In this document: piece by piece, positions 1-64,000 of the stretch
Position numbering within the stretch: position 1 is the stretch's first letter
Layout of the letters: every line of letters starts with the position of its first letter
DNA from: a virus
Taxonomy: Duplodnaviria; Caudoviricetes
Virus record (IMG/VR): IMGVR_UViG_3300010327_000802
Span: 9,201-73,200 of that record
DNA length: 64,000 bases
Reading direction: 5' to 3' (one strand)
Notes under the pieces: generated by a model
Seen by the model: only the letters and a program-made list of their open reading frames with translations
The model's database searches: none
What the model was told of the DNA's origin: nothing
Program-made: the position numbers and the translations under genes

Positions 1-215
1 TTTCCACTACACCCCTCTACAGTGTAATCAATTGAGTACTGCCAGTCATATGGTGTATATGGCAAATTTGTAGCCAATTCATCAATATACGAACCACTAA
101 AACTGCCAGTACTTATTCCCATTGGTGAACCACCAACCCACAAAGTAGTGGGGCTTGAGGGAACCTTAAATTCCCCGAATTTTATTGCCCACTTTAGATC
201 TGGTCTTATAGCCAT
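1..215 (-). CDS. Partial CDS running off the window (MAIRPDLKWAIKFGEF...); possibly a capsid decoration or other capsid-associated protein
   Basis: ATG at 215 with AAGGAGGT SD; I translated it manually and it is open to base 1; lies downstream of the candidate scaffold gene; function is positional inference. Confidence 0.6.
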   Translation of the reverse strand, partial: MAIRPDLKWAIKFGEFKVPSSPTTLWVGGSPMGISTGSFSGSYIDELATNLPYTPYDWQYSIDYTVEGCSG

Positions 216-283
216 TTTATACCTCCTTGATTTACTTCAATGAACGGAGCATACTTTACTCCATTCTGTTTTCTTATAGCCAT
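206..283 (-). CDS. Possible 25-aa ORF (MAIRKQNGVKYAPFIEVNQGGIKWL)
   Basis: AAAGGAGGT SD plus ATG at 283; its start duplicates the start of the next gene. Confidence 0.3.
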   Translation of the reverse strand: MAIRKQNGVKYAPFIEVNQGGIKWL

Positions 284-293
284 TTTACCTCCT

Positions 294-1499
294 TTATACG
301 ATTTCTCTTAAATCGTGCACAACTCCATCATCATCTACAAGCAGCTGAGCATCTTCTGGCATATTTTCAAGAATTTCAGAAAGAGCTTTTAAATTTTTCT
401 CATCGTAAGTAGCATATACTTTTCTATATTGATTTTTTAACTCTACTGGTATTATTTCTTTTGCTATTAGTTGGTCTACTAAATTTTCTACCAATATAGA
501 AGAAGTTTTCTTTTTGTCCTCTTTAAAAGTTTCTCTCCCAAAGACAGTCTCCCCTTTAGAATCTAGCCCTTTTGGAAGATCCTCTCTACCGAAAATCCTC
601 TCATCTTTCTTTCCGCCGACATCTTCTCTTCCTATTGTTGGTTTCTCCTTTGACATAAACCTCTTAAGGGGTCTTAAGGTCCTTGTTGGAATATCATAGG
701 TGTAATATTCAGGGGGTTCTTCCGTAGATTTTACTTCAATAGAAGCTTCCTTAGGATCAATAACTAAACTAGCAGTAACAGGTAAACTTGTAACTTTATC
801 ATTAAAAGTAAATGTAAGTGAAACCCTTCCTGTAGCTTTATCAATTGAAATAGTTTCAACAGATATGTTTTCAAAAGGAGCACCAACTAAATCAGAAACA
901 GACTTTAATACAGCATTTACAGAAATCTCTCCAGATTCTTGGGGGACAGTTTCTGTTGGTTGCTGCACCTCTTGTGGGGTCTCAGATACTACTTCATTAA
1001 CGTTCATAGTATCCTGGGTATTGCCCACCCCTCCTGGATTAATTTCTATATTTTCAACTCTGTCTGGTCGTTCCATACCTTCCTCCGCAGTCTTTGCCAA
1101 AAATTCTGTGGCTTTTTCTTTAATAGAAGACACCTTTTTTAGTAAGGCATCAAGCTTTTTTTCTATATTTAACTTCTCATCTTTAGAGAAGTCTTTCTCA
1201 AGTTTCGTATTTAATTTTCTATTCATTACATTTTTTCCTCCTTTATTAAGAGACCAATCCTCGTCATATTTAACATTACCTCCTCTCCTAACTTTTTGAA
1301 GATACCTCTTAGTACAACTACATCCTTCTTTTGATTTAACATAAGGTTGTGAATATCTCTTAAGTGGATTATATCGAGGAGAGGATTTATGTCTTTTGTA
1401 AGTTTCTTCAAAATCATCAGCTAAACTTAGTATCTCTTTCTTAGCATCAATAACCTTTTCGACACTTTTTAAAAATTTACTTAAATAATCCTTTGCCAT
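294..1499 (-). CDS. Head-module protein, candidate capsid scaffold (track ORF 294..1544; likely start MAKDYL at 1499)
   Basis: AGGAGG SD before ATG 1499; charged coiled-coil and low-complexity segments; last large gene before the presumed capsid genes. Confidence 0.5.
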   Translation of the reverse strand: MAKDYLSKFLKSVEKVIDAKKEILSLADDFEETYKRHKSSPRYNPLKRYSQPYVKSKEGCSCTKRYLQKVRRGGNVKYDEDWSLNKGGKNVMNRKLNTKLEKDFSKDEKLNIEKKLDALLKKVSSIKEKATEFLAKTAEEGMERPDRVENIEINPGGVGNTQDTMNVNEVVSETPQEVQQPTETVPQESGEISVNAVLKSVSDLVGAPFENISVETISIDKATGRVSLTFTFNDKVTSLPVTASLVIDPKEASIEVKSTEEPPEYYTYDIPTRTLRPLKRFMSKEKPTIGREDVGGKKDERIFGREDLPKGLDSKGETVFGRETFKEDKKKTSSILVENLVDQLIAKEIIPVELKNQYRKVYATYDEKNLKALSEILENMPEDAQLLVDDDGVVHDLREIV

Positions 1500-1509
1500 A
1501 AAATCCTCC

Positions 1510-3987
1510 TTACTGGGAATAGTTCCCAGAAATAAACCCCTCACAAAAGCTATCTAAGTCCGTTATTCCACTATTTTGTAGAATCTCTTTGCATCTTTCC
1601 TTTGCTGAGACTTTATTTTCTTTTGGGATATCTTTCATCCCTTCATTAAGCCTCTTTTTTACTTCCTCAGGTATAGGCGTTTGAGCATTTGTATCTGTAG
1701 TGGGAGGAGTAGGGGGTTGATTAGGATTTGTTACTGTTGAGGGAGTAGGCTGTGTTTCATCTTGGGCTTTCTTTCTTATAGAAGCTCTAGGGGCTTCTCT
1801 AACATTAAAGGAGACATTTTTCCCTCCAGAAGTAGGGCTAAAAGTAACTTGTTTAGATACTGGAGTGGATGGTACTTGTTTTCTTTTCTGTTCTTTACTT
1901 AGTATATTGGTCAATTCCCTTTTGTACCCCTTTTCTACTATTTCCTCAGGAAGAGGAAGATTTTTTAAGTAACTACTTCTCCATCCAGGCCCTTCGACCC
2001 TATCCCTCAAATTAATACAGAATTTTACAGGGTTGATTACTCTGCCGAACATTTTTAAAGTACATCCTCTGATTGGATCTTCAGGGTCGTCTTTCGATAA
2101 AGTGCTCCAGTATTTCTTCACACTTTCCTCAGTCCATCCCTTAGGTAGTCTTTCAAAAATAGAATATTTAACACTACCTTTCTTAAGTGGTCTTTTAACC
2201 AATGCTCTTGTAACCCTCTCTATACCCCCAACTTTATGTAAATAGCGCTTAAGACTAGCCAGCTTCTTTTCAATCTTACGGAGTGCTTCTATGTAAACCT
2301 CTTTTCTATTTTTCCCTATTTCAATTAAAGATTCAGGGGGAAGTGTAGTTTCAGTATAAGATGCATATCTCAGTCCTCTGGAAAGATCTAATATATCCTT
2401 ATAAGTATACCAGTAGCTAGAGAAAAATACCTCTCCCTTTTTGTCATATGTTATTGGGCTTAAAACAAATGCTCCTACTTTTTCAAAATTAAGATTTAAT
2501 GGTTTATGTATATCTAAAGAAGCAAATAGAACTTCTGCTGGCAAATAGATAAAATCCATTCCAGCAAAAGATAAACTAGACATTAGACTTTTTACATATT
2601 CGTCATCAGGTACAAATCTTACATAATCAGAAATAAACGTATCAATATAGTTATCTTCATCAATTGAAGAATGCTTTATTTTAGACAAATTATCCATATA
2701 CTTTTCTAAATCACTACCAAACTCATACAGTAGCTTTCCAATATTTCTATGCTTATAACTACTAACTGCCGATTCTTTAATAAGATAACCAAGATTCTTA
2801 AAACTGGAGGCAACTTTATAGTTTAATTCCGAAGAGGATTTAATATTCTTAATTTCATTAATTATTTCTTCACCCTTATCTGATTTTTTAGCTAAAGTTT
2901 CTATGTCTTTAACTGCTTTATCTATGCTATCTAAAGAAGAAATAGAATCAAAATAACCCTTTTGAGAAATCTTATCTCCAAGACCCTTCACAGATTTCTT
3001 AAAATATTCATAGGTAGGCTTTATTACTTTATAATAATCAATCGTATTGTTTGCTAATTTTGCAAAAACATAAGAAGCTAAATAGATAGAATCTGGGGTG
3101 TAATAAAATCTAAATGGAAATTCATTATAAGAAGAAATTTTCTTTATATTTGGTTTCTTAAAGACATGTATCGAGCTTTCTTTAGGTAAAGAGCCCTCTG
3201 GAGGAGTAGATTGATCTGTGGTTTGTTTCTGCGTTTGTATAGTAGAAGCGGGTTGATTTGAAGTTTGCTTTTGTTCCCGCACATCAGTCTTACTAGGAGT
3301 ACAAGTTCTACTAGTACAACCTTCAGAAGTAGCAAAATAAATCTCTCTCCCACCAAATGCAGAAGCCGCTGAACCACTAGGTAGTTTGGTTACTAAAAAG
3401 TTCATTCCACGCTCAAATGGAATAAGCATATTATCCCCAAAAGGAGTACCTTCCGGGAAAAAATAAGCAAGATACTCTAAAATTCCATCTGGTTTATCCT
3501 TTGTTTTCCTATATGATTCTATTAAAAAACCACCATGTGAAAAAATCCACTTATATCTAGTTTTCTTGCCTTCCTCTACAATACTTTTTCTATTGCCTGA
3601 GTATAAATGCCAAAAGTCTTTAACTTTTCCCTTTACTTCCTCTTTTTCTGTAATAAGTAACATTTCACCTGGATTTCCCTTTACAAGGATAAATGGAGAT
3701 TCTACAGGAGTGGGTAATCCGCACTCCGCCTCAAGGGATTCAGCCTCAACTCTCGCAGTGGCATTAAAGGGAGGAAACCCCACCCCACTAGGCATAATGT
3801 ATTTACAAACGTGAGATAAGCTAGGGTACGAAAGTCTATAAAAATCGTTTTCATTTTCAACTTTATTAGCAGCAAACTTCACATTTTCTATCTTAGATAG
3901 AAAATTATCTAGAGAATATATTAGCCTTTCAGCCTTATCTTTCTCTCTTCTAATTGAATTTATTAAATTGCCTATGGCTACTCTCAT
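1510..3987 (-). CDS. Large uncharacterised head-module protein (825 aa) with LPKGWT...WR domain and P/T/Q linkers
   Basis: Long ORF with AGGAGG SD; modular, with KxAS motifs and two C-x14/15-C helical hairpins. Confidence 0.75.
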   Translation of the reverse strand: MRVAIGNLINSIRREKDKAERLIYSLDNFLSKIENVKFAANKVENENDFYRLSYPSLSHVCKYIMPSGVGFPPFNATARVEAESLEAECGLPTPVESPFILVKGNPGEMLLITEKEEVKGKVKDFWHLYSGNRKSIVEEGKKTRYKWIFSHGGFLIESYRKTKDKPDGILEYLAYFFPEGTPFGDNMLIPFERGMNFLVTKLPSGSAASAFGGREIYFATSEGCTSRTCTPSKTDVREQKQTSNQPASTIQTQKQTTDQSTPPEGSLPKESSIHVFKKPNIKKISSYNEFPFRFYYTPDSIYLASYVFAKLANNTIDYYKVIKPTYEYFKKSVKGLGDKISQKGYFDSISSLDSIDKAVKDIETLAKKSDKGEEIINEIKNIKSSSELNYKVASSFKNLGYLIKESAVSSYKHRNIGKLLYEFGSDLEKYMDNLSKIKHSSIDEDNYIDTFISDYVRFVPDDEYVKSLMSSLSFAGMDFIYLPAEVLFASLDIHKPLNLNFEKVGAFVLSPITYDKKGEVFFSSYWYTYKDILDLSRGLRYASYTETTLPPESLIEIGKNRKEVYIEALRKIEKKLASLKRYLHKVGGIERVTRALVKRPLKKGSVKYSIFERLPKGWTEESVKKYWSTLSKDDPEDPIRGCTLKMFGRVINPVKFCINLRDRVEGPGWRSSYLKNLPLPEEIVEKGYKRELTNILSKEQKRKQVPSTPVSKQVTFSPTSGGKNVSFNVREAPRASIRKKAQDETQPTPSTVTNPNQPPTPPTTDTNAQTPIPEEVKKRLNEGMKDIPKENKVSAKERCKEILQNSGITDLDSFCEGFISGNYSQ

Positions 3988-4468
3988 TTTTCCTCCTTAT
4001 ATATCTAAACTTCTCATCTTCATCAACAAAATATTCTGTGTCTTCATCTTCAATTTCATCCTCATCTTTATATTTCTTGAAAAATAAATTTTTCTCTTCA
4101 TCTATATCGGCAAAAATACCACCCTCTAAAACTTCTTCTGAAAGATCATACACAAACGTTTCAATACCCATAATTATTTCATGTAATATATCTTCTTCTC
4201 CATCGGGTAGGGTTTTATCCTCAACAGATAATTCTTCTAAAATATCAACAAGTAAATTATAACAATAAAGTAAGTTAGAAACTCTGTCAGCTAGAGACCA
4301 AGTGTCCCACTCATAAAACAATATAGTAAAATGAGCTACTAAAGCATTAAACTTATCTATGTCCTTATCAACAGGCTTTCTTTGTTCAACATTTAATTTT
4401 TCCTTGAGAAGATCTATCTTTTTTCCCACTTCTCTTATAATTTCTTTATCAATATTTTTTTCTAACAT
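3950..4468 (-). CDS. Acidic hypothetical protein
   Basis: ORF with AGGAGG SD, in operon. Confidence 0.7.
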   Translation of the reverse strand: MLEKNIDKEIIREVGKKIDLLKEKLNVEQRKPVDKDIDKFNALVAHFTILFYEWDTWSLADRVSNLLYCYNLLVDILEELSVEDKTLPDGEEDILHEIIMGIETFVYDLSEEVLEGGIFADIDEEKNLFFKKYKDEDEIEDEDTEYFVDEDEKFRYIRRKNESSHRQFNKFN

Positions 4469-4847
4469 GTAAAATATCCTCCTTGTCTGAAACTATCTTT
4501 TTTAATTCAACCTCAAAAAGTTCTCCGCTTGAACCATATTCTAATTGTGGAAACCAAGCTACCTTTTCAACAGTATCTTTATATGCAGATTTAATGGGTC
4601 CCTCCATTGGGACTAAGGGTAAATAGTTCTTTTTATTATCATTAAAGTTTTTCTTATAATCTTCATAATATCTTTGATAATAATTTGACACCTTAATATA
4701 GCTTTTTATACAAGGGTCATTCTCAATACACTCATTTATTTTTTTAGAAAGCTCTTCATTTTTAGAAGCTGTTTTTACAAAACTACTCCATTTCATTTTG
4801 GAAAAGTATTTCTTCCAAACATAAGATAGTAAATCAAAGTTTGTCAT
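4449..4847 (-). CDS. Hypothetical head-module protein
   Basis: AGGAGG SD; contains KTAS. Confidence 0.7.
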   Translation of the reverse strand: MTNFDLLSYVWKKYFSKMKWSSFVKTASKNEELSKKINECIENDPCIKSYIKVSNYYQRYYEDYKKNFNDNKKNYLPLVPMEGPIKSAYKDTVEKVAWFPQLEYGSSGELFEVELKKIVSDKEDILHVRKKY

Positions 4848-4894
4848 ATCTCCTCCTATATATAATTAGACTAATAATTTCTTTTAACATAACC

Positions 4895-6031
4895 TCATAT
4901 AGTTTCATCTTTTATAGTCTTCATACAGATATATTTCTTAACAGAGTCTTCTATGGTATACCCTAAATTACTTAATTTATAAATATAATTAAATGAAGAA
5001 GTCCTTATTATATTAAGTTTCTTTAAAGCCTCTATAAGTTCTTCATCAGGGACAGCTGTAAGTAAATTTTCTCTATCAGATACTATAATAGTAGGTTCAG
5101 AAAGTTGCTGTTCTTTCCACTTTAACTCTTTCAGTCTGTTTTTAACAACAGATGAAAGGTCCTCTGGAAACAAAATATTAGTTTCTCTCGAAGATTCTTC
5201 CTCTTGGGGCTTCCCTATTTCGATTCGATCATATGGTGTTTTTTCATATTCTTGAGATTGAGGGTTTCTAAACTTATCACCAAGTGGTTCTACAGCTGAT
5301 TTATTAAAAGAAGCAGTTAATATCTCAAGCATCTTAGCATTTCTATCTGCACCTCTTCCACCAGCCAACCCACGAAGATTGAGTGGACGAATAATAGAGT
5401 CTTCGAAAAAGTCTACTCCATAACAAATTTCAAAAGAAAGCTTTTCTTCCCCAGAAGCAGTTTTAATCTTTTTCATTTTATACACAGCTATGTGTTCACA
5501 GTACTCACTTTCCACAGAAGCTTTCTTCCCACAAATACTACAAATAGAATATTGGACAATAGATCCCATTGAAGTATCAGTAACTTCTCCATTAACAATA
5601 TAATTAACAAGATTTTTATCATACTTTGCAGCAAGTTTCTTATCAATTGCCAATAGATTTTGAATATAATGTCCTGAAAGAGGATCATTTGGATATTGCT
5701 GAGGAACATACCTGCTGTCAAGTACAACTCCAATAATCATATCTGGGCGGTGATCAATGGTAACTCTTTTTCCTATAAAAGTGGAATAGGATTTTTTCAA
5801 CTCTTCATCTGGGAATCCGTCTCCATTATCATTTGGACCAAAAAATTCATAAGCAGAAACAGAATGATTTCTAAGATAAAGATATCTGGCGGGATCAAGC
5901 GTTATTCTCTTAAAACTTGGAATTGCAGAAGCAAACTTTTTAAGTCCAGGTTGATCGGAAAATAAATCTTTCATTTCTCCAACTTCTGATACCTTACTCA
6001 AGCCTAACCAGTACCCAGTTTTTACTAGCAT
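4895..6031 (-). CDS. Putative prohead (capsid maturation) protease, HK97/assemblin-like serine protease with CxxC...CxH insert
   Basis: Pattern NDNGDGF..EL..SYSTF.G.....DH, then TSMG (candidate catalytic His and Ser), CSICG...CEHI, FFEDS and GAD; downstream of the portal. Confidence 0.65.
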   Translation of the reverse strand: MLVKTGYWLGLSKVSEVGEMKDLFSDQPGLKKFASAIPSFKRITLDPARYLYLRNHSVSAYEFFGPNDNGDGFPDEELKKSYSTFIGKRVTIDHRPDMIIGVVLDSRYVPQQYPNDPLSGHYIQNLLAIDKKLAAKYDKNLVNYIVNGEVTDTSMGSIVQYSICSICGKKASVESEYCEHIAVYKMKKIKTASGEEKLSFEICYGVDFFEDSIIRPLNLRGLAGGRGADRNAKMLEILTASFNKSAVEPLGDKFRNPQSQEYEKTPYDRIEIGKPQEEESSRETNILFPEDLSSVVKNRLKELKWKEQQLSEPTIIVSDRENLLTAVPDEELIEALKKLNIIRTSSFNYIYKLSNLGYTIEDSVKKYICMKTIKDETI

Positions 6032-6033
6032 TT

Positions 6034-7224
6034 TTATCCTCCTTTAGTTATCTTTGAAAGTTTTTGGCGTATAAGCTTTGATAGAGAATTGTAACTTTTT
6101 TCCGAAGACTGTTTGACTTCTCCAGCTGACGGGGTAGAAGGGGCAGAAGGGGCAGAAGTAGGAGGTGAAGGAGCATTTGTCTCAGACGTAGGAGTAACCT
6201 CAGTTTGAGTACTTGTTGGTTCTTGTGATGGAGTAAAATGTGTATGTTTATCTGTAGAAAAGCTCTGGTTGCCCATCTCTAAAGTTTCTCCTTCACTTCC
6301 ACTTGGTTCTTCCCATTCTTCTTTTAATTCCTCATCTGTTTCTTGAATAATTCCTGAGGGGAGATATATATAGGTATATTTATTAGGAGTGTTCTTTACA
6401 AATATCATTACAGAGGAAAAAGATGGAAAGTCTAATTTTAATAATTTTCTTTTTGTTTCAATAGAAATTGGAGAAAGAACAACATCCCCTCTACTATTCT
6501 TTGCCTTAATTTCTACCCTAAATAGAATAGTTGAGAAATTAGAAGATATAAACGTATCTTCAATATATATATTATCTTCTAATTCTTCTATAATATTTTT
6601 AGGCAAGTCTCCTGGAATACTAACAGTCCCTACAATAGTGGAAGTAACTTTTGCTTCCTTTAAATATTCTATTGCTTTACTAAACTTTTTTGAAAAATCT
6701 CGTAATATAGTACTTATACCCAATTCTCTTATCTCTGGGGAAACAGCTGCAATCTCATCTGCAATAATATTAAATATAGCCCTCTTAGTTGCTTTGTCCT
6801 TCGTCATTAAAAATTGAGTAAGAAAATTATTAATTAGAGCAACCCTAATTATATCATCTTTATATCTTTCGGCTTTCTTCAGAATCTCTTTACTTTTTTC
6901 AAATTTATGAGATAAAGAAGATATATCTTCAATAATCGTATCTTCAAACAGATTTTCTTTCAACATTTCTTTTGCAGTCTTAACTAAATTTTCAGCAGTG
7001 GAATGAAACTTATCTGATAGAATAGTCCTTACTATTTCTACAAAAGAAGAATCTGGGATAAAATCAGAAGAAAGTGAATTTATAGAAGCATTTTTTCCTT
7101 TAAATTCCTCAGAAACAGCAAAAACTAGAAAATCTTTTTCAATTCCTAAAAATAAAGGAGCTAATGATAGAGACGAAAAATGTTTAGCTGCAAAAGGATA
7201 ATCTCGGCAATGTATTATTCTCAT
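6034..7224 (-). CDS. Hypothetical head-module protein with P/S/T-rich tail
   Basis: Long ORF in operon. Confidence 0.75.
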   Translation of the reverse strand: MRIIHCRDYPFAAKHFSSLSLAPLFLGIEKDFLVFAVSEEFKGKNASINSLSSDFIPDSSFVEIVRTILSDKFHSTAENLVKTAKEMLKENLFEDTIIEDISSLSHKFEKSKEILKKAERYKDDIIRVALINNFLTQFLMTKDKATKRAIFNIIADEIAAVSPEIRELGISTILRDFSKKFSKAIEYLKEAKVTSTIVGTVSIPGDLPKNIIEELEDNIYIEDTFISSNFSTILFRVEIKAKNSRGDVVLSPISIETKRKLLKLDFPSFSSVMIFVKNTPNKYTYIYLPSGIIQETDEELKEEWEEPSGSEGETLEMGNQSFSTDKHTHFTPSQEPTSTQTEVTPTSETNAPSPPTSAPSAPSTPSAGEVKQSSEKSYNSLSKLIRQKLSKITKGG

Positions 7225-7421
7225 TAAATCTGCTCCTTTTTCTCTTCAGGTTCCTCCTCCTTTCCTTCATGTTTTAAATTCTTTTTAATTCTCCCTTTTT
7301 TCGTTTCTTTATCTTCCTTTTTTAATGAGGCAATTCTTTTCTGAACCTCAGCATCCTTTTCAGATACAACCTCTAATATTTTTCCTTCTTTTTTTCCAAA
7401 TTTAATTATAGGCATAGTCAC
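7224..7421 (-). CDS. Small K/E-rich hypothetical protein
   Basis: GGGG SD, translationally coupled. Confidence 0.6.
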   Translation of the reverse strand: MTMPIIKFGKKEGKILEVVSEKDAEVQKRIASLKKEDKETKKGRIKKNLKHEGKEEEPEEKKEQI

Positions 7422-7426
7422 ACCCC

Positions 7427-8647
7427 CTATTCTTCAACTCTTTCCAAATATGCTGTACCGTCTTCATCAAGAACAACTCTCCAAAATGTAGTCGAAGAGT
7501 CTTTCAAGTCAGACCTTATCTTCCTTCTGATTTTAACTTTTCTGTTGCCCTCCTCTATATCAGAGAGAACAAGCTTTCCGTAAAGACTTTCTACCTTAGT
7601 CAAAAACTGATTATCAACAGTTGCTTCCACTTTACCAATACCCTCTATTTCATATTCTTTTACATCTAAAATATCCGCAAGTCTATCTAGAAGTGCACCT
7701 TTAATTACTATATTATTTTCTTCATCAACACTTAAAGTTTCTATTGAATTAAGAAAGATGTCACCTTTATTGAAACGCACACTGTAGTTGTATGAAGCGG
7801 TGTCCTTGTCCTCTATACCTAGTGGAATCACTTCTAGATTATACTCTTTTGGGTCTAACCCCCATTCATTTAATTTAGATGCATATACCGAACAAACAAA
7901 AGAAGCTAATTTTACTTCTCTATCTCCTTCTGGATCGTATACATAATTAATTTCTTCTAATTCAGGTATAGATTTCTCAATCATCTCATCAACTTCTTTT
8001 TTATACCTTTCAGTCGATTTTAATTCCTTTCTCCTTTTGTCAATTTGTTTAGAGAGTTGACTAATAGCATCAAGTGAAGAAGCCCCAGTTAAAAAATCCA
8101 CCCAATTAGCATTATCTTCATCGTAAACAACGTTCTTTGATTTTTCCGTGCCAGCCATTCCATAAACAATTGAAGAGGAAACTTTGTTCTTGTATTCTTG
8201 CCCTACAGTAAAATTATGAATAAACTGGTAGGGATTTTGTAGAACAACATTGTCACTTGTTTTGTATGGGTATTTAATTGAGGATGCTACCTTTTTTACA
8301 GCAGAATCATAGGATATAGAAATCACCTTATATTTTCCATCAATAACGTACTCTGTAACTCCAGCTTCCTTAAGAAGATCGGTTAATTTTTCTTTATCAT
8401 AGGAATACATTTTCATCACAGTACCAAATATATTCTTAGATTTTGAAGAGCGAACAATTTTTAACTCTTGGTCTATTGGTAATTGCAATGTAACAAAATT
8501 TTCAGTTGGGTTCCCAGCCGAAAATTTTCTGAGTTTTATAATGACATTATTAGACTTTTCATCAAAGTCTACATCTATATCTTCTTCCCTAAAACCATAC
8601 CCCGATAGTATGGTAATAAAGTGTTCTCTTATTTCGTTATCCTGCAT
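7427..8647 (-). CDS. Hypothetical head-module protein
   Basis: AAGGAGGT SD; KVAS and KLAS motifs. Confidence 0.75.
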   Translation of the reverse strand: MQDNEIREHFITILSGYGFREEDIDVDFDEKSNNVIIKLRKFSAGNPTENFVTLQLPIDQELKIVRSSKSKNIFGTVMKMYSYDKEKLTDLLKEAGVTEYVIDGKYKVISISYDSAVKKVASSIKYPYKTSDNVVLQNPYQFIHNFTVGQEYKNKVSSSIVYGMAGTEKSKNVVYDEDNANWVDFLTGASSLDAISQLSKQIDKRRKELKSTERYKKEVDEMIEKSIPELEEINYVYDPEGDREVKLASFVCSVYASKLNEWGLDPKEYNLEVIPLGIEDKDTASYNYSVRFNKGDIFLNSIETLSVDEENNIVIKGALLDRLADILDVKEYEIEGIGKVEATVDNQFLTKVESLYGKLVLSDIEEGNRKVKIRRKIRSDLKDSSTTFWRVVLDEDGTAYLERVEE

Positions 8648-8695
8648 TACTTATTACCTCCTTATATTTTATATTTTTCCAAACTTGAAACTATA

Positions 8696-8712
8696 ACTAC
8701 AAAGTTTGTAGT
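8696..8712. promoter_or_regulatory. 8-1-8 palindrome ACTACAAAGTTTGTAGT in the intergenic gap after the portal; candidate operator
   Basis: Palindrome seen directly; on the minus strand it lies immediately upstream of TATAGT, a -10-like hexamer. Confidence 0.35.
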
Positions 8713-8722
8713 CAAAAAATTA

Positions 8723-10522
8723 TTACTTTGCACCATTTTTAGTATTCCCCTCTAATTTTAAATTTCCGTCCTCCCCAACTTTCAAACGGAAGACTACATC
8801 TGCTGGGATAGCTTTCCCCTTTTCTAACCAAGGGACAATGTAAGTATTAACTAATCTTAATTTTTCCATTATATTTTGCCCATCTGCCCATTTGAACTCT
8901 TTTTCTTCTATTATTGGTTCTTTAGTATATTTAGATCCCTGCCTCTCCCCAATAACTACAGGGAGTTTAAAAGTAGCTTCTTTCCCAGTAGGTCCTATTG
9001 GTGGGGGTATCAGAGCTATAGCTTTCCTTCTCCATTCAGAATAAAAAGGATCAAATATAGTTCCCTCTTCCTCTTCTTTCCAATAACGAACCTCATCGTA
9101 ATCAACATTAAGAACATCACTTATTATCTTCATTGGAAATCCTAAATCTCTCATTTGTCCAACCATACCAACTATAGAAGTACTATCAAGCAAGTTAATA
9201 TTTTTTTGCCACTCAAAAGTAGGTAAAATTGGTTTTCTCTCGGAAAATGGTCTTTTTATTAAGAAAGGCCCCCCTAAATCCGAAGTAGTGGTTTCATAAA
9301 ATTCATGTGCAATAGCAATGGGGAGAAAAAACCTTTCTGTTAACACATTTTCTAATAATGATCTCACAAAGGAATACCTCGCCATCAATACTCTCATAGC
9401 TACTGAGGCATTAGCATATGTAGGACCTTCACCATGGGTAACAGCTTTACTAGTAAATAGAGCAGTTAAAACTCTATCTTCAATCCAGTCAAATTCCTGC
9501 TTCAGCGGAGATAAAGCTCCCCCACCCATAACATATTCAGCCCTTACTGTATGATTAGCCACAAGAGTAAATAATGGGTTTTGTTCTGCTGTTTTTACAG
9601 CTTGCTCTAAAGCATCAATTTGGTCTTGTGTAGCGGGCCATGTATCTGACCCAATATGCCACAATTCCTTTGGGTTAATATATCGCTGAGCAATAGCAAA
9701 TTGAGCTTCACGTAGTTTATCTTCATACAATAAATCTTTCATAACACGAAGAACAATCGAAGTACCACGAGTCATATAAGGGCTTTGTTTTCTCTGGAAA
9801 GGCATAATAAAAAATGGAGAAAGCGGAACAGCTTCCCCTTTTCTTAAAGCTTCAATAATAGCTGGGGGGAGTTTCTCGAGAACTGCTTTATCGAGAGGGT
9901 TCATTTCAGGAGAAAAACTTCTCATTGCTACTTGGACTTTGTATTCTACCGCGTCTTGTCCTCCAGCCAACCATCCTTTATCTTCAACTATTAAATCTTC
10001 TGGGGGGATAAGTTGAGCATCAGTAAATATTCCGGATTCATCATCCCAAAAAAGATAAGTAAATGCTTCACCAAGAAGCCAATAGTCTCTTAAAATTGAA
10101 TATAGTAATAGTAACCCCCCACATGCTTCAAATGATTCTTTATAAATATTCTTAATAATTGGATCAGCTACTTTCAAAGAAAACCTTGATAATGGAACAG
10201 TTGTGTGTAAATCTATTGAGTTTCCTACCATAGGATGAAACGCGTCCCAGTGTCTAAGCCAAGTAATAGTTGTTTTCAAGTCTGTGGGCATATAAAAATG
10301 TACCCAAGACAACATTGGAGAAAACCATCTTGGAGGGTAGTATTCAACTGTAGAACCGGCAGCAGTTTTTGCAATTCCACCAGTAGAAGACCCCCAAATG
10401 ATATTATCTTTACTTCCCATCAAAGAAGCCCTCGTAACTCCACGAGGACTACCCAATTTATTATTTATTTTAGAGGATGTTTTCTTAGCTTGATTATTGC
10501 TTTCCGATTTTTGTCCTTTCAT
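8723..10522 (-). CDS. Putative portal protein
   Basis: 599 aa with portal-like pattern (HPMVGNSIDLH, RDYWLLGEAF, PYMTRGTSIVLR, KLREAQ.AIA, L.AL......GEG); position upstream of the protease. Confidence 0.72.
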   Translation of the reverse strand: MKGQKSESNNQAKKTSSKINNKLGSPRGVTRASLMGSKDNIIWGSSTGGIAKTAAGSTVEYYPPRWFSPMLSWVHFYMPTDLKTTITWLRHWDAFHPMVGNSIDLHTTVPLSRFSLKVADPIIKNIYKESFEACGGLLLLYSILRDYWLLGEAFTYLFWDDESGIFTDAQLIPPEDLIVEDKGWLAGGQDAVEYKVQVAMRSFSPEMNPLDKAVLEKLPPAIIEALRKGEAVPLSPFFIMPFQRKQSPYMTRGTSIVLRVMKDLLYEDKLREAQFAIAQRYINPKELWHIGSDTWPATQDQIDALEQAVKTAEQNPLFTLVANHTVRAEYVMGGGALSPLKQEFDWIEDRVLTALFTSKAVTHGEGPTYANASVAMRVLMARYSFVRSLLENVLTERFFLPIAIAHEFYETTTSDLGGPFLIKRPFSERKPILPTFEWQKNINLLDSTSIVGMVGQMRDLGFPMKIISDVLNVDYDEVRYWKEEEEGTIFDPFYSEWRRKAIALIPPPIGPTGKEATFKLPVVIGERQGSKYTKEPIIEEKEFKWADGQNIMEKLRLVNTYIVPWLEKGKAIPADVVFRLKVGEDGNLKLEGNTKNGAK

Positions 10523-10530
10523 AAAACCTC

Positions 10531-11724
10531 CTAGTAAGCCCCTACATAATTTTTCATATAGACATCATCCATAATGTCTTTAACCCCCTTGTAGGAAAAC
10601 TCATATGTTCTTCCTATAGAATCATAAAAAATACCTACAGGGGTGTTTTCTTCTTTCTTCCATGGAATAATAAGCACTTTTTCTATAGAACCATAAGCAT
10701 TCTTAAAAGGAAACTTTACTCGTGCCATTACATATACTATGTCGTTTCCCTCTTGTAAAATATTGGCATACCTTAAATCAGCCCCCAATTTAAACAAATA
10801 AAAAGTAACTGTATCTAAAATACTTCCATATTTATTCCCAACTTTATAACTAGCATTTATTCTAGAAACATCAACAATAGTATTATCGTATTGAGGTTTC
10901 TTAGATCTATTTCTTATAAAATCATCAATTAGTTGAGTTAAATTCCTAAATGCAGGTAAATCCATTCTTTCTATTGCACTAATAAGCTCTTTTTCATAGG
11001 TTGTAAGTTGTACCCGTTCAAGAGGATCTAAAAAGAATCTTTCTTTTGGTAAACCAAAGGCTTCCTGGGGGAAGTTTGCTTCCTCCCTATTCCCTCCAGC
11101 TTGTTCAGTTGCTTGATCTCCTGCTTCGCCTCCACCAAAACCTCTTTCTCCTAAACCACCTCCGCCTCCTAATCCAAGATTACTTAATGCAACTTCATTA
11201 ATTTCTTGTGATTCTTTACTAATAGAAGAAATATGAAAATAAAATTTATTAACCCCAATATCGGATATAGCAGTTACCAAATCATCTACTATATCCTTAT
11301 TTAAAGTACTTGCTATTTTTATCACCCTTTCCGCATAAGTTTGCGGGGGTTCTTCCTTCTTTGGATAAAGCTTATACTTATCAATAAAATTAATGATATC
11401 CATATTACTCTCCTTTTTTGAAGCAACAAAGGGGTTTAAAAGCCTTCTTACTATCCTCCATTCAGGGTTAGTATGCCTCTTACCCCTATCGCTCCAGTCT
11501 GGTTGTAATGTTGGTCGTGTTGAAGGCATTTGCATATTCATATGGTCTAATAAACGTTGAACATACTCCGAACTTCTTGAGTAAGGAGTTTTTGTTATCC
11601 ATTGAATAGGATCCATACCTCTTTTAACTGGAACATTACGTTTTTTCTTTAAATTTAGACGCTCAATCAGCTTTTCATAAGGAAATTCCATATTACTCAT
11701 TAGAGGTTTCCTTTTTTTCTCCAA
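10531..11724 (-). CDS. Hypothetical head-module protein with Gly-rich linker (start may be 11700)
   Basis: Long ORF adjacent to the portal; KIAS motif. Confidence 0.7.
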   Translation of the reverse strand: MEKKRKPLMSNMEFPYEKLIERLNLKKKRNVPVKRGMDPIQWITKTPYSRSSEYVQRLLDHMNMQMPSTRPTLQPDWSDRGKRHTNPEWRIVRRLLNPFVASKKESNMDIINFIDKYKLYPKKEEPPQTYAERVIKIASTLNKDIVDDLVTAISDIGVNKFYFHISSISKESQEINEVALSNLGLGGGGGLGERGFGGGEAGDQATEQAGGNREEANFPQEAFGLPKERFFLDPLERVQLTTYEKELISAIERMDLPAFRNLTQLIDDFIRNRSKKPQYDNTIVDVSRINASYKVGNKYGSILDTVTFYLFKLGADLRYANILQEGNDIVYVMARVKFPFKNAYGSIEKVLIIPWKKEENTPVGIFYDSIGRTYEFSYKGVKDIMDDVYMKNYVGAY

Positions 11725-12184
11725 CAGCTAAACGTAAATTAGTAGGCAGTTCATATGTTCTTGCTCCATCTTCCCACTCTACTAAACAAAGAGGAATTCT
11801 TCTCCTTCCGCTATATTCAATTAGACGAACAACTCCTTTTCTCTTACCAAGGTACACTTTGCTAATAACTACATCTCCAACAACAGGAATAAAGTCAAAC
11901 CTAAAAAATGTAGGATCTTCAGAAAACATTTCATCAAGTTGTTCAAAGACATCTATCTCTTTATTTTTATTTCTATTTACAAAGTCCTCTAATAAACCGT
12001 TCATTTTTAGAAAATTAGATAAACTATCTTCCCCAAAAATATGGATATACTCTGAGTAACCCCCTTCTTTTTTTATTTCAATTAGATAAGGATACACATT
12101 AGTCATAAAAATAACGACATCACAAACAAAAGGAGAGTTGGAAAGTTTTACTCCTTTCTTTTCGTAAATTTTTTCTTTTATCAT
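11693..12184 (-). CDS. Hypothetical protein with C-terminal SH3/KOW-like beta-barrel
   Basis: VVGDVV.....KRKGVV......CLVEWEDG pattern; GGAGG SD. Confidence 0.6.
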   Translation of the reverse strand: MIKEKIYEKKGVKLSNSPFVCDVVIFMTNVYPYLIEIKKEGGYSEYIHIFGEDSLSNFLKMNGLLEDFVNRNKNKEIDVFEQLDEMFSEDPTFFRFDFIPVVGDVVISKVYLGKRKGVVRLIEYSGRRRIPLCLVEWEDGARTYELPTNLRLAVGEKKETSNE

Positions 12185-12187
12185 AAA

Positions 12188-13111
12188 CTAACCTCCTTTA
12201 ATCACTTCTTTTAACAATTGGGATATAACCTTAGGGTCTATTGAGGATTGTTTGCGTATATTGTTTAATATGGATAAAGCATTCTCCCCAGATAATTTAA
12301 GAAAAGTAGCTATATCACTTACTGGAATATTACCTTTCTCAAGCAGCTTAGTAACTATTAATTGAGCTACATAAGGATCAGTTAATACTTCTTTAAGAAT
12401 ATTTACCATATCAATAGACAAAGTATTTTCATTCTCTTTCATTTGATATCCTTCTTGCCCCATGAAAGCTTTCTCTTGTTCTGATATAGGTCTAAAACTC
12501 ATAGGTCTTAAAACTTCCAGCTCTGTACCAAGAATACTATCATCTGCAATTTCTGGGTAAGGCTTAGAGTCCCATTTTACAATATACATTTTAGAGGATC
12601 GAGCAATATCTATAACAACACCACGTTCTTTATTGTTTTTATTATAAACAAAATCCCCTATTGCAAATCTAGGAAATGGCTTTAATTCCTCTGTTTCAAT
12701 CTCAGTACCTTTAGAAGGAACAACCATTTGTGGAGAAAGTTGAGTTGGAATGGGTGGGATATCTGCCTCTTTAACTTTAGAAGCTCTACTTATCGGATTA
12801 AAAGAATTGTTTAATTCACCAAATTTAAACTTAGCTGGAACATACTTAGTATCTTCCCCCTCCAATGTTTCTACAATAGAAGCCTTAGAAATGAGATGTT
12901 CTGTAGGGCTATCTAATATTGGAGTTTCTTCCTCATCGAAAAGATCTACTAAATTATCTATATCTTTATTTTCTTCTTTCTCTAAAGAGGCAATTTTTTC
13001 AAAAATATCTAATTTAGGATAAAATTCTGCCTCTTTTTCATCATATAAACTTTCAAAAGCCTCCTGAAGAAGCTTCCAGTCTCGAAGTTCTTCTTCTTTC
13101 CTATTCGGCAT
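12188..13111 (-). CDS. Hypothetical protein with central SH3-like domain
   Basis: FAIGDFV.....ERGVV......YIVKWD pattern; KIAS near the N-terminus. Confidence 0.65.
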   Translation of the reverse strand: MPNRKEEELRDWKLLQEAFESLYDEKEAEFYPKLDIFEKIASLEKEENKDIDNLVDLFDEEETPILDSPTEHLISKASIVETLEGEDTKYVPAKFKFGELNNSFNPISRASKVKEADIPPIPTQLSPQMVVPSKGTEIETEELKPFPRFAIGDFVYNKNNKERGVVIDIARSSKMYIVKWDSKPYPEIADDSILGTELEVLRPMSFRPISEQEKAFMGQEGYQMKENENTLSIDMVNILKEVLTDPYVAQLIVTKLLEKGNIPVSDIATFLKLSGENALSILNNIRKQSSIDPKVISQLLKEVIKGG

Positions 13112-13113
13112 AT

Positions 13114-13680
13114 TTAAAACCCTCCTTCCTTATATAGTCCTGGGGTTATATTTTTTGCAGTCTTAAACTCCCAAGACGGTCTAGTTGGAATTTTTAATAG
13201 TCCACTTTGGAATTTCTTTAGCGTTTCTAAACTTCTTTTTAAAATTTCTTCATAAAACTCAAATAAAACTATGTCAGTTTGTTCTCCTATTCCCTTTATA
13301 TTTAAGCTAATTGGGATGTCTTCTTTCTCACTTTCTTCAACTTGTCGTGCTAAATCTGGGAAATTAATAGGTCTTTCCTTTTTTTCCTTCTCTAGGTGGT
13401 CTAGTCTCATATAGATTACCTTAATGGATTCTGCTACCCACTCTTCGAAAGTGGACTCTGTATTCCATCTTTCTTCAGAAAAGGCTTTTTTCTCCTGTAG
13501 GTTAACCGCCTCTAGAAAATTTTGGTAAGACATGTATATAAAGTCCTCTTCAGACCATTGTCTCACCTTTTCTGCTAGATAAACTCTCCAATTCTCATAA
13601 CCTTCCCTCTCTGCTATTTTTGTTAAATAATTAATTACTTCACTTTCTTCAAAAATCTTGCCTTCTATATTTATTTGCAT
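13114..13680 (-). CDS. Hypothetical protein
   Basis: ORF with GGGGGAG SD. Confidence 0.7.
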   Translation of the reverse strand: MQINIEGKIFEESEVINYLTKIAEREGYENWRVYLAEKVRQWSEEDFIYMSYQNFLEAVNLQEKKAFSEERWNTESTFEEWVAESIKVIYMRLDHLEKEKKERPINFPDLARQVEESEKEDIPISLNIKGIGEQTDIVLFEFYEEILKRSLETLKKFQSGLLKIPTRPSWEFKTAKNITPGLYKEGGF

Positions 13681-13690
13681 ATTCTCCCCC

Positions 13691-13990
13691 TTAGCCTGTT
13701 ATACTTTTTACAGCCAAAGTAAGATCTTTAAAATCATTTATAAGATCTACCCCAAATACTTGTGAGGTCCATATATGTTCCATAAACCATTTAAGGATAG
13801 TATCTAATTCTTCAGGGGGAATCCTCTTTGGATCAAGGGATTCCTCTAAAGAAATCTTACCATATTCCTGAGCTTTATCTAAAATATATTCCCAAGGAAT
13901 ATAGTCTAATGAATACTCTAAAATTTTTTCTGAACCAAAATATAAGTTCCAAACATTTTCACTAAAAACAGCTTTAAACATTACTAACAC
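13691..13990 (-). CDS. Hypothetical protein
   Basis: AGGAGG SD, in operon. Confidence 0.65.
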   Translation of the reverse strand: MLVMFKAVFSENVWNLYFGSEKILEYSLDYIPWEYILDKAQEYGKISLEESLDPKRIPPEELDTILKWFMEHIWTSQVFGVDLINDFKDLTLAVKSITG

Positions 13991-14384
13991 CTCCTAATTT
14001 TTCAGTAATAAAAGGTACTACAGAATAAACTTTATTTTCAATCTTAAACGTATAATGAGGAAAATTAAGTTTCTTATTGATAGTTACATAGCCCCCATTA
14101 TACATTCGCCTAAAAACCTCCTTTTCAGTTTTAGGCACCTTACCAAATATAATATTTATTATTTTATTAGATATTTCATCTATTTCTGTTAAAGTAAAAT
14201 TGATAGTGTCCCAGCACATTACCCCTTCAAATAGGGGAAAGTCTATACCCCCATTTATATTCCACCTTGCAACTTCGGTTGGTATAACAGCATATTTTCT
14301 ATTAAATTTATCAAAAATATTCACTAATAAACATTCATCAAAAATTTTATTTTTATCTGAAAATAAAATTATGTTTATATTCAT
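13974..14384 (-). CDS. Hypothetical protein
   Basis: ORF in operon. Confidence 0.6.
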   Translation of the reverse strand: MNINIILFSDKNKIFDECLLVNIFDKFNRKYAVIPTEVARWNINGGIDFPLFEGVMCWDTINFTLTEIDEISNKIINIIFGKVPKTEKEVFRRMYNGGYVTINKKLNFPHYTFKIENKVYSVVPFITEKLGGVSNV

Positions 14385-14427
14385 ATCTATTAGGGGGGAG
14401 ACTATGATATCTCCCCCCTAACAATGT

Positions 14428-15111
14428 TCACTCTTTACCATCAAACGTAGAAACGTCCTTCGTCTGAGGTGTTTCTTCCTTATTACCCAACTCTTCTCTA
14501 ATATAATTTATCTCCGCTGCGGAGAAAAACTCACTTGGGTTCATAGCTACTTTTTCTAGGAAAGCTTCAAACGGAAATATTCTAGACATCAATAATAAAT
14601 TTCTATTAATTCCTTCTGGACAGGACATCATTAGATATTGTGATACTTCATACCAAAACTCTTCTGTTTTCGTTTTAGCAAGCAGCCTTTCTTTTAATTC
14701 TTCCTCTGTTAATTTAGACTCTTCTAACGAGTCCTCTTGGTATTCTCTAACAATTCTATCCACAAAACGGCTTGCAATAGTTTCAACTGCTTCTTCTATA
14801 GCCTCTCCAAAAAATCCCTCTAGCTCTTGAATCCACATATTGAGATCTGAGGAGGGTTCATACCCAAAGAAAGGCTCCCTTTCTCTGTTAGAAATAGCAT
14901 AACATAAATCGTATGCCCTTTCTACAAGAAATAGATTATACTTATAGTATAGAAAAAGCTCTAATTCAGTATTTCTTTCTATTAGATTAACTAATTCATC
15001 ATAAGAAAGCGAAGAAGTTTTCGAGGTCCCTAAGGCTGAAAGCTTTTCTATAACACGTTCCAATTTATTCTGTATTTTAATAAATCTATTAGGTAGTCTC
15101 TTATTTCTCAT
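14428..15111 (-). CDS. Hypothetical helical protein
   Basis: ORF in operon, overlaps the upstream stop. Confidence 0.7.
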   Translation of the reverse strand: MRNKRLPNRFIKIQNKLERVIEKLSALGTSKTSSLSYDELVNLIERNTELELFLYYKYNLFLVERAYDLCYAISNREREPFFGYEPSSDLNMWIQELEGFFGEAIEEAVETIASRFVDRIVREYQEDSLEESKLTEEELKERLLAKTKTEEFWYEVSQYLMMSCPEGINRNLLLMSRIFPFEAFLEKVAMNPSEFFSAAEINYIREELGNKEETPQTKDVSTFDGKE

Positions 15112-16726
15112 CTTTTTTCTCCCGATAAGGAGATTTCCTTCTATTTCTATTTCTGTTAAATAGCTCTTTACGTATGTCCTTACGCTCTTTCCCTATTAAA
15201 TCGTTTTCCTTCCCATTTTCTTCGTCCTCTTCCTCTTCCTTTTCCTTTTCTCCCTCGTCTTCTTCCTCTTCCTTTTCCTTTTCTCCCTCGTCCTCTTCTT
15301 CATCCTCTTCCTTTTCTTCCTCGTCTTCTTCCTTCTCTTCCTCGTATTCCTTTTCTACCTCGTCCTCTTCTTCCTTTTCCTTTTCTTCCTCGTCTTCTTC
15401 TTTCTCTTCCTCTTCCTCGTCTTCTGTGTCTATAAATACCTCAATTTCCCCAATACTGTCGGTTTCATCTTCCGTCTCTTCCTCTTCTTTCTTAATACGA
15501 GAAAAATCAATACGCTTATCCTCAACAGACTTTGTTATAATATCTGTAATAGTATCAAGTGTTTCCTCTATTGCCGAAGCCATCTCTTCAAATTTTGATA
15601 AAAAGTCCTCTATAATCTTCTGCATACTTGTATCAAGTACAGCCTCTCTTCTTTGTAGGGACGCATAGGCAGGAGCGGTAAGTCTCCTTTCATACCTTTC
15701 TTCTACTTCCTCTTCTTCCTCTTCCTCAAATTCTACCCCTTTAATTTCAGCATACTCTAATATCTCTATATTATAATCATCTATAAGATCTTTCCATATT
15801 TCAAAATAAACATCCAAAGCTCTAATTACATAGTTTATATACCTCCCGAATACCAACAAATCTCTCAAATAAGGTGAAGCATATTTTGAAAAATGTTTAT
15901 AGGAACTAAGCTTTCTAACTTCGACATAATTTAAAACACTCTTTGCTATATCTGCGAGACAATCGATTAATCTTTCTACCTCTTTTGAGGAAGAAGAACT
16001 AATTATAGATCCAGTCTCAAACCCAATTAACACTTCCTTACAATTTTCAATAATCTCCCTACCAATCTTACCCTTCCCTAAAGCTACTTCCTCTAGGGCT
16101 TCTCTAATTAAGGCTCTAAACTTACGTGCCTGCCTAGAGTTTCCGGCGGAAGAAGCTAACTTCTCAGCAATAGCGTAAACTATATTATAAATACCAGACT
16201 TAGGTATTCCCCCACCATAACTATATACAGATACTTGTAGTTTTCTTTTATCCCCTTTGGGATGGATAACATAAATCTTGTCATCAATTAGTTCAACCTC
16301 TTCAGCCAAATTGTAAAGACTATTTATAGCTTTATCAAGTTCTATTTTTACCTTTTTAGTCAAAGCTTCCATTTCCTCTTTTGTTTCTCTAGCTTCGGGG
16401 TTTGTCGCATAAAACTTTTCGGTAAGTTTTTCCATACGATTGGTTAAATCTGCAATCCTTTTTTGTATTTCATCCTTTTCTTTAATAAAATTATATATAG
16501 CATTAAAGTACTCTTTCGCCTCACCCTCAACTGTGATTTCTTTTATAGTTTCTCCAAGAGGAACAACTGGCTTAGTTAAACGGGGTCTTTCCTCTGTTCT
16601 ATCCAGAAATTCCTTTTTACTTTCAGGAGATACAATTTTTTTCTTGATATCATCAACATCGGCTATTTTGCGGATTATCCTATCCGCATTCTTTTTTTCT
16701 CTCAGAAAGTCTTCAAATCTACTCAT
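15101..16726 (-). CDS. Coiled-coil protein with a very long E/D-rich tract and basic C-terminus
   Basis: GGAGG SD; about 90-aa acidic tract followed by RNRNRRKS. Confidence 0.8.
   Translation of the reverse strand: MSRFEDFLREKKNADRIIRKIADVDDIKKKIVSPESKKEFLDRTEERPRLTKPVVPLGETIKEITVEGEAKEYFNAIYNFIKEKDEIQKRIADLTNRMEKLTEKFYATNPEARETKEEMEALTKKVKIELDKAINSLYNLAEEVELIDDKIYVIHPKGDKRKLQVSVYSYGGGIPKSGIYNIVYAIAEKLASSAGNSRQARKFRALIREALEEVALGKGKIGREIIENCKEVLIGFETGSIISSSSSKEVERLIDCLADIAKSVLNYVEVRKLSSYKHFSKYASPYLRDLLVFGRYINYVIRALDVYFEIWKDLIDDYNIEILEYAEIKGVEFEEEEEEEVEERYERRLTAPAYASLQRREAVLDTSMQKIIEDFLSKFEEMASAIEETLDTITDIITKSVEDKRIDFSRIKKEEEETEDETDSIGEIEVFIDTEDEEEEEKEEDEEEKEKEEEDEVEKEYEEEKEEDEEEKEEDEEEDEGEKEKEEEEDEGEKEKEEEEDEENGKENDLIGKERKDIRKELFNRNRNRRKSPYREKKDEK
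15215..15490. repeat. Low-complexity (TCT/TCC)n tract encoding the poly-E/D/K region, including a 2x33-bp tandem repeat at 15228-15293
   Basis: Seen directly in the sequence. Confidence 0.9.
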
Positions 16727-16728
16727 TT

Positions 16729-18015
16729 TTACACCTCCCTAGTGCCATACTTTCTACGTTTTATATATGCACACATTTTCTTAGCCCGTTCAAGAGACAA
16801 GTTCTTTTCACTCATAAAATATCTAACACACCCACAGAACTTGGACTTTTTTTCTGGAGCATCTGGACAAGTCATTTCTTTAAATGACCCCTTTTCTGTT
16901 TGATACTTTTTGTTCTTTGGTTTAGCGGCTGTTTTTTCTAAATCAGCAAAATTTGTTAAAATATCAGCTGCTTTTGAAAATGAATTAGTTGCATTAATAA
17001 AATAATCATATACCTTGTTAGAAAGGTCTTCTATAAGATTTTTGTAATAATTAACCTTAGTAGAAGCAATTTTTGTAGAACCTATACTTTGATCTTCCAA
17101 GATAGAAGATGCAAGGTCAACTAAATCAAGCACTAGAAGTAGACCCTCTCTACCTACAGAAGAAGCTGCTTTTGATAAGAAATCAGCTGCTTTTTCTATA
17201 GAATAAATTCTCTCTTCATATTCCCCTAATCCTTCTGATTCCTCTACCTCTTCTGCTTCATACAAATCTCCGTACATTTCTCCCAACTCCTCTATTCTTT
17301 TAATAAAAGAAAAGTATCTTTCTTTCGCAACTTCTCTAGCCTCTTCGTATTCATCCTCTGTATAAAAATCAATTATTTCTAGACCAGAAAAATCACAAAA
17401 GGCTACAATATTACCACGCATTCCTTTAATTTTCTTTATTTCTTCATCCGTAAATCCGAAATCTTCATCTTTAGCAAGATAAACTATTTCATCATCAATT
17501 ATTATATACTTAACTGGATGTAAATCATCTGAAATAGAGTAGAGGTCTTCATAACACTCTGAGCTTTCATCTTCTTCAGCACACAAATCTTCTATCCTTC
17601 TCCATTCGGAATCAGAAATAAATTCTAAATAGATGTCGGACTCTTCCTCAGGTTCAATATTTTCAGTTTCTAATATAACTTCAAGGAAATCTTCAAACTT
17701 TGTTTTAAATCCGAGTTTTACTCTAGAAAGTGAACTAAGCTTTTTAGAGTCTATTTTATACCCCCTTCTTTTAAGCTCTCTTATTAACGGAGCCCTATTT
17801 ACTTCACTAACTTTCTTTTCCTTGAAAAATCTATCTAGCTTTTCCGTAATATTAGACCCCTTTTTAGGATTCTTAGCCCACTTAATAAAATTATCAGCAT
17901 GGGTTGAGGGAGATACTTCTCCACTCTCTTTTTCTTTCTTAGCCACTTCGCCAGTTTTACCACCTTGCTTTAATAGATTTTCAAGGTGGGAAAATAATGC
18001 TTCGATATTACCCAT
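16729..18015 (-). CDS. Acidic modular head-module protein with C-terminal C-x18-C hairpin
   Basis: AGGAGG SD; KAAS, KIAS and KTAA motifs. Confidence 0.75.
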   Translation of the reverse strand: MGNIEALFSHLENLLKQGGKTGEVAKKEKESGEVSPSTHADNFIKWAKNPKKGSNITEKLDRFFKEKKVSEVNRAPLIRELKRRGYKIDSKKLSSLSRVKLGFKTKFEDFLEVILETENIEPEEESDIYLEFISDSEWRRIEDLCAEEDESSECYEDLYSISDDLHPVKYIIIDDEIVYLAKDEDFGFTDEEIKKIKGMRGNIVAFCDFSGLEIIDFYTEDEYEEAREVAKERYFSFIKRIEELGEMYGDLYEAEEVEESEGLGEYEERIYSIEKAADFLSKAASSVGREGLLLVLDLVDLASSILEDQSIGSTKIASTKVNYYKNLIEDLSNKVYDYFINATNSFSKAADILTNFADLEKTAAKPKNKKYQTEKGSFKEMTCPDAPEKKSKFCGCVRYFMSEKNLSLERAKKMCAYIKRRKYGTREV

Positions 18016-18017
18016 AG

Positions 18018-18395
18018 TTACCTTTCCTCCTTTAATACATCTAACTTAAACCTATTTTTTTCACAAATTTTTTCAAACTCCTCCTTATAATACTTCCCCA
18101 TTAATTCTAACACAGAGAATATTATTCTCCATTCACTGAGATTAGAATCTCTTAAGAGTTTAAATATAAACTCTAACTCTTCTAGAGTAAAATTTTCTTT
18201 ATCCTCTAATATCTTCTTTGTTAGCGGATAAAGAATTGCAATTTCCATAGAAGTGGGAGTATGTTTATCCAATAAAGAAACTATTACATCTTTTACAGTA
18301 ATAACAATTTCCTTTTCTTTATTTTCTTCATCTTTGGCTAAAACTACTAATACTCTGCCAAGTAAATCTCTTACTGGTTCTTTTAAAAATGACAT
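18018..18395 (-). CDS. Hypothetical protein
   Basis: AAGGAGG SD. Confidence 0.7.
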   Translation of the reverse strand: MSFLKEPVRDLLGRVLVVLAKDEENKEKEIVITVKDVIVSLLDKHTPTSMEIAILYPLTKKILEDKENFTLEELEFIFKLLRDSNLSEWRIIFSVLELMGKYYKEEFEKICEKNRFKLDVLKEER

Positions 18396-18548
18396 ATAAG
18401 CCTCCTTTTTTGGCTAAATATTTAGTGAACTACGAAATATGATTCATCCAAAAATTTAATTTATTTCTTAGAAACCCTCTATTAACCTTCTTTACAAAGA
18501 AATATATTTAGAATTTTCAACATAAGAGGGTTATAATAAACAATATAT

Positions 18549-18836
18549 TTATTTTTCCACCCCCAATAAATGAATATCTATATCAATATCACCACTGTAA
18601 GATTCAACAACTACTTTTACAGATTTAGCATAAGGAAAAGCATAATCACTAGAATCAAAAATAGCATCCTCTTCTAATAAAACTATATAGGAATAGATAT
18701 TATAGTTTTTATAAAATACCTCTCCGTCTGGAGAAAAAAGAAACGTAACGTCTACACTAACATTAGACTTATTTTTCACATAAACAGAATACCTTGAGTA
18801 TTTTTCAACTTCAAATACCTTCTCTATTTTTGCCAC
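18549..18836 (-). CDS. Small beta-rich protein, probable paralogue of 28368..28736
   Basis: GGAGG SD and GTG start; V..Y....VY.K......V....SP pattern. Confidence 0.6.
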   Translation of the reverse strand: MAKIEKVFEVEKYSRYSVYVKNKSNVSVDVTFLFSPDGEVFYKNYNIYSYIVLLEEDAIFDSSDYAFPYAKSVKVVVESYSGDIDIDIHLLGVEK

Positions 18837-18837
18837 A

Positions 18838-19059
18838 TTAACCTCCCCAAACCTTCTTCCAATTGCTTTGGTATTTTACATACAATTCTTTTACCTTAGT
18901 CCAAGTACCATTAGACTTCATATATATATCTTTTAAATTAGTCCAAAGATTTTCTACCTTTACATAAACTCGCTTAACAGCACTTACAACCTTGCCTAAC
19001 CCTACAAAATAGCTATCACTTGAACAATTCCTTTTTAAAAAACCTATAAAATAGCTCAT
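18838..19059 (-). CDS. Small tail-fibre-associated protein
   Basis: Repeated VYVK...W pattern (VYVKVENLW, IYMKSNGTW, LYVKYQSNW) typical of fibre-associated modules. Confidence 0.5.
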   Translation of the reverse strand: MSYFIGFLKRNCSSDSYFVGLGKVVSAVKRVYVKVENLWTNLKDIYMKSNGTWTKVKELYVKYQSNWKKVWGG

Positions 19060-19469
19060 GTCAAAATTATCTCTCGAATATAAGCAGGAACTAATTCAGA
19101 ATAGTGAGGACGATTAAAGCTACCTATAAATAAGCCACTATAGCTTACAGAAAAGTTAATTGTTATCTGTTGTTCAACCATATTCCTTATTTCGGGTAAA
19201 GTTTCAACAAAGATATGTTCTCTTGTAGAAAAGTCTGAAAGAATAAAACAAAATTTACTTGAAACACTTCTAGCCATAAAGGAAAGAGTATAAGAACCAG
19301 CGGGCAAATCAAGTACAAATTCATAACTACCTCCAACTATAATATAACTAACTGAATCAATAGTAATAGTAGTATCGGCAGCACGGGTATATAAACTATT
19401 AAAAATTGTTGCCAACATATCTCCAAAGTCAGTAATAGGTGGGAAAAGAAATCCGTCATAGTCAGCCAT
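19056..19469 (-). CDS. Beta-rich virion-like protein (track start 19529; likely start MADYDG at 19469)
   Basis: ATG 19469 directly follows the upstream stop at 19472. Confidence 0.55.
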   Translation of the reverse strand: MADYDGFLFPPITDFGDMLATIFNSLYTRAADTTITIDSVSYIIVGGSYEFVLDLPAGSYTLSFMARSVSSKFCFILSDFSTREHIFVETLPEIRNMVEQQITINFSVSYSGLFIGSFNRPHYSELVPAYIREIILT

Positions 19470-19471
19470 AT

Positions 19472-20305
19472 CTAGTCCAACCTCACAAAACAACCATATC
19501 CACCACCAACACCAACGTAATGTTTCCAAGCAACTCCATTTATATAAACAGTATCCCCTGGAGATAAACCTAGAGAATTACTATAATTTCCAGTAGCCAT
19601 AACTCCGTCCAATTGACCATGAACAAAATAAGGTGAATTTTGCTCTTGAACTATAGTCTCTAATATCATTATAGTACCCGCCGTAGTTTTGCAACCAACA
19701 TATAAGTCATAGGTGCCACCAACCTTTCCCCAACCATACATTTTTATACTAATGCTGCCTGTGTTGCTAACTAAGGATTTAAAAATTGGAGAACTAACGT
19801 TATTACTACTACCAAGAAAACCCAATGGATTTGAGGTGTAGGAAGAACTCTCACTATGTCCTATAAATAAAACATCTTTTAGTGAAGTATTAAATCTCTT
19901 CGGGTACCCTATATAATTCCCAAAACTCAAAGTTGTATTCATAAAAATGAATCTTTGATGATTAACGAGAAGTATATAGCCCTCTCCTTGATCTGTTGTT
20001 GTGTGCTTAACTATAACAGGCTTATTGGAAGAGTATCCAGTTAACATGGTACGCCCTGTATATGTTTTATTAGTAATATCCCAACCCTCAGCTATACCAA
20101 TAACAGAATAATTATTATAATTATCATCAACACTAAAAATAAAATCTATATCAGAGTTGGGATCAAGGTGCCCATATACTTTCTTATTTGTCCCCGCTTC
20201 TGGATCTACAGAAACCCAATAAGCAGATTGGTCTAACAAATTTTCATCCAAAATAGGTAATAAAGTTCCTACTCCCAGCTGTATTACTCCAGTATATAAA
20301 GCCAT
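19472..20305 (-). CDS. G/S/T/N-rich putative virion structural or fibre protein (likely start MALYTG at 20305)
   Basis: AGGAGG SD before ATG 20305; beta-strand-rich composition. Confidence 0.55.
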   Translation of the reverse strand: MALYTGVIQLGVGTLLPILDENLLDQSAYWVSVDPEAGTNKKVYGHLDPNSDIDFIFSVDDNYNNYSVIGIAEGWDITNKTYTGRTMLTGYSSNKPVIVKHTTTDQGEGYILLVNHQRFIFMNTTLSFGNYIGYPKRFNTSLKDVLFIGHSESSSYTSNPLGFLGSSNNVSSPIFKSLVSNTGSISIKMYGWGKVGGTYDLYVGCKTTAGTIMILETIVQEQNSPYFVHGQLDGVMATGNYSNSLGLSPGDTVYINGVAWKHYVGVGGGYGCFVRLD

Positions 20306-20313
20306 ATTTCCTC

Positions 20314-21858
20314 CTAAATTACAAAACAAATATCTCCATCTTCTCCAACATCAGAAGATGGAACCTCTGGTAATATATAAATTCTATAGCCAAAGGTTAA
20401 ACCATTTTCCCCCTCACTTACCAAAACGGATCTGTTTGATTTACCAGTATAACTGTTTGGTGTATCTTTAATATTCAAAAAGCTATCTAACTTACTCGCT
20501 TTCAATTTATTATTATATACTATTATAGTATCCGCATCAATTTTATTTCCAAGGTAATCTGCTATATCATTCGCATCTATTTTCACTTTACCATCGGAAA
20601 CACCACCTGTTGTTGGAAGTGGGTATGCCCCATAAACTCCATCTTCATTTGTACCTAGATAATAATTTTTACCAAGTACGCAAGTCAAATCACGATAAGA
20701 ATGCACATGTGGTGGAACTGTAGACAAATCTGGTTTATTGATAATAATATCCCAATCTACACTTTTTACATATATTTTATGTGTAGTAGTATTAACCCCA
20801 AGAGTAATATTGTCTATTTTGTCGGTAAGAAACCCTACTACAGTATCCTGTGTATCAGCATAGACTTTACCATAATTTTTTACAAAAACTTTATGAAGAG
20901 TAGTATTAACCCCAAGGGTAACATTATCTACTTTATCTATTATAAAACCACGAATAGGATCTAAACTATCTGCATAAACTTTGCCATCTGAAATATTATT
21001 AGAAACAAAATTTAGTTGAACAAAGTAGAGTATACCGTCTCCAGGCAACTCATCATAAAATTGAAGACTTCCTTCATCTATAGGTGAATAATCAAACTCT
21101 TCAACAAGAATCTGGTTGTTAAGACTAATTAAAATAATCTTAGATGCAACTAAACCTTCAGGTAAAGTTAATATCCCATTTTGGATATTTAAGGTATTTA
21201 CTACATAATAAGCTTTGTATAGTGGTTCTTCTTCGTTATAAGGAGTAGGGCTGGTTTCTAAAATATTAAACCCACCACCACTGCTACTAAGGTATTCAGA
21301 ACAAAAGATAGCATTCAAATCCAATTCAAGCTGATTCCAAATAACAGATAAAGTAGGACCTAAACAACTAGCAATAATCGATTTGAATAAAGAAGAACCC
21401 AGCACCGCCCTCAAACTTATAAGCGTGCTTATAACCTGACGTGTCATACTCCCTTCTACATCTCTTAGAGGATCTATATCTGCACCTTCTTGGTAAACAA
21501 ATTCCCAATCTTGAAATGGATAGTGCTCTTTATAAAGATCATAAATTGAATCCAAATCATCAATTAGTGGTTGTAAAACTTCATTATACTTTGCTAAATC
21601 CTCTTCATTTTCTCCATAACTAATTAAATGTAATATATTTAAAAGTAATTTTAATCTAAAAGCATACTCTCTAGAAAAAACAATCCTAAAAATCCTTTCA
21701 TATAAAGTCTGTTCAGAATCACCTAATAGAAAGTTAACAATGCTGTCTTCCCCCTCATCAACTTCTCCCTCTATAAGTGAAAGTGGGGTAAATAGTTGAG
21801 ATATAATTGTTTCAACAACATCTTGTGGGTTAGATAAGTGAATTGGGCAGTCAAACAT
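20314..21858 (-). CDS. Putative tail-fibre or virion protein with DGKV..D..D...G.L..K.D repeats
   Basis: Two 38-aa tandem repeats plus a third partial; C-terminal G.DGD motif. Confidence 0.55.
   Translation of the reverse strand: MFDCPIHLSNPQDVVETIISQLFTPLSLIEGEVDEGEDSIVNFLLGDSEQTLYERIFRIVFSREYAFRLKLLLNILHLISYGENEEDLAKYNEVLQPLIDDLDSIYDLYKEHYPFQDWEFVYQEGADIDPLRDVEGSMTRQVISTLISLRAVLGSSLFKSIIASCLGPTLSVIWNQLELDLNAIFCSEYLSSSGGGFNILETSPTPYNEEEPLYKAYYVVNTLNIQNGILTLPEGLVASKIILISLNNQILVEEFDYSPIDEGSLQFYDELPGDGILYFVQLNFVSNNISDGKVYADSLDPIRGFIIDKVDNVTLGVNTTLHKVFVKNYGKVYADTQDTVVGFLTDKIDNITLGVNTTTHKIYVKSVDWDIIINKPDLSTVPPHVHSYRDLTCVLGKNYYLGTNEDGVYGAYPLPTTGGVSDGKVKIDANDIADYLGNKIDADTIIVYNNKLKASKLDSFLNIKDTPNSYTGKSNRSVLVSEGENGLTFGYRIYILPEVPSSDVGEDGDICFVI
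20760..20987. repeat. Two degenerate 114-bp tandem repeats within the fibre gene
   Basis: GTAGTATTAACCCCAAG at 20786 and 20900. Confidence 0.8.
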
Positions 21859-21868
21859 ATTTTATTAC

Positions 21869-23233
21869 TTATTCCTCAAAAACAGTCAAATATCTTTTGG
21901 ATGAAATATAGCCCAACTCAAAAAGATCATGAATATAGTCAAAGACTTTTAGCCCAATATCTATACGATAATACCCATTTGGGATTATAATATCCTCAAT
22001 ATTTTCGTATGCCTTATCTATAGATCCCTGCAAAGTTTGATCCATTCCAACCGCCACAAAAACCCTAGAGTGAGTAGGAACAGAACGAATATACCCCTTG
22101 TCGTCTTTATATATTCCAGCCGGTATATGTTTATACAGATAATCAGGGTTTTTAACTCGAATAATAACATTATCCCCAGAAGTAGGGGAAGATAAGTTAT
22201 CTACATTTGCACAAACTCCTGTCAGCCAATCAGGTGAAATATCTATCCGTTTCATTATTCCTTTAGTTACATCATAAAATATCTTTCCAAGCGGTGTTTT
22301 TATTGCTGGTAACATTATAGATATATGTGGATACCCAAATCTTGATGTATGCTCTAAATAATAAGGTTTTCCATCTTTATAAGAAACAATGGCGTTTATA
22401 TCCACATAGCCAATTCCATAATTCTCCTTATACCACTTTTCATATTTACCAAACATAATTTCAAAAAGATTGTCCACATCACTATTATCCTTATTAAAAA
22501 TAACTGTTCCCATTTCACCAGTCATTTTACCAAGCTCTCCAGGAAATAACCGTTTATGCTCAAAATTCATATTCCAAGGCATAACAAAGCCATCAGGTCC
22601 TACAAAAACTCCCATTGCTACTTCAATACCATCCACATAATCTGTTACAAGAATTTCAGTAGAATCATCAATCCCCTTTTCTTTCAGGTTTTCTAAATGA
22701 ATAACCGCATCTTCATTATCAACAGAAACATAAGTTTTTATACTTGAATCCCCAATTTTATTTAGCTTGATAACAGGTCGATTGAACTCTTCTTCCTCTA
22801 TATCCTTTATAGCTTCAATAATTGGTGAAGCATATTTTGAAAGATGTTTATTTGAATAGACTTTAGATTTTGGGAAATATTCATATATGCCTGCTTCCTT
22901 TGCATACCCTCTATCATTTTCAAGCCTTGTGCCTTTTTCAGATGCTCCCCAAACTAACTTGCCTTCCTCTCTTAACTTATCTGCAGCTTCCCCCCAGAAA
23001 ACATCTGTGAAAATAATTACATCTACGTCATCAACATATTTTTCATAGTTTTCAACAAATTTAACTCCAGCCTCCTCAAGAAATCCCTTTCCGTAAAGAA
23101 TATCAGATTGCTCCGGGGTGCTTCTTTGCCAAGAAACGTAATAATAAACTTTTTCTCCCTCTTCCGCCAATCTATAGGCTATAGATTCAGCTAATCCAGT
23201 GTCAACTATTAGGTATTTCATTTGTGGGTACAC
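21869..23233 (-). CDS. purD: PurD-like (GAR synthetase family) ATP-grasp ligase with divergent N-terminal substrate loop
   Basis: RLENDR, PVIK, GIEVA, EHKRLF.GELG.MTGEMG, LEHTSRFGYP and C-terminal AY...E.I....YYRIDIG. Confidence 0.8.
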   Translation of the reverse strand: MYPQMKYLIVDTGLAESIAYRLAEEGEKVYYYVSWQRSTPEQSDILYGKGFLEEAGVKFVENYEKYVDDVDVIIFTDVFWGEAADKLREEGKLVWGASEKGTRLENDRGYAKEAGIYEYFPKSKVYSNKHLSKYASPIIEAIKDIEEEEFNRPVIKLNKIGDSSIKTYVSVDNEDAVIHLENLKEKGIDDSTEILVTDYVDGIEVAMGVFVGPDGFVMPWNMNFEHKRLFPGELGKMTGEMGTVIFNKDNSDVDNLFEIMFGKYEKWYKENYGIGYVDINAIVSYKDGKPYYLEHTSRFGYPHISIMLPAIKTPLGKIFYDVTKGIMKRIDISPDWLTGVCANVDNLSSPTSGDNVIIRVKNPDYLYKHIPAGIYKDDKGYIRSVPTHSRVFVAVGMDQTLQGSIDKAYENIEDIIIPNGYYRIDIGLKVFDYIHDLFELGYISSKRYLTVFEE

Positions 23234-23519
23234 TCGTTCCTACATATAAGCCCGATACACTTTTAATATACTGGGAGTAAATTTCCGGAGCAGGAATAAA
23301 GTACGCATTCCAGTTTTTAACAACTATAGTTTTATCCTCTGAAGGGATTGGTAAAAACATCAATACTTGCCTCCCTGAAATATCTTGAACCCCAACCTGT
23401 ACAAATACTGGACGGGACAATAAAAAGCTATCATCCATAATTTTATCCACCCTACCCATTACCCATAGATCACCAACTATAAATATTATAACTTCCCCTT
23501 CTTCAATTTTCTTAAACAT
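23202..23519 (-). CDS. Small protein with possible Sm-like fold
   Basis: GD..MGRV......L.RP pattern and C-terminal P...Y..Y...SGL. Confidence 0.4.
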   Translation of the reverse strand: MFKKIEEGEVIIFIVGDLWVMGRVDKIMDDSFLLSRPVFVQVGVQDISGRQVLMFLPIPSEDKTIVVKNWNAYFIPAPEIYSQYIKSVSGLYVGTSVPTNEIPNS

Positions 23520-23528
23520 TTTTACCTC

Positions 23529-25421
23529 CTATTTTTCTAAATCTGCCATTCTACCCGAAAACCTTACTCGACCACCCTTCCCCGCTCCACTAAAGGGATT
23601 ATAAACTCTAGCAACTGGAGCAGGACTACGTGATGGTTGAGGGGGGGATAACATGGCTAAAGGTGAAACTTGTGATACTGTCATGTAAACTGGTCTAGCA
23701 ACAAAAAAGTTAGGAGAATTTTGTGAAAAGTATGCATGTTCATCAGATTCTTTAGAAAGTTTAAATACTTTTCCAAACCAAGAGATAGCACTAACTACGG
23801 CATCAGTAATATCTTGATAACCTACAATTACTCTCGGTTTAGAGTTTCCTCTAGGAACAGCTAAAGCCCTTACCTGTTCGAGAAACTCATAAGACTCAAG
23901 CTGATTGGGAAGTCTTATACTAGAAGGTGCAGTATAAAATAAATTTTTCATTAAGTAATAATCATCTAGAACTACTGGTTTATCATCCCATTCATGCGAG
24001 ATATTTTTCCACCCAGCCGTATTCCACTTATCTGATCTGATTTTTGTTATTCTTAACATTCTTGAGATTTTAACAACAATCTCAAAGAAATTATACACAT
24101 CAATTGTTGTTCCCGTTTCTTTATCCGTTCTCCAAACCATAAGCGTATCTACTACAAAAGTAGGTTGGTTGTTTAATATTTCTCCGTGAGCAACACAAAG
24201 AGCAGCCATACAATCAACTTCGCCAGCGTCAACTCCCATAAAATATTCTACTGGTTTAGGAGGATAATTTAGTTTTAAAGAAAGAGGATTATACCTATAC
24301 TTATACCCTCCAGTCGTAGTACGAACCCTCTCTGGTTCGGCAGATAATAATGAAGGTCTTTCTGAATCGATAAATAAATCTACAGGAGTTCTATCTAAAA
24401 TATCAAACCATTTAGCCCCAGATACTGATAAAGGTAAAGCTATGTATTTTGAAACACTAGAAGCATAATCTCTACTAAAAGAAGAAGCAAGTTCAATTGG
24501 AACATCATACTCCTTATTAAACTCTCTTACATATAGTTTAAAGGTTTCTTTCGATTCAAATCTACTAGCTGGGGCTACTTCCCAAGTAGGATAGTGTGAA
24601 GTAATTGCATTAGGTATCTTACCCTCATTTATCTTTTTATATAGATTATAAGTAAAATCAACATCTGAAGTTAATCTTGGATATGAGGTTACTATCCCAA
24701 GATAGGGCAGTTCTCTTGTAGAACTAGTCAAAGTTTCAAAGATTTTATTAGCATTTGGCTGCCCCGAAGCCGAAATATGACCTGAAGCTTCATCCATAAC
24801 CCAACCAATTAGTGTGAGTCCTTCAAAAGATTCATTTCTCGAAGGTACGGACATAAATTCTAAATTAATCGCATCAAACCGTATAGTTTCAGTAGTCATT
24901 CTTATCTTAGGTAATCTTGTATCAGCTACGTCTTCATTTATAATCTTATTTCCACTCTCAATAGGAAAACTACCAAAAAAAGTAGACCTGCTTATACGGG
25001 CTTTTACTCTATCAAATATTTTCTTCGACATATTCTGGTTGGTAGAAACAACTACAATTGATAATGGATCCGAAGGAGATAAGCCAAAGAAACTACTAGG
25101 GTTGGGTTTTAAAAAATGTAACAAATAAATAATATAAGTCATTAGTGCTGTGCTTACAGTTCCTTTTCCACTTCCTTTCCCCCATAAAAGGACAACAAGG
25201 TTAGGATGATTTCCTTTCTTAAAAAACTTTTCAGCACTACCTTCCCAACCAGCTTTACCTAAAGCCCTTTTACACTCTTTTTCTTGGTTAGGAGTAAACT
25301 TTACTTCTTTAATATCTTTATACAAAAAAGATAGAAAATCCCAGGGCTCTGTGTGTGGTAAGCTTATTGAGTGTCGTTCCTCGTAGCTTTCAAAAACTAC
25401 CCTCCAATCTAAATCAGCCAT
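23529..25421 (-). CDS. terL: Terminase large subunit
   Basis: Walker A (WGKGSGKG), Walker B (WVMDEA), nuclease motif (FMGVDAG) and C-terminal DITDA. Confidence 0.88.
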   Translation of the reverse strand: MADLDWRVVFESYEERHSISLPHTEPWDFLSFLYKDIKEVKFTPNQEKECKRALGKAGWEGSAEKFFKKGNHPNLVVLLWGKGSGKGTVSTALMTYIIYLLHFLKPNPSSFFGLSPSDPLSIVVVSTNQNMSKKIFDRVKARISRSTFFGSFPIESGNKIINEDVADTRLPKIRMTTETIRFDAINLEFMSVPSRNESFEGLTLIGWVMDEASGHISASGQPNANKIFETLTSSTRELPYLGIVTSYPRLTSDVDFTYNLYKKINEGKIPNAITSHYPTWEVAPASRFESKETFKLYVREFNKEYDVPIELASSFSRDYASSVSKYIALPLSVSGAKWFDILDRTPVDLFIDSERPSLLSAEPERVRTTTGGYKYRYNPLSLKLNYPPKPVEYFMGVDAGEVDCMAALCVAHGEILNNQPTFVVDTLMVWRTDKETGTTIDVYNFFEIVVKISRMLRITKIRSDKWNTAGWKNISHEWDDKPVVLDDYYLMKNLFYTAPSSIRLPNQLESYEFLEQVRALAVPRGNSKPRVIVGYQDITDAVVSAISWFGKVFKLSKESDEHAYFSQNSPNFFVARPVYMTVSQVSPLAMLSPPQPSRSPAPVARVYNPFSGAGKGGRVRFSGRMADLEK

Positions 25422-25424
25422 GTC

Positions 25425-25922
25425 TTACCACTCCTCCCCACTTCTCCAAATTCTTTTCCCACCCATTCTTGCAATGGTAAAGCTGTTTATCACAAAACCA
25501 AAATCTACATGGATATATTTGTAATCATACTTTTCTCCACCAATTCTTGCTAGTTTACAGTTACTTCTCACAAAATCCTTAAGTATTTTATTATTATTAT
25601 CCTTTAGTGATATATCCATTGCTAACCCGAAATTATGTGGGCTTACATTCTGTTTATATTCAAGTTTCTTTTGACAAGCAGAGCATCTATAAAGCTCTAC
25701 ACAAAATAAATCTGGAAAATTATCTAAAGCAGTTTTATAAATCTCTAACATAACTAAGAAAGCATTCTGTTCTCTGTCATTTAATTTAGAAATATCCAAC
25801 TCTTCTTTACAGTAATTACATTTAAACCTACTTAGTGGTAGTCCTTTTAAAAATATATTTCTATTAAGATTATCTTCTAACTCAGGATAAAAAGAGAGTA
25901 GAAAATTCTTTATGTTACTCAA
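25425..25922 (-). CDS. Zn peptidase M15 family cell-wall peptidase
   Basis: FKCxxC, YRC, SPHNFGLAMDI, IHVD. Confidence 0.8.
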   Translation of the reverse strand: MSNIKNFLLSFYPELEDNLNRNIFLKGLPLSRFKCNYCKEELDISKLNDREQNAFLVMLEIYKTALDNFPDLFCVELYRCSACQKKLEYKQNVSPHNFGLAMDISLKDNNNKILKDFVRSNCKLARIGGEKYDYKYIHVDFGFVINSFTIARMGGKRIWRSGEEW

Positions 25923-26241
25923 TATCGTTAGTTTTCTCTACCTTTGGAAGGTCCAAATAAAATTGTTCCTTTGACACTTCTTCGAAATCCAGATCCTTCA
26001 AGACTTCTACAAATTTATCATAATTTTCACCACTAATTTCGTATGAAGTAAGCATGACAAAAGCCAACTTTTCTAAAATGAAAAAGGTAGAATCTGGAAA
26101 GAATACGCTCTCACCAATAACAAAAGCAGTTTTATCATTAGCAAAACCAGCAGCTTCTTTTGGTAGTTCCTTGCAAAAAAGAGTACCTTTTAAATTATCA
26201 TCCATTAGATAGATACAAAAGTATGATTTTACTTGATCCAT
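25915..26241 (-). CDS. Hypothetical protein
   Basis: GGAGG SD. Confidence 0.7.
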   Translation of the reverse strand: MDQVKSYFCIYLMDDNLKGTLFCKELPKEAAGFANDKTAFVIGESVFFPDSTFFILEKLAFVMLTSYEISGENYDKFVEVLKDLDFEEVSKEQFYLDLPKVEKTNDIE

Positions 26242-26252
26242 GTCTCCTCCCT

Positions 26253-27224
26253 CTAACTATCTGATACGTCTGGATATTTTAACATAAGGGTATCCTTATG
26301 CTTACTCCTTATATCAAAGATATAAATATTCTGGTAGGGTATTTCTAATGATCCGTAATATGGATGTGATACTTTATACCCCGTAAGCGTCTTCTCTATC
26401 TTTAGTTCTTTATCTTTTATTTCATCCAGCCCTAAAACTTTTGTTCCATATAGTCTGTCATTAACTATAAGATAAGGACCTAATTTATTATGCATCAATA
26501 ACCCAAAAGGAATATTAGTAGGGGTCTCTTGGTGTGGGTATAGATATCCATTAAATTCTTCCCAAACTAAATGGTATTTATTTTTCTCCAAAACAACAAC
26601 CTTCCTTCCGTCAGGGTATTTCTTAAAATATATATTCTGTTTAGGAAAAGATATTTTGTGGTAAAGCAGCGAAGAAGAAGCAGGAGTAACTGAAAAATTA
26701 CCTTTAACAAGATGAACCAATATCTCGCCCCAAACAAACTGGGCAACGAAACTTTGTGGAAGAAACTTTAGAAAAGCATCCTCCCCAGTTAATTCTTGTA
26801 AAGATAATGCTTGTGCTTTTAACCAGGTGTAATATAAAGGTAACCCTCTTTTTAATGGATCGTCTACTTTATCAAGTTTAATCGGGTGTAACAAAGAAAA
26901 GATATACCCATACTGACTATGAATACTTTTGTGGATTATTATTTCGTCATCAATAGTTATATCTACTTTTTCCTTAAGTACTTTAGGATCATTTACAACC
27001 AGCGCTTGTCTATACTGTTTCGTTCCATCTGAATATTCAACCGCTCCAGTATTGTAGTAAACTAAATCATCTTCTATTTTTTCTATCTCTCCTGGCGGGT
27101 AAATCCATTCTCCTGAAAATCTACCCCTACCAAGCAGTATAGCTTTTTTTGGATTAGCTTCAAATGAAACAACATAGTAGCTTGTTCTTTCATTCTCGAA
27201 GATAAACTTCTTATGTACTTTCAT
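26253..27224 (-). CDS. Hypothetical protein
   Basis: AGGAGG SD; 323-aa ORF. Confidence 0.75.
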   Translation of the reverse strand: MKVHKKFIFENERTSYYVVSFEANPKKAILLGRGRFSGEWIYPPGEIEKIEDDLVYYNTGAVEYSDGTKQYRQALVVNDPKVLKEKVDITIDDEIIIHKSIHSQYGYIFSLLHPIKLDKVDDPLKRGLPLYYTWLKAQALSLQELTGEDAFLKFLPQSFVAQFVWGEILVHLVKGNFSVTPASSSLLYHKISFPKQNIYFKKYPDGRKVVVLEKNKYHLVWEEFNGYLYPHQETPTNIPFGLLMHNKLGPYLIVNDRLYGTKVLGLDEIKDKELKIEKTLTGYKVSHPYYGSLEIPYQNIYIFDIRSKHKDTLMLKYPDVSDS

Positions 27225-27243
27225 AAAATCCTCCTATTTTTAG

Positions 27244-27510
27244 TTAAAATAAATAATCTAACTCTCCATTCATAAACTTTATTACCCTATCGGGTTTGTT
27301 TAATGTTTTTCCGCTTTCTATCCAAGCAGTTATAACTTTCTTTGCTTGGTCTTTACTTAAATATACCCTTTTCTTTCCCTTTCCAGGTAAAAGATTATCT
27401 GGAAGTACCTTTTTATCAATTAGAAGATTTATAAAGTCCCTGATAACATGGTAATTAGCGTCTAACACCCAACAAAGATCCCATAGAGTATATCTAATTT
27501 CTCTTTTCAT
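27244..27510 (-). CDS. Small MerR-like/winged-helix DNA-binding protein (terminase small subunit not excluded)
   Basis: YTL.DLC.VL......IR....G...RVY......V pattern. Confidence 0.5.
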   Translation of the reverse strand: MKREIRYTLWDLCWVLDANYHVIRDFINLLIDKKVLPDNLLPGKGKKRVYLSKDQAKKVITAWIESGKTLNKPDRVIKFMNGELDYLF

Positions 27511-27513
27511 ATT

Positions 27514-27675
27514 TTATTCTCCTTTAGTTATTTTTATCTTGTCCAACAGCCCCTCCATCCCTAAATAGATAAGTGCCACCGCAAGCCAAATCACACTATC
27601 TATTTTACCAAAATACAATAAAGCGGTAGCAATAACAAATACCAAGAATTTACGTGATAGAAATTTTTTCATCAT
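27514..27675 (-). CDS. Putative holin (53 aa, two TM helices), missing from the ORF track
   Basis: Manual translation MMKKFLSRKFLVFVIATALLYFGKIDSVIWLAVALIYLGMEGLLDKIKITKGE; GAGGA SD; SRKF motif; charged C-terminus. Confidence 0.6.
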   Translation of the reverse strand: MMKKFLSRKFLVFVIATALLYFGKIDSVIWLAVALIYLGMEGLLDKIKITKGE

Positions 27676-27697
27676 CAGACATCCTCTTATACTAACT

Positions 27698-28357
27698 CTA
27701 ATTCCGCAATTCTAATTCCGGAATAAAGATATACGGACTTACAAATACGAAATCCGTGACATCATAAAGCCCCATGCTATGGATAACAACCTTAAGTGGG
27801 TCGCAAGTAGCTAAGCTGTGGAATTCTATTCTGCAGGCGGGGGTTTGGGCTGTTTTATTAGATGGGAATTGCGTAATTAAAGAAGGTAGCTGTGTACGGA
27901 GATTAAGTGGAGTGGTAAAGTTCAAAGCGTTATAAAGAAAACCTGCCCCACATCTTACTCTTGTGAAGTCGCCTGGTTCTGTTGCCAACGTTATTTGTGA
28001 ATAATAAGTGAGGTTTTGCCCCTCAGTGACGGTATAGTCAACTACAACCACGTATTTATGGTTAGCTAAATAAGTAAAATTATCCGCTGAATTTATTGTG
28101 AGATTAACCCCATCAGTCCCTGCCACTTTAGTAAATGTTATTTCCATACCGTCATCCACTTGTGCCAAGCTGTAAGTCAGTGTATATTCTGTGTCTTTTT
28201 CTGTAAATACCCAACCAGTAGGTACACCACCACTCCAAGTCTTAAAATCATAATTAGCATTAAGGGGTGGTATCTTCTTGTCTTTTATAAGTTGCAATAA
28301 CTCTGTCATATCTCTTGGTCTTTCTATGTCAACGTATGGTTGAAATTTTCCTTTCAT
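27698..28357 (-). CDS. Beta-sandwich (carbohydrate-binding-like) hypothetical protein
   Basis: GGAGG SD; DF..W....PTGW pattern. Confidence 0.55.
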   Translation of the reverse strand: MKGKFQPYVDIERPRDMTELLQLIKDKKIPPLNANYDFKTWSGGVPTGWVFTEKDTEYTLTYSLAQVDDGMEITFTKVAGTDGVNLTINSADNFTYLANHKYVVVVDYTVTEGQNLTYYSQITLATEPGDFTRVRCGAGFLYNALNFTTPLNLRTQLPSLITQFPSNKTAQTPACRIEFHSLATCDPLKVVIHSMGLYDVTDFVFVSPYIFIPELELRN

Positions 28358-28367
28358 TTATCACCTC

Positions 28368-28736
28368 CTATTGTGCTATCTGTCTTGCTATTTTAACTTC
28401 AATATCAGTAGCTTTATTTACTGTTATTTTTAATCTACCCCAAATAGCACTATAGGGATTTAACGGAAGCACCACCCACTCAGCATTAGCCACCAGTCCA
28501 GTTGCTAATACTATAGCCCCAGTAGCATTTTTAGCACACCATTCTTCACCATAGAAAAAAGGACTATATTCTATGTTTACATTAAGTGTAGCGTCGTTAC
28601 TTGCTTTAATATAAACAGCAAAGTACTCATACCCTGAAACCAGGAATTTTCCCGTGTATTTAGGGGTTGTATCCAAAAATTTAAGAGTATAGGTGTCTAC
28701 ATGAGTCGACACTTCAAGATTGCCTTTTTCTGTCAT
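28368..28736 (-). CDS. Small beta-rich protein, probable paralogue of 18549..18836
   Basis: GGAGG SD; V.GY....VYIK.....V.IEYSP. Confidence 0.6.
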   Translation of the reverse strand: MTEKGNLEVSTHVDTYTLKFLDTTPKYTGKFLVSGYEYFAVYIKASNDATLNVNIEYSPFFYGEEWCAKNATGAIVLATGLVANAEWVVLPLNPYSAIWGRLKITVNKATDIEVKIARQIAQ

Positions 28737-28738
28737 AT

Positions 28739-29215
28739 TTACCTCCCAAATTGTTTTAAAAACTTTTCGTATCTGGTCATAACCGAGCGTACATATTGCT
28801 CGTTGTTCTGACCATTATAAGCACCCATCAGCCTTTCTAAATTTTTTATCTTTCTCTTGTTTTCCAAATAATCTAAGTGCTTTATACCATAGGTCAAATT
28901 CTCAAATGGACTGAACAGTTTAGTAAGCCAGCCTGTCATTCCGTACACCCTCGCATTGAATCCCATTATTTGCATTAAACCAAACGAGCATTTCTGTAGA
29001 AATACCTCAGTATCATAAGAACAATTTTTAGGTTTATGTTTCTTAGGGTCTTGTATATATTTGCTTGAAAGTTTAGGCTCATATCTTATAGCATAAGGCT
29101 CAAATGAACTTTCTTGTTCTATAATAGCAAGCACCAGCGGTAGATTGACTATCTCGAATTTATAGTCTTCAAATATTTTCTTTATATATGAAATAAGTTC
29201 TTCTATTTCAATCAT
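28739..29215 (-). CDS. Soluble lytic transglycosylase (SLT) endolysin
   Basis: IIEQESSF catalytic motif, SFGLMQI, AYNG, YV..V. Confidence 0.85.
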   Translation of the reverse strand: MIEIEELISYIKKIFEDYKFEIVNLPLVLAIIEQESSFEPYAIRYEPKLSSKYIQDPKKHKPKNCSYDTEVFLQKCSFGLMQIMGFNARVYGMTGWLTKLFSPFENLTYGIKHLDYLENKRKIKNLERLMGAYNGQNNEQYVRSVMTRYEKFLKQFGR

Positions 29216-29242
29216 TCTACTTACCTCCTATGCTATTAAAAA

Positions 29243-29588
29243 TGGAGGTGGTGGGAATCGAACCCACGTCCGAATATAAAAAACTATTAGATACTACGAG
29301 CCTATCCTGCTTGATGTTTCTTTGTTTAGCTAACAGCAGGCGATCAGCTAAACAAATACTCTCAATCGGTTTCAGTTCTCTTTTCGAGAGTAAAAGAGAA
29401 CCAGCCCCCTTTCTATTACATTTCGCTTCCAAGAAAGAGGGAACTTGGAAGGAAACGTACTGCCATATTAAGCAGTATAAGCGTAATTGTAGTTGTCGCT
29501 TGTTTTTTTGTGGATTTTTTGACGGGGTACCCACCCCCCGGCTCGCATCTAATAGCTTTTTATTATCCGTCGACATCCTTTCACCCCC
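29243..29588 (-). ncRNA. ssrA: tmRNA (transfer-messenger RNA), complete one-piece gene
   Basis: Acceptor GGGGGTG/CACCTCC-A with G3:U70; T-arm GTGGG-TTCGATT-CCCAC; long helix 2 pairing; pk1, H5 over the stop codon and pk2-pk4 stems all visible; CCA not encoded. Confidence 0.96.
29468..29497 (-). other. tmRNA tag reading frame: (A)DNYNYAYTA-stop
   Basis: AAACAAGC-G resembles the resume consensus; GAC AAC TAC AAT TAC GCT TAT ACT GCT TAA, with the stop inside hairpin TACTGC/GCAGTA. Confidence 0.8.
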
Positions 29589-30400
29589 TATAAAACCATT
29601 TCTTTTTTTCTTGTACTAGGAACGGAATTTACCAAAGAAATAATTTGCTTTTTAGTATTATCTAGTGTTACATAAAAAGGTTTAATAACCTGAGGTCTAA
29701 ACTGAGCTTTCTCTGCATACTTTGGATAAGCAAGAAAAGAAGGTAAAGAAACATATGTTACCTCTTTCCAAAGTACTCTCTTTGTATGGTTATTATACTG
29801 TCTAGTCATAGCTTGATATATAATAAATTTATGAGAATGCCCCCAAACATACATATCACAACCTTCTACAATAAGCTGAGATAATTCAAGATTGTTCAAA
29901 ACACTACCCGGTCTTCTACCCCCACCCATACCATGAGTAATATAAAAAACATAGGAGTATGATCTAGACGGATGATCACTTGCAGGTATAACTATATCCA
30001 CTAAGCCTGAGACGGAAGAATATGGAACATTAAAAGAGTTAGAAATCAATTGAAGTAAATCAACACCAACCCTTCTTCTTATTCTATCTTCGTGGTTTCC
30101 GCTTACAACTAATAATATCTTGGACGAAATTGGTTGGAGTAAATTAATTAATTTCTCTATTGAAGCCTGTACGTTCATTTTAACACTATATGCATCCGCA
30201 ATACTATCGAATAAAGCAACATCAAGTAAATCCCCATTTAGTATAGCAAGTGAATCTTCTTCCTTACTAATACAGTCTATTGTATCTTGAAACAACCTTT
30301 CATCAACAAATAGTGACTGCAAATGCAAGTCTGCTAAAAACCAAAGTTTTATGGGTCTACTTTCTTTGGCTTTATACAACACCTGTTGCATTGTTTCCAA
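29588..30400 (-). CDS. Calcineurin-like metallophosphoesterase
   Basis: DLH, NGDLLD, GNHE, HG and GHSH motifs. Confidence 0.85.
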   Translation of the reverse strand: METMQQVLYKAKESRPIKLWFLADLHLQSLFVDERLFQDTIDCISKEEDSLAILNGDLLDVALFDSIADAYSVKMNVQASIEKLINLLQPISSKILLVVSGNHEDRIRRRVGVDLLQLISNSFNVPYSSVSGLVDIVIPASDHPSRSYSYVFYITHGMGGGRRPGSVLNNLELSQLIVEGCDMYVWGHSHKFIIYQAMTRQYNNHTKRVLWKEVTYVSLPSFLAYPKYAEKAQFRPQVIKPFYVTLDNTKKQIISLVNSVPSTRKKEMVL

Positions 30401-30401
30401 T

Positions 30402-31346
30402 TTATCCAGCCTCCTTAATAAAATTTAGGACTTCTATCCCGTTTTTCTCCAAAAAAACTTTATTTTTTAAAATAAAATCAACTCTTTCATTAAAGGGGAT
30501 AATAAAGTTGTTTATATTTCCCCTTAAATCATTAGGATCTTTTTCATAGGGCAGCATTCCTATAAAAACTTCATTAAAATGACCTTTCAATTTATTAGCT
30601 ATTTTTATTTCATTAGAAATAGCATCTCCATCTAAAACTATATAAATTTTTTCAAAACCATAATCCAATAATTCTTCTGTTTGAAGATCAGTTAACTCTT
30701 TTCCTAATAAAGAAAAAACATTTTTTATTCCAGAGAGATATAAAGAAAGAGCATCAAAAATGCCTTCCACAAGATAAGCTTCTTTCTTTTCTATGGCTGA
30801 AAATATATCCAATTTAAAAAGAGGTTTTGAAAATTTAGGGTTTAGAAATACCTTACTAAATATCTTACGTAAAGTATAATAATCAATTTCCCCCCAAATA
30901 TTATAAGAGAAAAAGATAATCCAAATAGATTTATTAGTTTTATTTTCCAAAATTCGATACAACTTTTTAGGTATATCAGTAGAAGTAGAAGTATTTTCAA
31001 ACAATCTCTGTTTCAAATATAGTTCCCCTATTAGACTAGAATCCGTTGCTTGAAAATCTGTAAGACTATTAAGCACATCATAAACAGTCTCAAATACATT
31101 TCTGATATTTACCTCTTTCTTTTCTAAAGGAAGTTTACTATAAGTATCAAGCATAATTCCAATTAAATCATTAGGAAGGGAAGAAAAACTGCCCCTTGCC
31201 CCACATCTGAAACAATAATAAACTTCTTTTCGACTGTTCATATAAAGATGAAACTTTGTATCTGGAGTTTTTCCTCTTTTTACACAAAAGGGACAATTTA
31301 CTCTTATTTCTTCTGTGTTAGTTAATTTATAGTCTACAGATCCCAT
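30402..31346 (-). CDS. dnaG: DnaG-type DNA primase (CHC2 zinc finger plus TOPRIM)
   Basis: CPFC...H...YCFRCG, VEGIFD, LDGD, KDPND. Confidence 0.85.
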   Translation of the reverse strand: MGSVDYKLTNTEEIRVNCPFCVKRGKTPDTKFHLYMNSRKEVYYCFRCGARGSFSSLPNDLIGIMLDTYSKLPLEKKEVNIRNVFETVYDVLNSLTDFQATDSSLIGELYLKQRLFENTSTSTDIPKKLYRILENKTNKSIWIIFFSYNIWGEIDYYTLRKIFSKVFLNPKFSKPLFKLDIFSAIEKKEAYLVEGIFDALSLYLSGIKNVFSLLGKELTDLQTEELLDYGFEKIYIVLDGDAISNEIKIANKLKGHFNEVFIGMLPYEKDPNDLRGNINNFIIPFNERVDFILKNKVFLEKNGIEVLNFIKEAG

Positions 31347-31874
31347 TTACCACCTTGCGCCTTTTTTACTCCAAGGAACTATTACACGTTTTGGTACATA
31401 ACCAAGAGAATTTAACTCTTTTAGAGGAGTTAAATAGGTCATATCTATATGAATCCATTTTAAATTGTACTCATAGTGCCCAATTCTCATTTCCGAATAG
31501 TTCTTTTGGAGAAAGATTAGTAAATCCTTATTCAGTCTAGCATTACCCCTTGTTATATCAGCCGCTACTCCCATTGAGTGCGGCGAGAACGAAACTGCGT
31601 GGGGGTTTTTATTATGAAGTGAATTTTGATAATTGGAACACCTGTACATAGAGTTCATTTTTAAATTTCTAAAGTTATCTTTTAGGTTATCTATAACGTT
31701 CAAAAATTCCCTTATTGCTTTATACCATTGATTAGATACTTGTTCTGGATACTCCTGTAAAGGTGGAAAGCCAGAACAATGAGAGCAAGCATATTCAGAC
31801 TTTGTAACATTCTTAGACACATTTGTATCAATTAAGTGTTCTTCTCCTAAGTATTCAAGGAAGCTCTTGCCCAT
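31347..31874 (-). CDS. Second peptidase M15 family protein
   Basis: EYACSHC, SMYRC, SPHSMGVAADI, WIHID. Confidence 0.8.
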   Translation of the reverse strand: MGKSFLEYLGEEHLIDTNVSKNVTKSEYACSHCSGFPPLQEYPEQVSNQWYKAIREFLNVIDNLKDNFRNLKMNSMYRCSNYQNSLHNKNPHAVSFSPHSMGVAADITRGNARLNKDLLIFLQKNYSEMRIGHYEYNLKWIHIDMTYLTPLKELNSLGYVPKRVIVPWSKKGARW

Positions 31875-31887
31875 TTTTACCCTCCTT

Positions 31888-32631
31888 TTAATCTAATTTA
31901 TCTGTTAAATTGAACCTTTCTAAAAAACTCTCAATTGTCACAGGTACCACTTGTTTTAATAATCTAACAATTGCTTTTGCAAGTTCTCTCATTTCCCATT
32001 GTGCATGTGAATCCAGTCTCTGACGAAGAAAATTCATTAAACTCCTCATATTTATAGTCCAATAAAAAGAAGTACGAAGACCAAAAGGTAGTATAGTTCT
32101 TGCGGCTTCTTTCCGTAATCCAGCGCTAATAAGATTCTCATAAAGCTCAAATGATTTCTTAATATGATCCAAAATCTCATTGAGAAGTACTTCTTTATCT
32201 TGTGATAATTCTGATTCCTTTAAACCTAAAAACTCAGGGGGGATATGAACTATTTTATTTAGAGAATCAGCGGTAGTTTCTGATAAAAGATTACTATTGG
32301 GTCCTGTAAATCTGAACGATCTCTTGAGAGGGCTAGCCATCCTATGCCTTAAAACCTGTTCTGCAATATATATAGGTATATCTTCTATTTTAAATCTAAA
32401 AACTTGGTGTTCAAACGGTGTTTCATGCCCCCACTCCAAAAGATTTTTAATGAGCCTTTCATCATCTGTCTCTGGTCCTTCTGATAAACGAGAAATTCTA
32501 GCCACACGAGCGGGAGTAAGATCGTCTCCTAACATTTCCTCTAATATTACGCACCCCCCACCCTTAATTTGTTCTACCTTGGGGCTATTTATATAGTATG
32601 CTTTAGTTTCTGAAAAATAATTATTTTCCAT
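31888..32631 (-). CDS. thyX: FAD-dependent thymidylate synthase ThyX (copy 1; track start 32649)
   Basis: GHETPFEH, RHR-x7-S, EAARTILP, NMRSLMNF..QR. Confidence 0.9.
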   Translation of the reverse strand: MENNYFSETKAYYINSPKVEQIKGGGCVILEEMLGDDLTPARVARISRLSEGPETDDERLIKNLLEWGHETPFEHQVFRFKIEDIPIYIAEQVLRHRMASPLKRSFRFTGPNSNLLSETTADSLNKIVHIPPEFLGLKESELSQDKEVLLNEILDHIKKSFELYENLISAGLRKEAARTILPFGLRTSFYWTINMRSLMNFLRQRLDSHAQWEMRELAKAIVRLLKQVVPVTIESFLERFNLTDKLD

Positions 32632-32633
32632 GT

Positions 32634-35108
32634 TTAATCCCCATTGCATTTATTTGAATATCCACAATTTTGGCAAGGATGCTCACAGTCAAAAACGTAA
32701 GGTCTCATCTTTGTTATATGAACTGCACCACAGATAGGGCAACGAGTAAGAACAGCATCATTAGGAAGATTATCTATTTTGGATTCTCCATAAAGATTAA
32801 TATAAATTTCACCTTTTCCAGTAGGTTCCTTCTTAGGGATTGCTTGTGGCTTCAGAGAAAACATAGCTTTTTTAAAATTTTCCTCAAGTTGCTCTACATT
32901 TACGCCCTCAATAAACCAATCAAGAGCAAGCCCCCAAAGACCTATTGTAGAATCTACTTTCTCCCCTAAAATATAATAATTTACTCCAGAATCATATTCT
33001 CTAAACTTTTTAGCCATTCTTCTTGCAAACTTTACAGCTAGCTCTGCTGGAAGCATCCGCAGAATTTCGGATAATGTATGATTTAGAGCAACTGCAAACT
33101 CATAACATCTAATATTTCTTGATCCTAAGAAAATTTCTCTAGGCACTGTACCCTCACCAAAAATCATTAAATAAATTGTTTCACTATCTGGTTTAAATCT
33201 ATATCTCTTGCCTTCCATACAAGATTTCTTTATAGGCTGGATATGAACACTATATGTTTCCTCAGGAGCACCAAGAGAAACAGTCTTTTCCTTTTTATGT
33301 TCCATTTTCTTAATAACGGGTATTCTACTTCCTTCTCTGTAAACAGTAATTCCCTTTAAACCTTTTTCCCAAGCATTATAGAAAACATCCCAGATGTCTT
33401 GTGTAGTAGACGATTGTGGGAGATTCACTGTAGAACTAATAGCATTATCTATATATTTTTGAAGAATAGATTGTGCTTCTATCCTAGTCTGAGGTGTTAT
33501 TTGGTCAAATGTTTGAAAAAAGGGAAAGCTTTCGGGCTTAAGTCCCTTTTCCATGTATTCTGCGTAAACGGGAATATAAAACTCAAAGGTCCTTCCAGCA
33601 GTTTCAAACCATCTTTGTACTTTAAAACCAAAAATAGGCTCAATACCAGAAGACGCCCCAGCCATAATAGAAATAGACCCTGTTGGTGCAATTGTCAGTA
33701 AAGCCGAATTGGCAAGCCCTGTCTTCTCAATACTATTGAATAATGCATCAAAGTCCTTATCATCCTTTCTCAATCTTTCAAAGTAAGGCTGGCTAAAATG
33801 TTTTACAGGATCAAATTCTGGGAATACACCAAAAATATCTACCATTTCAGAGGAAGCTTTATACGCATAAAAAGCCATATTTTTCCCAATCTTTGTAGTT
33901 AAATCATAATCACCATACAACCTTTTAGCTCGAATATAAGCATCTGCTAGACCCATAATTCCAAGACCTACTCTTCTTGTTCTCTGTGCTGATTCCTTTT
34001 GTTTTTCTAGCGGGTGGTTGTCTAAGTTATACCAAATTATAGTGTTCATAAACAAAACAGCGGCATAAATAAGTTTTCTTAATTCTTCTACGTTTAAAGA
34101 AGAATCAACAAAAAGAGAAGAATGCCCAATATTAATTGCACCAAGATTACAATTTCCATAAGGCTCAAGCCACTGTTCCCCACACGGATTTGTGTTTACA
34201 ATAGGAGCAAAATACTCTGTTGTGGAATATTTTTTAGCAGTACTTTCAAATAAAATTCCAGGTTCAGCCCAATTCCAAGCATTATCTACAATAACTTTAA
34301 AAACTTCTCTAGCTGGTTGTTTAGAAATAACTTCATCTTTCCATTTGAATTCCCACATTTCATCTTCTTTAACTGCTTCCATAAACTCGTCTACAATTTT
34401 AACAGAAATATTAGCAAAACGGACTTGGGACATTACTAGAACTTTTTCGGCAACCTCTAGTTGTTCTTGAGACCAACCATAAGCAGAAGCCTGTTGAATA
34501 AGTTTCTTATTAGCTTGAGAAAGAATAGACTTAGAAGTAACAAACTTTAAAATATCTGGATGGGTAACCCCCATTGCAAGAAGCAAAGCTCCCCTTCTTC
34601 CAGATTGACCTATAGTTCCCGTTAAAACAGAATATAGTTCAGAAAAACTCCAGGCACCTGTAGAGGTCTTAGCTGCATTATGTACAGATGATCCTTCGTA
34701 TCGTAAACTCGAAATATCAAATCCAACTCCCCCACCTCTCTTAAAAGTCTCAGCCGTTTCTAAAGCTGTCTCTAATATACCTTCAATTGAATCTTCTGGA
34801 GAAGGAAGAACATAACAATTTGTAAGGGTAACTTTATTAGGATTCCCTGCACCAAATAAAACTCTACCCCCTGGTAAAAATAATCCATCTGACATCATAG
34901 AATAAAATAAATCACCAGGGGGAATTTCCCCAAAAAGTTGACGATATTTTTGTAAAGCTTTTTCATTCTGAGAGAGAAATTCTTTATCAAGGAAATTACC
35001 CACACTATATGCTACTCTGCGAATTACATCATCCCATGATTCTTCATCTGCCAAGAAATATTTCTCTGAAGCTACCAAGTCTCTAAACTCTATAAAATCT
35101 TGATTCAT
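32634..35108 (-). CDS. nrdJ: Class II (adenosylcobalamin-dependent) ribonucleotide reductase with C-terminal zinc ribbon
   Basis: PGGR, TNCYV, GGGVG, TNPCGEQ..CNLG, RRVGLG, IAPTG, KGITVYR; no NrdB/F gene adjacent. Confidence 0.9.
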   Translation of the reverse strand: MNQDFIEFRDLVASEKYFLADEESWDDVIRRVAYSVGNFLDKEFLSQNEKALQKYRQLFGEIPPGDLFYSMMSDGLFLPGGRVLFGAGNPNKVTLTNCYVLPSPEDSIEGILETALETAETFKRGGGVGFDISSLRYEGSSVHNAAKTSTGAWSFSELYSVLTGTIGQSGRRGALLLAMGVTHPDILKFVTSKSILSQANKKLIQQASAYGWSQEQLEVAEKVLVMSQVRFANISVKIVDEFMEAVKEDEMWEFKWKDEVISKQPAREVFKVIVDNAWNWAEPGILFESTAKKYSTTEYFAPIVNTNPCGEQWLEPYGNCNLGAINIGHSSLFVDSSLNVEELRKLIYAAVLFMNTIIWYNLDNHPLEKQKESAQRTRRVGLGIMGLADAYIRAKRLYGDYDLTTKIGKNMAFYAYKASSEMVDIFGVFPEFDPVKHFSQPYFERLRKDDKDFDALFNSIEKTGLANSALLTIAPTGSISIMAGASSGIEPIFGFKVQRWFETAGRTFEFYIPVYAEYMEKGLKPESFPFFQTFDQITPQTRIEAQSILQKYIDNAISSTVNLPQSSTTQDIWDVFYNAWEKGLKGITVYREGSRIPVIKKMEHKKEKTVSLGAPEETYSVHIQPIKKSCMEGKRYRFKPDSETIYLMIFGEGTVPREIFLGSRNIRCYEFAVALNHTLSEILRMLPAELAVKFARRMAKKFREYDSGVNYYILGEKVDSTIGLWGLALDWFIEGVNVEQLEENFKKAMFSLKPQAIPKKEPTGKGEIYINLYGESKIDNLPNDAVLTRCPICGAVHITKMRPYVFDCEHPCQNCGYSNKCNGD

Positions 35109-35110
35109 AT

Positions 35111-35362
35111 TTACCCCCCTGCTTGCTCCTTATTTTCTCTTTCCATTTCTTCTTCTAATAGATCTAAATAATGTTTGTTCCCCTCAAAATGCGCATTTAT
35201 ATACGAAACAACAAAAGAGGGGAAACTTGATAAATAAACGCCATATTCATTTTTTAAAATTGACACAAAGTCATTAAAATCTTTACTTTCATAAAATAAC
35301 CTAGTAGGCAAAACTGATAAGATTGCCTTACAAATATCTAATTGTAGTTTTATCTTACTCAT
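35111..35362 (-). CDS. Hypothetical protein
   Basis: ORF in operon. Confidence 0.6.
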   Translation of the reverse strand: MSKIKLQLDICKAILSVLPTRLFYESKDFNDFVSILKNEYGVYLSSFPSFVVSYINAHFEGNKHYLDLLEEEMERENKEQAGG

Positions 35363-35388
35363 CTCATCTGGTATTATATGCCCCTCCT

Positions 35389-35814
35389 TTATTCTGTTTT
35401 ATATACCCCAAATTCTGATTCCGAAAGCTCCACAGCCTTAAGTTCTAATAGTTCGAAAACTTTATAAACAACTCTTATATCCTGTGGAGAGAAGTTCTTG
35501 TCACTTACTATAGTTTGAGAAGTAATAAATAATATTTTTTTAAAGAATTTTATAAAACTATCTCTCCTTATTTCAGCTTCATTGAGAAGTTTTAAAAGCA
35601 TATTACGATAGTTTACAAGAGACTGATGGATTCTTACTGCGTCGTCCTCCTCTTCAACATCAAGTAGCTTTTTTTCCAAAAGTTGAATATTCTCTTGTGT
35701 AGATATAATTAATTTATAAATTTCAAATGTTTTATCAAAAATAATTAAATCAAAAGGAATAGTAAAGTGTCTCCGTTCTTGAGTATTTTCTAATAAAGTT
35801 TGCTCTTCACTCAT
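35389..35814 (-). CDS. Hypothetical helical protein
   Basis: ORF in operon. Confidence 0.65.
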   Translation of the reverse strand: MSEEQTLLENTQERRHFTIPFDLIIFDKTFEIYKLIISTQENIQLLEKKLLDVEEEDDAVRIHQSLVNYRNMLLKLLNEAEIRRDSFIKFFKKILFITSQTIVSDKNFSPQDIRVVYKVFELLELKAVELSESEFGVYKTE

Positions 35815-36442
35815 CTATTACTTCACCTTCTTCTTCTTCTTCTATATAAGTCTCTTTATATCCCTTTGGAGTATCCTCAGAATTAATATACAATGGAACA
35901 GCAGTTACAGATATCCTTTTAGCAATCGGAGCACCACGAGCAGATAACTTTGTTATTGTTATTGAGTTATCCGTATTTATATAAAAGCCAAAATCCTTAT
36001 AAGTCACATAAACTGTAACATCTTTCTTTGCGGGGTTTTTCCACACTTTTACATTATCTGGTTTACCAATATATTTGCACAACTCATCGTATACAGGTTT
36101 CTTATTTTCTGGGATATCAAATTCATCAAATGGAATATCTTTAGATTTCTTTGTAGTCTTTATTTCCCTCTTCCACCCGCCATAGAAATTATTTTGCACA
36201 TATTTTATATGTGATAAGAGCAAAGATTTCTGCTTGTATTCTTCTTCATCTCTTGGAACTAGACTATTAATTAACCTATAGGCAATTAGCCAACTAACTA
36301 TTCCATCACTAACCCCAACACAAAGACTAGGAAGCGAACACTCTTTACATTCAGGGTCGCCACTATCATATAAGAAACCAAAACAAGTTAATGGCTGTAT
36401 CTCTTTAGAATCTAATTCTTGATCTTCCTTTTCTTCTTTCAT
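35807..36442 (-). CDS. Hypothetical protein with N-terminal Cys4 motif
   Basis: CFG..YD..D.EC.EC....C. Confidence 0.65.
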   Translation of the reverse strand: MKEEKEDQELDSKEIQPLTCFGFLYDSGDPECKECSLPSLCVGVSDGIVSWLIAYRLINSLVPRDEEEYKQKSLLLSHIKYVQNNFYGGWKREIKTTKKSKDIPFDEFDIPENKKPVYDELCKYIGKPDNVKVWKNPAKKDVTVYVTYKDFGFYINTDNSITITKLSARGAPIAKRISVTAVPLYINSEDTPKGYKETYIEEEEEGEVIDE

Positions 36443-36489
36443 TTTCCCTCCTATAAAAGTAGATAAATTTTACTACTTATTAGATTTTT

Positions 36490-37062
36490 TTAAGTTTCTT
36501 CTGTTTTAGAGGGTAGAAGTTCAAAAAATTCAATTAAAAAGAGTATATCTGCAGACATATCAACCCCTTCCTCATAGTCTGAAAGTAACCAAGAAATATT
36601 ATCAAAAGAAAGTATCTTAGAAACAACTGACTTGTCTGCTATTTTCCTTGCGGTATCTTTATCTAGCCCATAAATAAAAACAGAGTTGGGATAAATATTT
36701 GTAAAAGAATTGGTAGAAACTTCAAAGGTAGCACCAAAAGCCTCAATATAAGAATTCTTAGGAAGTTTCGATTTGACGTCAAAATTACTACCTTCTTTTA
36801 TAAATAACAAAGAAGCAACATTCCCACAAATTCCTTTAAACATTTCAATGAATGATTCACTAGCCTTTTCAAATACACTTCCTTCAAGTTTGGAGTTACA
36901 TAATTTTTCTACTACTTTTTCCTGTGGGGGGAAAATCGGTAAAAAATAATACCCAAACGCTCTCTCTTCATGGTATTTCGGAACCCAACTTCTCTTTGGT
37001 GCAAATACATAAGTGGGACCAAGAAAAGTCCCATGCATTATTGGTACTCCAAATGTATACAT
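36490..37062 (-). CDS. Hypothetical protein
   Basis: GGAGGG SD. Confidence 0.65.
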   Translation of the reverse strand: MYTFGVPIMHGTFLGPTYVFAPKRSWVPKYHEERAFGYYFLPIFPPQEKVVEKLCNSKLEGSVFEKASESFIEMFKGICGNVASLLFIKEGSNFDVKSKLPKNSYIEAFGATFEVSTNSFTNIYPNSVFIYGLDKDTARKIADKSVVSKILSFDNISWLLSDYEEGVDMSADILFLIEFFELLPSKTEET

Positions 37063-37076
37063 ATTACCCTCCCTTG

Positions 37077-37697
37077 TTACGCTGTTGGTTTATCTGATGA
37101 TTGAGATGTATTCATTTGAGATAACATCTCAATCATAGAATTACTCACATTTTGTACAGCCCTTTCTATAATTATTGTGGATAGTTCAACTAAAGAAGCA
37201 TAAGCAAATCCCATTATACCTAAGTCTCTGTAAGCTATTACAAGTCTTTTAACAAATGGATATTTTATATAAAATAAATAATCATGTTCTTTCTTTTCCG
37301 AAAACAGAATCTCCTTAAATTCATCTAAGTAAACGTATTTAAATTCCTCAGGTTTTATAACCCATTCAGGGTCTTTAATAAGATCTTCATCCTTTGCTTC
37401 ATCATACTCAAGCATTCCTGTACCATAAGCAACTGCCCTATAACCTATTGTTTCATAGATTAATTCCATTCTATAAAGAATCCTAGAGGGGAGAAGAAAC
37501 CCTTCAGCTAGAGTGAGAGCAGAAAAAAGTTCTTCCCGAAAAGGTAAATCTTCCCCCTTTAAATATTTATCAATTACTTTTTCAAAGGGAAATTCTGCTG
37601 GATTGATCTCAAGAAGATCAGTAACCGATTTTTGAAAATTTATACTTCCATTCTCTACAGGAAGTGGGACTACTCCTGCTTTTGTTATTCCATACAT
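37077..37697 (-). CDS. Hypothetical protein
   Basis: AAGGAGG SD. Confidence 0.7.
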   Translation of the reverse strand: MYGITKAGVVPLPVENGSINFQKSVTDLLEINPAEFPFEKVIDKYLKGEDLPFREELFSALTLAEGFLLPSRILYRMELIYETIGYRAVAYGTGMLEYDEAKDEDLIKDPEWVIKPEEFKYVYLDEFKEILFSEKKEHDYLFYIKYPFVKRLVIAYRDLGIMGFAYASLVELSTIIIERAVQNVSNSMIEMLSQMNTSQSSDKPTA

Positions 37698-37698
37698 G

Positions 37699-38259
37699 TT
37701 AACCTCCTTCTTTGTTTAAACACCTATATAAGCTCAAATAATAGCTTTCTCTACTAGTGCCCCCACTATATTTTATAAGAGCAGTATAAAAGTCTCCATT
37801 TGATTCCTCTAGATACTCTAAAAAGATGTTTATACCTAATTCTAAATTATAAATTGGATTATACAAACTTTCAATATTTCTACCCCAATATTTTGGATTT
37901 ATTTGTAATAATCCTATACATTCTTTATCAGAAACAATATGTGGAATCCAGGAAGATTCCTGAAAAGCAAAAGTTAAGATAAATTCAATTGGGACATTAT
38001 ATATTTCAGATAATTCAATTGTAGCATAGGCATAAACATCTGCTTCAAAATCTGTTAGTTCAGGGTTAATGTCTAATATAATTTGTTTTACCTCCCACTG
38101 TATTGTAAATTTATCGTAGTCAGCTTTTGCTATATCTTCTTCTTGTATATTACTTCCTTTAAGCATGGTATAATTAACATAACCTATTCCACACCCAACT
38201 CCTACAAGAAAAAAGAAAAGAGAACACAATATTTTAACCATATATTTTTTTAACTTCAT
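37699..38259 (-). CDS. Membrane-anchored SLT-family lytic transglycosylase
   Basis: N-terminal hydrophobic helix; AFQESSW, IGLLQIN, NPIYNLELG, AL..Y.G. Confidence 0.8.
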   Translation of the reverse strand: MKLKKYMVKILCSLFFFLVGVGCGIGYVNYTMLKGSNIQEEDIAKADYDKFTIQWEVKQIILDINPELTDFEADVYAYATIELSEIYNVPIEFILTFAFQESSWIPHIVSDKECIGLLQINPKYWGRNIESLYNPIYNLELGINIFLEYLEESNGDFYTALIKYSGGTSRESYYLSLYRCLNKEGG

Positions 38260-39569
38260 AGATTAACTCCTTCTACCTCTACCATTGGTAGAGGCATAGT
38301 ATCAAAGTAAGATATATCTTTATAGAAGAAAAGATTTATATTTGCTTTTCTTCCATGTCGATTCTTTAAAACTCTAAGAGAGTACTCACTTGCTAATGTT
38401 AAACCTAAATACGATGTATCAACAGCAGCCCTTGAATCGTCTTCTGTTTTAGCAATCAACGCTAAAACTAAGTCAGCACCAAAGGCTTTCTCTGAGCTAC
38501 CATAAATAGCACTTAAGTCTGCATCTAAATTATACATCTCTTTTTTTCCTATTTCAGTAGCAGTCCAGATAACAATATCATGTTCCTTTGCGTAACCCGG
38601 TAAATAATGAAATATATCTGCTGCTTCTTCCCAAACACTTGTTCGTCTGGATAGGGGAGCAAACATATCAGCGAAATCTATTATTACTATATCTGGGGTG
38701 AAATTGTATTTTAATTGAAAAGTAGTTAAAATACCAGGTAAACGAGTAACTGGTATTGATTTTGAAGGATAGTAAATAATTTTCATCTCCCCACCGGATT
38801 TTTTTATTAGATCTTTCATTTTTTTAACTTGAACCTCATATCTAGGAATCTCCAATTTATTTCTTAAAAGATTTATTGATATTTTTGTAAGATTGGCATC
38901 ACATCTTAGTACAATATCTGATTGAGGCATTTCCAAAGATATATAAAGTACTTTTTTACCTTCCTTTATAGCATTAATCGCAATAGTAATTAAAAAAGAA
39001 GATTTTCCTATTCCCGAACCAGCTGCAACCACACCAAACCATCCTTTCCTCATTCCATGATCTATTAAGCTATCAAGGTCGGATATCCCAGTTTTAATTA
39101 TTCTAGACGGGTCTTCATCTCTATGATAAATAAAATAACTGTCTAAATAGTCAACTATCTCTGAATCGGTAGATGGTAGGTATAATAAATTTCTACCATA
39201 CTCCCATACTTCCGCTGGGTCTACATTGGGGTCATCAAAAGATTGTAGTACTCTTTCAACCAACTTTCTTAGTCTATGTCTTTTAATTTCTCTTACAACT
39301 TCATCATAAAGCCACTGCTCTTCAGTCGGGTTATAATCATTAACTATATCTATAAATAGCTGAGAGTTATTAGGAAAGGTATCAAGAATAAGACTCGAAC
39401 TTGGTAATTTCCCATATTTATCAAAATATGATTTTGTAAATAATATAATTGGCTTTACAACTGGTGTAGTTACAACTTCAGTAACACCAAAAGCTAAAAG
39501 ATTTGACACTACTTGACTTCTTTCACAAAGTAATGCACCAAGTAGTCTTCTCTCTACTGATTCTTTCAT
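38256..39569 (-). CDS. dnaB: DnaB-like replicative helicase
   Basis: AAGSGIGKS, ISLEM, IIIDFAD, LKNRHG. Confidence 0.9.
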   Translation of the reverse strand: MKESVERRLLGALLCERSQVVSNLLAFGVTEVVTTPVVKPIILFTKSYFDKYGKLPSSSLILDTFPNNSQLFIDIVNDYNPTEEQWLYDEVVREIKRHRLRKLVERVLQSFDDPNVDPAEVWEYGRNLLYLPSTDSEIVDYLDSYFIYHRDEDPSRIIKTGISDLDSLIDHGMRKGWFGVVAAGSGIGKSSFLITIAINAIKEGKKVLYISLEMPQSDIVLRCDANLTKISINLLRNKLEIPRYEVQVKKMKDLIKKSGGEMKIIYYPSKSIPVTRLPGILTTFQLKYNFTPDIVIIDFADMFAPLSRRTSVWEEAADIFHYLPGYAKEHDIVIWTATEIGKKEMYNLDADLSAIYGSSEKAFGADLVLALIAKTEDDSRAAVDTSYLGLTLASEYSLRVLKNRHGRKANINLFFYKDISYFDTMPLPMVEVEGVNL

Positions 39570-40198
39570 AGGTTCTCCATATACTCGTTTAAAACCTCTA
39601 GTTCGGTCTTGATTATCCTAGATAAATCTGGGTGTTTATCTAATATCCGATTAAAGGCTTCTTTAAGACTTTGCAATCTATTTTTCTTTTGTCTGAGAGG
39701 TCTTAAAAAAGTAACAATTTCCTGGTCTATAAGTTTTACTCTACTCATTTTTAAATATACAGGATCTACAATAAGCCAATACTGAACTGGATCTAATAGA
39801 AACGGCATTTTCTTTAAAACTTCTTGATAGGTTATTTTTCTGTCAATAATATCCTCAATGTGTGGCTCAATATAAAATCTATAAACTGAATCTAAAATTT
39901 CCTCATAACCTCCTTCTAAATTAACTTTAAAACCACTAACTTTTTCAAGATCCTTTGCTACTTTTAAAATTTTCTGAAAATAATCTTCATTATAAAGCCA
40001 ATATAATTCAAACTTAGGGGAAAGAACAAGGGCGTTTATTATTAATTTTAAATCCTCAAAGCTCTTTCCTCTACTTAATAAATTATAAAAGATATCTCTT
40101 GCTTTTCTACCCTGTATAGAAGTATTTATCTCAACTTTATCTAAAATACTATTATAGAGCTTCCAAAGTTCTGTTGCTTTTTCTGATAAATCTTCCAT
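39566..40198 (-). CDS. Hypothetical protein (possible helicase partner)
   Basis: Coupled upstream of dnaB; function is positional inference. Confidence 0.6.
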   Translation of the reverse strand: MEDLSEKATELWKLYNSILDKVEINTSIQGRKARDIFYNLLSRGKSFEDLKLIINALVLSPKFELYWLYNEDYFQKILKVAKDLEKVSGFKVNLEGGYEEILDSVYRFYIEPHIEDIIDRKITYQEVLKKMPFLLDPVQYWLIVDPVYLKMSRVKLIDQEIVTFLRPLRQKKNRLQSLKEAFNRILDKHPDLSRIIKTELEVLNEYMENL

Positions 40199-40211
40199 TT
40201 ATACCCCCTAC

Positions 40212-41987
40212 TTATTTCTTTTTAACAATAGATACCTTATTATTTGACAAAAATCTAACAAAACTAGCTGCATCTTTTAGTGCTGCAGAAACATCCATCT
40301 TTCTTTTTAAAATACTTAATACTCTTTCTTCTATAGTATTTACAGCAACAAAATCAACAATAGTAACAACTCCCTTCTTTGCAGGATGAAGTAAACGAGA
40401 TATGGCTTGGTCTCTATTTATCAGAGAAAAATCTCTAGAATAAAAAATAGCAAGCCTTGCTGTAGAGAGGTCTACCCCTAAACCAAGCACAGAAGGCTTA
40501 CTAATTAAAATTCTTGTTTTCTTTGTCCTAAATGCATTAAGAAGACTTTCTCTCTTTTGTAGAGCTACTCTACCATCTATAACGATTGGTCTATATTTTT
40601 TAAGTATATAAGCAATTTTATCTACTTCATAATCAAAAGTGGCCCAAATAACTATCTGAGTTTGATTTATATAGGTATCAACAATATCTCGTAATAAATC
40701 TTCTTTAAATGGAGAGCCTACAACTATATCGTCAGAGTCGGGCACTTTAAGAAAACCAGAACAAATTTCCATAAGCTTTAATGATTCAACTAAAGCGTTA
40801 GATACGCTTAGTTTACCATCTAAAATGTTAGTAGAAATTCTATTAACAATCTCATCATAGTAATCTCTTTGTTGTTTAGTAATATCATAGTGGTGAACAA
40901 CTTGTTGAACTTCTAATCGTGGAAAAACATCTTCTTGCTTTACAGAAACACTATATTTTGAAAATTTATTTAAAATATCTTTCTCTGATCCTCTCTTAGG
41001 TTTCCAAAAAAAGTTATTCACTTTATACATATACCTTTCTCTAAACATTTTTAAAGTAGTCCCAAGTAAATGTTGTATCCTCACAAAACGACCTTGAGAA
41101 TATAAATCTTCTAATGAATTTGCGTAGGGCGTCCCAGAAAGTAATAATGTCCTTCTGGCTTTTTCTGATATACTAAAGTAAATTCTATGTGCTTTTGTAG
41201 AAGCATCTTTTACTTTATGGCTTTCGTCAAGAATCATAAGAAAAGGAGAAAGCTTTGGCATAGCGTTTAAAAACTCTTCCCATCTATTCGATCTCCAGAA
41301 TTCATAATTAAAAATTATAATATTTAACTTGTCTTCATTTAATTTTTCTTCCAAGTTTTCTACATGATTTTCACGTATATTAAAAAAGTTATTAGGATAA
41401 ATAAGATTAGTTTCAGCCTCAAGTTTCCAACCCTCTAGTGCAGAGAGAGGAGCAACTACTACTACGTTTTTTATAAGTTTCTTTTCATGTAAAATTGAGG
41501 CATAAACAAGCGAAGTAATTGTTTTACCGCATCTCATTTCAAAAAAGAAACCATGCCCAAGTTGGTAGAGCGCTCTTTCAATTGCTATAGTTTGATGAGG
41601 ATAAAGTTTAATTTTTGTATATTTACTATAATCTATATCTGTTTTCCACACATAATCTAAATAAGAAAGACAATCTTCGTAAATCTCCATTAAAGTATAC
41701 GGAAGGGAAGAAAGGATTTTATCAGATATATCTAATTGAGCAGAAGGGTATGCAAGAATAAGTCTCTTTAATACACTCGCAGTCAAGTTCAGATAAAAAT
41801 TGCCTTTAATTGTGTAAATTCCCCCCTCATTTTCTTTCGGAAATACAATATAAAAAACTGGGTATTCATTAAGTGGGATTATAACGTGTGTGTTTACAAA
41901 GGAAGAAATGCTTTCAGGATAAGTTATAGTAAACTGCCCCCTATCACCAACCTTTTCAACCTTTATAGTCAGAGCATCTCCTTTCAT
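40212..41987 (-). CDS. SNF2-family helicase/ATPase
   Basis: YPHQ, EMRCGKT, LDESH, LSGTP, GLGVDL, QA..R. Confidence 0.9.
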   Translation of the reverse strand: MKGDALTIKVEKVGDRGQFTITYPESISSFVNTHVIIPLNEYPVFYIVFPKENEGGIYTIKGNFYLNLTASVLKRLILAYPSAQLDISDKILSSLPYTLMEIYEDCLSYLDYVWKTDIDYSKYTKIKLYPHQTIAIERALYQLGHGFFFEMRCGKTITSLVYASILHEKKLIKNVVVVAPLSALEGWKLEAETNLIYPNNFFNIRENHVENLEEKLNEDKLNIIIFNYEFWRSNRWEEFLNAMPKLSPFLMILDESHKVKDASTKAHRIYFSISEKARRTLLLSGTPYANSLEDLYSQGRFVRIQHLLGTTLKMFRERYMYKVNNFFWKPKRGSEKDILNKFSKYSVSVKQEDVFPRLEVQQVVHHYDITKQQRDYYDEIVNRISTNILDGKLSVSNALVESLKLMEICSGFLKVPDSDDIVVGSPFKEDLLRDIVDTYINQTQIVIWATFDYEVDKIAYILKKYRPIVIDGRVALQKRESLLNAFRTKKTRILISKPSVLGLGVDLSTARLAIFYSRDFSLINRDQAISRLLHPAKKGVVTIVDFVAVNTIEERVLSILKRKMDVSAALKDAASFVRFLSNNKVSIVKKK

Positions 41988-42009
41988 ATCTCCTCCTGCT
42001 AGTAATTTA

Positions 42010-42038
42010 ATTATACTCTAAATTATATGGTCTGTCAA
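42010..42038 (-). promoter_or_regulatory. Consensus sigma70/sigmaA promoter TTGACA-N17-TATAAT
   Basis: Perfect hexamers and spacing upstream of the SNF2 gene SD. Confidence 0.85.
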
Positions 42039-42568
42039 GCGGGTTCAATAGTTCCATAGTTATTTTCAATCAAAAAGGCTTCTACAAGTGCAATCGAATC
42101 GGCGAAATGTTCTATCTTAGACTTAGGTAAAGAAACTCTTTTTATTAAACCTGCATATCTTTTTTGAACCCCCTCCTTGGATTTACCTTTCTCAATAGAT
42201 AGAATCTTATTTACTCTATATTTAGAAATTAAAATATATCCCACAGAAGGTGGCAAAACTGATAAAAAGACAGCAAGCGAACCAAAAAGATATGCTTGAG
42301 TTTTCCGTGAAATAGTATTTCTAAAATCAACATCTTCAAACACAACAAAGTCCGCCTTGTATTTTTTTATTATTTTTACAAAATCATTTCGCAAACTATT
42401 ATATCGAGTAGCTAAATCCTCTTTCTCACTTGCAGAAAAGACACCACCTTTAACAAAACAAAATGTTGAATTTTCTTTTTTGGTAAATACTGACCACCCA
42501 ACATTAACTATAGCTGGGTCGATTCCAACAATACAAAATTTATTATCAGTTTGAAAGTCTTGAGACAC
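42035..42568 (-). CDS. ruvC: RuvC-like Holliday junction resolvase
   Basis: VGIDP, VVFED, K, ADS catalytic motifs. Confidence 0.85.
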   Translation of the reverse strand: MSQDFQTDNKFCIVGIDPAIVNVGWSVFTKKENSTFCFVKGGVFSASEKEDLATRYNSLRNDFVKIIKKYKADFVVFEDVDFRNTISRKTQAYLFGSLAVFLSVLPPSVGYILISKYRVNKILSIEKGKSKEGVQKRYAGLIKRVSLPKSKIEHFADSIALVEAFLIENNYGTIEPA

Positions 42569-44114
42569 CTGTCTTTTCCTTTATTATAGTCCACCTATAA
42601 TCATACTCTATAGGAATATCTCCTCGGTGGGAAATTATACTAATAAGTATAGGATTAGTTTGTAAGAAATGCTCAATAACAAGATTAGTAGCCTCTAAAC
42701 CAACCTGGTCTAAATGATCAAAAATTTCATCAATAACTAAAACGGGAAACGGGCAAGGTATAACTTGACGAAGTGCAAACATAAGTGCTATTTCTACTCT
42801 TCGCCTTTCCCCAGAACTTAATGATTTATAGTCTACAGAATAGTTTATTTTCCCTCGGTTATCTATGACTGTTGTTACTTCACCAAAACCCATAAGTTCA
42901 GTATACAATGACATATATTCTCCAACAGCTTCAATAACGTGATCAATCACACGAGAAATAAGTCCTGTTGGTGAAAAAACTTTTTCCCAAAGTTTTAATT
43001 CCTCTACCTTACTTTCCTCTTGTTTTAATACATTTATTAAAGAGTTAATTTTATCAGAAAGTTCGGCATGCCTTTTAGTTTCGTTTGAAATAGACGCTAA
43101 CTTTTTATATATTTCAATTAACTCGGAAAACTCTGATTTGATGCCCTGGTATCCGGATAATTCACTTTGTATTTTATATATTTCTTCTGTTAAAAGCTTT
43201 ATTTCCTCACTATAATTTTTACTTTCTTCTTCCAAAGATTTTTTCACATTATCTTTATGTGAATCAGGAATATCTTGCAAGCATACTGGGCAAGAGGTTA
43301 ATACTGAAAGGTTATGTGTCTTAGTATTTATTTCTCGTATCTTACTTTCAAGCTCCCTTCTTCTGTATTCCTTCACAGCAAGCTGTTGCATAGATTGACT
43401 TATTTGAGTTTCTATGACAGATAAATATTTATCAAAATCAGTTGGTTGAATATCCTCTTTTAATAAATCCTTCATAAAAGAAAGTTTATCATTAAAACTT
43501 TTATACATTTCATTGTACGGTTCTAAAATCCTATTTATTTCGTTTAAAGCAGACTGGGTAGAAAAGTAATCAAGCTTTGTCTTATTATATAGTTCTTCTG
43601 CTGATCTTTTATCTGCTTTTACTTTCTCAGTTAGAGCGGTTAGGGATTCAAGCCCTAAAGACTCAACAAAAAGCTTTTTTCTATCTGTGTCATCAAATTC
43701 TATAAACCATTTAGTTAGAGTGTAAGGGTTTAAATAAATTAAGGTTTGGAATAACTTATAAGAAAACCCAACTACAAAGGTTTCAATATATGACTGAATA
43801 TTTGTTTTTAAATCCTTCTGCTGAACCCCATTCTCTTCCAAATATAAACTTGATTTTGTTCTGTTTATTAGATAAACATTGTTTCCTTTTTCAACTATAA
43901 TTGAAACATTAGCATTGGCATCCGTGGACCCTCGCAAAGTTTTTCCATAAATAGCCCAATAAATAGCCTCAAATAAAGCTGTTTTACCAGAACCGTTTGA
44001 GCCATTAGTTATTTTATTAATCCCATCAACCAAAATAGTCCCAGTCTCAGGAAGTTGGTAAGTAACATTTTCTAAAGATAAGAACTTTTTTATATTAACT
44101 TCCCTTATTTTCAT
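42546..44114 (-). CDS. sbcC: SbcC/Rad50-like (gp46-like) ATPase
   Basis: NGSGKT, CPVC hook, LSSGERRR, IDEIFD.LD, ISH. Confidence 0.92.
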   Translation of the reverse strand: MKIREVNIKKFLSLENVTYQLPETGTILVDGINKITNGSNGSGKTALFEAIYWAIYGKTLRGSTDANANVSIIVEKGNNVYLINRTKSSLYLEENGVQQKDLKTNIQSYIETFVVGFSYKLFQTLIYLNPYTLTKWFIEFDDTDRKKLFVESLGLESLTALTEKVKADKRSAEELYNKTKLDYFSTQSALNEINRILEPYNEMYKSFNDKLSFMKDLLKEDIQPTDFDKYLSVIETQISQSMQQLAVKEYRRRELESKIREINTKTHNLSVLTSCPVCLQDIPDSHKDNVKKSLEEESKNYSEEIKLLTEEIYKIQSELSGYQGIKSEFSELIEIYKKLASISNETKRHAELSDKINSLINVLKQEESKVEELKLWEKVFSPTGLISRVIDHVIEAVGEYMSLYTELMGFGEVTTVIDNRGKINYSVDYKSLSSGERRRVEIALMFALRQVIPCPFPVLVIDEIFDHLDQVGLEATNLVIEHFLQTNPILISIISHRGDIPIEYDYRWTIIKEKTGVSRLSN

Positions 44115-45060
44115 TTATTATCTCCCTTATTGATGGACCATAAACTTGCTCTAACAAGCTTACTCCATAGTCTAAATTGCTAATGTTATATTCTTTGGAT
44201 AATTCCAGCATTGAATTTACCGTCAATTTTAATAAATCTACAGTTCCACCACCAACTGCACCTGAAGACCTATTAAGTTGATTTTCCTCTACTTTTCTAA
44301 CATAAATAGGAATAATATCATCTCGTGCTTCCTGAACTAACTGATCATATTCAAGCCTGGAGGATATTATTTTTATAATCGGATGTGGAATATCTATAAA
44401 CAAAATGCCCGAATTGGATGTATCAAACAAAGTAAGACACTTCTGATCCCCATAATCGCTAAGAGTTCTTTGCATTACCGAACCCACATTAATTATATTA
44501 CCATATCTGCTTCGTTTGTGGTAATGCCCATTAAATAAGTAATAAAATTTACTGACTATATCTTTATTTAGACCAGTAGAAGGAGAAGATTTCTCTGATG
44601 GATAAGAGATCCCAACTATATCTGCATGAGAAAAGGCAAGAGTATTATTCCCAAAAAACTCAATTGGTATCTCTTTTTTCCAACTGTTCCAAGGAAGAAA
44701 AACTAACTTAAATCCATTAAAAGAAGCAGATCCATATTCTGTAAATACTTTTGCATGCTTTAATATATGCTCTATCTCAAAAGGAGAAACCTCTTCTGTA
44801 TAATAATCATGATTTCCAATAACAAGATAAACTTGTAGCTTAGTTGATAAGTCTTCTATCCAACTTAGCACTTTAAAAACCAATTGTTTATCAACCATCT
44901 TTCTAGACTCAAATATATCTCCCATAAATACAATACCATTAGGTGAGTATTGTTTTATTACACTAGGGATAAAAGACTCCATAAATTCATTTTGAAATTT
45001 TAAAAGCTGTGGTTGTTTCCAGGTATGGAAGTGTAAGTCTCCTATTATTAATAATTTCAT
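44095..45060 (-). CDS. sbcD: SbcD/Mre11-like (gp47-like) nuclease
   Basis: GDLH, GDIF, GNHD, GHYH, VGS. Confidence 0.9.
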   Translation of the reverse strand: MKLLIIGDLHFHTWKQPQLLKFQNEFMESFIPSVIKQYSPNGIVFMGDIFESRKMVDKQLVFKVLSWIEDLSTKLQVYLVIGNHDYYTEEVSPFEIEHILKHAKVFTEYGSASFNGFKLVFLPWNSWKKEIPIEFFGNNTLAFSHADIVGISYPSEKSSPSTGLNKDIVSKFYYLFNGHYHKRSRYGNIINVGSVMQRTLSDYGDQKCLTLFDTSNSGILFIDIPHPIIKIISSRLEYDQLVQEARDDIIPIYVRKVEENQLNRSSGAVGGGTVDLLKLTVNSMLELSKEYNISNLDYGVSLLEQVYGPSIREIINENKGS

Positions 45061-45104
45061 CAGCCCTCCTTTATGTTAGAACACTATAATAGTTCTAAAT
45101 CCCT

Positions 45105-45635
45105 TTATAAGTTTATATCTTCTGTAGGGGGTGTCTGGTAATTTTTCACCCCCCAATTTTTATAGAAATGCGTCGAACTCCTCCAAATCTTGTCACAAAG
45201 GTCTATAAACCCTAATAGTTCCTTATTATCCCCTACTAATCTTTTTAATCTTTTAACAACAAAATATTTTAGTCGGAAGTAAAAATAATTTTTACTTCCT
45301 TTAGTTAATTTAGAAAAAAAATACTCCTTATTTAACTCGGGTCTCTGTATAAAAAGAAGAGCAAAAAGTAATGCATTTTCTGAAAAACTATTAATTATCA
45401 ATCTGCTAAGATAAGGATAATATTCTTCTAGAAGAAATCTGTGCCTTGTTACATTCAAGATAAATCTATTGGTAGGGTCTTTAGTAAATGTCTTTCTGCC
45501 CCTGGGTATATTAATTAATACATCTACTATAGAGGATTCTACAAGTAAGCTATCCTCCTTACCATTAAGTAAGTCTTCTAATAAATCATAGACACTAATA
45601 TACTTTCCAACTGTAAATCTTTTTCTTTCTTTCAT
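45105..45635 (-). CDS. Basic hypothetical protein
   Basis: Coupled to the NusG-like gene. Confidence 0.6.
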   Translation of the reverse strand: MKERKRFTVGKYISVYDLLEDLLNGKEDSLLVESSIVDVLINIPRGRKTFTKDPTNRFILNVTRHRFLLEEYYPYLSRLIINSFSENALLFALLFIQRPELNKEYFFSKLTKGSKNYFYFRLKYFVVKRLKRLVGDNKELLGFIDLCDKIWRSSTHFYKNWGVKNYQTPPTEDINL

Positions 45636-46120
45636 AGCGGCTTAGCATTTTTCTTACTACACTCAAATATTACCGTTTTACCCATAATAGTAGATCTCAC
45701 AATCAATCTGTTTTTCTTTACTTCCAATACGTATGCTTTTAAAGAAAGAGTTGGTATATAGACGGTATCCCCCACAAAGAAATTTCCCCTCCTTAATCTT
45801 AAATAGTTATTCATATTTTCAAACCAGTTGTTTATTTCCTCAACAGGTATCTTTCTTGGTATACCACCAATCGGTAGAAAATAGTATACGTCCGTAATAT
45901 CACTAAAATAAGATACAAAAGATTCAGGGGGGGAAAAGTAATAAGTATTTACCCCAACAATCATGTAATCATGAGGATAAACTGCACCTTCATATTCAAT
46001 TTTTTTAAATTCAAACATATCCTCGTATAAAGCACGAGAGGTTACTATCTTTTGTATTTGAGGCTGCTTAAAGCTTCTTATTCTGGCAGCATAATAGTTG
46101 AAGGATTCTTCTGTTTCCAT
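45632..46120 (-). CDS. nusG: NusG-like transcription elongation/antitermination factor (NGN plus KOW)
   Basis: N-terminal YYA.R.R, VYP.YM.V, P..IP.EEI; C-terminal FFVGDTV.I......V.EV...RL.V...IMG. Confidence 0.62.
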   Translation of the reverse strand: METEESFNYYAARIRSFKQPQIQKIVTSRALYEDMFEFKKIEYEGAVYPHDYMIVGVNTYYFSPPESFVSYFSDITDVYYFLPIGGIPRKIPVEEINNWFENMNNYLRLRRGNFFVGDTVYIPTLSLKAYVLEVKKNRLIVRSTIMGKTVIFECSKKNAKPL

Positions 46121-47106
46121 AACCTCTCCAGCTCTTTTATATGCTCCTCTTTAGCTAATTCCATTTCCAACTCTTCACTTCTGAAACTCTTTTGAGGGGC
46201 ATTTGGAGTATCTAACTTCCACCAACCACCAGTTGCCTTAATATATCCTAAATCCTTAGCTATCTCAAAAAGAGTCTTAGGAATATCTACCCCCTTTCCA
46301 TGTTTAATATATAAAGAGACTTCTCTTCCCAAAACCACAGAAGATAATTTAGATTTAGCAACTCGTATTCTTATTTTTACTAAACCGTCCTTATCTTTAA
46401 CTAACCCCTGCTGAGTGAAATCCAAAGCTAATACTTGATAGTGCTTGAGCGCATAACCCCCATATAAGTTATAAGTTGGTCCCCAAAACACATTCTTAGA
46501 AATATCCTCCCTTACTTGGGTTATAGCTAATATAGAAATTTTAGGATACCCAGAAAGTTTAGTTGAAAGTAATCTGAACCCCTTTGACATGGCTCTTGCT
46601 CCTGTAGCAATAGTAGTAGAATCAAGAGCAGCCTCTCTTTCTTGTAAAGCTGGAGTGGTGGCTACAGAATCCCAAACAAAGAGTATTGGTATATCCTTAT
46701 TTTCTATGGCAATATCGATAACATCATCCATCAATTTAAAAACCTGTTCTACTACAAGACCTGAAGTATATTGGACCTCATCTGGGTTTAAACCAAAACT
46801 TTGAAAATATTCACGAGAAAATGAATATTCATTATCCACCCAAACAACAACACCACCTGCCTTTTGTATGCTAGCTGCTACGTGAGCAGCTACGGTGGTC
46901 TTTCCCGATCCCTGAGGTCCAAAAAATGTAGTTACTGCCGATGTAGGAATCCCCTCTATTAACCAATCAAGGGGATATATACTTGTAGGAATCATTTCAT
47001 GTGGAAGCTCAGGTGGGGGACCTAATTGAATCCCCTCTTTATTTAACTTCTTCGAAATTTCTGAAAAATCTACAGGCAAGGTAAACCTCCTTCTTTTAAA
47101 ATCCAT
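46078..47106 (-). CDS. recA: RecA/UvsX-like recombinase
   Basis: GIP...FGPQGSGKTT, VWDSVA, GGYALKHY, K..GGWW. Confidence 0.92.
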   Translation of the reverse strand: MDFKRRRFTLPVDFSEISKKLNKEGIQLGPPPELPHEMIPTSIYPLDWLIEGIPTSAVTTFFGPQGSGKTTVAAHVAASIQKAGGVVVWVDNEYSFSREYFQSFGLNPDEVQYTSGLVVEQVFKLMDDVIDIAIENKDIPILFVWDSVATTPALQEREAALDSTTIATGARAMSKGFRLLSTKLSGYPKISILAITQVREDISKNVFWGPTYNLYGGYALKHYQVLALDFTQQGLVKDKDGLVKIRIRVAKSKLSSVVLGREVSLYIKHGKGVDIPKTLFEIAKDLGYIKATGGWWKLDTPNAPQKSFRSEELEMELAKEEHIKELERLWKQKNPSTIMLPE

Positions 47107-47112
47107 TTACTA

Positions 47113-47499
47113 CTATTGTATACTTTTAATAAGTTCTATCTGTGTACTTATTGTCCATATAACTGTATTAATTAACTCTAACCAGTATTCTACCATTCTC
47201 TTCTGATCTTCTACAATTTTATAGCTCTCATCTAGGTAAATGTTTTCTGAAGCGGCTGTCTTAGTTTTACCGTCCTTTACTTGGAGATCTATTATTTCTG
47301 CTCTAGTTCTTTTGGACTCATACTCCAAATCATTGAGTATTTTAGAGGCTTCGCTTTTTAACACCCCCCAATAATATCTAAGTGTAAGTAGTTGCTCTGG
47401 TGCCATAGTTGACATACTTTCTGGGGAGAAAAACAGTGTATCGGCATCTAATTGAGCCTTTATTACCTTTCCGTCTCTAGCTACATTTATATTACTCAC
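47113..47499 (-). CDS. UvsY-like recombination mediator (inferred)
   Basis: Helical, KT.AA.E....D..Y pattern; lies between SSB and recA. Confidence 0.45.
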   Translation of the reverse strand: MSNINVARDGKVIKAQLDADTLFFSPESMSTMAPEQLLTLRYYWGVLKSEASKILNDLEYESKRTRAEIIDLQVKDGKTKTAASENIYLDESYKIVEDQKRMVEYWLELINTVIWTISTQIELIKSIQ

Positions 47500-48551
47500 G
47501 ATTTACCTTCTTTATTTTTTAGCTGTCTGAGCTTTTCAACTATTTGTTCTTTTGCTGACTCATTAAAGTTAGATGGAGCAGAACCAACCACTGGGTCAGC
47601 TTCTGGTTGAGGGGTTGGTATATTATTTTGGGCTGGTTGGGGCGGAGGTGTAGGTATATTATTTTGGGCTGGTTGGGGCGGAGGTGTAGGTATATTATAT
47701 TGAACTGGGGCGGAGGGAGGTGCATAATATTGAGCTGGTTGGGTTGGTGTAGAAACAGGAAGAGTAGAAATTGGTTCTATCTCTGGGGCGTTTGCTGAAG
47801 CTAGCATAGAAGTATCTACCCCTTGGATATTTTTATAAAACTCATTGATTAGATCTTCATAGCTTAAATCAAATTCCGCGATTACAGCTCTTAAGTCATA
47901 GGCTTTACTTAAATAATCTTCACCGTGTGGAAGTGGAACTTCCGGTTGTGGCACAAATAAAGAATAAGTTGTATTCCTACCAGTCCCTACTCTTTTTATA
48001 TCGATATTTGCCCCTCTTTCTAAATCCACCAGATTCCTAAAGTAAACTTTATGTAGGTTAAGTATGTCTAAAAGCACCGTTCTTGGAACAATAAATACCA
48101 CAGGTTGTTCTTGAGGGTAATTTTGATTAACCACAAAAGGTTCTTCAGGTAGAGCATTCTCTCTTCTCCACCCTAGAATAACTGCGTTAAAATACCCCTT
48201 TACTTCCGGACGTAACCCCCTCAATACATCATCAAAGACGGGGTCAGTAGACTGGGGCTTACCTTTTGCACTTTCTAGGGTTTTGTATACTTCACAAATT
48301 GGACACTGCTTTTTATAGGTTATATTTTTACATAAGTAAATTTTTATTGAGCCTGGGTTATCTGGGTTGGGGAAAACATGTCTTCCTACTATTTCATAGT
48401 ATTTTGTTGCACCAGGCGTGGGTGGGAGAATCCTTATTCTAGTTGTCCCTGGGAGTGGGTGAGCAAACCTCACTCTCTGTCCGCTTGGAAAGGAGTATTT
48501 CCTTTCCAAGTCCTCTATGTCTTTGTTTATTTGTTCCCATATATCTTCCAT
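47496..48551 (-). CDS. gp32-like single-stranded DNA-binding protein
   Basis: RIRILPP, H.F, C....CPICE, G..I.I.R.GTG..T.Y; located beside polA and recA. Confidence 0.7.
   Translation of the reverse strand: MEDIWEQINKDIEDLERKYSFPSGQRVRFAHPLPGTTRIRILPPTPGATKYYEIVGRHVFPNPDNPGSIKIYLCKNITYKKQCPICEVYKTLESAKGKPQSTDPVFDDVLRGLRPEVKGYFNAVILGWRRENALPEEPFVVNQNYPQEQPVVFIVPRTVLLDILNLHKVYFRNLVDLERGANIDIKRVGTGRNTTYSLFVPQPEVPLPHGEDYLSKAYDLRAVIAEFDLSYEDLINEFYKNIQGVDTSMLASANAPEIEPISTLPVSTPTQPAQYYAPPSAPVQYNIPTPPPQPAQNNIPTPPPQPAQNNIPTPQPEADPVVGSAPSNFNESAKEQIVEKLRQLKNKEGKS
47617..47698. repeat. 36-bp tandem repeat (about 2.3 copies) encoding PTPPPQPAQNNI
   Basis: Seen directly. Confidence 0.9.
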
Positions 48552-48570
48552 CTTTTACCTCCAGTTGTAT

Positions 48571-48600
48571 ATAATATAATCCATATAGATGAATTGTCAA
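48571..48600 (-). promoter_or_regulatory. sigma70-type promoter TTGACA-N18-TATTAT for the SSB/recA operon
   Basis: Hexamers upstream of the GGAGG SD. Confidence 0.65.
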
Positions 48601-51032
48601 GTAGGTATATGGATTATATTTTTAAACTTTTCTAAACTTTCTAAATTCCCCCAAGAAGCACCACATTTTATATCTACTTCTAAGGGGACTTTTATAAATT
48701 TAAATATCTCTTTTATTCTTTTAGTTGTTATTTCATTTACAATATTTACCACATAAGGTAATTCGTCTAGGATAACATCAATTAATATAGAATCGTGTAC
48801 AGTGTTAACAACAAAACTTTTAAGTCCATTAGCTTTAATCTCACGATCTATACCTAATAGAGCAGTCAAAGTAATATACGCCGCTGTAGATTGTACTGGA
48901 GCGTTAACAGCTTGTCTAATCTCTTCTTCAGTAGTTTCAGAACTGAAATGGCGCTTCTTACCAAAAGGAGTTACAACGTATTTCATTTGACGAGCAAAAG
49001 CCTTCTGTAACTCAGCCCAAAAATAAACATTTCTGTACGTATCAAAAAATCTTTTAATATAAACCTTTGCCTCTTTTTCACTTATTTCCTTACCTGTAGC
49101 GAGCTTAATTCTATTCGCTAATCCCGCCGGTGTGATTCCATAAACAATACCAAAATTAATAGTCTTACCTATCTTTCTTTCCTCTTCCGTAATCTTTTCT
49201 ATTGGTTTATTAAAAATTATAGAGCTTGTTAGAGTATGTAAGTCTATGTTCTCATTATATGCTTTTATCATTTCAGGGTCTTGAGAAAGAGAGGCTACTA
49301 CCCGTAATTCCATTTGTGAGTAATCTACCTCAAGTAAAAGGTCATTTTGTGGAACAAAAATTACCTTTATTTCGGAATCTTTAGGTATCTGTTGCAAATT
49401 AGGTCGCTCACAAGATACTCTCCCCGTAACAGTCCCAATAAGATTAAAACTAGGGTGAATACACCCATCGATAGACAACATGTCCTTAAATTTTTCCAAA
49501 AAGGTAGAAGTCATTTTCTGTAACCTTCTATACTCTAATAATAAATCGGCAAAACTATTTCCTGCAATATTTAGTAAAGATTCTTCGTTAGTAGATACTC
49601 TACCTGTTTTGGGGGTACGCTTTCCAGTATTAAAATTATTTAACTCCAAAATTTCAGATATTTGAATAGAAGAGTTAGGGTTAAACTCTTTCCCAGTTGT
49701 TTTTTCCCACTTTTTTACCTCCTCAAGATTCTTTAGCTTAATAACTATTTCTTTCATCCGTTTCTTATATTCTGTAATTAAGTTTTCTAGTTTTAGAACA
49801 TTTATCTTCATTCCCCTTAATTCCATATCTATAAACGTGTCTACCAATGGAAGGTATAAATTGTTGTGTAGAGCCTTCAGAGGGGGGTCATTTTCGAGTA
49901 GTTTTGATAATCTTTCATATGCTATATAAGTAATAAATGCGTCTTTTGCATTATAAACTAAGAGATTTTCTATTTTATCTGCAAGTATATTTCCATCTTT
50001 GTCAAATATATATTCAGATAAATCAGCTGCTCCACTATCTTTCACATCTCCCCAAAAACTTTCTTTGTAAGATACCACTCCCATTTCACTCGCAATAAAG
50101 GATAAACTATGCGGCAAGTTTTCGTCTAACAAATAATGGGCTATTATTGTATCAAAAATCAATCCACATACTTTTATACCAAAATACTTTAACCACTTCA
50201 TATCAAACTTAGCATTATGAGCCACTTTAGGAATATCATTCTCAAAAATAACCCTAAGTATATCATAAAATGTAGACTCTTCCCACCTTATTCCATCAAG
50301 AGACAGGGAATATAAATTACCATCTTTATACCTACCTGATAAGCCCACGGATATAATCCTACTATTAGAAGCAAAAGGAGAAAAACTAGTTGTTTCTAAA
50401 TCAAAAGCAAAACATTTTACATTTGAAATAAAATCAATAAGTATATCGTAGTCCTCATTTTTCCCTTGAAGAATCTGATAGGTAAACTCCGGGAGAGTAA
50501 AACTACTATCTAAAATTGTTTTTAATATTTCAAACGTTTTTTTGAATTCAAATACTAGGACTGGATTACGCAGAACAGCGGCTGGATGGTAGGTTGGTAT
50601 TACTATTCTCTCTTTACCAAATAGATTTATTTTCTTAGTTCTATTTACAGCACTCTTTAAACTATCGTTGAAGCCAAGACTTCTATAAGCGACTAATCCA
50701 AGAGGAACAACTATATCAGGATCAGCAATTTCAAAATCTTTGGCTAAATAGTAATTACATTTCTTTGCTATATCGGCTGTAGGCGTTTCATTTTGAGGTG
50801 GGCGACACTTAACTGTATTAGTAATCCCAAAAGTAAAACTTGTTTCCTTTAATAAAAGTGAAATTTGTTCTCTCAACTTCATACCAGATCTACCAATAAA
50901 AGGTACCCCTTGTCTCTCTTCTTCCTCACCAGGAGCTTCACCAATGAAAAGTATTTTTACCTTTCCAGCGTATTGTGGTGGAACAAATGTACAAGGGTAA
51001 AGTTTACATTCTTCACATATTGTATTTTTCAT
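48597..51032 (-). CDS. polA: Family A DNA polymerase with N-terminal family-4 UDG-like domain and 3'-5' exonuclease
   Basis: UDG: C..C.L, IGEAPG, NTVKCRP, TYHPAA; exonuclease: AFDLET, HNAKFD, YNAKD; polymerase: TGRVSC..PNLQQIP, DYSQMELR, K.INFG..YG, VHDS. Confidence 0.95.
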   Translation of the reverse strand: MKNTICEECKLYPCTFVPPQYAGKVKILFIGEAPGEEEERQGVPFIGRSGMKLREQISLLLKETSFTFGITNTVKCRPPQNETPTADIAKKCNYYLAKDFEIADPDIVVPLGLVAYRSLGFNDSLKSAVNRTKKINLFGKERIVIPTYHPAAVLRNPVLVFEFKKTFEILKTILDSSFTLPEFTYQILQGKNEDYDILIDFISNVKCFAFDLETTSFSPFASNSRIISVGLSGRYKDGNLYSLSLDGIRWEESTFYDILRVIFENDIPKVAHNAKFDMKWLKYFGIKVCGLIFDTIIAHYLLDENLPHSLSFIASEMGVVSYKESFWGDVKDSGAADLSEYIFDKDGNILADKIENLLVYNAKDAFITYIAYERLSKLLENDPPLKALHNNLYLPLVDTFIDMELRGMKINVLKLENLITEYKKRMKEIVIKLKNLEEVKKWEKTTGKEFNPNSSIQISEILELNNFNTGKRTPKTGRVSTNEESLLNIAGNSFADLLLEYRRLQKMTSTFLEKFKDMLSIDGCIHPSFNLIGTVTGRVSCERPNLQQIPKDSEIKVIFVPQNDLLLEVDYSQMELRVVASLSQDPEMIKAYNENIDLHTLTSSIIFNKPIEKITEEERKIGKTINFGIVYGITPAGLANRIKLATGKEISEKEAKVYIKRFFDTYRNVYFWAELQKAFARQMKYVVTPFGKKRHFSSETTEEEIRQAVNAPVQSTAAYITLTALLGIDREIKANGLKSFVVNTVHDSILIDVILDELPYVVNIVNEITTKRIKEIFKFIKVPLEVDIKCGASWGNLESLEKFKNIIHIPT

Positions 51033-51038
51033 AGTACT

Positions 51039-51067
51039 ATAATAATGTCTTTTATGTGAAAAGTAAA
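51039..51067 (-). promoter_or_regulatory. Promoter TTTACT-N17-TATTAT giving a probably leaderless polA mRNA
   Basis: Only 6 nt between the -10 box and the ATG; no SD. Confidence 0.6.
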
Positions 51068-51111
51068 CCCTGTTTTTTTAAATATATTTTCACTATTCCA
51101 ACTTTACTATT

Positions 51112-51213
51112 TTTACTATACGATTATACTTTACCAACTTTACTATACGATTATACTTTACCAACTTTACTATACGATTATACTTTACCAACTTTACTAT
51201 ACGATTATACTTT
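51112..51213. repeat. 27-bp direct tandem repeat (TTTACTATACGATTATACTTTACCAAC) x about 3.8, iteron-like
   Basis: Exact copies at 51112, 51139 and 51166, partial at 51193. Confidence 0.95.
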
Positions 51214-51429
51214 TTTATACTATATCTTGTAATCAAAGATGTATAAAGGGAAAATACTATTTTATGGTAAGGTATTTCTATTTCCACTAATACCAATGAA
51301 TACAGAAAAGTATAGTAATTAGACAGTAAAGGTACAAAGCCACCTACTACTACACCCCCTAAGAAAACAAAGAAAAGGTATAGTAGTTAACTGTTACACG
51401 GGGGGGGTATAGATGACTTTGTAAAAAGG

Positions 51430-51449
51430 TTTCTAAAATATTTTAGAAA
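51430..51449. promoter_or_regulatory. Perfect 20-bp palindrome TTTCTAAAATATTTTAGAAA
   Basis: Seen directly; function unknown. Confidence 0.5.
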
Positions 51450-51869
51450 TTAGACTAATTGTTGTTTTATTTTTGTCCAACCATCTTTTAATAATAATAA
51501 CATTAAAGCAAGTTCACCATCTGGAACTTTAAATCTTCCATTAACTAAACCATAAAAATCTCCATAGATTATATCTCTAAGCAACTTCTCCAGCTCAGTT
51601 TTATTTTTACCCAAATAGGGTTTAGGCAAAAATATTCTTTTTTTTAAATTAGGTTTACTCCCAGATAATCTTTTTATTTCCCTAATCATTTTTTCAAAGC
51701 CTATATCATCTTGAGGTATCATAGGTAGTATCTTTTGTAAATAACTATCCGTTTTCTTTATAAAATGATTAATATATTTCCTTGTTATCTGTTCAAGTCC
51801 ACAAATATTGTCTTTTAGTTCTTTACTTTCTATTGTCTCCTTTAACTTTACAAAATCTATCTCTTTCAT
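51450..51869 (-). CDS. Basic hypothetical protein
   Basis: ORF in operon. Confidence 0.65.
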   Translation of the reverse strand: MKEIDFVKLKETIESKELKDNICGLEQITRKYINHFIKKTDSYLQKILPMIPQDDIGFEKMIREIKRLSGSKPNLKKRIFLPKPYLGKNKTELEKLLRDIIYGDFYGLVNGRFKVPDGELALMLLLLKDGWTKIKQQLV

Positions 51870-52301
51870 TTAATCCCTCTTTATTTCTTTTATATGCCCA
51901 ACTTTATCAATGTCAGCTGTATTTTCTATAAAAGCTATTAGTGAATCTATTCCCAGCTGTAAAGCCTTTAAAAGTATAATTAATTTATCCTTCGGTATAC
52001 CTAAGGCTTGAGAAAGCATATCTAAATTACCATTAAACAGGGCTTGAATAGCCTTACCTCCCTGGGTCTCTGGGAACTCTACTTCTACTTTTAAATTAGG
52101 TAAATAATTATACATATCTAATAACATATCTGAACATTTTATCAATTCACTTAGTTTAACAGCAACCCCTTTGCCATCATCCTGTATTAATTTATAAAAT
52201 ATATCTTCAATTCTATCATGTTTCTTTTTTAACATCTCAAAACTATTAGAGATACTTATAGCTATTTTAAGCAAGTTCTTAGTATTTATATCAAGTATCA
52301 C
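51870..52301 (-). CDS. Hypothetical protein
   Basis: GAGG SD, GTG start. Confidence 0.65.
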   Translation of the reverse strand: MILDINTKNLLKIAISISNSFEMLKKKHDRIEDIFYKLIQDDGKGVAVKLSELIKCSDMLLDMYNYLPNLKVEVEFPETQGGKAIQALFNGNLDMLSQALGIPKDKLIILLKALQLGIDSLIAFIENTADIDKVGHIKEIKRD

Positions 52302-52312
52302 TTTTTTCTCCT

Positions 52313-54211
52313 CTAAGCATTTATTTGATCATTTTTTGTTAATCCTCCTACAAAATCAAACACTTGGGGGTCTGCTTGGAAAGCTTTCATTATTTCTGTT
52401 GGATTTAATATGTACTTACCCCAACTTAACTTCTTTATAAATCCTTTTTCACACAAGCGATTAAGCCCCCATTTTATTGTCGATTCAGAAACATCACTTA
52501 ATTCATCTTTTATCTTCTTCACCGTAGCGATTTCACTAGAATTTTCCACTATAGATTTCAAAATTTTCCTTTCAGCTTCTCCCAAGAATATCGTTGGTAG
52601 GTGTACTTTATCTACTGGATAGTATCTCTTAACTGAATTATCATCCCCCACTAAAGAAATATCTATGTCATCTATTTCTGCATACCTTGATTGAACTTCA
52701 ATAGTTCTAATTCTATCTTCTTTGCTCTTATATTGTAAGCCTATAACCACATCAACAACTGCTGCTATACCTGTAGTGCCTAGTATTTTTCCTACTAAAT
52801 CTATACCTTCTGTATTCTTTTTATAATGATGTATGAAAATCAAAGCTGTATTGTATTTCTCTGCTAGTCGCTTCATTTCTGAGAGAAACTTATACATATA
52901 TTCGTAATCACTTTCTTTACTTTTATAATCCCTTTGTGGTAGAAAATAATACAGTGTATCAAATAAAACTACTTCCGGATTATTAGTAGCAATTATACTT
53001 TCAATGACTTTAATTACTCTTTTTAAACTTCTATCCTCATAAAAGAAAGGGTCTATATCTTGTCTAGAAAGAAAGAGAAAATTTTTATCTATGGATTCTC
53101 TAAACCTTATATCTGGTCCTCCTATCATTTCTAGTCTCTTTTTTAGGATTGGTCTTCCATTTTCCATATCAACATAAATTACTTTACTTTGATTTACTTC
53201 AAACATATCTAAAAATTTTTCATTTTCTGCTATGCATTGTAGTAGCTGTAGCCCTAATAAGGATTTACCTACTTTAGGTGACCCTGCTAATATGCTTACT
53301 GACCCACGAGGTATAAGGTTTTCTACTATATAGGAAATTTGGTTTTCTTCTTCCCATAAACTGTTGATATTACGACCATTTATTTGAAATAATTCTTCCT
53401 TTTCTTCCTTCTTTCCCTTATGTGCTTCCTCCGTTACAGCAAGTATATTTAATTGATTAAATATTTCTTTTCCTAATAACTCAATTAACCCCGAGCTTCC
53501 AGCAACTTCTTTTTCTCCCTTCTCTTGTAATTTTTTATAAGTAGATTTTACTGTTGAAACCCGCTGTCTTATTTCTTCGTCTTGTGTTAAGTGTCCTAGT
53601 ACGTTTATTACTCTTTCCACTTCCTCTATAGTATAACCTAGTTTCAATAACCACCCTGAAGCGTAAAGAGCTAAATTTTGCCTATACCCCTTAATCCACA
53701 TAAGAGATAATGCATAAGTTATAGTAGCTAAGTTTATTGATCTAACTAGGCTATTGAATTCTATCTCTGTTATATCAAAAGAATCATTTAACCATTTTAA
53801 TTCCTCACCTGAAGGATGTATGGAAGGAGGTATGATTGTTTGTTGTTTGCCTGTACGTATTTCAACAAGTAACTTATTGTCAAATTTCCACTGAATTGTT
53901 TTTGTAGTCTCCCCGTTCTTTGTAGCAAATATGAAGTGAGAATATTTCTTCCCCGCCCTAGAAATTATAGCTTTGCAAGAGCTATCTAAAAATAAGTTTA
54001 TTATTTCTCCAAGGCTACTTATTTCTACATCTACATCTACTAAATTACCTAAAACTAATCCAACATTAGTCTCATAGCTAAAATCATTAATAGTAAACTC
54101 TTTTTCTGGCCACCCCTCTATTGTGGGTGCCTTTGATTGTAGTGGTACTGGAATTATATGCAATCTCTTAGAAAAATAAGCTCTTAAGAGATCGTTCATC
54201 TTTGAACTCAT
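52313..54211 (-). CDS. Bifunctional primase-polymerase (AEP-like) fused to a RepA/AAA_25 RecA-fold helicase and C-terminal wHTH
   Basis: K.P...GW, NVG...G.L.DVDVE, H.I, EIR.G....IIPPSIHP.G..L.W; AGSPKVGKS, LFDT, IHH. Confidence 0.85.
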   Translation of the reverse strand: MSSKMNDLLRAYFSKRLHIIPVPLQSKAPTIEGWPEKEFTINDFSYETNVGLVLGNLVDVDVEISSLGEIINLFLDSSCKAIISRAGKKYSHFIFATKNGETTKTIQWKFDNKLLVEIRTGKQQTIIPPSIHPSGEELKWLNDSFDITEIEFNSLVRSINLATITYALSLMWIKGYRQNLALYASGWLLKLGYTIEEVERVINVLGHLTQDEEIRQRVSTVKSTYKKLQEKGEKEVAGSSGLIELLGKEIFNQLNILAVTEEAHKGKKEEKEELFQINGRNINSLWEEENQISYIVENLIPRGSVSILAGSPKVGKSLLGLQLLQCIAENEKFLDMFEVNQSKVIYVDMENGRPILKKRLEMIGGPDIRFRESIDKNFLFLSRQDIDPFFYEDRSLKRVIKVIESIIATNNPEVVLFDTLYYFLPQRDYKSKESDYEYMYKFLSEMKRLAEKYNTALIFIHHYKKNTEGIDLVGKILGTTGIAAVVDVVIGLQYKSKEDRIRTIEVQSRYAEIDDIDISLVGDDNSVKRYYPVDKVHLPTIFLGEAERKILKSIVENSSEIATVKKIKDELSDVSESTIKWGLNRLCEKGFIKKLSWGKYILNPTEIMKAFQADPQVFDFVGGLTKNDQINA

Positions 54212-54654
54212 TCCGCACCTCCAGTTGAACCAAACCCTCCTTCTCCTCTTTCAGTTGGAAAGAGGTGTTCAACTTGTTCCCACTCTATTCTTTCTACCTT
54301 ACTTAAAACAAGTTGAGCTACTTTATCATATTTTTCAAGTTTTATTTTTTCTTTTCCTATATTAGCTAAAATCAATTTAATTTCTCCTCTGTAATCTGAA
54401 TCTATTGTCCCAGGTGAATTAGCTATAATAAGCCCCTTTAATGCATAACTACTACGGAGACGCACTTGGATTTCATACCCTACGGGGATTTCCACAGAAA
54501 TACCTGTACTTACTAATACTACTTCTCCAGGATTTATAGTGACATTTTCTATTATGGCAATGTCTGCTCCAGAAGATCCCTTTGTTGCATAATAGGGCAA
54601 ACTATAAAAACTATCATCTTTTATAATATCTCCAAGTTTTACCTTTACTTTCAA
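54208..54654 (-). CDS. dut: Trimeric dUTPase
   Basis: SGADI, RSS, GTIDSDYRGE, AQL, RGEGGFGSTG. Confidence 0.96.
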   Translation of the reverse strand: MKVKVKLGDIIKDDSFYSLPYYATKGSSGADIAIIENVTINPGEVVLVSTGISVEIPVGYEIQVRLRSSYALKGLIIANSPGTIDSDYRGEIKLILANIGKEKIKLEKYDKVAQLVLSKVERIEWEQVEHLFPTERGEGGFGSTGGAE

Positions 54655-54663
54655 TTATACCCC

Positions 54664-55053
54664 CTATATATATTTGATAAGTAACTTATCCGCAAATATT
54701 TTAAGACTACCTAAAATAGAGCTCAGTACATTATCTCTCTGTTCCTCATTCTCAGAAAGAAGACCAATTATATATTTTAGTTCGTTGAGAATTTCATTAT
54801 GAAATTCCTTATCTATAAGATAGCTTTCTAATAATCCCTCTAAAAATATATTTAATTGTAAAGCCTTTTTTCCCTCTATATCCGGTATCTCTTCGACCTC
54901 TTTTCTTTTATAGATCTGTATTTTATCATCTTGGATATTCTTAGGATTCGACAGGTAAAGTAGGTAATAAAAGTCTGATTTTATTCTGGTTTTTATCATA
55001 TCCCTTAGTAACTTTTCAAAATTTTTCCTTTGTAGTTCTTCATCCATTAACAC
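54664..55053 (-). CDS. Hypothetical protein, first gene of the leftward operon
   Basis: AGGAGG SD. Confidence 0.65.
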   Translation of the reverse strand: MLMDEELQRKNFEKLLRDMIKTRIKSDFYYLLYLSNPKNIQDDKIQIYKRKEVEEIPDIEGKKALQLNIFLEGLLESYLIDKEFHNEILNELKYIIGLLSENEEQRDNVLSSILGSLKIFADKLLIKYI

Positions 55054-55118
55054 CTCCTAAGTGTTATATCTGTATTTAGTTTGTTTTGGATGAAAAGTAA
55101 ACCCCCAAATTAAAAATC

Positions 55119-55147
55119 TTTACTTTTCACATAGTTTTAGTTATAAT
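55119..55147 (+). promoter_or_regulatory. Promoter TTTACT-N17-TATAAT giving a probably leaderless nuclease mRNA
   Basis: 7 nt between the -10 box and ATG 55155; shares TTTACTTTTCACATA with the polA promoter. Confidence 0.7.
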
Positions 55148-55154
55148 ATTACTT

Positions 55155-56165
55155 ATGTTACTTTCTTATTCTTCTATTAATAGGTTTAAGCAGTGTCGCC
55201 GCTGGTTTTATAAGAAGCATATAGAACTAGCCCCACCTGAATTCCCTAAGGGACATATTTATCAAAAAGGAATAGATTTTCATTCTAATATGGAACTCGC
55301 ACTTTCTTTTGGGGTTACTCCAGATTTTAAAAGTCAAGAAACTATAGATAAGTGGAAAGAAGTTATGTCTCTTATTAGTGGATTGGTGTTATTCATTGAA
55401 CAAAGTTTCTATTTAGATAATAATATGGAACTACACCATGATTACACCCCAGATGCTTGGTTCACAGGCAAAGCAGATGTTATAGCATATACCCCATCAG
55501 AAGAATTATATATAATAGAATTTAAAAACTCATTTGAGAATGAAGAAGAGGTCTACAATCAGTTAATAACCTATGCAAGTGCCTATTACATAAACCAAAA
55601 AAATTTCAAAGCGTTTATATTTACTCCATTTAAGTGCTATGAAAGAGAACTAAAGCTTGAAGAAATCTTGTTAAAAAGGAAAGAATTACAAGAAATAAGA
55701 CAAAACATTACCAAATTTTTAAATTCACCAAGCAAAGACCTTTCACCTACAGCAGGATCTCATTGTTTCTTTTGTGAATATATTAATTCATGCCCAGCAT
55801 ATCAGTCTTTAGCTTATAAGGATTCATTTGACCCAGAGACTTTGCCAAAGAGACTATTACAGCTTGAAAACGAGCTAACTAATTTACGGAACTTGGCTAA
55901 ATTTATGATTGAATCTGGGTATAAAGTACAACATAATAATGTATCCTATCTTCTAGAATTAGTAGAAAACATAGAAGTTTCTCCTAGTCAAGTAATTAAA
56001 GTTTTAAAGGAAAAAGGTATAGATCCGTTCGGTGAAGACATAATTTCGGTATTTTCTGTCAATATAGAAGCTCTTAAAAAAATAGCTTTAAAGTATGGAA
56101 TAGACTTTTCAGAATTTTACCCAACTTTTAAAGCTTATACACGCTTATCTAGAAAAAATGGATAA
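55155..56165 (+). CDS. PD-(D/E)XK (RecB/Cas4-like) exonuclease
   Basis: SYS.I..F..C, G..FH..ME, E, GKADV, IEFK, QL..YA, HCFFCEY...CP. Confidence 0.85.
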   Translation: MLLSYSSINRFKQCRRWFYKKHIELAPPEFPKGHIYQKGIDFHSNMELALSFGVTPDFKSQETIDKWKEVMSLISGLVLFIEQSFYLDNNMELHHDYTPDAWFTGKADVIAYTPSEELYIIEFKNSFENEEEVYNQLITYASAYYINQKNFKAFIFTPFKCYERELKLEEILLKRKELQEIRQNITKFLNSPSKDLSPTAGSHCFFCEYINSCPAYQSLAYKDSFDPETLPKRLLQLENELTNLRNLAKFMIESGYKVQHNNVSYLLELVENIEVSPSQVIKVLKEKGIDPFGEDIISVFSVNIEALKKIALKYGIDFSEFYPTFKAYTRLSRKNG

Positions 56166-56182
56166 AAAATTTATAAAGGTAC

Positions 56183-56211
56183 TTGACAAATCAATCTAAT
56201 TTGTATATAAA
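56183..56211 (+). promoter_or_regulatory. sigma70-type promoter TTGACA-N17-TATAAA
   Basis: Upstream of the AAGGAGG SD of the lipoprotein gene. Confidence 0.6.
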
Positions 56212-56233
56212 TATATTATAAAGGAGGTGTAAA

Positions 56234-56593
56234 GTGAAAGTTTTGGTTCTTCTAAAGGTAAAATACCTATTGATGCTGGCAATGGGGTTGATAGCGTGTA
56301 GTGGAAAGGATAGGTCATATGAATTCCTACAAAACGCTATCCTTTCCTATAACCCTGAAACTTACATTGACAAAGAATCACCTACATACTTTAAGACAGC
56401 TGTGACCTTGAGTTTACTTCAACAGGCTGATAGTTCAAAATTAATTTCCAAAGCTCCAATTGGAAGTGGTGTCAAGCTGTTTAGTTTTGCAGTCTATAGA
56501 GGTGGTGAGTGCGATACATTCCTTATTTTTGTGAGAAAGGTTAAGAATGGATATGTTATTTCTAACGCTTTAATTAAAGGAGTGGCACAATGA
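56234..56593 (+). CDS. Putative lipoprotein
   Basis: Hydrophobic signal ending LIAC-SG (lipobox-like). Confidence 0.6.
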   Translation: MKVLVLLKVKYLLMLAMGLIACSGKDRSYEFLQNAILSYNPETYIDKESPTYFKTAVTLSLLQQADSSKLISKAPIGSGVKLFSFAVYRGGECDTFLIFVRKVKNGYVISNALIKGVAQ

Positions 56594-57333
56594 TTATCTA
56601 CGATGGATTTGGTTTGGTAGAAAGACACGATTCAATGGGAGACTGGAGAGACATCGTGAGGATTGCAAGGGTCTCCCACATGTCCCTTTCGAAAGACCTT
56701 GATGAAGACCTGAAACTTCTTAGAAACCTGCTAAAATGGAGTCATTTATCGCCTTTCGAACACTGCCAAATTATATTCCGCATAGATGGAATTCCTCTTT
56801 ATTCTGCTGAACAATTTTTAAGATATAGAACTGCTAAAGTGACAAAAAGGTCTTATAGGTATGTAAACCTTCTGGAATTGTTTAACAGGATTTCCATAGG
56901 TCTTGGTGAAGACAGTGATTACGCTATTGAACTTTTATTCCATATTCCAAGAGATATAAAGAGTAATCCTGAGGCTAAAAAGGAATACATAAACCACATA
57001 AGAGTTTCAATTGCGAAATACAAATATCTTGTTGAGCAAGGTATTGATGAGGAAAAAGCAAGGGGTGTTCTTCCAACTTCTTTAAGGACTGAAATGTATT
57101 ATACCATTGACATGCGAAATCTTTTCCACATTTTCAGTGAAAGAATATCTCCTCACACTCAACCTGAAACCCGTGAAGTTGCAAAAGCAATGTTTGTAGA
57201 GACTTACAAGTATGACCCAGTTATTATTGAAAATTGGGTTGAACAGTATGGCTCAGACTACATCAAGTCTTTCTTTGATTATGTTTTGAAACAGGATTTA
57301 GGTAAAGATGATGACTTCAATCTCCAAGAATAA
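56590..57333 (+). CDS. thyX: Second ThyX-family flavoprotein (RYR-x7-S variant)
   Basis: ARVS, HLSPFEH, RYRTAKVTKRSYRY, EKARGVLP, DMRNL.H....R. Confidence 0.82.
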   Translation: MIIYDGFGLVERHDSMGDWRDIVRIARVSHMSLSKDLDEDLKLLRNLLKWSHLSPFEHCQIIFRIDGIPLYSAEQFLRYRTAKVTKRSYRYVNLLELFNRISIGLGEDSDYAIELLFHIPRDIKSNPEAKKEYINHIRVSIAKYKYLVEQGIDEEKARGVLPTSLRTEMYYTIDMRNLFHIFSERISPHTQPETREVAKAMFVETYKYDPVIIENWVEQYGSDYIKSFFDYVLKQDLGKDDDFNLQE

Positions 57334-57415
57334 ATTGAGACCAGTCATAATTTTTGAGAATGTAAAACAAATCTACATAACCTATTTCATTTTGTAACCA
57401 AAAGGAGGTATAACC

Positions 57416-58150
57416 ATGCAAAACTTATTGGATGAACTAAAAAGGGAAATGAAGGTAGAACTGCTCAATGCAGTTCTACGGCCCGAGACGCTGAAAGGAT
57501 ACTATACTAGTGGTACTAAAATGTTGACATTCCCCGACAGGTTGGTGTATTTCGTGATTGACTTTACTGGTTTTGAGGATGAAGAAGGGTACCATGTAGA
57601 AGAGTACCCAGACATACCTGACTCAACTGATAGCGTGCCAGTCTTGGCTTTCGTGTACCCAGACATACTCCTTATGGCGGTTACGGATGAGAAAGGATCA
57701 AGTGAGATTGTATGGAGTATTGATGGTCCTGATCTTGCTAGAAAACATCTAAAAGAAGTAATAAGGTATGACATCCTTCCACATCTTGAGGACAAAGGTA
57801 TTGAGCTTAAGGATATCATTGGATTTTACATTTCTTGGCTTGCAACAATGAGGTCTACAAGAGAACTCGATGCTATTCAAAAGACAGTGAGCTATCAAGC
57901 CATTCCAAATGATGATGATAACAAATATCTTATTGTCTTTAAGACAACTGTATCTGAGAAGAAGCAAAAAGATGACGTATATAATGTTCTAAAGTATTCG
58001 CTTTCCTTTGACAAGGTAAAATACAATGTAACCACACCATTTCCAATTATACTAGATGAAAGAACAAGGATTTTCCAGAAAATGGTAGACGAGATTGAAT
58101 CTTTTCTGAAACGTGTAGATGAAGAGGTCGATAAAATTCTTAATAGGTAA
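57416..58150 (+). CDS. Acidic hypothetical protein
   Basis: AAGGAGG SD. Confidence 0.75.
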   Translation: MQNLLDELKREMKVELLNAVLRPETLKGYYTSGTKMLTFPDRLVYFVIDFTGFEDEEGYHVEEYPDIPDSTDSVPVLAFVYPDILLMAVTDEKGSSEIVWSIDGPDLARKHLKEVIRYDILPHLEDKGIELKDIIGFYISWLATMRSTRELDAIQKTVSYQAIPNDDDNKYLIVFKTTVSEKKQKDDVYNVLKYSLSFDKVKYNVTTPFPIILDERTRIFQKMVDEIESFLKRVDEEVDKILNR

Positions 58151-58161
58151 TGGAGGGTTAT

Positions 58162-58710
58162 ATGGAGGATAAACCCGAAGTAATCCAAGAAAACAAAATA
58201 AATATTCAGGTACTACCAATTATCATTATCATATGGAAAAAAGGAAGCACCGAGTCACTGGTTTTACGTTCGAAATGCGAGGAAATTCCAATAGAAAACC
58301 TTACGGATGAGGAAAAGGAAGAACTCTTTGCAACCGCTTTTAATATGATAGCTACCCTTTCATCGACTAATGGAGCTTTAGCGATTGCGGCTAATCAGCT
58401 CGGAATCACCAAAAGAATGTTTGTAATCAATCTTGGATTTCCAAGGGTCTTTGTCAATCCGAAGATAATTGAAAAGAAGGATGAGGTTCTATTGACTGAG
58501 ATGTGTCTGTCTATACCAGATACTCCTGTAAAGGTGAGAAGGTATAGCAAAGTTAAGATGGAAGCTTATGAGATATTTCCATTCCTCAAGTATATTACCC
58601 CCAAACAAGTGTATGAACTTGAAGGGGTTTATGCTCAAGCGGTCCAGCATGAAATAGACCATCTAAATGGTAAACTGATTATTGATTATATGAAGACGGG
58701 GAGAAAATAG
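58162..58710 (+). CDS. def: Peptide deformylase with variant motifs (track start 58150)
   Basis: GALAIAANQLG, EMCLS, QHEIDHLNG. Confidence 0.88.
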   Translation: MEDKPEVIQENKINIQVLPIIIIIWKKGSTESLVLRSKCEEIPIENLTDEEKEELFATAFNMIATLSSTNGALAIAANQLGITKRMFVINLGFPRVFVNPKIIEKKDEVLLTEMCLSIPDTPVKVRRYSKVKMEAYEIFPFLKYITPKQVYELEGVYAQAVQHEIDHLNGKLIIDYMKTGRK

Positions 58711-58712
58711 AA

Positions 58713-59153
58713 ATGGAACGAGGAAATGCTAGTGAGAAAATCAAAGCATTAATGGATTGGCAAAGAGAGTTCCATAGAAAACGAGATGAAATTGTCAAAA
58801 AGTATGACCTGAAGTCTCCAGAGGAAATCATTTCTTTCTTTAGGTATTCGAATTTATCTAAAAAAGAACCCGATTTCTGTCCATTATATAAAACTGGAGA
58901 AGTTTGTCATAAAGGTCTTTCAAAAGGAGAACTTGTTTGTTACTACTGTGCTTGTCCTTACTATGATGCAAACTATTTTGACCCAGAACGTGGGCTGATT
59001 GGCAGGTGTTTGATAAACAGTTCACGAGGCAAGTATAATAGACATGGATATTGGGATTGTACAGATTGTACCTTACCTCACAGACCATTATCTGCATTAA
59101 AAATGTTAAAGACTGAAAAAGAGAGTGAAAGTAAGAAGGAACACAAAGGATAG
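58713..59153 (+). CDS. Cysteine-rich small-domain (zinc-binding) protein
   Basis: FCPLY...CH...CYYCACPYY...C...WDCTDC.LPH. Confidence 0.75.
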   Translation: MERGNASEKIKALMDWQREFHRKRDEIVKKYDLKSPEEIISFFRYSNLSKKEPDFCPLYKTGEVCHKGLSKGELVCYYCACPYYDANYFDPERGLIGRCLINSSRGKYNRHGYWDCTDCTLPHRPLSALKMLKTEKESESKKEHKG

Positions 59154-61537
59154 TGGAGGAACAAACGGGCAAAGATATATCTAATGAAAGGAGATTTATT
59201 GAGGTTGCCTTCCCTATAAAAGAAGTTAGTAAAGAATCTTCAAAAGAAAGAAACATAAGGGATGGGCATATTTCAACCTTACACTTATGGTGGTCAAGAA
59301 AACCGCTTAGTTCATCAAGAGCAACAACTTATGCTGCCTTAATTCCTTATCCGTCAACAGAAAATGAAGTAAAAGAAAAGACAGAATTCATTATTGAGCT
59401 TTCTAAATGGAAAAACTCTTTGATGGAGGATGTTATTAGAAAGGCAAGAGAAGACATTCTAAGAGCAAATGGTGGAAAGCCTCTAAAGGTTTTAGACCCA
59501 TTTGCTGGTGGCGGTTCAATTCCATTGGAATGCCTAAGACTTGGTTTAGAGCCCCATGCTGGAGAGTATAACCCCGTTGCGGCCCTCATCCTAAAATGCA
59601 CCCTTGAGTACCCCCAAAAGTATGGAGGGCAAAACAAGGTTAAAAGAAATGAAGGCTTGTTTAATATTGAGAAAGCAGAAAGTCCATTGATTGCGGATAT
59701 AAGGAAATGGGGAGAATGGGTTTTAGAGCAGGCGAGAAAAGAGATAGGAAGGTTTTATCCAGAAGATGAGGACGGCTCAATTCCATTAGGTTATTATTGG
59801 ATGCGAACTATACCTTGTCAAAATCCTTCTTGCAAGGCTGAAATTCCGTTAACAGCTAATTGGTGGCTTGTTAGAAAGAAGGATGAGAAAGTTTTTCTCT
59901 ATCCTTTTGTTTACAACGGAAAGGTTGAGTTTGCTATAGTTCAAAGGAATGGAGATGAATGGCAGGTTGTGGAGAGTTCTGTTCCTGGGTTTATTCCAAA
60001 AGTACCTTCCAATTTTGATCCAGACAATGGGACGGTTTCTAGAGCCTTTGCTGTTTGCCCTGTTTGTAAAAGTACTATTGAGGATAATCAAGTAAGAAAA
60101 CTCTTCCAAGAGGAAAAGGCTGGTCAGAGAATGGTTGTAGTTATTTTAAGTAAATCAGGGAAAAGGGTTTATAGATTGGCTACTGAGAAGGATGTTGATC
60201 TTTACAAAAATGCAGAGGAGTATTTAGAGGTAAAAAGAAAAAAACTTTTGGGGGAATGGGGGTTTGATCCTGTTCCAGATGAGGACTTCTCCTCAAGTGT
60301 GATATTCAGCACTCGGCTTTATAAGCTTACAATGTTTGGTGACCTTTTCAACGCTCGTCAAAAGCTGGCTTTAATTGTCTTTACCGAAAAAGTTAGATTG
60401 GCGTATAAAAAAATGATAGAAGAAGGATATGATAAGGAATATGCTAAAGTAGTTCTAACTTATCTTGGGTTTGGAGTAAGCAGACTAGCTGAATATACGA
60501 GTAATCTGTGTTTTCTTGATAGTACATTGGAAAAGGTTTCTCATGTTTTTAGCAGGCAATCACTTCATATGGTTTGGGATTACTCAGAAGTGAATCCATT
60601 GAGTAAAGCTGTTGGGTCTTGGACAAGTATGGTTTTAAGGAGAATCTTACTTTCTCTTTCTCACCTTACTCAAATTCCACCTATAGGAAATGTAACGCCC
60701 AATGTTTATAGATCTTCAGCTACCGAGCTTCCATATCCAGATAATTACTTTGATGCTGTCTTCACTGACCCTCCTTATTATGATAATGTGCCCTATTCTC
60801 ACCTTTCAGATTTCTTCTATGTCTGGTTAAAACGTAGCATTGGGGACCTTTATCCAGAGCTCTTTTCTACCCCTTTAACACCAAAATCAGAGGAGATAGT
60901 TGCTTATTCCAAACGGGGTGGGGGTTCAAAGGCTTTAAAACTTATGAAAGATGACGGGCGAATGTGCTTGAATATTCCCTTGGACAAAAACAAGGGTGGT
61001 CAGCAGAGTGTTTATGCTGATATAATTACAATTGCCAAGAAGGTGGGGTGGAAGTACCATTCAACAATCGTATGGAATGAGGGCAATATCTCAAGAAGGA
61101 CAGCATGGGGTTCATGGCTTTCCCCCTCTGCACCCTATGTGATTGCACCGGTTGAAATGATTGCAGTTTTATATAAAAAAAGATGGAAGAAACAAGGTAT
61201 GGGAGAGTCTGATATAACAAAGGAAGAGTTTATTGAGTGGACTAATGGTATTTGGACTTTCCCTGGCGAGAGTAAGAAAAGAGTTAATCATCCTGCTCCT
61301 TTCCCTCTTGAGTTACCTAAAAGGTGTATAAAGTTGTTTACCTATGTTGGGGATACAGTTTTAGATCCATTCCTTGGGAGTGGAACTACCTTAGTTGCTT
61401 GTGCACTTTTGAATAGAAGAGGAATAGGAGTTGAAATCGACAAAAATTATTGTGAAATTGCAAAGAACAGGTTAATTAAAGAAGGCAAAGTTCTAGAAGA
61501 TAATCTTTTTCAATTACAAAGCAAACTGGAAAGGTGA
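59153..61537 (+). CDS. Chimeric amino-methyltransferase: DUF1156-type N-terminal part fused to a beta-class N4/N6 MTase C-terminal half
   Basis: LHLWWSRKPL, DPFAGGGSIP and TDPPYYD, then KDDGRMCLNIP...HPAPFP..LP.R.I....GD.VLDPFLGSGTT. Confidence 0.85.
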   Translation: MEEQTGKDISNERRFIEVAFPIKEVSKESSKERNIRDGHISTLHLWWSRKPLSSSRATTYAALIPYPSTENEVKEKTEFIIELSKWKNSLMEDVIRKAREDILRANGGKPLKVLDPFAGGGSIPLECLRLGLEPHAGEYNPVAALILKCTLEYPQKYGGQNKVKRNEGLFNIEKAESPLIADIRKWGEWVLEQARKEIGRFYPEDEDGSIPLGYYWMRTIPCQNPSCKAEIPLTANWWLVRKKDEKVFLYPFVYNGKVEFAIVQRNGDEWQVVESSVPGFIPKVPSNFDPDNGTVSRAFAVCPVCKSTIEDNQVRKLFQEEKAGQRMVVVILSKSGKRVYRLATEKDVDLYKNAEEYLEVKRKKLLGEWGFDPVPDEDFSSSVIFSTRLYKLTMFGDLFNARQKLALIVFTEKVRLAYKKMIEEGYDKEYAKVVLTYLGFGVSRLAEYTSNLCFLDSTLEKVSHVFSRQSLHMVWDYSEVNPLSKAVGSWTSMVLRRILLSLSHLTQIPPIGNVTPNVYRSSATELPYPDNYFDAVFTDPPYYDNVPYSHLSDFFYVWLKRSIGDLYPELFSTPLTPKSEEIVAYSKRGGGSKALKLMKDDGRMCLNIPLDKNKGGQQSVYADIITIAKKVGWKYHSTIVWNEGNISRRTAWGSWLSPSAPYVIAPVEMIAVLYKKRWKKQGMGESDITKEEFIEWTNGIWTFPGESKKRVNHPAPFPLELPKRCIKLFTYVGDTVLDPFLGSGTTLVACALLNRRGIGVEIDKNYCEIAKNRLIKEGKVLEDNLFQLQSKLER

Positions 61538-61540
61538 ATT

Positions 61541-62389
61541 ATGGAAAGAACGATTTTAGACGTTCAAGAAAATCTTGTCTTGGTAGATAATGAACAAAAA
61601 TCCTCATATTCTCTAGATGGGGTATTGAACAAAGTAATTCTTGGTGACTGTTTTAAAGTAATGAAGAAGTTACCTTCTGAAATCTTTGATTTAGTCTTTG
61701 TAGACCCTCCATATTTCCTTCAACTTCCATCTAAAAAACTTGTAAGGTGGTCTGGTAGTGTAGTTGATGCTGTTGATGATGAATGGGATACATTTAAAGA
61801 TTTTGATGATTATGACAACTTCACAAGGAATTATCTGACGGAAATCAAAAGGTTAATGAAACCTAACGCTACAATTTGGGTTATTGGAACTTACCACAAT
61901 ATTCATAGAGTTGGAAAGATAATGATGGATTTGGGATTCTGGATTTTGAATGATATTATATGGTTTAAGTCTAATCCAATGCCCAATTTCTTAGGAGTAA
62001 GGTTTACAAATGCTACGGAGACTTTGATTTGGGCTGTAAAGGATAAAAAAGTTAAAAATTATACGTTTAATAAAGAAATTGCAAAGAGTTTTGCTAACGG
62101 TAAATTACCTGTAAACGTATGGCAAATTCCAATCTGTTCAGGTAAGGAAAGATTAAGGAATGAAAAAGGAGAAAAGGTTCATTCTACGCAGAAACCAGAG
62201 GAGTTGTTAAGAAGAGTAATATTGACTTCATCCAAAGAGGATGATATAGTTTTTGACCCTATGGCTGGAACTGGGACAACTGGTTTTGTGGCAAAGCAAT
62301 TAAATCGTAATTTTGTAATGATTGAAATAAACAAGAGTTATGTTGATGCAACCGTGGAAAGATTTAGAAGAAGGTTTAACAATGAGTAG
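61541..62389 (+). CDS. Beta-class N6-adenine DNA methyltransferase of the M.HinfI/CcrM type (GANTC specificity inferred)
   Basis: DPPYFLQL, IWVIGTYHNI, NPMPNF.G.RFTNA.ET, HSTQKP, DPMAGTGTT; no cognate REase adjacent. Confidence 0.88.
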   Translation: MERTILDVQENLVLVDNEQKSSYSLDGVLNKVILGDCFKVMKKLPSEIFDLVFVDPPYFLQLPSKKLVRWSGSVVDAVDDEWDTFKDFDDYDNFTRNYLTEIKRLMKPNATIWVIGTYHNIHRVGKIMMDLGFWILNDIIWFKSNPMPNFLGVRFTNATETLIWAVKDKKVKNYTFNKEIAKSFANGKLPVNVWQIPICSGKERLRNEKGEKVHSTQKPEELLRRVILTSSKEDDIVFDPMAGTGTTGFVAKQLNRNFVMIEINKSYVDATVERFRRRFNNE

Positions 62390-62430
62390 CATACAATACG
62401 GAGTTCCTTCTGAATTACAGGAGGTAGATT

Positions 62431-62625
62431 ATGCCTATTTATGAATTTCGTTGCAAAAATTGTGGTGAGACTTTCGAAGAGATATACAACTACAGCGACC
62501 CGCTTCCAACAAAATGTCCTAAGTGTGGTGGTGAACTGGTAAGGGTTTACAGTGGAAGTGTAGAATTGAGGTTTAAAGGAGCAGGGTTTAATGTAACTAC
62601 CCCAAACTGGAAAATAAAATTATGA
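62431..62625 (+). CDS. FmdB-family zinc-ribbon protein
   Basis: MPIYEFRCKNCG...CPKCGG...FKG.GF; GGAGG SD. Confidence 0.9.
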   Translation: MPIYEFRCKNCGETFEEIYNYSDPLPTKCPKCGGELVRVYSGSVELRFKGAGFNVTTPNWKIKL

Positions 62626-62747
62626 GAATAATAATGAATACAATTCTAAGTCTAGAGGATAAAATAAAAAATAGTACACCAAATACAGAAGAAAGAAGAA
62701 TATATGTCGCTCAACAGGATATAATATCGGATTTAACTAAAACCTAG
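62622..62747 (+). CDS. Short 41-aa ORF, possibly truncated by the IS insertion
   Basis: ATGA overlap with the zinc-ribbon gene stop; ends at the IS left end. Confidence 0.3.
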   Translation: MRIIMNTILSLEDKIKNSTPNTEERRIYVAQQDIISDLTKT

Positions 62748-62779
62748 CAAGAATTCTCCCACTTCTAAGCGAAGCGAAA

Positions 62780-62977
62780 GTGGGAGATGAATTGCGCAGT
62801 ATTGAAAATGCTTATAAAAGCGCAAGTAGTAGATTGATAAAAAAAGAATTTCCTGAAATAAAGAAATATTTGTGGAAAGAATACTTTTGGTCAAAAAGTT
62901 TCTGTTTACTTACAACGGGTGGAGCACCTATTGAAATAATAAAGAAATATATAGAAAGTCAAGGAAAGAAGGCTTAA
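62780..62977 (+). pseudogene. tnpA: 5'-deleted IS200-type Y1 transposase (C-terminal third only)
   Basis: KSASSRLIKKEFP..LWK..FWSKSF....GGAP...IKKYIESQ; HUH motif absent. Confidence 0.85.
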
Positions 62978-62979
62978 AT

Positions 62980-64000
62980 ATGCTTAAAGCATATAAATAT
63001 AGAATGTATCCTACAAAAGAACAACAAGAATATTTTGCAAAAGTGTTTGGCTGCGCAAGGTTTATATACAATAAAATGTTAGTAGATAAAATAGAATACT
63101 ATAAACAAACTGGAAAAATGCTAAAGACTACACCTGCAAAATATAAAAAAGAATATCCTTTCCTAAAAGAAGTAGATAGTTTAGCTCTTGCTAATGTTCA
63201 GCTTAATTTAGAAAGAGCATATAACAACTTTTTTAGGGATAATAGCATAGGGTTTCCTAAATTCAAAAAGAAAAAAGGATATCAATCCTATACAACAAAT
63301 AATCAAAATGGGACAGTTGATATAGATAATGGATACTTAAAAGTTCCGAAGTTAAAAACAAAGATAAAAATAAAACAACATAGACAATTTGAAGGAATTA
63401 TTAAGTCAGTAACAATATCTAAAACACCAACAGGTAAGTATTATGCTTCAGTATTAGTAGAAACAGAGAAAAAGGAGTTACCAAAAGTAGATAAAAAAAT
63501 AGGAATAGATTTAGGATTAAAAGAATTTGCTATTCTTTCAGATGGAACAAAAGTAGAAAACCCAAAGTGGCTAAGAAAAACTGAAAAGAGGATAAAAAAG
63601 ATTCAAAGGGATTTGTCAAGGAAACAAAGAGGTAGTAAAAATTATGAAAAAACAAGAATAAAACTTGCTAAATTACATGAAAAAATAGCTAACCAAAGAA
63701 AAGATTTTCTTCATCAATTGTCCTCTAAAATTATACACGAAAACCAAGTGATAGTTTTAGAGGATTTGAAAGTGAAGAATATGCAACAAAATCATTATTT
63801 AGCAAAAGCAATAAGTGAAGTATCATGGCATGAATTTAGAAGGATGTTAGAGTACAAAGCAAATTGGTATGGCAGAAAAATAATAATAGCTCCATCGAAT
63901 TATGCAAGCAGTCAATTATGTAGTAATTGTGGGTATAAGAACCAAGAAGTAAAAGATTTAGCATTAAGAGAATGGATATGTCCTCAATGTGGAACAAAAC
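62980..64000 (+). CDS. tnpB: TnpB RNA-guided nuclease (partial, runs off the window; missing from the ORF track)
   Basis: Manually translated open frame: [37 protein letters not shown]. Confidence 0.95.

Follow-up and report, generated by a model that had tools for sequence, protein, structure and literature searches.

The window analysed here is a stretch of 64,000 nt from a 73.2 kb virus record of the Caudoviricetes, and the features that concern us all lie on its minus strand:

294..18015, minus strand: head block of 18 genes, enriched in K-x-A-S and K-x-S-S
4895..6031, minus strand: head maturation protease, 378 aa, with an assemblin/T4 gp21-like fold (phrog_18299, E 7.2e-17)
8723..10522, minus strand: portal protein, 599 aa (phrog_16240, E 1.9e-41)
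15101..16726, minus strand: P0001, an acidic head-block ORFan of 541 aa
15873..15900, minus strand: repeat copy 1, in P0001 codons 277-285, KHFSKYASP (15872-15898); presumed donor
21869..23233, minus strand: P0002, a PurD-like ATP-grasp ligase of 454 aa from a GTG start, with a GAR-synthetase fold
22824..22851, minus strand: repeat copy 2, containing most of a 27 nt in-frame insertion (22823-22849) that encodes KHLSKYASP, PurD-like residues 129-137
23529..25421, minus strand: terminase large subunit, in a three-gene module with a 105 aa gene and the PurD-like gene

A preliminary description of this DNA had reported a near-identical 28 nt sequence shared by the genes for P0001 and the ligase. 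The pair was recovered at the positions listed above (given in plus-strand coordinates), identical at 27 of 28 bases and with an A/G difference at position 20. Both genes are minus-strand ORFs, and the two copies share strand and reading frame, giving the contexts SSY-KHFSKYASP-YLRD in P0001 and YSN-KHLSKYASP-IIEAI in P0002; the K-x-A-S motif noted in the earlier account is present as K-Y-A-S. When all 28-mers of the window were compared exhaustively, 133 pairs differed at no more than one position, and 132 of these fall within three tandem arrays, which lie at 15.2, 47.6 and 51.1 kb. The P0001/P0002 pair is the sole one with its members more than 500 nt apart, in either direct or inverted orientation. 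Across the whole 73.2 kb record, estimated by CheckV to be 37% complete, the 28-mer is found only in these two genes, and no match to it with three or fewer mismatches arose in 100 dinucleotide shuffles; similar 28-mers are thus not common by chance, and the repeat is not due to chance. Nor did the record contain further degenerate copies at the peptide level, the third-best score being 27 against a mean maximum of 26 in shuffles. Third positions match in all eight comparable codons of the two cassettes, which makes protein-level convergence unlikely.

In the ligase the nine residues had been proposed to be an insertion. When P0002 was aligned with 13 of its homologues (58-32% identity), every other sequence had a gap opposite them, and all invariant family residues are retained in P0002. 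The same loop, measured from anchor to anchor in a 120-member alignment, spans 12 residues in P0002 and three in each of the other 119 proteins, which suggests that insertions at this position are normally selected against. The size first given for the cassette needs a small amendment: identity does span 28 nt, but the inserted block is 27 nt, one or two flanking bases supplying the rest. Over this block the copies, 6951 nt apart, are identical at 26 of 27 positions. An AlphaFold model of the ligase (pLDDT 85.7) has residues 131-136 as a loop between a strand (123-126) and a helix (137-146). The K-x-A-S inside the insertion is the only one in P0002, and none was found in the closest PurD-like orthologues. 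The idea that the repeat is an attL/attR pair or a deletion-prone repeat was rejected, since collinearity between the ligase and its homologues extends to either side of the cassette. The insertion is specific to this lineage of the ligase, and the copying was recent and took place at the DNA level.

The ligase resembles the GAR synthetase PurD throughout its length. Each of the top 14 Foldseek matches of its model in the PDB is a GAR synthetase (E 1.9e-27 to 2.5e-22), with the four-domain PurD fold, and the full-length match to structures 2YW2, 1GSO and 2IP4 has E 1e-24 to 1e-27 and a TM-score of 0.67-0.78 at 17-20% sequence identity. Database counterparts begin at the ATG at 23221, giving 450 aa. 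The Pfam domain GARS_A passes its gathering cut-off (34.2 bits against 27, residues 140-302), GARS_C falls under its own (29.4 against 34.8), and GARS_N gave no match at E <= 0.01. Besides lacking GARS_N and carrying the nine-residue loop insertion, P0002 differs from PurD in its surroundings: no purine-synthesis genes were recognised among its neighbours, and together with the 105 aa gene (23202-23519) and the adjacent terminase it forms a module conserved in relatives. Nothing relevant emerged from a literature search on head modules that contain a PurD or ATP-grasp protein.

The other copy had been assigned to an acidic head-module protein, and this description of P0001 is upheld: the N-terminal part is helical and the C-terminal tail strongly acidic, rich in Glu, Asp and Lys. 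The protein has three sites of the kind discussed below, K-L-A-S (189), K-L-S-S (272) and K-Y-A-S (281); the cassette, a flexible linker between two helices, lies five residues after the K-x-S-S site and holds the second of two sites in tandem. A word-indexed search, HMMER against 1.84 billion representatives, scans of IMG/VR with P0001 and with its 428 aa neighbour, and the ESM Atlas (pLDDT 0.35) all returned P0001 itself and nothing else. As P0001 is without homologues, we infer the direction of copying, which probably ran from P0001 to the ligase. The ORFan status of P0001 and the incompleteness of the record leave some room for transfer from the ligase to P0001, or for a third donor in the host or the unsampled part of the genome. 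However, a scan of metagenome and genome collections with a degenerate peptide-level pattern gave the same virus plus four unrelated chance matches with different codons, and the P0001 segment sits just past another such site, in a block where these sites are the norm. Hence we regard another source as improbable.

Eight further contigs, all at least 99.1% identical, carry both copies of the cassette with the same T/C difference, and no cassette-free close strain was found among them. Because every contig with the cassette is so similar, its conservation is uninformative with regard to selection.

The flanks of the two copies share at most 3 nt. Of the hallmarks of mobile elements, terminal repeats, target-site duplication and multiple copies were all absent, the cassette being present only twice. 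IS605/TnpB elements vary between strains of this virus; a link between these insertions and the cassette was rejected, as the matches between them are 11 nt or shorter, which is chance level. What the cassette does resemble is templated filler DNA: it is a short copy from an identifiable donor in the same genome, with 1-3 nt of microhomology at the junctions. Such insertions are usually regarded as meaningless mutations, whereas the cassette brings in a motif that is in frame and looks functional, and it is fixed among the strains sampled. We suggest that a 27 nt, nine-codon piece of P0001 was carried into the PurD-like gene 7 kb away by illegitimate (non-homologous) recombination, and that it landed in frame, with the reading frame of the donor kept, in a loop on the enzyme surface that joins the strand and helix with which the ATP-grasp part opens.

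A role for the 28 nt as DNA or RNA, for instance as a regulator binding site, recombination site or sRNA target, would make the coding potential secondary. The shared orientation of the copies and the identity of all synonymous positions could be read in this way, as could a 6 bp hairpin formed at the ligase site by the end of the cassette and the native downstream codons (z -2.1). Yet the isolated 28-mer does not fold (0 kcal/mol), the donor site is unstructured (z +0.8), the sequence lacks dyad symmetry, and nothing on its coding strand resembles a promoter or terminator; a shared RNA structure, promoter or terminator was accordingly rejected, nothing being common to both sites. Synonymous identity is sufficiently explained by the copying being recent. 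As the 28-mer has only two copies in 73 kb, does not recur exactly elsewhere in IMG/VR, came up in three public collections from the same virus alone and does not match the elements that vary between strains, such a role appears very unlikely.

The head maturation protease has no Pfam match, and its DH (93-94) and TDTSMG (Ser154) motifs include residues D93-H94 and S154, invariant in 20 homologues, which makes His94 and Ser154 candidate catalytic residues. The core of its model (residues 43-240) has pLDDT above 90, and the best matches in the PDB are herpesvirus assemblins and T4 gp21 (probability 0.98-1.0, TM only 0.2-0.5); with the assemblins, pUL26N and those of HCMV and KSHV among them (4V07, 2PBK, 2WPO), the match covers only part of the structure (whole-model TM 0.2-0.4) at 9-18% sequence identity. 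An inserted CxxC...CxH zinc ribbon is also present. No relatives of either the protease or the portal were found in IMG/VR. The disordered N-terminus of the protease ends in a conserved [KR]-x-A-S (KFAS, 32-35), a column kept in most of the 20 homologues; two of the three K.AS in the protein look structural rather than cleavable.

The same motif marks the head block as a whole. K.AS occurs 16 times there against 2.02 expected (p 5e-10), ranking first of 8000 patterns of the form a.bc, and K-x-S-S 15 times against 3.7. Independently, it also ranks first (25 against 7.3, p 2e-7) in loci L022-L025 from four related phages, which carry a head protease 43-51% identical to that of this phage. Outside the head block K.AS is seen four times against about 4.4 expected (0+1+3 against 0.72+0.54+3.16), one of the four being the cassette, and non-head proteins are not depleted in it (3 seen, 3.2 expected), an indication that such a site has no effect away from the prohead. 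Codons at the sites vary, hence the motif acts at the level of protein. In four candidate capsid proteins K-x-A-[S/T/A] occupies a single alignment column at residues ~35-42, and the N-terminus ahead of it is not conserved. Conserved motif positions at the point where a non-conserved N-terminus ends, as in the capsid protein and the protease, are a classic signature of maturation cleavage. The likeliest role of K-x-A-S, and of the wider forms K-x-A-[S/T/A] and K-x-S-S, is as the recognition site of the assemblin-fold protease, with the putative scissile bond lying between Ala and Ser. Assemblins cut (V/L/I)-x-A-S between Ala and Ser; the presumed scissile pair would therefore be shared, with Lys at P3 here where assemblin has an aliphatic residue. 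In SPN3US (gp245) and phiKZ (gp175) a short A/S/G-x-E motif likewise defines the cleavage of many head proteins, occurring several times per propeptide, and the protease also cuts itself (PMC10052503). The system described here differs in that its motif does not have the x-E form, and in the zinc-ribbon insert of its protease.

ATP-grasp enzymes elsewhere ligate or cross-link peptide side chains, and K-x-A-S contains both Lys and Ser. The PurD-like ligase might thus itself recognise the motif, its own copy being a pseudo-substrate or self-modification loop, and the conservation of the gene beside the terminase, away from other purine-synthesis genes, would suit such an activity. However, the cassette is the only link between ligase and motif, and the N-terminal motif positions in capsid protein and protease fit maturation cleavage. 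Accordingly we give this idea hardly any weight.

If K-x-A-S is, as seems probable, a protease recognition site, then the copy gave the ligase its only such site. It speaks against use of this site that the genes next to the ligase (18018-23233) contain no other K-x-[AS]-S, so that the ligase is not surrounded by evident substrates. Donor segments of 27 nt chosen at random and read in frame bring K.AS in between 0.21% (whole contig) and 0.60% (P0001 only) of open cases; as an argument this concerns one event and one coincidence, with p about 0.002-0.006. We therefore favour, with a probability of roughly one half, the interpretation that a linker with a protease site was copied, pasted and retained, making the ligase a putative substrate of the protease. 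Retention would probably be due to use of the site, with the ligase becoming a substrate or ligand of the protease. The cut, made either within the prohead or at a late stage of infection, would fall between A135 and S136 and separate an N-terminal domain (1-135) from the ATP-grasp body (136-454). When assemblin is cut internally, its fragments can stay together and remain active (PMC8537868).

The most serious competitor to retention of a used site, less probable but still plausible, is that the cassette is neutral filler: a 27 nt fragment of the virus's own DNA, captured at a break or template switch in the course of replication or repair and spread by drift or hitch-hiking, in which K-x-A-S is coincidental and has no consequence. 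Being in frame and hydrophilic, and lying in a loop at the surface, it would have been tolerated. A single event in one near-clonal virus species, junctions like those of end-joining filler DNA, and invariant residues all intact would be expected of such an insertion; a linker peptide is the type of segment that an enzyme loop best tolerates, and the absence of any avoidance of K.AS in non-head proteins indicates that the site may be harmless. Against this stand the rarity with which a random donor would bring the top head motif in the right frame, and the constant length of the loop in the other 119 members of the family.

A stronger form of the protease-site interpretation is possible but doubtful, namely that head maturation uses the nine-residue linker as a portable module, either substrate or address, through which the ligase has recently been recruited as a bound, cut and possibly packaged protein. 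The T4 internal proteins IPII and IPIII have a capsid targeting sequence (CTS) of about 10 residues that can be transferred to foreign proteins (Mullaney & Black 1996, described in PMC9958956). Like the cassette it is a short peptide common to unrelated proteins, and it is coupled to a prohead-protease cleavage site; unlike the cassette it is N-terminal, is removed after targeting and was moved by experimenters, whereas here a natural transfer is visible in the DNA.

The preliminary description had gone further than the copying itself in proposing that a processing or packaging tag was acquired by the enzyme. This gains from the first rank of K-x-A-S in the head genes of this and related phages, its conservation at the N-termini of capsid protein and protease, and the small chance of a random donor supplying it. 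Known targeting tags and most propeptides, however, are N-terminal, whereas the cassette occupies residues 277-285 of 541 in P0001 and 129-137 of 454 in the ligase; being internal in each, it does not have the position of a T4-type tag.

Point mutation is the origin usually assumed for short linear motifs, among them cleavage sites, degrons and targeting tags. In this phage a ready-made 27 nt motif block has apparently moved between unrelated genes with its donor still recognisable, which is a rare case. Were the cassette neutral, it would still be of modest interest, as a clear instance of a templated insertion that has reached fixation in a phage population. The pairing of K-x-A-S, putatively cut between Ala and Ser, with an assemblin-fold protease would be a new head-maturation specificity, echoing the Ala-Ser sites of the assemblins. 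If the ligase is cut or packaged, the case would parallel in nature what has been engineered with the T4 capsid-targeting tag, and the portable-module interpretation, if true, would show directly how phages gain processed or packaged cargo. Use of the copied site, if real, would provide large phages with a simple route by which to enlarge their set of processed head proteins.

The preliminary description had reported a near-identical 28-nt repeat in two unrelated genes, and both copies are present, in a common frame and each within an ORF on the minus strand:

15873-15900 and 22824-22851, plus strand: the two copies of the 28-mer, with one A/G difference between them
15101-16726, minus strand: P0001, acidic protein of the head gene block, 541 aa; copy reads S-S-Y-KHFSKYASP-Y-L-R
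21869-23233, minus strand: P0002, PurD-like ligase, 454 aa; copy reads Y-S-N-KHLSKYASP-I-I-E

The concern that such similarity might arise by chance was not borne out: 100 dinucleotide-preserving shuffles yielded no match to the 28-mer at three or fewer mismatches. Exhaustive comparison of all 28-mers of the window on both strands found 133 pairs with at most one mismatch, 132 of which represent three tandem arrays (one at 15.2 kb, in the acidic tail, and the others at 47.6 kb and 51.1 kb), leaving this pair as the only one separated by more than 500 nt. The array at 47594-47701 comprises three copies of a 36-nt unit and that at 51101-51235 four copies of a 27-nt unit. The entire 73.2-kb virus record, which is rated 37% complete and of which the window forms bases 9201-73200, contains these two copies of the 28-mer and no more. 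Both copies, with the T/C difference unchanged, recur in eight more contigs that were assembled independently (ENA, NCBI, JGI and Logan) and are 99.1-100% identical to the window, one of them labelled as a biogas fermenter metagenome; therefore the repeat is not an assembly artefact. The phage is abundant in biogas digesters. The repeat is confined to a single virus species.

The same description had proposed that the ligase copy is an insertion of around nine residues, which alignment upheld. P0002 has numerous relatives, and in all 13 that were compared first (58-32% identity) the nine cassette residues lie opposite a gap. Among 120 family members aligned with MAFFT, the segment between the flanking anchors has 12 residues only in P0002 and three in the other 119. 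When its codons were aligned with those of L007 and L008, the two nearest relatives, the inserted block proved to be 27 nt, 22823-22849, and no target-site duplication was seen; the flanks of the cassette and of the donor copy have at most 3 nt in common at the junctions. The copying may have been a single event of end joining with filler DNA, or of template switching. As the next ligase relatives (58%, 50% and around 40% identity) lack the insertion and the copies differ at 1-2 of 27 nt, the copying predates the strain radiation yet is far younger than the split from relatives of 58% identity or less.

In an AlphaFold model of P0002 (pLDDT 85.7), whose best PDB matches are exclusively GAR synthetases, residues 131-136 form a loop between a strand (123-126) and a helix (137-146), and every invariant residue of the family is retained. 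Hence, judged by the alignments and the model, the enzyme looks intact, with a lengthened loop that is otherwise never found in the family. Many cellular PurD-like homologues (including P0027, P0028, P0036 and P0049-P0051) have a native Q-K-[FY]-A-S-G-V-E that follows the insertion point by around 50 residues; its likeness to the K-Y-A-S of the cassette is coincidental and without any link at the DNA level. In a group of uncultured viruses the ligase belongs to a conserved module with a terminase (Pfam MJ0330_N) and a gene of around 105 aa (window 21869-25421; contigs L007, L008 and L011-L015), and L007, L011 and L012 have an additional, diverged PurD-like paralogue. The phage also encodes a tmRNA, which points to a bacterial host; the contigs of some relatives are binned with archaea.

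29243-29588, minus strand: tmRNA (ARAGORN), tag peptide DNYNYAYTA

In certain strains of this phage, IS605-type TnpB elements (OrfB_IS605 with Cas12f1-like_TNB; contigs L001:11227-12672 and L016:3339-4568) have inserted at two points in the region of a 95-aa ORF, between 18711 and 18720 and at 18597/18598, for which window 18549-18836 is the empty allele; L001 has a third element at its left end, in a part that differs in sequence from the window. As the insertions are polymorphic, transposition appears recent. The cassette sequence was not matched in these elements, and an origin from them was rejected.

P0001 is inferred to be the donor. Only the protein itself was returned by a word-indexed search, by HMMER run in full against 1.84 billion representatives and by IMG/VR, hence alignment cannot demonstrate that its copy is native, and its ESM Atlas model is poor. 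The repeat segment sits between two predicted helical stretches, preceded by a K-L-S-S site five residues upstream; a third site, K-L-A-S, is at residue 189. A role of the 28-mer as DNA or RNA has little to recommend it: the sequence does not fold, the two sites have no structure, promoter or terminator in common, and further copies were not found anywhere searched. At 22812-22831 the cassette's 3' end and the ligase's own Glu-Ala codons make up a 6-bp inverted repeat, GCTTCA-N8-TGAAGC (RNA fold z -2.1), probably by chance.

At the protein level, the cassette carries a motif characteristic of the head genes. Against expectations from each protein's own composition, the head block (18 genes, 294-18015) has 16 K-x-A-S sites where 2.0 are expected, making this first of all 8000 tetrapeptide patterns with a free second position in an unbiased scan (p 5e-10); K-x-S-S is also frequent (15 against 3.7). 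Neither is prominent outside the head block, the remaining 17,935 aa containing four K-x-A-S, one of them in the ligase cassette. Codon usage at these sites varies, therefore the signal is one of protein sequence. K-x-A-S again ranks first of 8000 (25 against 7.3, p 2e-7) in four loci fetched around protease homologues of 43-51% identity, and in four capsid-protein candidates (47-55% identical) K-x-A-[S/T/A] occupies a single alignment column at residues 35-42, following a non-conserved N-terminus. The candidate from the phage itself has K-K-A-T, which means that the final residue of the motif can also be Thr or Ala; its mature N-terminus is predicted to lie directly behind K-K-A, around residue 38.

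4895-6031, minus strand: head maturation protease (phrog_18299, E 7e-17), within the head block
8723-10522: portal, within the head block
genome 7846-8850, upstream of the window: capsid-protein candidate
L023:13833-14840, L024:14795-15760 and L025:13862-14815: capsid-protein candidates of the protease-homologue loci

The protease model most closely resembles herpesvirus assemblins and T4 gp21. Alignment of 20 homologues shows invariant D93-H94 and S154, and a CxxC...CxH zinc ribbon (C164, C167, C178, H180) that forms an insert in the assemblin-like core, with a conserved K-T-A-S-G downstream. [KR]-x-A-S, in three homologues K-Y-A-S, terminates the poorly conserved N-terminus; residues 1-42 are disordered in the model, the core is confident, and the long C-terminal part is disordered and then helical. 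The enrichment, the conserved positions and the predicted protease fold form a pattern typical of maturation cleavage sites, making K-x-A-S a putative one. Since herpesvirus assemblins cleave (V/L/I)-x-A-S between the Ala and the Ser, a cut between these residues is the natural guess.

This motif was established independently of the cassette. A random 27-nt stretch of the genome inserted in frame would be open in 58-64% of cases, and K-x-A-S would occur in 0.21% of open insertions drawn from anywhere in the contig, 0.56% from the head block or 0.60% from P0001; as the window has one dispersed repeat only, the choice of repeat involves no multiple testing. We favour retention of the cassette by selection, because of this rare coincidence and the loop length fixed in 119 relatives. 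Neutral filler insertion is a serious rival, to which we would assign about one third of the probability: the carriers are near-clonal, so conservation of the cassette is uninformative, the site is internal, the ligase neighbours (18018-23233) have no further K-x-[AS]-S site, and non-head proteins have about as many K-x-A-S as expected (3 against 3.2). The last observation suggests that activity of the protease is restricted to the prohead, in which case a site in an unpackaged ligase would be without effect.

Under selective retention, the ligase would have gained a site read by the head maturation protease, and cleavage between A135 and S136 would split the enzyme into an N-terminal domain and the ATP-grasp body, with predicted fragments of about 15 and 37 kDa. 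The T4 capsid-targeting sequence is a short, portable signal coupled to cleavage (PMC9958956), many head proteins of SPN3US are marked by one motif (PMC10052503), and at the HCMV assemblin I site an internal cut leaves fragments that stay associated and active (PMC8537868). The earlier suggestion of a processing or packaging tag is partly sustained: K-x-A-S is the top-ranked head-block motif here and in relatives, but the site in the cassette is internal, which known targeting tags are not. Prohead-protease motifs and templated insertions are each known, and what is new is their combination as a motif transplant, which is of moderate interest at present and would be of considerably more if the ligase is cleaved or packaged.

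Follow-up and report, generated by a model that had tools for sequence, protein, structure and literature searches.

The window (the whole 64,000-nucleotide stretch of viral DNA analysed here) contains an open reading frame in which parts of two different DNA methyltransferases are joined. The gene is carried by a large tailed phage, and its neighbours are a Cys-rich gene, a peptide deformylase, ThyX, a Cas4-like nuclease, and another methylase. The features of the locus are as follows.

58713..59153, + strand: upstream Cys-rich gene, 146 aa; synteny anchor to positions 75-515 of the sister phage contig L001 (alignment to L001).
59137..59212, + strand: cluster of strain variants (strain comparison).
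59153..61537, + strand: hybrid methyltransferase ORF (P0001), 794 aa, GTG start (ORF, Pfam, PADLOC).
59153..60930, + strand: HmaB/DUF1156-derived segment, aa 1-593 (86% aa identity to aa 1-596 of P0003).
59207..59377, + strand: Pfam DUF1156 signature, aa 19-75 (PF06634, E = 5.9e-21, 74.8 bits, cut-off 24).
59495..59515, + strand: N-terminal motif I DPFAGGG, aa 115-121 (sequence; pLDDT >90).
59630..60682, + strand: large insert separating motifs II and III, aa ~160-510 (sequence; confident beta-rich domain in AlphaFold).
60767..60778, + strand: sole motif IV, DPPY, aa 539-542, of HmaB origin (sequence; BLASTP to P0003).
60928..60930, + strand: deletion junction, an AAA microhomology common to both parental flanks (DNA alignment to L001).
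60931..61537, + strand: beta-class-derived segment, aa 594-794 (91.8% nt identity to L001 3470-4138).
61364..61384, + strand: C-terminal motif I DPFLGSG, aa 738-744 (sequence, Pfam).
61541..62389, + strand: intact, separate beta-class methyltransferase, 282 aa, immediately downstream (PF01555 positions 2-220 of 221, 202 bits).

In the 794-aa product, an HmaB-type DUF1156 methyltransferase contributes its residues 1-593 and a beta-class (TSPPY-family) enzyme its residues 67-269, fused in a single reading frame. From the HmaB side come the DUF1156 N-terminal motif, motifs I-II, the ~350-aa insert, and motifs III-IV; the beta-class side provides the last part of the connecting helix, LMKDDG/motif V-VIII, the target recognition domain (TRD), and motifs X-I-II. 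A sequence-only reading of this DNA had proposed an in-frame chimera of this kind, and our analysis confirms it, with the beta-class contribution amounting to the C-terminal three quarters of that enzyme. The motifs DPFAGGG, DPPY, and DPFLGSG all lie where that reading placed them, and its description of one (D)PPY with two FxGxG modules is borne out by both sequence and Pfam.

The Hma (helicase-methylase-ATPase) system, an anti-phage defence (Liu et al. 2024, PMC11232893), has HmaB as its DUF1156 DNA methyltransferase, and the HmaB family is modelled by PADLOC PDLC00660/00661 and NCBIfam NF042963. Residues 8-594 of the hybrid aligned to positions 3-630 of about 970 in the PADLOC HmaB profiles (E = 6.5e-98), and the HmaB order of a DPFxGGG motif I, a long insert, and DPPY is present. 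The match does not extend over the full length of HmaB, including the C-terminal ~330 aa: the hybrid's profile alignment stops at 630/973, and NF042963 scored 111.7 bits vs a cut-off of 1000. Like HmaB, the hybrid has a DUF1156 signature, DPFAGGG, a Zn-ribbon-bearing insert, and DPPY; unlike HmaB, it has no counterpart to the final third of the family profile (about 330 aa), is phage-borne with no adjoining HmaA or HmaC gene, and takes its C-terminus from another methylase class. The insert (aa ~160-510) carries a CxxxxC and a CxxC (C222/C227 and C302/C305) and is a candidate for the part of the HmaB parent that recognizes DNA. Relatives of the N-terminal part with 71% identity occur within SNF2-DUF1156-DUF499 (Hma) operons; among the genes neighbouring the hybrid, an operon with the SNF2 helicase-nuclease (HmaA) and DUF499 ATPase (HmaC) is absent, and PADLOC returned no Hma match in the four neighbours scanned. 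No DUF1156 enzyme with a solved structure turned up in a sequence search.

Pfam N6_N4_Mtase (PF01555) matched aa 534-771 at positions 2-220 of 221 (135.4 bits vs a cut-off of 26.7). The order (D/S)PPY, TRD, FxGxG is found inside this one domain, the motif IV end being of HmaB origin, and family homology is not continuous over the whole domain, as close relatives align from about aa 594-597 with 80-88% identity. Residues 594-794 share up to 88% identity with beta-class members of 260-290 aa. The closest protein to this segment, from its aa 67 on, is P0122; this parent-like protein matched Thermus thermophilus TTHA0409 (PDB 2ZIE), the nearest solved structure to the beta-class parent, at E = 1e-31. 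The hybrid keeps the order of motif IV, TRD, and motif I of the small beta-class N4/N6 (PF01555) enzymes; however, their first 66 residues, with the near-invariant TSPPY, are replaced by 593 HmaB residues with DPPY. The first position of motif IV is S in at least 90% of 115 beta-family sequences and D in the hybrid. The downstream 282-aa methylase was considered as donor of the beta part and ruled out, since its resemblance to the hybrid is limited to motifs (35% identity over 62 aa only).

In the sister phage contig L001, the two parent genes are separate and adjacent, in the order 146-aa gene, 920-aa DUF1156 enzyme, 269-aa beta enzyme, the latter two being P0003 and P0122. Positions 58639-60930 of the window correspond to L001 1-2292 (86.4% nt identity), and positions 60928-61605 correspond to L001 3470-4138; the two sequences thus differ by a single deletion of 1,180 bp. 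The parent genes of L001 lie in different frames, and removing 1180 bp (1 mod 3) brings them into the same frame. The alignment junction falls within the interval 60913-60935 that had been proposed from the sequence alone. Separate comparison of the two halves gave the same boundary: BLASTP to P0003, the nearest full-length DUF1156 protein (86% identity), ends at aa 596, and beta-class relatives begin to align at about aa 592-597.

As reconstructed from this alignment, the hybrid was born from a single deletion between two neighbouring methylase genes. The ancestor carried an HmaB-type (DUF1156) gene of ~920 codons followed, with an 8-nt overlap, by a 269-codon beta-class gene, an arrangement that persists in L001. 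One 1,180-bp deletion at the 3-nt AAA brought codon 593 of the upstream gene next to codon 67 of the downstream one, with the frame restored. The HmaB-type enzyme thereby lost its last 327 residues (motifs V-VIII and the C-terminal domain), and the beta enzyme lost its first 66, its TSPPY motif IV among them. The product retains the native HmaB cofactor/catalytic half (motifs I, II, insert, III, and DPPY); behind it come strands V-VIII and the TRD of the beta-class enzyme and then another, redundant cofactor module, X-I-II.

The sequence-only reading had placed the join at a structurally equivalent point of the two enzymes. Both breakpoints do fall between motif IV and LKxxG; however, they lie at non-equivalent residues, as the HmaB parent was broken at aa 593 and its homologous position lies near aa 561, after WLKR. 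The result is a rebuilt connecting helix rather than a clean swap. Compared with the beta family, the hybrid is longer by 32 residues, which interrupt the helix after motif IV; compared with the HmaB parent, it is shorter by about 16.

A metagenomic assembler could have falsely joined two similar methylase genes, and misassembly was among the outcomes named beforehand as fatal to the chimera. The metagenomic source and the short motif-level similarity between the parents are compatible with such an error; the parents share only motif-level similarity (cofactor modules about 50% identical over 18 residues), and the joint itself shares just 3 nt. An identical junction occurs in five assemblies from different pipelines and samples: the IMG/VR record, L002 (Logan), L003 and L010 (ENA; megahit and SPAdes), and L011 (JGI). 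These are at least 99.95% identical, represent two start-region haplotypes, and occur with or without a nearby IS element; L002 and L003 run straight across the site of the window's IS element. Within the 73.2-kb record there is no second copy of the deleted part. A relocated C-terminal HmaB piece was not found there either, which is weak evidence given that the record is about 37% complete. With the same junction in all five assemblies, we reject misassembly and regard an artefact as extremely improbable.

Across 5.8 billion protein clusters and 1.8 billion representatives, we identified no protein of the same architecture outside this phage clone. In the protein-cluster search, both halves were covered solely by the window's own cluster; no representative spanned aa 592-597, and among the longer proteins holding the beta part (the 120 best of 450), DUF1156 occurred only in the hybrid's own cluster. 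A scan of viral contigs yielded one other, distant relative, an unfused, normal 872-aa gene. Widespread full-length homologues, which would have spoken against a chimera, were not found; the searches gave none beyond this clone. One candidate for a second double-module protein, P0242 (1749 aa), proved to be a tandem of two complete DUF1156 enzymes and has another architecture. The fusion is recent and limited to one near-clonal phage population. Because the fused copies are all at least 99.95% identical, selection tests cannot date it.

AlphaFold predicted the full-length protein with pLDDT >90 for most of aa 20-575 and <50 for aa 582-598. The N-terminal motif I module is confidently docked beside the DPPY strand, and the beta-derived part is of low confidence. 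Halves of class-I methyltransferases aligned to residues 40..543 of the model (VIA-align), a comparison informative for the N-terminal Rossmann half only. By themselves, and with 115 beta-class sequences as input, aa 510-794 were predicted with a mean pLDDT of 54; the beta part is also weak on its own, so its low pLDDT in the full-length model is not readable as misfolding and probably reflects a low-diversity alignment. It had been suggested that the single DPPY could pair with either motif I. The model seats the N-terminal module and does not seat the C-terminal one; there would be room beside the DPPY strand for just one motif I module, most likely the native N-terminal one, with the C-terminal module left unseated.

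Whether the product works is a matter on which the evidence points in both directions. An active hybrid methyltransferase, in which the single DPPY loop pairs with one motif I module or alternately with both, is a tentative reading that falls somewhat short of an even bet; such an enzyme may have a new or dual specificity and would be a natural topological intermediate linking motif-I-first with motif-IV-first enzymes. Consistent with activity, the two parts meet in frame at roughly congruent places between motifs IV and V, every sheet element is represented at least once, and the ORF is intact in five assemblies. Both breaks of the in-frame deletion fall in the same inter-motif segment, and about 0.3% of random two-gene deletions would be expected to fit (a rough chance of 8% × 10% × 1/3), which hints at selection for a working product. 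HmaB genes also naturally tolerate division into one module with the N-terminal motifs I-II and another from III-IV onward, so the cofactor module is separable. In these split hmaB genes, a ~517-aa N-terminal piece and a ~416-aa C-terminal piece flank an MNT-HEPN cassette. They show that the HmaB I-II-insert module can be separated as a unit, with the cut falling just before motif III; however, split hmaB keeps both halves of one enzyme as two genes, whereas the second half of the hybrid is partly foreign.

Substitution patterns also favour an active product. The window branch shows no excess of amino-acid changes (1-4 vs 4-8 in the beta part; 24-36 vs 22-26 in the N-terminal part), and dN/dS relative to L001 is low (0.19 for the N-terminal part and 0.07 for the beta part). 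On the other side stand the rebuilt connecting helix with junction pLDDT <50 and the replacement of the near-invariant S of the beta-family TSPPY by D; moreover, the hybrid is known from one clone only, with no diverged copy, hence no demonstrable post-fusion selection.

The strain variants count against activity as well, being concentrated on the start signals. All real variants are confined to 76 bp at the gene start: A/T at 59137, in the Shine-Dalgarno region; C/T at 59166, which makes codon 5 ACG or ATG; +T at 59209, a frameshift at codon 19-20 in one assembly; and a synonymous C/T at 59212. Codon 1 is GTG in all fused strains and ATG in L001, and codon 5 is ACG in the window and ATG in L001. 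Judging from codon 1, codon 5, and the +T frameshift, the start signals of the hybrid are weakened, although the linked changes at 59137 and 59166 could represent a compensated start-codon shift rather than decay.

We lean toward a hybrid that would be inactive or crippled and tolerated thanks to the intact methylase directly downstream. The active reading in its full form, in which the HmaB cofactor/DPPY half is completed by the beta-class V-VIII and TRD and the spare C-terminal motif I can take over, appears unlikely. Much less probable still is a decoy against host Hma defence, in which the hybrid, retained for something other than enzyme activity, would act as a truncated HmaB look-alike that binds Hma partners or DNA sites and blunts the Hma system of the host. 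The N-terminal 593 aa, which are 63-72% identical to cellular HmaB proteins of Hma operons and predicted to fold confidently, would suit such a role, as would the missing HmaB C-terminal domain; however, the idea is pure inference, the role of HmaB in Hma is unsettled (PMC11232893), and the sister phage retains the full-length enzyme. We assign a probability of roughly 80% to the overall account, comprising the deletion origin, the recent clonal event, and the structure and function proposed above.

The hybrid had also been likened to a permutation intermediate. In the permutation-by-duplication model for DNA methyltransferases, intermediates are partially duplicated (Jeltsch 1999, as cited in PMC3320104, which also lists Bujnicki 2002, PMC102321). 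The likeness holds for the layout, I-II-III-IV-V...VIII-TRD-X-I-II, in which one catalytic half stands between two cofactor-binding modules, and part of the catalytic domain is present in a redundant copy (two motif I, one motif IV). It does not hold for the origin: rather than tandem duplication and fusion of one gene, a single deletion joined two different, non-orthologous neighbouring genes. Laboratory M.HaeIII intermediates were reportedly described by Peisajovich et al. in 2006.

Models of methyltransferase motif order presuppose viable, partly redundant fusion proteins, and natural cases of known origin are scarce; for this hybrid, the product is known together with its parent genes and the exact breakpoint. 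If the hybrid is dead, it is merely a recent deletion within a phage methylase cluster. If it is active, it would connect two methyltransferase topologies in a single step that is natural and datable, and the unfused parents are still present in a sister phage. The locus also indicates that phages carry and reshape the methylase of a host Hma defence system.

One open reading frame on the forward strand of the window, at 59153-61537, begins with GTG and encodes a protein of 794 amino acids. The motifs and Pfam matches of this protein, and a methylase gene near it, are as follows.

Residues 115-121: motif DPFAGGG
Residues 539-542: motif DPPY
Residues 738-744: motif DPFLGSG
Residues 19-75: Pfam match to DUF1156
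Residues 534-771: Pfam match to N6_N4_Mtase, complete
Window 61541-62389: second beta-class methylase, intact, 282 aa, near the hybrid gene

The sequence-only reading, which described a chimeric methyltransferase with one DPPY and two copies of motif I, was correct and precisely placed, and all three motifs were found where it had put them. Residues 8-594 match the PADLOC HmaB profiles at positions 3-630 only of about 970, and residues 528-775 match a 260-position type II methylase profile from PADLOC; the DPPY region falls within both the HmaB-type and the beta-class matches. Based on the partial HmaB match, the complete N6_N4_Mtase match, and a score far below the cut-off of the full-length NCBIfam DUF1156 anti-phage model, the protein begins with two thirds of an HmaB-type enzyme and continues with most of a beta-class one.

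When the entire protein was searched, only the window's own cluster reached 99% coverage; all other strong matches were DUF1156 proteins of 900-925 aa (~75% of the query) or N-terminal pieces of 510-520 aa (~64%). The best relative, P0003, aligned with 86% identity across residues 1-596, where the alignment ended; the best short match to residues 520-794 was P0122, a 269-aa beta-class enzyme encoded on a 4,140-bp contig, and the contig of P0003 is likewise 4,140 bp. A HMMER pass over all 1.84 billion representatives identified no protein with an alignment crossing residues 592-597; its top match, P0242 (1749 aa), comprises two complete DUF1156 methyltransferases head-to-tail (44% and 42% identity to the query). 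Among the best 120 of 450 proteins (436-1390 aa) containing the beta part, DUF1156 was found only in the window's own cluster. The hybrid is not a conserved family. The same beta-class methylase family also occurs in many proteins of ~470-485 aa (P0401-P0498) that combine it with a LexA DNA-binding domain and an S24 peptidase; those with an organism name belong to Patescibacteria/CPR genomes and are annotated as LexA.

In L001, a sister phage contig, a 146-aa homologue of the gene at window 58713-59153 is followed by genes for a 920-aa DUF1156 enzyme (515-3277) and a 269-aa beta enzyme (3270-4079). Window 58639-60930 aligned to L001 1-2292 with 86.4% identity, and window 60928-61605 aligned to L001 3470-4138 with 91.8% identity; at the joint, AAA (window 60928-60930) is the only sequence common to both flanks. 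This two-block alignment and its joint indicate that the window carries one 1,180-bp deletion relative to L001, and because the two L001 genes lie one frame apart, the deletion brings them in frame. Lost were residues 594-920 of the HmaB-type enzyme and the first 66 residues of the beta enzyme, among them its TSPPY motif. The protein is a natural inter-class methylase hybrid, and the event that formed it can be traced to single-base precision. It is not an intermediate derived from duplication, as in the duplication/fusion models to which the sequence-only reading had likened it.

Contigs from Logan (L002), ENA (L003, L010), and JGI (L011), all with ≥99.95% identity to the window across 6.6-13.6 kb, encode the same protein, and the shared junction rules out an assembly artefact. 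L002 and L003 run on beyond window 62736, the site of an IS200/IS605-type element in the window, whereas L010 and L011 stop exactly there; because contigs with and without the IS continuation share the junction, it is real and predates the IS polymorphism. All fused copies are one population. The element itself (window 62737-64000), missing from L002 and L003, includes a 65-aa ORF whose match to the Y1 transposase is limited to the C-terminal half of that enzyme, and a TnpB gene cut off by the end of the record; the ends of L010, L011, and the IMG/VR record all fall at or inside it. Upstream of the DNA polymerase gene, an intergenic region with repeats is ~58 bp longer in L003 (1991-2049) than in the window (51155-51165), likely a difference in repeat copy number in a putative origin.

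The join had been described as structurally equivalent in the two parents, and both breakpoints do fall between motif IV and the LKxxG motif. Based on BLASTP and MAFFT, however, the segment after motif IV aligns in both parents as D-IPY...L-F---WL(K/E)(R/K), which makes the beta breakpoint (after WLEK) homologous to approximately residue 561 of the HmaB-type parent, whereas the break in that parent is at residue 593. The connecting helix is 32 residues longer in the hybrid than in the beta family, and the helix before LKPNG is ~16 residues short of that in the HmaB-type parent. The residue preceding PPY is S in ≥90% of 115 beta-family sequences and D in the hybrid. SPPY is found more often among N4-cytosine enzymes, and DPPY among N6-adenine enzymes, so the catalytic loop and the TRD of the hybrid may be mismatched. 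Judging from motif order, the HmaB part would supply strand 1 (motif I), strand 2 (motif II), a 350-aa insert, strand 3, and strand 4 (DPPY), and the beta part would supply strands 5-7, the TRD, and a second X-I-II unit. Small beta enzymes start with a motif-III-like strand and stop directly after motif II; the duplicated element is therefore the ~65-aa X-I-II cofactor module, of which just one copy would be able to pair with strand 4.

AlphaFold predicted the hybrid with a mean pLDDT of 78.6 (86-row alignment); values were >90 for most of residues 20-575, <50 for residues 582-598, and 27-73 in the remaining beta part. Solved class-I methyltransferases align with model residues of about 40 to 543, so the model places the N-terminal motif I module against the DPPY strand, the arrangement of a native enzyme. 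Residues 510-794 folded separately (115 beta-class rows, all 60-83% identical to the query) also gave a poor mean pLDDT of 54; the low values in the beta part thus probably reflect alignment depth and give no firm sign on folding. We put the chance that the hybrid is an active methyltransferase at roughly two in five; an active hybrid would more likely pair DPPY with its N-terminal cofactor module.

Relative to L001, dN/dS was 0.185 in the HmaB part, 0.068 in the beta part, and 0.10 in the upstream gene, with dS of 0.31 and 0.37 in the HmaB and beta parts, respectively. Relative-rate counts with outgroups showed no excess on the window branch in either the N-terminal part (24-36 vs 22-26) or the beta part (1-4 vs 4-8), a pattern that fits either a very recent deletion or continuing constraint on the hybrid. 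With alignment-edge mismatches in the repeat region near 51162 set aside, all differences among the five assemblies lie within 59137-59212.

59137: A/T, in the Shine-Dalgarno-like AAGGA
59166: C/T, codon 5 (ACG in the window and L011; ATG in L002, L003, L010, and L001)
59209: +T in L010, shifting the frame at codon 19-20
59212: C/T in L003, synonymous

The +T could reflect an error in assembly. Codon 1 is GTG in all fused strains vs ATG in L001. Four variable sites in 76 bp, with none in the other ~11.4 kb, are clustered far from randomly, and this pattern suggests that hybrid expression is under selection, being either turned down or shifted in its start with compensation.

The window represents bases 9201-73200 of a 73.2-kb record (CheckV completeness 37%) and encodes portal, terminase, ribonucleotide reductase, and helicases; genes near the hybrid encode a Cas4-like nuclease, ThyX, and peptide deformylase, and no SNF2 or DUF499 partner was found among the adjoining genes. 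Only one further contig in the viral collection, L012, has a relative; there (805-6634), a 1054-aa ORF immediately precedes an ordinary 872-aa DUF1156 gene, and the two look like an Hma-type pair. Cellular relatives of the N-terminal half include split hmaB genes (L008 5001-8597; also L007 and L009) in an otherwise normal Hma operon, in which a 50-aa ORF and an MNT-HEPN toxin-antitoxin pair lie between the 517-aa I-II-insert piece and the 416-aa DPPY piece. In the published Hma system, the helicase-nuclease HmaA defends against T4, and the methylase role of HmaB is unproven (PMC11232893). The next relatives of the N-terminal half, P0004 and P0005 (71% identity), sit in SNF2 helicase-DUF1156-DUF499 operons that are Hma defence systems, which suggests that the methylase of this phage lineage is a copy of a host-type defence enzyme, the purpose of which would most simply be self-protection.
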